This document shows, one piece after another, positions 1 to 18,006 of a DNA stretch of 18,006 nucleotides; position 1 is the stretch's first letter; every line of letters starts with the position of its first letter. The notes below the pieces were generated by a model that searched no databases, was not told the DNA's origin, and saw nothing but the letters and a program-made list of their open reading frames with translations. The translations under genes and the position numbers were made by a program. This DNA comes from Candidatus Hodarchaeum mangrovi (GTDB taxonomy: Archaea; Asgardarchaeota; Heimdallarchaeia; Hodarchaeales; Hodarchaeaceae), in the NCBI GenBank assembly GCA_016839515.1, contig JAEOUE010000081.1, positions 1-18,006 of the forward strand, in the 5' to 3' direction.

Positions 1-744
1 CGAGAAACAGCAGCAGCTATTCAGTTCTTGTATAGGTTTCCTAAAGAAAGAATATTGGAAATCAACTCTAACCAATCATTAGATTTTGATGATTTTATAG
101 TACATGCTTTAGATGCCAATCACTGTGTTGGTAGCTTGATGTACGTTATAGAATCAAAAAATGGAACTAAAGAAGTATTTACTGGAGATTTCAGGTTTCA
201 CAGTAAAATGAAAGAAGAATTTGATTTGATTCAGGGAGCAGAAACACTTTGGGTAGATTTTACATATGGAAAAGACCCAATCTTTAATTTTCCTACTCGC
301 GAGGAAATGATCTCGGATATAATTACTTTTATCCTATCTAGTGAAAAATATCCTGAAAATACAGTTTGGGTTGCAGCGTATCAAATTGGAAAAGAAAATC
401 TTCTAAAAACCTTAAGTAAAGTCTTTAAAGTAAAATTATGGGCTCCTGATTCTAAATTGAGAATTTATAAAGAGATTGGAGGCGAATGGGATATTTTTAC
501 ATCTAATGAAACATCAAAATTTCACGTGGAAAGCCGACGTTTTGTAGAGGATCTCCATGGTGTTGAAGACGAGAAAAAACTGAGTATGCTTAGTGCGTTA
601 CGTATTTCACCAACTGGTTGGGCTTTAAAATTAAAGGATAAGCATTTAGATGTCCATTTTTTTCCTTATTCCGATCATTGCTCGTTTCCCGAAGTTCATG
701 AATTTATTAAGCTAGTAAATCCAAAAAATATAATAAAAATTTAA
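1..744 (+). CDS. SNM1/Pso2/Apollo-like metallo-beta-lactamase beta-CASP nuclease (5' partial)
   Basis: Frame 1 is open from base 1 (RETAAAIQFLYRFP...), so the gene starts upstream of the window and the TTG at 28 is probably internal. Motifs DANHCVGS, FTGDFRF, VDFTY, FPTREE, YQIGKE, PTGW and PYSDHCSFPE match the SNM1A/Pso2 motif series. Confidence 0.85.
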   Translation, partial: RETAAAIQFLYRFPKERILEINSNQSLDFDDFIVHALDANHCVGSLMYVIESKNGTKEVFTGDFRFHSKMKEEFDLIQGAETLWVDFTYGKDPIFNFPTREEMISDIITFILSSEKYPENTVWVAAYQIGKENLLKTLSKVFKVKLWAPDSKLRIYKEIGGEWDIFTSNETSKFHVESRRFVEDLHGVEDEKKLSMLSALRISPTGWALKLKDKHLDVHFFPYSDHCSFPEVHEFIKLVNPKNIIKI

Positions 745-810
745 CTTTTATTTAATAAGATAAAGCTATAGAACTAAGATTAATATAAAAAGCCATATAA
801 TACTAAAAGG

Positions 811-3009
811 TTGTTGAGAAAGATAAAACTAAGAGATATTCGTGGAATTGGTCCTTCTGTTGAAGAAAAATTATTAAAATTTTTTAAAAATGAACAAAAT
901 GTATTAACAGCTTTACATGAATCTAGGATTGCTGAAATTTCTTCGATTGAGGGTATTGGAGAGCGTTTTGCGTTAAGTTTATGTAGAAATCTCCATTATC
1001 AAGAAACAAATGAAAAGTTAGAGACTTTTCTTAAAACTGAGGATGCAATTTTACTCTATAATAGAATAATTGAAATAATTTCTCATTTTGGGAATACTAG
1101 TTATGCAAGATCTAAATTATTCTTATTTTATCCATTACCAATTTCTCTGAAAGAGAAAATTCTAGAAAGACAGGGTAGATCTAAAAAGGCATTAGAATTA
1201 GTTAAACTAATTGAACAGTCCAATTACACCTTACAAGATTATAATTCTTATTTAAAAGCTATTTCACCTTTGAAAGAGAAAACAAAAACTTTCGATACAG
1301 CTTCTAGGCTAATAGCTACAACAGAAAAACATATTTATAATGAAATCCTTTTGAATGAGGTTGGAAAGCACTGTGAAGTCATCTATATTGAAGATATAGA
1401 ACAAGTCCCTCAAATTGTATACGATTATGATGAGATAATCTGGATTGGATCAGATATTCTTTTAGAGGAAAGCTATCCTAATGTTATTAATATTTCAGAA
1501 TCTAAAAAGAATGATATTGTTCAAATAATACCTGAAAAAATTTTACAATATTTTGGGACAAATAAGAGAACTTTAGTTGCTCTATCCAGGTTAGCAAATT
1601 TACTCCAATCGATTTCTCCATCTGTATTGCCTAGTTACATAGGTGACCTTGATTTATCCATGCTTATTAAGATGGGTAGTGATTTAAACAACTTAGATGA
1701 GTCTGGAGAACCAAATCAGAATATAAATGTAGAGTACTTAAGGTTGTTTAATGCAGAAAAAAATTTTGAGATCAAATTAACAGAAATCCAGATGGAATTA
1801 AATGATGAATTGCAAAATAAACTCCAAGGAACAACTGTTGAACTTGGAGGAGAAAAAATATTAGCATTATTAAAAAACATGTCATATACAGATCCAAATT
1901 ATTCTGGAAATGGAGTAAAATCCGATTTACGTGAGTATTTGGATGATGAGCTTCATTTAGCTTTTGAGGAAATTATAACAACAGCTGAGGAAAAGCTAAT
2001 AATTCAGCTAGATTTAAAATCAGACGAAATAGAATATTTTACAGGGATTTTTCCAAGAGAACTTAGATTTCCAATCGATCGGAATGAGGAAAATTATCAA
2101 AAAGCAAGTACTTTTTTAAGACAAAAGAGGGGAATGAAAGCTTTTGAATTAAAGGTAAAAATCGCAAAATCACTTGAAAAATTTACTGAGATATCAAAAA
2201 AGGGACTAAATCTGTTTCTTGAATTAGATTATCTTTTAATGATAGGACGATTTACCCAAGAGTATAAATTGGTACTTCCTAAAATGATTGATGACCATGG
2301 TACTGGCTTAGTAGTTGAAGAAAGTCGAAATTTGTTCTTATGTCAGCAGGAACTTCGTGGGAAAATAAAAGTAAGCCCTGTTTCATATGCTTTAGGTGAA
2401 ATAGGTGTTTTATCCAATAAGGTTAAAGGAGAACGGGTAATTCTTCTTTCTGGGGCTAATAGTGGAGGAAAGACTTCTTTATTGGTTTCAATCGGGATTA
2501 TAATAATATTAGGCCATATGGGTCTTCCTATTCCATGCAGAGAAGGTATCATAGGAGGATTTAATGAGTTCCACTATTATCGAAAGTCTTCAGGTCAGAT
2601 GGATGCTGGAGCCTTTGAAAGTACTTTGAAGACACTTTCTAATATGATAATGAGCCCCAAATCACGATTAGTACTAGCAGACGAAATGGAAAGCATTTCA
2701 GAACCAGGTGCTTCTGCTCGTGTCATTGCAGCAGTTTTAGATTTATTAAATCATTCACCGAACTCTGTAGGAGTCTTTGTGACGCACTTGGCACAAGAAA
2801 TAGCTAAATATAATAGAGAAGGTTTGAGAATCGATGGAATAGAGGCACAAGGACTTTCTGACGATTTGGAATTATTAGTGAATAGAACTCCAATTTATTA
2901 TAAGTATGCGAAATCAACTCCAGAATTAATTGTTAGAAGATTAGAAAAGATCTCGAAAGGGGAAGAAAAGGCAATCTATTCTTATATTCTAAAAGCATTT
3001 GATTCTTAA
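811..3009 (+). CDS. Archaeal MutS-family ATPase (MutS2/MutS5-like) with N-terminal helix-hairpin-helix motifs
   Basis: HhH motifs IRGIGP and IEGIGE. MutS domain V shows Walker A SGANSGGKT, DAGAFESTL, Walker B LVLADEMES, VFVTHL, RIDGIEA and STPELIV. No mismatch-recognition GxFYE motif and no Smr domain seen. TTG start. Confidence 0.9.
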   Translation: MLRKIKLRDIRGIGPSVEEKLLKFFKNEQNVLTALHESRIAEISSIEGIGERFALSLCRNLHYQETNEKLETFLKTEDAILLYNRIIEIISHFGNTSYARSKLFLFYPLPISLKEKILERQGRSKKALELVKLIEQSNYTLQDYNSYLKAISPLKEKTKTFDTASRLIATTEKHIYNEILLNEVGKHCEVIYIEDIEQVPQIVYDYDEIIWIGSDILLEESYPNVINISESKKNDIVQIIPEKILQYFGTNKRTLVALSRLANLLQSISPSVLPSYIGDLDLSMLIKMGSDLNNLDESGEPNQNINVEYLRLFNAEKNFEIKLTEIQMELNDELQNKLQGTTVELGGEKILALLKNMSYTDPNYSGNGVKSDLREYLDDELHLAFEEIITTAEEKLIIQLDLKSDEIEYFTGIFPRELRFPIDRNEENYQKASTFLRQKRGMKAFELKVKIAKSLEKFTEISKKGLNLFLELDYLLMIGRFTQEYKLVLPKMIDDHGTGLVVEESRNLFLCQQELRGKIKVSPVSYALGEIGVLSNKVKGERVILLSGANSGGKTSLLVSIGIIIILGHMGLPIPCREGIIGGFNEFHYYRKSSGQMDAGAFESTLKTLSNMIMSPKSRLVLADEMESISEPGASARVIAAVLDLLNHSPNSVGVFVTHLAQEIAKYNREGLRIDGIEAQGLSDDLELLVNRTPIYYKYAKSTPELIVRRLEKISKGEEKAIYSYILKAFDS

Positions 3010-3010
3010 T

Positions 3011-3046
3011 GATTTATTTTTTTAGAAGCCATTTTTTGTCTTTTTA
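3011..3046 (+). terminator. Putative oligo-T archaeal terminator after the MutS gene
   Basis: Three T-tracts (T7, T6, T5) immediately follow the TAA at 3009, ahead of the convergent tRNA. Confidence 0.45.
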
Positions 3047-3052
3047 AAGTAG

Positions 3053-3126
3053 TGGGCCGGACCAGATTTGAACTGGCGACCTATTGCGTGTGAGGCAATT
3101 GTCATACCGGGCTAGACCACCGGCCC
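3053..3126 (-). tRNA. tRNA-Val: tRNA-Val(CAC), intronless, CCA not encoded
   Basis: Reverse complement reads GGGCCGG-TG-GTCTAGCCCGGTATGAC-A-ATTGC-CTCACAC-GCAAT-AGGTC-GCCAG-TTCAAAT-CTGGT-CCGGCCC-A: 7-bp acceptor stem, anticodon CAC, archaeal-type TTCAAAT T-loop, discriminator A. Confidence 0.97.
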
Positions 3127-3274
3127 TTGTTTATAAAAGAATCCTCTGTCGATCAAACGCTATTAAAAATCTCTGAGTTTTAATTCTTCTGGAATCGGAT
3201 TATTTTTTACCAGATTAGTTTCTCAAACATTCTTTAATATAGATTGTTAATTCTTGGTTTGTTCCTAATAGATG

Positions 3275-3991
3275 TTATTTTTTATATGCTGGAACAACCT
3301 CAAGAATTAATTGTTCTTGGAGAATATTTATAACTTCTATTGTTTCCGACTCTTCTATAAGGACTTTTGATCGTGCTTTCCAAATTGCTCCTGCTATTTT
3401 GACATTTCCGATTTTGTCTGGTTCAATAGTTGATGTTACTTTTCCGAATTTCCCAATAATGTCTGAAGCCTCCCCTACTATTGGGGGAATTTGTTGAGTT
3501 TTCCTAATCCGTGTCCAAATTAAAATAAAGAAGACACTTATAGATCCAAATCCATAAGCAATCCCTCTTAAGGGATCTTGCCATAAAATCTCTCCACCGA
3601 CTAATCCAATTAAGAATAATCCTAAAAGTACTGGAATAAAAGGTACGATAATACTTAAATCCCCTCCTTGTGATGTAAAAAAGCCCGAAATAATAATGAA
3701 TATAATTATAATCAATGGCCATGTGAATATTTGTGTTTCTGATGATTGAGAGACAAAATCACCTCCGAGGATGAGGGTAATTGAGATGATCAAAATTATA
3801 GGTAACCAGTTTATTACTTCTACTCCTCCTCCTCCAATTAACCACAATAAAATCAGTATAAATATAGATATCCCAAATATTATAAGGCCTAAATCATATA
3901 AAGGCGATAAATTAAGAAATGATCCAATAAAGGTAAGAATAAGACCTAGAATAATCCCTGAAATTGCAAATTCCTGTAATTCTGATGACAT
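3275..3991 (-). CDS. NfeD-family membrane protein (multi-TM region plus C-terminal OB-fold), no protease domain
   Basis: About 6-7 hydrophobic segments, then GKFGKVTSTIEPDKIGNVKIAGAIWKARS...IEVI...LEV, typical of the NfeD C-terminal domain. Confidence 0.85.
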   Translation of the reverse strand: MSSELQEFAISGIILGLILTFIGSFLNLSPLYDLGLIIFGISIFILILLWLIGGGGVEVINWLPIILIISITLILGGDFVSQSSETQIFTWPLIIIIFIIISGFFTSQGGDLSIIVPFIPVLLGLFLIGLVGGEILWQDPLRGIAYGFGSISVFFILIWTRIRKTQQIPPIVGEASDIIGKFGKVTSTIEPDKIGNVKIAGAIWKARSKVLIEESETIEVINILQEQLILEVVPAYKK

Positions 3992-4020
3992 TTAATTTCA
4001 CTTTTTCTACTAATATATTT

Positions 4021-4032
4021 ATCTTTAAAGAT
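4021..4032. promoter_or_regulatory. Palindromic TATA-like element ATCTTTAAAGAT in the divergent nfeD/beta-CASP intergenic region
   Basis: Perfect 12-bp palindrome about 30 nt upstream of the nfeD ATG. The same ATCTTTAW core occurs upstream of hsp20 and the CBS-HPF gene. Confidence 0.4.
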
Positions 4033-4236
4033 TTTTACAAATTGGAACCAATGACTGGAACAATCATATATTTGATTTGATTTTTTTTTATTAAAGCCAC
4101 AAATTAGAACATAAATTAATGAACCAAAAATTTTTCTAATAATTGCAAGGATTATTTTTACTTTAAATCAATAATTTATAACCTAAATAGAAAAAATACA
4201 AATTTCGATAATAATATTGCAGCTTAATTGATAAAA

Positions 4237-5616
4237 ATGCTTGAAATTCGATTTTTTGGCGCTTCGGAATCTATCGGAAAATCATGTGTAATGATTTCTG
4301 ATTATGATAGACAAGTGATTCTCGATGCAGGAATTCAATTACACCCTCGAAGAACTGGTCTTCTTTCCACTGGTCCTAGTCATGTTGATGATTATGCTTC
4401 TGAAACTACTGCAGTTATATTATCTCATGCCCATGTAGATCATTCAGCATATATTCCTGCACTTTATCGTGCAGGATATAACGGTTTAACACACCTGACC
4501 TATCCAACGAAAGATTTAGTAAATATACTTTGGAAAGATCATTTAAAAATTGAAGGGTCAAACCATTTTAATTATTCAAACCTTAAAACAGCAATGCGTA
4601 AAATGAAACAGCATGATTATTCAAAAAAATTCAAGATTGATAATGGAGTCACCTGTGAGCTTTTAGATGCAAGTCATATCCTAGGTAGCGCATGTATTTT
4701 GTTAGATTGGGAGGGGACTAGGATTTTGTATTCAGGTGATTTCAATAATGCAAAGACACCATTTCATGATCCAATAGTTTTCCCCGACCCTGAGGAGCCA
4801 ATTGATATTTTGTTGATTGAAACAACTAATGCAAATCGAAAAATAAACAGTAGAAAAGAAATGACCTCACAATTAACAAAATCGCTTTTAAAATGTTACA
4901 GTCGTGGAGGTAAGGCCATAATTCCTTCTTTTGCTTTGGGAAGATCTCAAGAAATACAATCTTATTTATCTAGTGATTTTGATTCATTTCTAAGGAAATT
5001 TCCAGTGTATATTGATGGAATGATTCTTGAAATGAATTCAGTTTATAATAAATATTTAGATGAAAAATGGGTGTCTCCTAGAGTTTTATTGGATCTAAAG
5101 GAAAAAGGATTTCGTTCACCTTTTGAACATGAAGGAATTCGCTCCATCGATGAGGTTCCTACTTCTGGAGGTAGAATGAAGAAAAGAGAAATGCTTTCTA
5201 ACCAAGAAAATTCAAGTATAATCCTCACAACTTCTGGCATGCTGGAAGGAGGTCCTGTTTACGATTATTTACGTTTGAACGGCTCTGACCAGAAAAATGG
5301 TCTATACATTGTTGGGTACCAAGTTTTAGGAACCATAGGCTCTGATGTAATTTCTGGACAGACTGATTTAGTGTTAATTGATCATCTTGGGAAACCATTT
5401 CGCGTAAATCTTTCACTTGAAGTCCAACAATTTGAGTTTTCAGGGCATTCATCTTTAGAAGGTTTGATTCAAATGGTTAGATATACTTCAGCAAGTAAAG
5501 TATTCGCGATGCATGGAGAACCCGAATCGCAGGAAAAGTTTTCTTCTTCTATAACTAATATTGAAACTGACATTAATATTTTGTCCTCACACGAAATTTT
5601 ACCCCAATATCCTTAA
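4237..5616 (+). CDS. CPSF73-type metallo-beta-lactamase beta-CASP ribonuclease without N-terminal KH domains (aCPSF1b/aCPSF2-like)
   Basis: Motifs LSHAHVDH, HILGS, YSGDF, IETT, PSFALGRSQE, TTSGMLEGG, VGYQ..GT.G, FSGH and MHGE (motif C His, RNA-type). ATG 4237 preferred over TTG 4228. Confidence 0.92.
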   Translation: MLEIRFFGASESIGKSCVMISDYDRQVILDAGIQLHPRRTGLLSTGPSHVDDYASETTAVILSHAHVDHSAYIPALYRAGYNGLTHLTYPTKDLVNILWKDHLKIEGSNHFNYSNLKTAMRKMKQHDYSKKFKIDNGVTCELLDASHILGSACILLDWEGTRILYSGDFNNAKTPFHDPIVFPDPEEPIDILLIETTNANRKINSRKEMTSQLTKSLLKCYSRGGKAIIPSFALGRSQEIQSYLSSDFDSFLRKFPVYIDGMILEMNSVYNKYLDEKWVSPRVLLDLKEKGFRSPFEHEGIRSIDEVPTSGGRMKKREMLSNQENSSIILTTSGMLEGGPVYDYLRLNGSDQKNGLYIVGYQVLGTIGSDVISGQTDLVLIDHLGKPFRVNLSLEVQQFEFSGHSSLEGLIQMVRYTSASKVFAMHGEPESQEKFSSSITNIETDINILSSHEILPQYP

Positions 5617-5652
5617 ATTTAACTTTAATAGAAAAATAAATGAGGATTATCT

Positions 5653-6075
5653 GTGAGTCTCAAAATAAAACTTAGTTCTTTATCACAAAATGAGATTAAT
5701 TCAATTTTAATGGTTGAAGATGATATAGAAGAAGTAGCTTTGTTATTTGGAGTTAGAGATAACAATTTGATTTTTATACGAAATGTAAAGCATGTATCAA
5801 ACATTGACAATTCTTCTACTAGTTTCTCTATTAGTCCATTTGAACTAATTCAAGAGATTAAATCATTTGAATCAATGGGAGAGGAGTTAATTGGGTTTTT
5901 TCATACTCATCCTCTGGGATCTCAACTATACCCATCAAAAAAAGATATTTCCTTTATGTATAATTGGCCATATCCTTATATTTGGATTATTGGTGGAATT
6001 TGGGCTTTAGAGAAAATGAGAATATTCACTTTAAAAGAAAATAATGTCGTAGAGTTAGAATATTCACTTGAATGA
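5653..6075 (+). CDS. JAB1/MPN/Mov34 (JAMM/MPN+) metalloprotease, desampylase/deubiquitinase-like
   Basis: EEVALLFG Glu motif and GFFHTHPLGSQLYPSKKD JAMM motif. GTG start with GAGGA at 5642-5646. Confidence 0.9.
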   Translation: MSLKIKLSSLSQNEINSILMVEDDIEEVALLFGVRDNNLIFIRNVKHVSNIDNSSTSFSISPFELIQEIKSFESMGEELIGFFHTHPLGSQLYPSKKDISFMYNWPYPYIWIIGGIWALEKMRIFTLKENNVVELEYSLE

Positions 6076-6088
6076 TCAATTGTCATCC

Positions 6089-7114
6089 TTAGAGAATGAT
6101 TGGAATATCTGTTCCACACGATTGACATAGGCCATCAAGACTAAGTCCTACTATTTCCGTATGGTATCCTTCCCTTATAATCAATGGATTATTACAAATA
6201 TGGCAAAAAGTATTGGAACCTAGGGGAGTTCGAACATTTCCGAGGTATATATAATTTAAACCAACATCTTTAGCAATTTTATATGCTTTTTCGAGTGTAT
6301 TTAAAGGAGTCAATGGTAAATTAAGGAGTTTATAGTCAGGATGAAAGCGAGAAAAATGGATTGGTGTGTTTGGGCCTAAATTTTCAAATATCCAAGTACA
6401 CAGTTCTTCAATCATCATATCCGAATCATTTTTTGTTGGAATAATTAAATTCGTAATTTCTAAATGCACATTTAACTCTTTAAAAATGGAACATGTGGTT
6501 AAAATTGCTTTCCAATTTGTGGCTCCACAAATTTCTTTGTAAAACTCATCGGAAAATCCTTTAATATCGATATTAGCTGCATCAAGTAACGGGCCTAATT
6601 TTAAGGCTAGATCCTTATTTATATACCCATTGTCAACTACAACCATCTTCAAATTTTTCTCATCAGCTAAATTCGCTATATCTCTAATGTACTCAAATGC
6701 TATCATAGGTTCATTATAGGTGGATGCAATGGAAGGAACCTTTTTTGACTGAGCAATTTTTATGATATCGCTTGGATCCTTTTTTTGTAATCTTGATACA
6801 GATCTTTCCATTGAAATGGAGTAATTCTGACAGTTCAAACACTCCATGTTACATCCATGAGAACCGAATGATAATATTCCAGTTCCAGGAAGAAAATGAT
6901 AAAGGGGCTTTTTTTCAATGGGATCGACTGCTAGAGATGATATTAACCCATAAGTTCTAGGTTTTATCTCACCATTTTGATTCCACCGTGCACCACACCA
7001 GCCAATCTCATTTTCTAATAAGGCACAATACCTAGGACATACAAGACATTGTGATTTTCCTGATTTTAGTTTTTTATAAAATAACCAGTCTTCTGAAGTT
7101 AATTTAAATTCCAT
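6089..7114 (-). CDS. amrS: AmmeMemoRadiSam system radical SAM enzyme
   Basis: N-terminal CLVCPRYC...GWCGAR, DPIEKKPLYHFLPG, CNMECLNC (CxxxCxxC), TYNEP, NIDIKGF, HFSRFHPDY, YIYLGNV and two C-terminal CxxC pairs. Confidence 0.93.
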   Translation of the reverse strand: MEFKLTSEDWLFYKKLKSGKSQCLVCPRYCALLENEIGWCGARWNQNGEIKPRTYGLISSLAVDPIEKKPLYHFLPGTGILSFGSHGCNMECLNCQNYSISMERSVSRLQKKDPSDIIKIAQSKKVPSIASTYNEPMIAFEYIRDIANLADEKNLKMVVVDNGYINKDLALKLGPLLDAANIDIKGFSDEFYKEICGATNWKAILTTCSIFKELNVHLEITNLIIPTKNDSDMMIEELCTWIFENLGPNTPIHFSRFHPDYKLLNLPLTPLNTLEKAYKIAKDVGLNYIYLGNVRTPLGSNTFCHICNNPLIIREGYHTEIVGLSLDGLCQSCGTDIPIIL

Positions 7115-7146
7115 TTTTTTCCCTAATTAATTTATAAAATTAATTT

Positions 7147-7881
7147 TTATCTTATTGTTATTTGGTTTGTGTTTTCATCTTGATCAAGCAATCCTTTTTC
7201 TGTCATTCGCCCCAAGGTTCGTGTGATTATAACTGGAGATATGTGATCTTTTAAAGCTTCTTTTAGCCCATCTATGGAAGTTCTACCAAGATGCATAACT
7301 ATAGCTAAGATGTCTACTTCTGGTATGTCTTCAGCTGATTCTTCTAATAAATACGAAATAACGGAATTTGCTTCTTTTAACTCGTTAATTTCAACACGAA
7401 GCCTTGTAGTTATTTCTTTTTTCTCCTCTAATTCTTGATTGAGTTTTTTCTCGAATTCAGAATTTTCTTGAGTTAATGAAGAAACACGGGTTCTTTTTTT
7501 CGATATTTTTGTATTTATTAATTCATTTTCAGAAAGACTTTGTTTCATTTTTTCTTCTATTTCTTGTAATTGAAATTTTTTTTCTTCTATTTGATTTTTC
7601 TTTTGATTTATTTCTTCTAATGTTACATTTCTTTTGGTAATTATATCATCTTTCGAATTGGCGAGTGTACTGATTTCTTCTTGATGCGAAGCTATCTTTA
7701 CTTCCTGTTCTGTGATCTGATTATCAACTGTTTCTTTTTCTTTGATTAAAGTTTCCAAGTAGTCTCTAGATTCACGAAATTCTTGTGCTCTTGAAAATAT
7801 AAGTTGTTTTATATCATCTGCCAACCGATCTAACGATTCACCACTTCTAATGAATTTTTCACGTATCGTATCAGTATCCAT
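7147..7881 (-). CDS. Uncharacterised long coiled-coil protein with C-terminal winged-helix domain (paralog B)
   Basis: About 170 aa of E/K/Q/L/I-rich heptads, then PEVDILAIVMHLGRTSIDGLKEAL...IITRTLGRMTEKGLLDQDENTNQITI (wHTH pattern). GGAGG SD at 7891-7895 on the minus strand. Confidence 0.8.
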   Translation of the reverse strand: MDTDTIREKFIRSGESLDRLADDIKQLIFSRAQEFRESRDYLETLIKEKETVDNQITEQEVKIASHQEEISTLANSKDDIITKRNVTLEEINQKKNQIEEKKFQLQEIEEKMKQSLSENELINTKISKKRTRVSSLTQENSEFEKKLNQELEEKKEITTRLRVEINELKEANSVISYLLEESAEDIPEVDILAIVMHLGRTSIDGLKEALKDHISPVIITRTLGRMTEKGLLDQDENTNQITIR

Positions 7882-7885
7882 TGAA

Positions 7886-8650
7886 TTAAACCTCCAACTT
7901 AAAAAGATCGATTTTAGTCAATATGGTAATTTCATCTTTCGCTTCATTAAAATCAAGTACTTTTCGTTTTTCTAGTCCACTTAAAACCCTTTTCAAAGTA
8001 GTTTCATCAATACCTAAAGCTGCCTTTATTTCTGTAAGTTTTGAGGTTGAACTTGGTTTCATCGCTAAAAATTTAATTAATCCTACCTCAGGGCTTTGAA
8101 TGTAATCTTTTCGACAAAGAATACGAATGGCTTCAAATTTATTAGTGATTAAATTCTTTTCATTTGTAAGTTTTTCAAATTCTTGAGTTACTAATTTCAT
8201 TCTAGCCTCGTATTTAGGCCTTAATTCGTTATTAATAGTTTCAATCATTGTTAAATCTTTTTCCAAGGATTTTAAAGTTTCATTTAAACCATTATTTTCT
8301 TTAATCAGTGTTTCAAGATCAGTTTTATTTTTAGTTAATTTCGTTTGGAGAGAAGAATTTTCTGTATTAACATTATCTAGTTCCTTCTGTAAATTTTCTT
8401 TTTCTTTTTGAATCTGATCAATTTCAATTTTGAATGTCTCAAGATCATTTGTCAGATCCGAAATTTCTCGTGTATATTCATTTAATTGTTGACGCCGTTT
8501 CCCGATATAATTTTTTAAATTGTCAATATCATTAATAAGAGACTTTAAATCTTCTCTAATTAGTTGTAAGCGTCCTGTGAATTTTGGTATTAATTCTTCA
8601 AGACTTAGTTCAAGTTTTCGAATTTCTTCTGCTGATTTTGGCGTACTCAT
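7886..8650 (-). CDS. Uncharacterised long coiled-coil protein with C-terminal winged-helix domain (paralog A)
   Basis: About 170 aa of heptad repeats, then PEVGLIKFL...SKLTEIKAALGIDETTLKRVLSGLEKRKVLDFNEAKDEITI (wHTH). ATG 8650 (MSTPK) has an upstream GAGAGG and is preferred over 8698. Confidence 0.8.
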   Translation of the reverse strand: MSTPKSAEEIRKLELSLEELIPKFTGRLQLIREDLKSLINDIDNLKNYIGKRRQQLNEYTREISDLTNDLETFKIEIDQIQKEKENLQKELDNVNTENSSLQTKLTKNKTDLETLIKENNGLNETLKSLEKDLTMIETINNELRPKYEARMKLVTQEFEKLTNEKNLITNKFEAIRILCRKDYIQSPEVGLIKFLAMKPSSTSKLTEIKAALGIDETTLKRVLSGLEKRKVLDFNEAKDEITILTKIDLFKLEV

Positions 8651-8721
8651 TAATAATCGTCCTCTCAGAACAATAATGACTATACCTTTAAAAAACATTT
8701 TTGATTTAAAAAGGATATTTA

Positions 8722-8790
8722 GGGAAAAGAAAATTTATATACTAGTTATGAATAATTATATTTGATGTGTATAAAATCTTTAAGTTTAAA
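8722..8790 (+). promoter_or_regulatory. Candidate BRE/TATA promoter(s) of the hsp20 operon
   Basis: Purine-rich GGGAAAAGAAAA followed by TTTATATA (8734-8741), and a second AAAATCTTTAAG element (8773-8784). Confidence 0.45.
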
Positions 8791-8845
8791 AATAGAACGC
8801 ATTTAGCTTTTATTAGATTGATTTTAAAGGATAGTGAATTAAAAG

Positions 8846-9469
8846 TTGTCTGATCCAAATAAAGATGAATATGATGAGGATGATAATTTTCCTAGAAGGC
8901 GGAGACGTCGTGACGAAAGCCCATTCGATGATATTATGAATTATTTCATGAATCAATTCGGAGGAGCTTTTAATTTCGAAAATATATTTGAAAATATGGA
9001 CTATTTTCTTGAGGATCTTTTCAGAAGGTTTAGTGTTTCTGGACCTTTTAGCGATGGTTCTGAATTTCCAGGATTTGTCTGGGGTTTTAGGATGACTAAA
9101 GGACCAGATGGAAGACCTCATATTGAACGGTTTGGTAACACTCCTAGGAAAATTCAAGGATCTGCTGTTCATCCATCTGATGAAAGAGAACCTTTAGTCG
9201 ATGTATTAGAAGATACAAGCGTTCTTCGTGTTATCGCTGAAATTCCAGGCGTAACAAAGCAAGATATCGATCTTTCTGCAACTGAAAATAGTCTTCTAAT
9301 TCAAGCTGAATCAGAAGATGGAAAACGTAAGTACTACAAGGAGCTTGATCTTCCTTGCATAGTGATGCCTGATACTGCCACAGCAAAATTCAAGAACGGG
9401 GTTCTTGAAGTAGAATTGACAAAAAAGCATTGTGATGAAAAAAAGGGTAAGAAAGTGGATATTTATTAA
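8846..9469 (+). CDS. hsp20: Archaeal small heat shock protein Hsp20 (alpha-crystallin domain)
   Basis: GFRMTKGPDGRPHIERFGN, REPLVDV, VIAEIPGV.K.DI, YYKELDLP, ATAKFKNGVLEV and a C-terminal VDI (IxI-type) motif. TTG start with an in-frame TAA just upstream. Confidence 0.95.
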   Translation: MSDPNKDEYDEDDNFPRRRRRRDESPFDDIMNYFMNQFGGAFNFENIFENMDYFLEDLFRRFSVSGPFSDGSEFPGFVWGFRMTKGPDGRPHIERFGNTPRKIQGSAVHPSDEREPLVDVLEDTSVLRVIAEIPGVTKQDIDLSATENSLLIQAESEDGKRKYYKELDLPCIVMPDTATAKFKNGVLEVELTKKHCDEKKGKKVDIY

Positions 9470-9519
9470 ATAAAAGAATTTTTTTGGATAAGAAAATCAG
9501 ATTCACTTGGTGTAGTTTT

Positions 9520-10308
9520 ATGTATTTGGAAACATTAACAGATGAAATAGAAGATTGGATAGAAAAAGCAGAAGAAACAGAGAATCTTCGTTTGATATAC
9601 AAAGGAGAAACAAATCATTTAAAGGGAGCCATTGCAATCGAATTACTAGGATATTATGGTTCAGTTGATAAGCTTATTACAAAAGAACTACTAAAAGTGA
9701 GTCAAAAATCTCAGAAAATAGCTGGTTTCTTTTCCAATTATTTTAATGAAATGATTGAATTTAGTTTAGGGGAAATTCTCCTTCCAATCTCGGTTTTAAG
9801 TCTAAACATTGGAAATCAACCTTATATATTAACTACAACGAATTTTGCTATCCCAGATATCATATGTTATCGATTATCCGAAGAATTATTTTCTTTTTAT
9901 CAACAGTTGAATGTTTCCAAAATATTATTGATTGATGGGGTCTATTCTAGGCATCGATCATTACATCAACTTCCAAAAGTTCATAGAATCATCTCCAACG
10001 ACTTTAAGATTCATATGATATCTAAAGAGAAATCTAATTTTTCCATGATGGGTCAAATTGCCAGCTCATTTCTTACCTATCGGAGTCAAATACCAAATAT
10101 TCCTTTAGAAATAGTTGCTGTGGAATCTTTTGCTGAATATGATCCAATATCAGCTTATGAACTCCTTAAATTTTTAAATCAAGAATTTAATATCGATAAT
10201 GGATTAGAATACATCAAAGAATTAGCTGATGATTATAAAAGAGAGATAAATGCTGTTTATGAAGAAGAAAAAGAAGAAGAAAACCCCGAAAAATTCTTTT
10301 TCACTTAG
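9520..10308 (+). CDS. Divergent PAC2-family proteasome assembly chaperone-like protein (PbaA/PbaB-like)
   Basis: LLGYYGSVDKLITKELL resembles the family GxxGxVxxIxxxxL helix. VSKILLIDG strand, YDPISAYELLKFL motif, and an acidic tail ending FFT. ATG 9520 with upstream GGTG preferred over TTG 9484. Confidence 0.65.
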   Translation: MYLETLTDEIEDWIEKAEETENLRLIYKGETNHLKGAIAIELLGYYGSVDKLITKELLKVSQKSQKIAGFFSNYFNEMIEFSLGEILLPISVLSLNIGNQPYILTTTNFAIPDIICYRLSEELFSFYQQLNVSKILLIDGVYSRHRSLHQLPKVHRIISNDFKIHMISKEKSNFSMMGQIASSFLTYRSQIPNIPLEIVAVESFAEYDPISAYELLKFLNQEFNIDNGLEYIKELADDYKREINAVYEEEKEEENPEKFFFT

Positions 10309-10319
10309 GAGATAATAGA

Positions 10320-10886
10320 ATGAGCGATAACCCAATTTCAGAATTAGAATTAATATTAAAAATTTTAACATATACTATTGAAACCAAAGGAATCGTTACA
10401 ATAGAGGAAATCGATGAAATTCTTCATCTCTTATCAAACCGAACCCGTAGAAGAATGCTATCGGAATTAGCAACAGGTGAAGGGTTTGTAAATGAATTAG
10501 TAAAAAGATTAGATGATCATCCTCAATCAATTACTCGACATTTAGAGGTTTTGAAAAAAAGTAAATTAATAACTGGACAAGAAAGACCAGGAATAGGTCG
10601 AAGAGGAAGACCTCGGCTTTATTATGCATTATTTCCAGATCTTGCAGAAATTATAACTAGAAAGCCTTCTTCTATATCAGAATCTAATGAACAATATATT
10701 TGTAGCAGTTTTCCTAGATTAAACGCAATAAAAAATCAATTAGAAGGTCGAATAACTCATAATGGACAAAAGAAAATGATTTCTGAAGTACAAAACATAA
10801 AAAAGGAACATGAAAATGCCCTAGAATTATGTAGCAGTATTCTTTCTCAATTAAATAAAAAAGTGACCAAGATACCCATTGAATAG
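10320..10886 (+). CDS. ArsR-type winged-helix transcriptional regulator, Phr/HSR1-like heat-shock regulator
   Basis: LSNRTRRRMLSEL..GFVNEL....SITRHLEVLKKSKLI....RGRPRLYY pattern and a helical C-terminus. AGGAG SD overlaps the upstream stop. Co-oriented with hsp20. Confidence 0.85.
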   Translation: MSDNPISELELILKILTYTIETKGIVTIEEIDEILHLLSNRTRRRMLSELATGEGFVNELVKRLDDHPQSITRHLEVLKKSKLITGQERPGIGRRGRPRLYYALFPDLAEIITRKPSSISESNEQYICSSFPRLNAIKNQLEGRITHNGQKKMISEVQNIKKEHENALELCSSILSQLNKKVTKIPIE

Positions 10887-10945
10887 GGGAATGGAGAGTA
10901 TAAACAGTTTCTATTCAAAATCATAAATATCAAAGAAAAATTTAT

Positions 10946-13177
10946 TTGTATTTTGATAAAGAAAAAGCGTGTGAAACGTTTATAGAATTCTTAGTTGTAT
11001 TAAAAAAAGTCGGAAATACCTCATTAAGAGGTATTATTGCTTCAGATGATGTGAATTTATTCAAACAAGAGGATTCGATATTAAAATCGTTTATAAGACT
11101 AAAATCAATTTCCCAAGATGAATCTTTCCAAATTCTTGGTCAATCTTTTGATCTAGTATTATTGGATTTTAGAAGAGTTTTTAATCCCAATAAAATATGT
11201 CAATTCATTGAAACAGTTAGAGGTGGAGGACTAATTTTTATAATAGGATCTAAGTATCCAGAGTGGTTATCACAAGTAAATAAAGGTAAATTCTCTCAAT
11301 ATTCAACAATAAATCCTTCTAATATAAATGATGAGTGTAAAGACAAATCTTATTTATTAAAATGGTTTATTACTAGTCTATTAGAAAAATTTCAATTTAA
11401 GTGCGATTTCACAGATGCTAATGAAATTTTTCAATCTTTTAATCTCATGCCTTATGAATATAAACTTGATCAATACTTTAACGATATTTTAGTTTCTAAA
11501 GATCAGAAGGAAATTTTAGATGAGTTCCAAACAAAGTTACCTAAGTCTCTAAATCGAAATATATGCATCATTATAACAGCAGACCGAGGAAGAGGCAAAT
11601 CAACACTAATTGGTCTAGCCTTGGCAAATTTCTTGATAAATACACCCAAAAAACGCTTAAATATCGTTATAACTGCTCCAGATATAAGAAACACACAAAC
11701 AATATTTGAAATGATTACTCATTACTGCTCAGTAAAAGGAGTTCATTTTTCATCGAAAAAAAAAGACGATTGGATTTTTGAAGTTAAAATAGGTTTAAAG
11801 GGAAAAGTAGGATTCGTTAATTCAAGTAATCTTGGGAATATTAAGAAATTAGATCTGTTAGTTATAGAAGAAGCTGCAACATTACCAGTAGACTCACTTA
11901 AATCCCTTTTTAAGCAAAAAGTCCCTAAAATTATGGTTAGTACTGTACATGGATATGAAGGAAGTGGGAGGAGTTTTCAAATCAAGATAACAAACCCTCT
12001 AAAGCGTCAGAAACAGATAAATTATAATCAATACACTCTTAAGCAACCAATTAGGTATTTAGAGGATGATAAAGTAGAAAATTTTCTTAATTATGTCTTT
12101 TTTTTAGATGCTGAACCTCCCCTTATTAATAAAGAAATTTTAACAAAGATAAAGAATGATTTTTCGTTAACTCAATATCCTGAAGTAGGAAAGCATTTAA
12201 TAGAGAGCAATTATCAAGTTTTACATGATCATATAGGAATTTTAGTATATTCACACTACAGAAATCAACCAAATGATCTTTTAGTGCTATGTGATTCTAT
12301 TAATCATTTTTTAGTAGGATTCAATTTAGTAAACAATGAAAATACTCACTTTCTTCTTGTATCAACTCAGTTCTCTCAGGAAGGAAGTATGAATGATAAT
12401 GTAATCGATTATGTTGAATCGGGAAAATTCATTGAAGGAAATTTGATTCCTACAGTAGCAATAAGACATTTTTCGAGAGATTTTGCCAGATTGAAAGGTT
12501 TAAGAATTGTTAGGATTGCTGTCCATCCCGAATTTATAAATCAGGGGTATGGCCGAAAAGCAATCGAATTGATTTTAGATTATTTTTATCAATTCGATTG
12601 GATAGGAGTGAGTTTTGGAGCAAATGTAAAGTTGGTTAAATTTTGGAGAAAATTTGGTTTTTATTCAGTTCATCTCAGACCGATCAAAACTCCTGAGACT
12701 GGTGAATGGAACCTTATTATGATAAGACCACAATCTAATCAATCCGAAGAAATCATAAACCAAGCATCCCGTGATTTCATTTTACAATTCATTGAACTTT
12801 TAAAACAATCTCTCCACTCGATGTCTTATGAATTAGTTCAAGAAATATTAAAATCTTGCTCATCCTACCCACAATATAAACCATTTATTTCTCATAGTGG
12901 AAAATTACGGGTTGAAAATTATTTAACAGGAAAAATTAACTTTTTATTAGCAGTAGATGTTATGTATGAGCTCTCCAAAACATATTTTATATGTCAAAAT
13001 TTTCCTAGGTTGAGTTCTGCTCAAGAAGGATTGTTAATAAGTCGAGTACTTCAGGGGAGGTCATGGGGACAAACACGAGGAAAATCAGGTTTAGATTGGG
13101 AAACATCGCATACATTAATGAGAAAGGCGATTCAAAAATTGTATAATGAAATATTTAGAGTTTTAAGCATCGAATGA
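10946..13177 (+). CDS. tmcA: tRNA/RNA cytidine N4-acetyltransferase TmcA/Nat10 (helicase plus GNAT)
   Basis: ETVRGGGL, TADRGRGKST, STVHGYEGSGRSF, PIRY..DD.VE, HYRNQPNDL, GNLIP, RIVRIAVHP...QGYG, GVSFGA, FW.K.GF and PETGE. Confidence 0.95.
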   Translation: MYFDKEKACETFIEFLVVLKKVGNTSLRGIIASDDVNLFKQEDSILKSFIRLKSISQDESFQILGQSFDLVLLDFRRVFNPNKICQFIETVRGGGLIFIIGSKYPEWLSQVNKGKFSQYSTINPSNINDECKDKSYLLKWFITSLLEKFQFKCDFTDANEIFQSFNLMPYEYKLDQYFNDILVSKDQKEILDEFQTKLPKSLNRNICIIITADRGRGKSTLIGLALANFLINTPKKRLNIVITAPDIRNTQTIFEMITHYCSVKGVHFSSKKKDDWIFEVKIGLKGKVGFVNSSNLGNIKKLDLLVIEEAATLPVDSLKSLFKQKVPKIMVSTVHGYEGSGRSFQIKITNPLKRQKQINYNQYTLKQPIRYLEDDKVENFLNYVFFLDAEPPLINKEILTKIKNDFSLTQYPEVGKHLIESNYQVLHDHIGILVYSHYRNQPNDLLVLCDSINHFLVGFNLVNNENTHFLLVSTQFSQEGSMNDNVIDYVESGKFIEGNLIPTVAIRHFSRDFARLKGLRIVRIAVHPEFINQGYGRKAIELILDYFYQFDWIGVSFGANVKLVKFWRKFGFYSVHLRPIKTPETGEWNLIMIRPQSNQSEEIINQASRDFILQFIELLKQSLHSMSYELVQEILKSCSSYPQYKPFISHSGKLRVENYLTGKINFLLAVDVMYELSKTYFICQNFPRLSSAQEGLLISRVLQGRSWGQTRGKSGLDWETSHTLMRKAIQKLYNEIFRVLSIE

Positions 13178-13417
13178 TGATTTTCTAATTGAGTTCTGAA
13201 ATCCTCGTGCTTTGTGTTTATCAATCTGAATTACACAACAAACTGTGGTAAAAGAACATGCGCCGATCGGTGAATAGCGAACATCCTTTAAACAATATAA
13301 TAGCGATCCTTTATTACAGGTACAAATCGTGAGATCATGAGAACTAGCAAAGGAATCATATATTTTTTGTTTTGGGGGCTTCGTCAATTCATTAAAAAAA
13401 GATTGCCAGTTTGACAT
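13163..13417 (-). CDS. Small cysteine-rich hypothetical protein (84 aa)
   Basis: ORF MSNWQSFF... with 6 Cys (CTC, C, C, CC). GTGAT SD-like motif upstream of ATG 13417. Overlaps the tmcA 3' end by 15 nt. Confidence 0.45.
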   Translation of the reverse strand: MSNWQSFFNELTKPPKQKIYDSFASSHDLTICTCNKGSLLYCLKDVRYSPIGACSFTTVCCVIQIDKHKARGFQNSIRKSSFDA

Positions 13418-13905
13418 ATTTATCACAATCAAGCTTGAATATTCTTCAAACATCGAATGTTATTGTATCTAATTTTATGGCAATTAATAGTGAGATAATA
13501 TCTAGAACATATCCTATGAATATCATGTAGATAATATTCCTGAAATTTTAATCATTTCAAATGAAAATTTATAATGCCGTTAATTCCTGTGGTGAATTTT
13601 TATAAAATATCTTCTCTAAATACAATACTTTACGAAAATTTCAATTTTTAATCCTTAAAAATATTATAGTGTTAGTTCTTAACAGGAATATGAATAATAA
13701 AGACAAAGTACTAATTTTAAATGCCTTTGAAGCTGAATATAAGAATAAGAACTTTCCTAAAAATCATGTTTTAAAAACATCCCATATCTAATTAATTCAT
13801 TGCTTCTGGAATCAAAAAATACAAATTTCAAAAATCCAATAAAGGATATAGTTAGTTGGCATTTGTGAAAAAAATCTATTATTTAAAACCTGTAGATGAT
13901 GTCTT

Positions 13906-15216
13906 ATGAACGCTACAGATTTGGTATTACTCCTTATTGTCATTGGAATTATAATTATTATAATCATATCTTCTCGTTCTTCTTCTTCTGGGAAAAAACT
14001 TAGAAAAGGTTCCCAATTAGAGCGAAGAGGACAATTTTTAGAAGCTTTGGACTACTATGCCAAAGTCTCACTTGACCAAGCAATTAAATTGGTATTAAGA
14101 ACCCCAGAAGCTTCTCAAATTTTAGCACTTAGAAGATTAGAAAAAAAATTTCATCCTAGGACAATAGAACAGGCATTTATTCGATTAGCCCGTACTTTAA
14201 TAAATAATAATGATATAAATGCTGCTGCAATGGCATATATTCTTGCAAACAAACCATTTGCTGCTTCCAAAGTCTTTATCGATAATGGCGGATTAGAATA
14301 TGTTCCTAGATCTGTACAGATAATTGACCAATATCCCTCATTGATACATGATAGAAATCAAGCAATCAGAAATCTCGCTCGACATGCATATAATACAAGA
14401 AAGTTCCAAGAAGCGGCAGAACTTTTACGTACAATAGGAGCTAATGAAGAAGCCAATACAGTTTTAATAGCAGCTACGACTGAAATGAGGAAGCAAGGAA
14501 TGGACAAAGAAGCTGAAAATTATATAAGTCGTGCAGGCCAACCAAATATTGCTGTCCAACATTATCTAGAGGAAGTTAAGAAAGAGCTAAATGATGGAAA
14601 TATAGAGAAAATGCGTCGATCCTTGAATTATGCGCGAAATATTACAGAAAAACTTTCAAACGTTAAGAAAAATAATGATGAATCTTTAAACGATCTAATA
14701 AGTCAAGTTAATGAATATGATCGTCTTTTGAAAACTTTGGATTCTGCTCGAGACATTTTACGAAGACATCAGACGAATCAGGCCGTTGCACTTTATGATG
14801 AACTTTTAGAAGGTCTTGGATCAGATGTACCTGCTTCTATCCTTGCAGAAGCCGCTTTGGCTAATGAAAAAGAAAATCCTAGAATTGCAGCTGAATTGTA
14901 CAGGCAAGCATCTGGAAAAGCAAGTTCTTCTAGAGCTGCTCAATCGTTTAATTTAAGAGCAAAAAAATTGGAAATTCTTTTAGAAACACCAACAAAATCA
15001 CAACAGATAATTGTAGAAAATATTGAAGCAGATGTACAAGAATCATGTATTGTTTGCAGAGCGATAATAAACAATCGTGAATCGCTTGTTAGATGTCCTG
15101 AATGTGGATCTCCTGCTCATTATGCACATCTGGCAGAATGGTTGAAAATTCGTGGGGTTTGTCCAATCTGTAAGAAGAGAGTAAAGCTAAATAGACCCGA
15201 AAAATTAAGATTTTAA
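13906..15216 (+). CDS. Membrane-anchored alpha-solenoid (TPR/clathrin-repeat-like) protein with C-terminal RING finger, putative E3 ligase
   Basis: N-terminal TM helix LVLLLIVIGIIIIIII, a Ser linker and basic residues. Ala-rich helical repeats follow (AAMAYILANKPFAASKVF, FQEAAELL...EEA, QAVALYDEL, AAELYRQA). RING CIVC-x12-CPEC-x4-HYAH-LAEW-x6-CPIC at 15046-15171. Confidence 0.85.
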   Translation: MNATDLVLLLIVIGIIIIIIISSRSSSSGKKLRKGSQLERRGQFLEALDYYAKVSLDQAIKLVLRTPEASQILALRRLEKKFHPRTIEQAFIRLARTLINNNDINAAAMAYILANKPFAASKVFIDNGGLEYVPRSVQIIDQYPSLIHDRNQAIRNLARHAYNTRKFQEAAELLRTIGANEEANTVLIAATTEMRKQGMDKEAENYISRAGQPNIAVQHYLEEVKKELNDGNIEKMRRSLNYARNITEKLSNVKKNNDESLNDLISQVNEYDRLLKTLDSARDILRRHQTNQAVALYDELLEGLGSDVPASILAEAALANEKENPRIAAELYRQASGKASSSRAAQSFNLRAKKLEILLETPTKSQQIIVENIEADVQESCIVCRAIINNRESLVRCPECGSPAHYAHLAEWLKIRGVCPICKKRVKLNRPEKLRF

Positions 15217-15322
15217 TTTCTCAAATATATTTTCAGTTTGAGTATAAAGTTATTATATCTTTATAAATTTAAACATTTACAGAAAATCTTCTGATTGCGA
15301 ACTTTGTTTAGGAGTATAAATA

Positions 15323-16486
15323 ATGAATTTTCATAAGACTCTTCAAATAAAAATTATTGAATTACCTCGACTTGACCGAAATCAACAACTAGCTAAAGCC
15401 ATTTCTCTTCTTAAGGAAGGATATGAAGTGGTTCTTATCCAAAATGAAGAAAAAAAATATGAGGGAATAATACGGACTCATGATGTTATAGGTAAAGGGA
15501 TAAATCCAGCTGCCTCCTGTAAGACCTATATGAATAAAACTGTCCCATCGATATTAAAAGAAGAACTGATCTCCGTTGAGCAAGTAGGGAATTATATGCT
15601 TGAAGGGAAATCAAGATTTATTCCTGTGTTAGATGAACAATTGAGGATTCTCGGTGCAATAAAGGATACACAGATATTAGAGAAAATGAGGTTAAAATTT
15701 GATCAATTTTTAGAGAATTCGTTAGAAAATGTAGTTAATTGGGATTTAAAAACATTAAAATCATCCGATACAATTGGGAATGCCATAGCAAAGATGAGAG
15801 AGTTTGGTTTTAGTCGAATACCAATTTTAGATGAACAATCTGAATTGCAAGGAATAGTAATGAATAGATCTTTACTTAAGACACAAATTGAAAAAAAAAC
15901 TACTTCTGGTGATTTTGGAGGAAAAGAGAAAGATTGGCATCTTTTACCTGTAGGAGATTTCGTTTCCGAGACAGAGACCATAAAGATAAATACTGGAATA
16001 TTAGAAGTCTATGATCGGATTGTTAATTCAAATGAACATACTTTAATAGTAGATGATCAAACTAGATACGGGATAATTACAGCACTTGATTTAATTAAAT
16101 TTCTGCTTACATCAGAGAAGGGGATATCTGACTACATAATCAACATCCTTCAGGCTCCTGATGATGAAGTCCAGTCCCATGCGATTAGAAAGACACAAGC
16201 TCTGTTAAATCGTGAAAAACGTTTATTAGGAACTAGTGGAACTGTAAAAATTCGTTTTAAAAGGAATATGTCACAATCAAAAAGGGGTCAATATTCTATT
16301 ACTGCAACAATTCAATTGATATCTGACAATGGGCATAATTTTAGTAGTGAAGCTACAGATTTTGGAGCTGAAAAAGCTGTAAATAAAGCACTTGATAATA
16401 TATCAAGAATAATTTCTAATTCTAAAAAAAGAGCATTAGAACAGAGATTAAAGAGTAAAAGCTTAAGAAAATTGACCGAACTTTAA
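15323..16486 (+). CDS. Four-CBS-domain protein fused to a C-terminal HPF/RaiA-like domain (archaeal Hib-type ribosome hibernation factor)
   Basis: CBS signatures YEGIIRTHDV, RFIPVLDE...LGAI, SRIPILDE...LQGIV and YGIITALDL. C-terminal beta-alpha-beta-beta-beta-alpha segment ending FSSEATDFGAEKAVNKALDNISRII..SKKR. AGGAG SD at 15310-15314. Confidence 0.8.
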   Translation: MNFHKTLQIKIIELPRLDRNQQLAKAISLLKEGYEVVLIQNEEKKYEGIIRTHDVIGKGINPAASCKTYMNKTVPSILKEELISVEQVGNYMLEGKSRFIPVLDEQLRILGAIKDTQILEKMRLKFDQFLENSLENVVNWDLKTLKSSDTIGNAIAKMREFGFSRIPILDEQSELQGIVMNRSLLKTQIEKKTTSGDFGGKEKDWHLLPVGDFVSETETIKINTGILEVYDRIVNSNEHTLIVDDQTRYGIITALDLIKFLLTSEKGISDYIINILQAPDDEVQSHAIRKTQALLNREKRLLGTSGTVKIRFKRNMSQSKRGQYSITATIQLISDNGHNFSSEATDFGAEKAVNKALDNISRIISNSKKRALEQRLKSKSLRKLTEL

Positions 16487-16492
16487 TAATCT

Positions 16493-17158
16493 TTATTTTG
16501 GGGATTTGGTATAAAATTTTCTCGCATATTCAAGTCGTTGAATTGCAGAAATGTTAGAAATTATACCAATTAAGAGCACAATTAATGCTAAGACACCAAA
16601 ATTAAATGTCCATACCTCTTGAAGAAAATTTTCAATAAAAATAGCTTCTACCAAGCATCCAACAGCTAGAAGGGTCAATTTTTCTTTTCTTTCAAAAATC
16701 CCAGTTGTTGAGTCCATTTTCAGACCTCCTCTGTTTTCTGCGGTAGACCGAACATAACTTGCCAGTATCATCCCCTCAAAACATATAAAAACCCACTCGG
16801 GGTATACATATCCTCCTATCATAATTCCAAGTAGGAAAAAAAATTCGGAAACTCTATCTAATGTCCGATCTAGGAGTGCACCATAATAACCCGCTGTTCC
16901 CAAAGCACGTGCTAAGCTACCATCAAGCATATCGAGCAAAGAAGAGAAGCCTAAGAAGATAGTTCCAATAATTAAGGCTTGGGGAATTCCAATGATCTGG
17001 CTTAGAGAAAAAGCAATACAGCTGAAAAAACTAATAAAAACACTTAAAACAGAGACTATATTAGGGGTCAGTCCAGTTTTAGCTAATAATTTACCAACTG
17101 GTGCAAAGAAATTTTCATAACGATTTCGAAGTTTTTTTGGTGTTGTTGAGTTCTCCAT
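16493..17158 (-). CDS. pgsA: CDP-alcohol phosphatidyltransferase, likely archaetidylinositol phosphate synthase
   Basis: LTPNIVS, signature DMLDGSLAR...YGALLDRTLDR, SYVRSTAE, GIFERKE and several TM helices. Confidence 0.9.
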   Translation of the reverse strand: MENSTTPKKLRNRYENFFAPVGKLLAKTGLTPNIVSVLSVFISFFSCIAFSLSQIIGIPQALIIGTIFLGFSSLLDMLDGSLARALGTAGYYGALLDRTLDRVSEFFFLLGIMIGGYVYPEWVFICFEGMILASYVRSTAENRGGLKMDSTTGIFERKEKLTLLAVGCLVEAIFIENFLQEVWTFNFGVLALIVLLIGIISNISAIQRLEYARKFYTKSPK

Positions 17159-17340
17159 TCTTGGTACACTCTACTTTACTGCCGTTTTATGTGTTCTAAA
17201 GGCTATTCAATATCCAAAATAAATCTTTTGAATATATATTACTTGAAAATTATTAAAAAAAGGTTTTTCCCTAGCAACCTTCTAGGATGAATTGACTCTC
17301 AAAATTTCAACCAAGAATATTTAGGTTAAGGATTTTCTAT

Positions 17341-18006
17341 ATGACATTTCTTGAGCAAGTATTTACAGAAATAATAAGAAAATTCGATCCTGAAACAAGG
17401 TTTGGATTAATGTACAGTGGAGGACTTGATTCCTCAATTATTGCAAAAATTTTATTGAAAACCGTGAAATCAGATTTTATTAGCTTTATAACTGTTGGTG
17501 CGGAAAGAAGTTATGATTTAATAAACGCAAAAAAAGGAGCAGAAAAGCTTGGAATTGAATTGAAAACATGTATATTAACACATAATAAGGTAAGAGATAG
17601 TATAAAGGATTTAAAGAAATTTAAATACATTCAGACTCCCAAGGATCTAAGTATTGCAATTCCCTTATATTTAGGGTTGAGGAAACTTGTTAAAGAAAAT
17701 TTTGCTAGGAATATATTTCTAGGTCAAGGAGCTGATGAATTATTTGGTGGTTATAATCGATACGAATTATTATTTAAAAAAAAATTAGAGAAACAGATCA
17801 AACAACAGATGAAATTTGATTTAAGCACTTTAAGATCAAATCAATTAAAAATGGAGAAAGAAATAGCAAATAATGTTGAAGTTGATTTAATTTATCCTTA
17901 TTTAGATGAACAATTGATTGAATATGCACAAAGGCTACCTTATAATAAATTATTACGAGAAAATGAATTTGGCAAAATAATTCGAAAGGTTTACCTTCGT
18001 GAAGTA
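17341..18006 (+). CDS. Asparagine synthase C-terminal (PP-loop ATP pyrophosphatase) domain protein, 3' partial; absent from the ORF track
   Basis: Translated by hand from ATG 17341: MTFLEQV...LMYSGGLDSSIIA...LGQGADELFGGY.RY...YPYLD...LP..K...RKVYLREV, open to the window end. In-frame TGA at 17293-17295. Confidence 0.9.
   Translation, partial: MTFLEQVFTEIIRKFDPETRFGLMYSGGLDSSIIAKILLKTVKSDFISFITVGAERSYDLINAKKGAEKLGIELKTCILTHNKVRDSIKDLKKFKYIQTPKDLSIAIPLYLGLRKLVKENFARNIFLGQGADELFGGYNRYELLFKKKLEKQIKQQMKFDLSTLRSNQLKMEKEIANNVEVDLIYPYLDEQLIEYAQRLPYNKLLRENEFGKIIRKVYLREV

Follow-up and report, generated by a model that had tools for sequence, protein, structure and literature searches.

What do two adjacent genes of an Asgard archaeon encode, if each of their products consists of a long coiled coil that ends in a small C-terminal domain, and neither matches a named protein family? 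The question is raised by the genes designated here as A and B, which lie on the minus strand of a stretch of DNA from Candidatus Hodarchaeum mangrovi (GCA_016839515.1, contig JAEOUE010000081.1, positions 1-18,006; this whole stretch of 18,006 nt is referred to below as the window). Results of our analysis indicate that the A-B pair is real and uncharacterised, and that it has a sharply defined architecture. The predicted C-terminal heads, taken by themselves, are generic winged-helix (wH) domains. A rod structure with twin winged-helix heads is well supported in silico. The positions of the relevant features are given in Table 1.

Table 1. Features of the A-B gene pair in the window, with the basis of each assignment.
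Feature	Position	Strand	Description and basis
Gene A	7886-8650	-	254 aa and stop; coiled-coil rod and C-terminal winged helix, basic neck; ORF and translation
Gene B	7147-7881	-	244 aa and stop; paralogous rod and C-terminal winged helix, acidic neck; ORF and translation
A rod, residues 1-186	8093-8650	-	continuous heptad frame with a stutter near residue 150; heptad analysis
A head, residues 187-254	7889-8092	-	winged helix and C-terminal tail; AF2, VIA, Foldseek, PDB profile search
B rod, residues 1-186	7324-7881	-	heptad frame of A, stutter equally far from the head; AF2 and heptad path
B head, residues 187-244	7150-7323	-	winged helix; AF2, VIA
GGAGG Shine-Dalgarno sequence of B	7891-7895 (plus-strand CCTCC)	-	in the final codons of A, 9 nt upstream of the ATG of B
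GAGAGG, Shine-Dalgarno-like	8661-8666	-	10 nt upstream of the ATG of A; read from the sequence

The open reading frames bear out the gene layout described in an earlier note on this DNA, namely two adjacent genes for proteins of 254 and 244 aa, 4 nt apart, with a GGAGG Shine-Dalgarno sequence embedded in the end of the first gene. The TAA stop codon of A is followed by TGAA (7882-7885) and then directly by the ATG of B. An alternative, longer frame of A extends to position 8698; we place the start of A at the ATG at 8650 (MSTPKS), because the homologues begin at the methionine of this motif (alignment A1). When both whole protein sequences were scanned, neither a Walker A motif nor a hydrophobic stretch resembling a transmembrane segment was detected in A or B, so that the claim of the note that the two proteins have no ATPase motif and no transmembrane helix also stands.

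A and B are not assigned to any Pfam or NCBIfam family above the cut-off of that family, in line with the failure of the earlier note to recognise a named family. The matches of their heads that come closest are those of the A head to MarR_2 (PF12802; 12.1 bits vs. a cut-off of 27) and HTH_IclR (PF09339; 14.0 vs. 22 bits), and that of the B head to MarR (PF01047; 15.7 vs. 24.6 bits). Among the homologues, a single protein, the fragment P0071, passes the cut-off of MarR_2 (28.1 vs. 27 bits). Matches of the whole proteins to GAS, Filament and SMC families of Pfam or NCBIfam represent coiled-coil noise. The assignment of A and B as SMC proteins, which the earlier note had already rejected, or as Rad50 or archaeal SMC-related proteins can be dismissed: Walker A is missing, the NCBIfam SMC match scores 38 bits vs. 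a cut-off of 567 and covers the rod only, and antiparallel pairing is disfavoured. Our search of the literature on Asgard coiled-coil, winged-helix and heterodimer proteins revealed no description of the A-B pair.

The two proteins are related to each other along their entire length. Their end-to-end alignment shows 24% identity (BLASTP E 1e-5), and the comparison of the A1 profile (36 of the 73 A matches) with the A2 profile (37 of the 67 B matches) by hhalign gives a probability of 96.9% and E of 1.5e-10 over 180 columns that include the heads, which supports the ancient duplication proposed in the earlier note. The searches yielded 73 A-like proteins, nearly all of 253-255 aa, and 67 B-like proteins, nearly all of 243-245 aa; in view of these numbers and the nearly constant lengths, the pair is not a product of chance.

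The A-B pair is a nearly Asgard-wide, free-standing gene pair. At E <= 1e-6, the phylum-wide B profile matches in 139 of the 151 genomes with a completeness of 92% or more, including 69 of the 74 high-quality genomes, and in 45 of the 48 genera; the misses, as well as many weak matches, fall in families f14 and f31. With the profile of the head only, frames of about 250-270 aa were found in 160 of 400 Asgard genomes. B directly follows A in 17 of the 18 named loci of Hodarchaeales or with Heimdall labels, the exception (L019) having a masked run of N inside A, and in all 16 distant loci, which represent about a dozen other families, an A-like gene is followed on the same strand by a B-like gene that overlaps it or lies at most 27 nt away. 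The pair is thus both conserved and syntenic across Asgard lineages, the point at which the earlier note had proposed to check it. Named proteins found in the A, B and A4 searches carry Asgard labels only, and the same is true of the word-indexed search for A4. The search of the whole library with the A4 profile gave 37479 matches at E <= 1e-3, which are swamped by giant coiled-coil proteins matching in the rod only and make the search uninformative with regard to non-Asgard relatives; the best 150 of these matches include 32 proteins of full length (237-254 aa), of which 10 were looked up and bear Heimdallarchaeia labels or are unlabelled. Neighbours of the homologue P0009 in the ESM Atlas are limited to Promethearchaeota clusters without a name and a single weak lead, to HTH_24 of Bathyarchaeota (0.82).

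In Hodarchaeales, the genes that surround the pair carry little weight, because the whole 18-kb neighbourhood is collinear within that order. For instance, a radical SAM gene neighbours the pair in all 17 intact Hodarchaeales loci vs. none of the 16 distant loci. The comparison of gene order revealed no other gene common to the 16 distant loci, and the Pfam scan of 52 of the 87 ORFs that flank the pair in these loci (about two on each side) indicated no functional theme.

The rods of both proteins are regular and of matched length, as the earlier note had claimed. Heptads run unbroken from about residue 8 to about residue 180 in A and in B, with a single phase change near residue 150, and in the AlphaFold2 (AF2) model of full-length B, calculated from 39 sequences from across the phylum, residues 3-171 form one helix, which is followed by a short helix (173-181) and the winged helix (pLDDT above 90 in the rod and 87 overall). 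These observations uphold the figure of about 170 aa of nearly uninterrupted heptads given in the note for each protein. In the window, the distance from Met1 to the PE motif with which both heads begin (P187-E188) is 186 residues in A and 186 in B. In all 34 pairs compared, it amounts to 182-189 residues in A and 182-187 residues in B, and this length is invariant although the rods can barely be aligned between classes. That the length of the rod varies by no more than a few residues in the whole phylum implies that it serves to measure or bridge a distance within the cell.

If residues are numbered from the head, the rods of A and B stay in a common heptad phase between about -160 and -38 and then undergo a shift of +4 (a stutter) near -37; ten chains were given an offset of one or two residues, taken from the same heptad analysis. 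A second heptad shift, near -160, is present always in B and in about half of the lineages in A. The core of both rods has Ile or Val in 38-39% of a positions and Leu in 40-46% of d positions, a composition typical of two-stranded coiled coils. Within Hodarchaeales (alignments A1 and A2), conservation is much higher in the first ~70 residues of the A and B rods than in their middle part. Many invariant charged residues of this N-terminal region are located outside the core positions, which suggests that it serves as a docking surface or as an end-to-end junction.

Each head, of about 60 residues, is predicted to be a winged helix, as claimed in the earlier note and confirmed by AF2 topology and VIA comparisons for both A and B. 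The AF2 model of the A head (residues 170-254, alignment of 16 heads; pLDDT 68) has the topology H-b-H-H-b-b, and the B head is composed of the elements H187-198, E200-202, H203-209, H216-228, E232-235 and E240-243. In VIA, the A head reaches Z of up to 10.2 to wH domains, and the B head Z of about 10 with an rmsd of 1.1-2.0 over 54-61 residues. The structural search with the heads, a check proposed in the earlier note, returned generic matches: at Z of 8-10, VIA alignments include MarR/SarA, IclR, Zalpha, Rpa2, MCM, Hop2, the WHB domain of cullin, the C-terminal domain of Scc1 and ESCRT-II, none of which is prominent. The top Foldseek match of the A head is IclR (E 0.016), and the search of the PDB with profiles of the heads gives IclR (E 0.0016), MarR (0.029) and ArsR (0.06). 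The wing of A is followed by a conserved tail at the C-terminus, which reads KIDLF in Hodarchaeales.

Head net charge ranges from -4 to +4. Helix 3, which carries about two Lys or Arg residues on average, has a mean charge of +0.2 in A vs. +0.7 in B, and the wings have one of -0.6, with a conserved [DN]-E at the wing turn of both paralogues. The whole proteins are acidic as well (Hodarchaeales means of -8 and -11). In being neutral to acidic, the heads are unlike the DNA-binding wHTH regulators, a comparison that refers to such regulators as generally known and not to a control set. The lack of basic heads, together with the acidic wing tips, indirectly favours a protein adaptor over a DNA binder, and the partner of the heads is in our judgement more likely a protein or a peptide than DNA.

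Whether A pairs with B or each protein with itself was assessed by scoring charge pairs at 34 g-e' contacts of the central rod segment in 34 gene pairs (those of the window and of L002-L035 except L019). With this scoring, which is a heuristic of our own applied to lineages that are related to each other, the mean for the window and 16 distant lineages is +7.18 for A-B, -0.59 for A-A and +0.12 for B-B. The complementarity is lost when B is shifted by 7 to 28 residues in either direction (-1.3 to +0.7), the best antiparallel offset reaches +1.7, and non-cognate combinations of A and B score -0.13 (sd 3.8), with none of 20000 derangements attaining the cognate mean. Among these 17 lineages, the A-B score exceeds those of both homodimers in 13; in the whole set of 34 pairs, it does so in 24. 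The 10 pairs in which it does not exceed both include most of the close relatives of the window (L002-L010), for which B-B scores no lower than A-B. Opposite charges distinguish also the neck, i.e., the last 16 residues of the rod: the net charge of this segment in A is positive in 32 of the 34 pairs (mean +2.4), and in B it is negative in all 34 (mean -3.9). Polar layers in the cores of A and B are matched at chance level (46 observed vs. 43.9 expected), and in the case of duplicated pairs within f9 genomes no orthogonality was found, the cross pairs scoring like the cognate pairs. We infer from these statistics of sequence that A and B probably form a parallel, in-register heterodimer, the arrangement that the earlier note had put forward; an A2B2 or higher assembly may be formed instead of a single A-B dimer.

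Family f31, in which a single gene (one match in each of 36 of the 41 genomes) takes the place of the pair, provides an internal control for the charge test. In the 18 sequences analysed (from 20 fetched loci, two of which, L047 and L061, were dropped owing to broken or short ORFs), the f31 rod is self-complementary, scoring +0.24 per contact vs. +0.21 for A-B in the two-gene lineages, in which A-A and B-B score about 0. To the extent that charge patterns predict pairing, this single-gene form speaks for the viability of a homodimer. In all 20 loci, the f31 gene has downstream of it a gene for an uncharacterised protein of 331-335 aa and a Roadblock gene. The protein encoded downstream of f31 (P0304) was considered as a fusion of a wH domain with a PD-(D/E)xK nuclease; this candidate was rejected, with no Pfam or PDB match to the protein and no homologue found in the genome of the window with that query.

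The reading that we prefer, and hold with moderate confidence as a whole, is that A and B constitute an obligate parallel heterodimeric rod that works as a fixed-length protein adaptor. A and B would be translated from one bicistronic message, and the location of the ribosome-binding site of B inside A, through the translational coupling that it suggests, favours their assembly in a 1:1 ratio. The two chains would form an obligate, parallel and in-register coiled coil of about 170-180 helical residues, i.e., of about 25-27 nm, at the C-terminal end of which two different wH heads would be placed side by side and held by the charge-complementary neck, basic in A and acidic in B. The rod would then act as an adaptor or spacer of fixed length, the paired heads docking one partner and the conserved N-terminal third docking another partner or a second rod.

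As an alternative, the same heterodimeric rod may be a DNA-binding chromosome organiser or tether, in which the wH heads lying side by side would clamp DNA in the manner of Hop2-Mnd1 and the rod would link one DNA segment with another, or with a different structure, e.g., in decatenation or segregation. The affinity of head sequences to DNA-binding regulators (the IclR, MarR and ArsR matches, and the passing of the MarR_2 cut-off by P0071), the match of the f31 form to Fe_dep_repress at 3e-4, and the basic residues of helix 3 are consistent with such a function, and so is the position of the f31 gene after Top6B-Top6A (topoisomerase VI) in 15 of 20 loci, with one more locus containing a fragment, and the occurrence of MutS-like and DRMBL genes in the Hodarchaeales neighbourhood of the window. 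However, the heads are neutral to acidic, their wings have an acidic turn, the whole proteins are acidic and the neck of B strongly so, and the topoisomerase VI and repair genes are each confined to one collinear family or order and are absent from the 16 distant loci; the link of f31 with topoisomerase VI stems from one family, where collinearity by itself may explain it. We regard a DNA tether as unlikely, though as an explanation to be kept in mind. Even less probable, in our opinion, is an adaptor of the ESCRT or division machinery, whose heads would bind ESCRT-III or a CdvA-like peptide in the way known from the wH domains of ESCRT-II and CdvB, with the rod positioning membrane-remodelling filaments. 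According to PMC10936438, other archaea encode coiled-coil proteins with wH domains next to Vps4 and ESCRT-III; ESCRT-II chains are found among the wH matches (3cuq in Foldseek; 1u5t_B, Z 9.1), tied with many others, the conserved short tail after the wing of A could act as a docking peptide, and Longin or Roadblock genes are located near paralogous forms. These structural matches are nevertheless generic, neither Snf7 nor Vps4 is encoded by genes of the window or found among the 52 neighbour proteins from the 16 distant loci, and the two Snf7 genes of the genome reside on another contig (C153).

It is conceivable as well that A and B do not pair with each other at all and that they form separate A2 and B2 homodimers, or represent a wHTH transcription factor of conventional type with an unusually long dimerisation coil, co-encoded only through tandem duplication. 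The homotypic scores in L002-L010, which are as high as those of A-B, agree with this explanation, the single-gene form of f31 makes a homodimer viable, and equal rod lengths and a common stutter could be an ancestral inheritance. On the other hand, the complementarity of cognate A and B is lineage-specific and disappears on register shift or exchange of partners, A-A and B-B average about 0 in the 17 lineages, the necks of the two proteins bear opposite charges, and the adjacency of the genes is maintained across the phylum, as is the rod length, which would not be expected to be invariant in a mere dimerisation coil. We consider separate homodimers very improbable, and among all these explanations continue to favour the heterodimeric protein adaptor.

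The architecture predicted for A-B resembles those of two well-known eukaryotic complexes. Hop2-Mnd1, a cofactor of meiotic recombination in eukaryotes, is a heterodimer of paralogues of about 200-250 aa each, with a parallel coiled coil and two juxtaposed wH domains at one end. Its likeness to A-B concerns the parallel pairing of paralogues and the juxtaposition of wH heads, both seen in silico in the case of A-B (hhalign alignment and g-e' complementarity), and 2mh2, the WHD of Hop2, is one of the tied wH matches to the B head (Z 9.9). The differences are as follows: the wH domains of Hop2-Mnd1 are N-terminal and precede the coils while in A and B the rod comes first and the wH domain is C-terminal, the coil of Hop2-Mnd1 is kinked into three segments while the B model contains one straight helix of about 170 residues, and the heads of Hop2-Mnd1 bind DNA while those of A and B are not basic. 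Pfam and NCBIfam searches revealed no sequence similarity of A or B to Hop2-Mnd1. Spc24-Spc25 of the kinetochore Ndc80 complex is a paralogous heterodimeric stalk with twin C-terminal heads that dock a partner; at its N-terminus, the stalk is connected to another coiled-coil dimer. Its heads are of the RWD fold, as opposed to the wH heads of A and B, the complex is specific to eukaryotes, and its sequence relation to A and B is at most coiled-coil noise. By analogy, the A-B pair may be described as resembling Hop2-Mnd1 with a reversed order of domains, and Spc24-Spc25 with wH domains replacing RWD.

The wHTH regulators of MarR, IclR and ArsR types are the closest relatives of both heads in sequence and fold, the topology H-b-H-H-b-b and the Z values of 8-10 to MarR, SarA and IclR being shared by A and B. 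Unlike MarR and IclR regulators, A and B stay below every gathering cut-off, are devoid of the MarR dimerisation helices and of the IclR effector domain, and carry their wH domain on a 186-residue rod, being predicted to pair with a protein with a different wH. Archaeal proteins composed of a coiled coil and a wH domain, arCOG09748 and arCOG11741, are encoded beside Vps4 and ESCRT-III (Makarova et al. 2024, PMC10936438). These proteins and the wH domain of CdvB resemble A and B in combining an archaeal coiled coil with a C-terminal wH, which is used there for protein-protein contacts (PMC10936438). They differ from A and B in having ESCRT genes as neighbours and, in some cases, extra domains, whereas A and B are a free-standing paralogous pair. 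The A-B pair is not mentioned in the sections of that article consulted here.

The A and B proteins are small and look soluble, and cultured Asgard strains exist, which makes the proposed adaptor function directly testable; the identification of its partners could reveal a new piece of Asgard cell organisation. A further, rather speculative and in our estimate quite improbable extension of the proposed heterodimer concerns the conserved N-terminal thirds of the rods. Joined by these regions, two A-B heterodimers might give a bipolar rod about 50 nm in length, each end of which would bear a pair of wH domains. Such a rod would connect two copies of one cellular structure, such as chromosomal DNA-protein complexes or filaments of ESCRT or cytoskeletal type, at a set distance; it might date back to the ancestor of Asgard archaea, with subsequent loss or replacement in eukaryotes. 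If so, this bipolar rod would be a prokaryotic counterpart of the two-ended coiled-coil linkers of eukaryotes, such as the rod of Ndc80 and Spc24/25.

In family f20, an Asgard family of Lokiarchaeia-like genomes, a second and longer pair of rod-winged-helix genes, A'-B', is present at two loci (L037:3880-5594 and L041:3743-5463), where the partners comprise 283 and 288 aa and 284 and 289 aa, respectively. Their rods span about 220 and 226 residues, both partners being longer by approximately five heptads. At each of the two loci, the pair is preceded by a gene encoding a protein of 675-730 aa and followed by a gene encoding a protein of 130 aa; a weak ORC-CDC6-like match in the former and a longin-domain match in the latter were obtained for L041 only. 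Additionally, loci L036, L038 and L040 of this family each contain one solitary rod-winged-helix paralogue of 224-235 aa, which is devoid of about 30 N-terminal residues and has unrelated neighbours (TFIIB, ClpB, P-type ATPase and M20 peptidase).

Two complete A-B pairs, encoded in separate places, are present in each of three genomes of family f9: G002 (L042/L064), G003 (L032/L063) and G004 (L065/L066). In these three genomes, cognate and cross A-B pairs could not be told apart by charge complementarity, scored from the g-e' charge pairs of two rods in register. The rod-winged-helix protein of family f31 (L043-L062) is encoded in a single-gene form, of about 223-237 aa, within a conserved cluster of genes for an M50/AN1 protease, Top6B, Top6A, the rod-winged-helix protein, a 331-335 aa protein and Roadblock, with Top6A immediately upstream of the rod-winged-helix gene in 15 of the 20 loci. 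At a locus of a closed Heimdall-labelled chromosome (L019:8001-8504), the A gene passes into a masked stretch of N and unrelated sequence. The B gene is absent within this locus; a B-like protein (P0083) is on record from a contig of equal length.

Other genes of the window
Feature	Position	Strand	Basis
MutS-like ATPase, 732 aa	811-3009	+	matches slightly under cut-offs
AmmeMemoRadiSam-system radical SAM enzyme	6089-7114	-	TIGR04337, 357 bits vs. cut-off of 220
436-aa protein, N-terminal hydrophobic segment	13906-15216	+	ORF; no Pfam/NCBIfam match

The radical SAM gene follows B in the same orientation after a gap of 32 nt, and its link to the A-B pair is confined to Hodarchaeales; no AmmeMemo partner genes were seen within the window. 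The MutS-like ATPase gene is kept next to the region in 14 Hodarchaeales loci, and the scores of its product against the cut-offs are 30.1/30.2 bits for MutS_V, 69/300 for KamC-like and 50/400 for MutS2. Scans of the 436-aa protein with Pfam and NCBIfam gave no match; its C-terminus, as judged by eye, is Cys-rich with a RING-like motif.

While the Hsp20 gene adjoins the PAC2 gene in the window (9469-9484), the two are about 2.2 kb apart, in locus coordinates, in the related loci L002-L018, which suggests that a gene is missing in the window or has been inserted in those loci.

Follow-up and report, generated by a model that had tools for sequence, protein, structure and literature searches.

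A candidate membrane-bound RING-type ubiquitin ligase with a TPR-like solenoid in Heimdallarchaeia, and the likeness of its solenoid core to IFT-A arms

The window analyzed here, an 18,006-nucleotide stretch of Candidatus Hodarchaeum mangrovi DNA, carries on its + strand a gene (13906..15216) whose product belongs to a conserved Heimdallarchaeia family. Judging from its sequence, we consider the protein, on balance, to be a membrane-bound RING-type ubiquitin ligase with a cytoplasmic TPR-like solenoid, and we infer that it uses an E2, has ligase activity and acts on substrates. The family pairs a complete E3-type RING with a solenoid core that matches the arms of the IFT-A subunits in sequence. 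Heimdallarchaeia are the archaeal class nearest to eukaryotes. How the solenoids of eukaryotic coats, tethers and ciliary-transport proteins may have arisen from archaeal ones is still debated in work on eukaryogenesis, and the Asgard links have so far been mostly fold-level resemblances. Our literature search found no paper describing this family, with its transmembrane (TM) helix, solenoid and RING, and the accessible part of PMC11188069 does not mention it.

Layout and distribution of the family

The gene, taken from the list of open reading frames, comprises 436 codons with an ATG start and a stop codon at 15214-15216. The protein has one hydrophobic segment, a predicted N-terminal TM helix (residues 6-22; 13921..13971, + strand), with a Kyte-Doolittle 19-residue maximum of 3.23; the 11 windows exceeding 1.6 all start at residues 1-11, and none was found outside residues 1-29. 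AlphaFold2 modeled this segment as a helix, and the hydrophobic N-terminus is retained across the aligned homologues. A basic juxtamembrane stretch follows (residues 23-42; 13972..14031, + strand). The N-terminal flank, MNATD, has a charge of -1, whereas residues 23-45 have a net charge of +6 (7 K/R), which by the positive-inside rule indicates a cytoplasmic body and hence a probable type-III membrane protein, N-out and C-in. A single N-terminal TM helix followed by basic residues had been proposed in an initial sequence-only reading of this DNA, and the hydropathy and charge values agree with it.

The body of the protein is an alpha-solenoid with a TPR-like fold (residues 44-360; 14035..14985, + strand), in which the AlphaFold2 model places 18 helices (mean pLDDT 86.3; 86.9 in a second model) and no strand before residue 394. 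It is joined to the terminal RING by a variable linker (residues 361-376; 14986..15033, + strand) that is modeled with low confidence (pLDDT <50 for residues 362-376) and falls in unconserved alignment columns. The overall layout of TM helix, alpha-solenoid and C-terminal RING foreseen in the sequence-only reading is supported by the hydropathy, the modeled helices and the conserved RING ligands. Alanine makes up 12.8% of residues 36-362, compared with 2.6-6.8% in six neighboring proteins. The 'AxxAY/AAEL..A repeats' earlier picked out by eye, however, did not hold up as sequence repeats, as hhalign of the N-terminal against the C-terminal half of the solenoid gave a probability of 0.3%; the repetition of the solenoid is structural only.

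Within the solenoid, a conserved core module was delimited at about residues 82-209 (14149..14532, + strand) by hhalign and by the profile alignments described below, in which it is the IFT-A-like part. A short sister family retains just this core module and the RING; the core modules of the long and short families matched with an hhalign probability of 100% (E 8.9e-42, residues 82-195). L157, E172, L174, A179, V186 and A190 are family invariants inside it. We found 75 homologues with identities of 34-99%, all of similar length; the homologues bear the names Hodarchaeales or Heimdallarchaeota. Of the 21 genomes of the genus, our own included, 20 carry the gene (18 whole copies and 2 split at contig ends), and full-length forms also occur in the families f2, f7 and f22.

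The RING finger and the ubiquitin system of the genome

The C-terminal domain is a RING finger of a C4H2C2 variant (residues 377-425; 15034..15180, + strand). Its eight zinc ligands (C381, C384, C397, C400, H405, H408, C419 and C422) have cross-brace spacing and are invariant in 52/52 aligned homologues, which substantiates the terminal RING that had been suggested earlier; the six cysteines of the protein are all RING ligands. It departs from the canonical RING-H2 finger in three ways: ligand 4 is a Cys, ligand 6 is a His, and ligands 4 and 5 are separated by four residues. The putative E2-contact residues are likewise conserved: V383 in 51/52 homologues, W412 and P420 in 52/52 each, and K/R423, the basic residue after the last Cys, which we take to be the linchpin position, in 47/52. 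In the accessible part of PMC13290226, the E2-binding positions of RING/U-box domains are given as a loop-1 Ile/Leu/Val, a helix aromatic and a loop-2 Pro.

Pfam models recognized the domain with scores near or below their curated cut-offs for the window protein itself and more uniformly across the family. By hmmscan the protein scored 22.9 bits with zf-RING_2 (cut-off 27.3), while a six-frame search of the genome gave 27.5 bits, just above the cut-off; Prok-RING_1 (PF14446) reached 24.5 bits against a cut-off of 29.1 and covered only profile positions 3-32 of 54. At E<=0.01, zf-RING_2 matched 52/52 members and Prok-RING_1 50/52 (best 1.7e-6); zf-Vps39_C matched 3/52, at 1.4e-3 or weaker.

When the family profile was compared with solved structures, the best RING matches were Arkadia (2.7e-6), RNF165 (2.6e-5) and RNF24 (5.7e-5), with RNF38 also among the best, so that by sequence the RING is nearest to active eukaryotic RING-H2 ligases. 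The alignments with this group (Arkadia/RNF111, RNF165, RNF38, RNF24, RNF13, ATL/EL5, Hrd1 and gp78) extend over ~55 residues at E 2.7e-6 to 6e-3, and the loop-1 hydrophobic residue, the helix Trp, the CPxC motif and the following basic residue are held in common. RNF24, RNF13, plant ATL/EL5, Hrd1 and gp78 are membrane-anchored, several of them by a TM segment with a cytoplasmic RING. The eukaryotic enzymes are C3H2C3, whereas the archaeal protein is C4H2C2, carries a 320-residue solenoid as a candidate substrate arm and has an archaeal host.

The variant motif recurs in the same genome. The small RING of its ubiquitin operon (contig C153) has the same CxxC..CxxCx4HxxH..W..CPxC form and matched the solenoid-RING protein by BLASTP at E 4e-8 over 32 residues. 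The small RINGs found in the ubiquitin operons of archaea, Asgards included (zf-RING_2 / Prok-RING_1 type), are soluble ~100-aa proteins encoded beside E1, E2 and ubiquitin, whereas the protein described here has 436 aa, a membrane anchor and a solenoid, and is encoded elsewhere. The presence of ubiquitin, E1, E2 and ESCRT genes, on which the earlier suggestion of a ubiquitin ligase depended, was confirmed: besides the small RING, we found 5 matches to E2, 3 to ubiquitin and 5 to ThiF/E1, together with the ESCRT components Vps28, UEV and Snf7 (two copies), all on contigs other than that of the solenoid-RING gene. On contig C153, E1 lies at 20709-21704, E2 at 27533-28003 and ubiquitin, whose mature form would end in GG, at 21749-21997. 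E2 is present in 30/31 relatives. According to the accessible text of 10.1101/2023.07.25.550441, the E1/E2/RING cascades of Asgard archaea function in vitro, with PMC5654768 as a further reference on such cascades.

Similarity of the solenoid to IFT-A arms

A profile of 23 diverse members (A4) was searched against 177,635 PDB sequences, and two others represented 12 distant members (A5) and, independently and from non-overlapping sequences, the short family (A7). A4 matched IFT122B (1.5e-7), WDR19/IFT144 (2.4e-7), IFT121 (2.1e-5) and WDR35 (4.6e-5), all at chain residues ~735-1030, with the zinc finger aligned at the chain C-terminus. IFT122B aligned to profile positions 88-209 and IFT121 to 90-198, and the zinc finger of WDR19 (1287-1327) aligned to positions 389-429. 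Single collinear stretches linked WDR35 858-1182 to profile positions 87-400 and IFT121 847-1195 to 91-427. A5 matched IFT121 at 6e-8 in a single stretch from the solenoid through the zinc finger, compared with 0.0028 for the best classical TPR, and for A7 IFT140 (4.7e-4) was the only non-RING match below 0.01. These results suggest, with the odds slightly in favor, that the solenoid core and terminal zinc finger share a specific kinship with the TPR-plus-zinc-finger arm of IFT121/122/140/144. The accessible portion of 10.64898/2026.10.28.762692 lists 'ciliary TPR proteins' as well as 'RING-type E3 ligases' among the alpha-solenoid clusters exclusive to Asgard archaea and eukaryotes.

The likeness concerns the first part of the IFT-A arm (E 6e-8 to 4.7e-4 for IFT121/WDR35, IFT122, IFT140 and IFT144/WDR19) and the collinear position of the zinc finger. 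IFT-A subunits are coatomer-like proteins with a WD40-TPR-zinc finger order, and we know of no archaeal cilium. Where IFT-A has two N-terminal beta-propellers, the archaeal protein has its TM helix, followed by a solenoid half as long; no beta-propeller or WD40 domain was found in the protein model or in 11 long RING relatives scanned. The zinc fingers also differ: the archaeal protein has a full, E3-like RING, but the tail of WDR19, as aligned here, is missing the Trp and the two His ligands.

Comparisons of fold were less discriminating. Searches with the structural model returned P58IPK, Tom70, LGN, OGT and designed CTPRs at Z 9-11, and IFT-A and alpha-COP tied with P58IPK, Tom70, LGN and OGT, all at Z 9-12; the C-terminal domain of alpha-COP (Z 9.9-11.5, rmsd 4.1 over 144-147 residues) was likewise tied with generic TPRs. 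With the whole model, Foldseek ranked IFT-A subunits 1-8 (E 1e-6 to 1e-5). Structural comparison with known folds thus established a TPR-like solenoid but did not set IFT-A or alpha-COP apart from generic TPR proteins. The IFT-like character guessed at in the sequence-only reading thus gains support from the profiles of diverse family members (E 6e-8 to 2.4e-7 for the best IFT-A matches, with classical TPR proteins no better than 0.0028) and not from the fold searches. Language-model look-alikes all scored below 0.9 and were clusters of a generic TPR/SNAP kind; among them were a eukaryotic cluster containing TPR_IF140-IFT172 (0.85) and several labeled 'clathrin/VPS region' (0.82-0.84), which we treat as leads only.

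The other kinships that had been raised fared worse. No clathrin, COPI, Vps or alpha-SNAP sequence was among the matches listed in the profile searches, and no clathrin or Vps11/18 chain was among the best 50 matches in the fold searches. Vps11/Vps18 of HOPS/CORVET and the GATOR2/SEA subunits share with the archaeal protein the order of solenoid and then C-terminal RING, with no match in the solenoid; for GATOR2, the matches lay over the RING only and were without significance (WDR24 0.63-0.93, WDR59 0.89). In protocoatomers (clathrin, COPI, Vps11/18, SEA/GATOR2) a propeller precedes the solenoid, and in the archaeal protein it is absent.

Proposed function, origin and alternatives

If the protein is a membrane-bound ligase, its RING would recruit ubiquitin-charged E2 supplied by the E1, E2 and ubiquitin genes of the same genome, and the solenoid, chiefly the core at residues ~82-209, would hold a substrate or partner at the membrane. 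Proteins near the membrane might then be marked for degradation by the proteasome or for handling by the ubiquitin-binding ESCRT machinery that this genome also encodes. CHIP/STUB1 likewise combines a TPR arm, which binds substrates and chaperones, with a RING-like domain that recruits E2; it is, however, a soluble protein with three TPRs and a U-box that contains no zinc, and it gave no match in our searches. Whatever the descent of the solenoid, a membrane-anchored E3 would be the component required to connect the ubiquitin system of Asgard archaea with membrane proteins and with ubiquitin-binding ESCRT.

With regard to origin, we tentatively put forward a broader scenario, which we think has a minority chance of being correct. 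The family and its short sister family may be surviving archaeal relatives of an ancestral solenoid-plus-RING module that would have been an active membrane-bound ubiquitin ligase; by adding beta-propellers to it, eukaryotes would have built their coat-like WD40-TPR-zinc-finger proteins (IFT-A, IFT172 and perhaps HOPS/CORVET and GATOR2), and the terminal zinc fingers or U-box of these proteins would be decayed remnants of the ligase activity. If the IFT-A match reflects descent, the 'solenoid + terminal RING' module would have a definite point of departure in archaea, and the presence of RING-like domains at the ends of IFT-A, IFT172, HOPS and GATOR2 subunits might be explained. A search with profile A4 for longer fused relatives (927-2645 aa) gave none at E<=0.001, a result of little weight given the word prefilter used.

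Alternatively, and compatibly with either function discussed here, the solenoid may be an ordinary lineage-specific TPR-like array whose IFT-A likeness reflects convergence or shared TPR-class ancestry, an explanation to which we give somewhat less than an even chance. Repeat architectures converge readily, as cautioned in the accessible part of 10.64898/2026.10.28.762692. The tie in the fold searches fits this explanation, as do the narrow profiles A1 and A2, which did not match the IFT-A solenoid. The Pfam models for IFT TPRs, moreover, both miss the genus and cross-match other prokaryotes: the IFT140/172 TPR model matched none of the genus (0/21 genomes) and, across 81 genomes of the class, a single family locus, while at E<=1 it hit 4, and TPR_WDR35 8, of 14 control prokaryotes. 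Two distant members, P0085 and P0088, also have classical TPR_2/TPR_14 above the cut-off in their C-terminal halves. Against this, all three profiles rank IFT-A first among non-RING matches, 3-5 orders of magnitude ahead of classical TPRs, and the matches, drawn from four paralogues and four species, fall at equivalent positions and run collinearly into the terminal zinc finger. The window protein gave no match to classical TPR Pfam families at E<=1 (TPR_2 and TPR_12 matched 3/52 and 2/52 members, respectively), none of the 66 TPR_12 matches in its genome lies in the solenoid-RING gene, and the solenoid HMM, searched as a specificity control against 10,120 ORFs of that genome, returned at E<=10 the self-match only and thus no other TPR protein.

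Two alternatives concern function rather than kinship. In one, which we regard as unlikely but worth considering, the protein is a non-catalytic membrane scaffold or tether, its RING a zinc-stabilized assembly or ubiquitin-binding module and its solenoid the builder of an oligomeric membrane-associated complex, with no ubiquitin transfer. Outside the RING proteins, the closest relatives by sequence are the IFT-A subunits, in which the terminal zinc finger lies at an interface between subunits; as the RINGs that end IFT-A, GATOR2 and HOPS subunits mostly have assembly roles, one related to them is not necessarily catalytic. The position of the gene outside the ubiquitin operon is also consistent with a scaffold, as is the terminal U-box-like domain of IFT172, a ubiquitin-binding domain whose conjugating activity in vitro is only weak (accessible part of PMC13290226). 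Yet the archaeal RING, unlike the WDR19 tail, has all eight ligands and keeps its E2-contact residues in 47-52 of 52 homologues, and its sequence resembles most closely those of catalytically active RING-H2 ligases, which favors the ligase. In the other alternative, the protein would be a ubiquitin-independent adaptor like bacterial LapB/YciM, handing a membrane-associated enzyme (e.g., of lipid synthesis) to a membrane protease. LapB shares the layout of N-terminal TM helix, cytoplasmic TPRs and C-terminal zinc domain, and Foldseek matched LapB chains both with the whole model (4zlh and 9up5 at 1.1e-4, 7t6d at 1.8e-4) and with the solenoid alone (1.8e-3 to 2.3e-3). However, no LapB chain was among the matches listed (to about E 1) in the profile searches, and the zinc finger of LapB is a one-zinc, rubredoxin-like finger, as opposed to a two-zinc RING with E2-contact residues, so that the analogy is one of layout only. 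A CDP-alcohol phosphatidyltransferase gene adjoins the solenoid-RING gene convergently in 18/22 related loci, which might recall an enzyme of lipid synthesis, but this adjacency weighs little because the neighborhood is conserved housekeeping synteny (PAC2, HTH, TmcA and the CDP-alcohol transferase, with no ubiquitin genes adjacent). We therefore consider a LapB-like role very improbable.

As minor observations on the surrounding DNA, positions 13100-15400 are covered by 20 DNA sequencing runs from 7 studies and by no listed RNA run, an Rfam scan of 12800-15400 gave one chance-level snoRNA match (E 0.66), and the sole tRNA of the window lies at 3052-3126.

Architecture and distribution of the TM-solenoid-RING family

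The 436-codon open frame at 13906..15216 (+) had been described, in the sequence-only reading, as a TM helix followed by a basic stretch, an Ala-rich helical body and a terminal RING, and hydropathy, charge, AlphaFold2 modeling and the Cys/His pattern all bear this out. Residues 6-22 form the sole strongly hydrophobic segment (Kyte-Doolittle 19-mer maximum 3.23; all windows above 1.6 begin at residues 1-11). Because the five residues preceding this segment carry a charge of -1 and residues 23-45 a net charge of +6, the positive-inside rule suggests a cytoplasmic body. The AlphaFold2 model, built from an alignment of 52 close members (mean pLDDT 86.3), has a long N-terminal helix, 18 helices across residues 44-360, a disordered linker at 362-376 and a small strand-strand-helix zinc-finger unit. 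The solenoid has an Ala content of 12.8%, compared with 2.6-6.8% in six neighbouring proteins, the window being 31% G+C. The "repeats" seen by eye were undetectable as sequence repeats, with hhalign giving a probability of 0.3% for the N-terminal half of the solenoid against the C-terminal half.

A word-indexed search returned 75 homologues (295-447 aa, identity 34-99%) that, where named, are Hodarchaeales, Heimdallarchaeota or "Promethearchaeota" MAG proteins, mostly annotated as "hypothetical" and in a few cases as "E3 ubiquitin protein ligase" or "TPR repeat protein". An exhaustive phmmer search of 1.84 billion representatives gave 623 matches at E<=0.001, only about 17 clusters being full-length and the remainder RING alone; a protein of Heimdallarchaeota LC_3 and one labelled "Asgard group" are among the distant members that match over the full length (23-36% identity). 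When 301 genomes of the phylum, the window's own included, were surveyed, the full-length gene was present in 20/21 genomes of the genus (18 whole, 2 split at contig ends) and in families f2, f7 and f22, beyond which matches were confined to the RING part, and family f11 had 0/76. The exception in the genus is G220 (one contig of 1.4 Mb, 71% complete), in which no full-length copy was found and the family gave a RING-level match alone (1e-13). G220 is also without the E2 that is encoded on contig C153 of the window's genome and occurs in 30/31 relatives, and both absences could reflect either incompleteness or real loss.

A short sister family of about 290-380 aa runs from a TM helix to the same RING, and its single helical module lies between two spacers, the first of them basic and of low complexity. 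Its hhalign match to the long family over residues 82-195 (probability 100%, E 8.9e-42) points to "TM + core module + RING" as the conserved functional unit of both. The window's genome also encodes a second membrane-associated RING protein (contig C225, 1061-2038 (+)), a 326-aa frame whose N-terminal region is hydrophobic and whose RING is of the same C4H2C2 form; the solenoid core module is absent.

A possible relationship of the solenoid to IFT-A arms

Searched against the PDB sequence set, profiles of the 52 close members and of 19 Hodarchaeales solenoids brought up no relative of the solenoid. A4, a profile built from 23 diverse members, matched Leishmania IFT122B (1.5e-7; profile 88-209 to chain 833-950), human WDR19/IFT144 (2.4e-7; 38-231 to 850-1028, with 389-429 also aligning to 1287-1327, the terminal zinc finger), human WDR35 (4.6e-5; 87-400 to 858-1182), Chlamydomonas IFT121 (2.1e-5) and IFT144 (2e-4), and IFT122 (3.5e-4 and 6.6e-3), and no classical TPR protein was among the best 60 matches listed (down to E about 0.9). 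The aligned block spans the most conserved motif of the family, ..RNLA.yAy...k..EAaELLr.iGa.eEA..vL, whose counterpart in IFT122B and IFT121 is ..yAkyL.....l.EAiELYRKAG...EA..LL. With a profile of the 12 most distant members, IFT121 aligned in one stretch from solenoid to zinc finger (6e-8; 91-427 to 847-1195), followed by WDR19 (3e-7) and IFT122B (1.8e-6), the best classical TPRs being far lower (SRP72 0.0028, Tom71 0.024). A third profile, of 15 short-family sequences that share none with the previous two, had Chlamydomonas IFT140 (4.7e-4) as its sole non-RING match below 0.01. As a control, an HMM of the solenoid cut from A4 was run against the 10,120 ORFs of the window's genome and at E<=10 matched its own gene alone, despite 66 TPR_12 matches there in many frames, which indicates that the profile is not promiscuous for TPRs or for the composition of the organism.

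Some individual members matched IFT models of Pfam. One of them (P0077) matched TPR_IF140-IFT172 above the cut-off (9.9e-9, 34.8 bits), and TPR_WDR35 and TPR_IFT122 matched 8/52 and 2/52 members, respectively. Neither the IFT140/172 model nor TPR_WDR35 matched the window's own genome, and at E<=1 they matched 4/14 and 8/14 control prokaryotes. The IFT140/172 model (PF24762) occurred in 4/81 genomes of the class and 0/21 of the genus, with only one of its four matches at a family locus. Language-model look-alikes of the protein were generic TPR/SNAP clusters, below 0.9. Given these cross-matches and misses and the generic look-alikes, we lean only slightly towards a specific relationship of the solenoid to IFT-A arms. 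The alternative, a TPR-like array that converged on the IFT-A form, has a chance somewhat short of even, and it touches only the question of kinship.

Fold comparison is in keeping with either reading. In a whole-model Foldseek search, IFT-A subunits held ranks 1-8 (E 1e-6 to 1e-5), above designed TPRs, LapB, OGT and P58IPK. This lead is not robust, since VIA-align of the Foldseek candidates placed alpha-COP (C-terminal domain, Z 11.5, rmsd 4.1 over 147 residues), LGN (11.0), P58IPK (10.9) and Tom70 (10.9) close to IFT-A (Z 12.0). For a solenoid-only model (pLDDT 86.9), Foldseek intermixed designed TPRs, OGT and IFT-A at 8e-5 to 6e-4, and a Foldseek-independent search gave P58IPK 11.2, IFT-A 11.2, Tom70 10.9, the Vps4 MIT domain 10.4 and alpha-COP 9.9. 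According to the notes of the tool, all of these values are within the range that is unspecific for helical repeats, and by its modeled fold the solenoid can be called TPR-like and no more.

The sequence-only interpretation was supported in part. Its layout and its ubiquitin system held up, and its guess at IFT likeness gained sequence support from the family profiles that match IFT-A; a solenoid sequence match to its other candidates was not obtained: no clathrin, Vps11/18 or alpha-SNAP chain was among the profile-search matches listed, and SEA/GATOR2 appeared only at E 0.63-0.93 and in the RING region. None of 11 long RING relatives scanned had a beta-propeller, PCI or winged-helix domains being found in its place.

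Three long mid-solenoid helices (residues ~205-288; 14518-14769) superposed on whole MIT domains in the Foldseek-independent search (Vps4 Z 10.4, rmsd 2.6, 79 residues; katanin 10.3; MITD1 9.8; also Vta1, SKD1, NRBF2 and archaeal Vps4), and the Pfam MIT family matched 1/52 members at 0.0065. The resemblance may be no more than a common three-helix shape, but MIT domains do bind ESCRT-III. In two other Heimdall-class genomes, TPR_IF140-IFT172 matched above the cut-off (G054:C7:389306-389701 and G235:C445:10007-10474) within open frames of 1668 and 1900 aa, which may be further IFT-like solenoid proteins.

A candidate membrane-bound ubiquitin ligase

The protein has only six Cys residues, and these and H405/H408 are arranged as C-x2-C-x12-C-x2-C-x4-H-x2-H-x10-C-x2-C, which we assign to a C4H2C2 variant because Cys occupies ligand 4 and His ligand 6 in the RING-H2 alignment. 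The same variant occurs in all three other RING genes of the genome, including the small RING of the ubiquitin operon. The window protein alone falls below the Pfam cut-offs (zf-RING_2 22.9/27.3 bits; Prok-RING_1 24.5/29.1); across the family these models match 52/52 and 50/52 members at E<=0.01. Against solved RING-H2 ligases, the family profile matched Arkadia (2.7e-6), RNF165 (2.6e-5), RNF24 (5.7e-5) and RNF38 (3.8e-4), followed by RLIM, EL5, gp78, RNF13 and Hrd1. All eight zinc ligands are invariant (52/52), and the basic residue after the last Cys, which has a "linchpin" role, is kept in 47/52. V383 (51/52), W412 (52/52) and P420 (52/52) occupy positions (hydrophobic in loop 1, aromatic in the helix, proline in loop 2) that, according to PMC13290226, bind E2 in RING/U-box domains.

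As a ligase role presupposes, E1, E2, ubiquitin and small RING genes are all present in the genome, away from the RING gene. Contig C153 carries, at about 11783-28003, two Snf7 genes, Vps28, a UEV/E2-like protein, Rab-like GTPases, a ThiF-type E1, ubiquitin (ending GG-KR), a small RING and an E2 of 156 aa with an H-x-N...C motif; contigs C304, C138 and C139 carry additional E1/E2 pairs. According to 10.1101/2023.07.25.550441, Asgard E1/E2/RING cascades ubiquitinate UEV-Vps23 in vitro.

Beyond the architecture, we infer the steps of a possible mechanism. The N-terminal helix would anchor the protein with its body in the cytoplasm, the solenoid, and mainly its conserved core, would bind a substrate or partner at the membrane, the RING on its flexible linker would recruit a charged E2, and ubiquitin would then be transferred, either to the protein held there or to the ligase. 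Downstream, the mark would most likely be read by the proteasome and by the ubiquitin-binding ESCRT-I/II proteins of this genome. Taken as a whole, this four-step mechanism has marginally better than even chances in our estimation. A non-catalytic scaffold, with the RING used for assembly or to bind ubiquitin in the manner of IFT-A, IFT172 or GATOR2, seems unlikely next to the retained E2-contact positions, and a LapB-like protease adaptor, to which the fold search gives some resemblance, is very improbable.

IFT is reportedly derived from a coatomer-like progenitor, a view attributed to van Dam et al. 2013 and Jekely and Arendt 2006. PMC13290226 describes a U-box-like domain at the end of IFT172 and small zinc-finger-like domains, possibly of common origin, at the C-termini of IFT121, IFT122 and IFT144; an archaeal solenoid with a complete RING fits this picture as a possible ancestral state. 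We found no description of the TM-solenoid-RING family in the literature searched, and it may already be in the supplements of 10.64898/2026.10.28.762692, a preprint in which Asgard-eukaryote-only alpha-solenoid clusters include "ciliary TPR proteins" and "RING-type E3 ligases". What appears new here is the resemblance in sequence between the core of the solenoid and IFT-A arms, replicated with independent profiles and accompanied by controls, and the short sister family, which delimits the core module. In the class of archaea closest to eukaryotes, the family offers a solid and conserved candidate for a membrane E3 that can be tested, and there is moderate support for a potentially important link between it and the module of solenoid and RING in coat-like proteins of eukaryotes.

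Genomic neighbourhood

The RING gene lies in a conserved housekeeping block. Upstream are HSP20, a PAC2-family (proteasome assembly chaperone-like) protein, an ArsR-type HTH regulator and the TmcA/NAT10 acetyltransferase (8846-13177, (+)), then a small conserved minus-strand ORF; downstream are, where present, a CBS protein, then a CDP-alcohol phosphatidyltransferase (minus strand) and an Asn-synthase-like protein. Across 22 related loci, PAC2 and HTH are retained at 16, TmcA at 17 (one a short fragment), the transferase at 18, the downstream gene at 16 and the CBS gene at 2. This conservation is synteny among close kin and no evidence for functional linkage; proteostasis genes (HSP20, PAC2-family) do lie near a putative E3, and any link is hypothetical.

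The AT-rich spacer upstream of the RING gene contains a weak SNORD121A-like C/D-box snoRNA match (13475-13554, (+); E 0.66, at 22.3 bits where the gathering score is 44) that is probably due to chance. The small ORF between TmcA and the RING gene (13163-13453, (-)) encodes 96 aa, is Cys-rich, is divergent from the RING gene and overlaps the TmcA 3′ end by 15 nt. No Pfam family matched it at E<=0.01; it is kept in place at 15/22 related loci (tblastn E<=1e-12, identity 42-51%) and is probably a real small gene. The four-CBS-domain protein between the RING gene and the CDP-alcohol transferase (387 aa; 15323-16486, (+)) has a weakly S30AE/ribosome-hibernation-like tail and, being present in so few of the related loci, appears to be a lineage-specific insert in the syntenic block.
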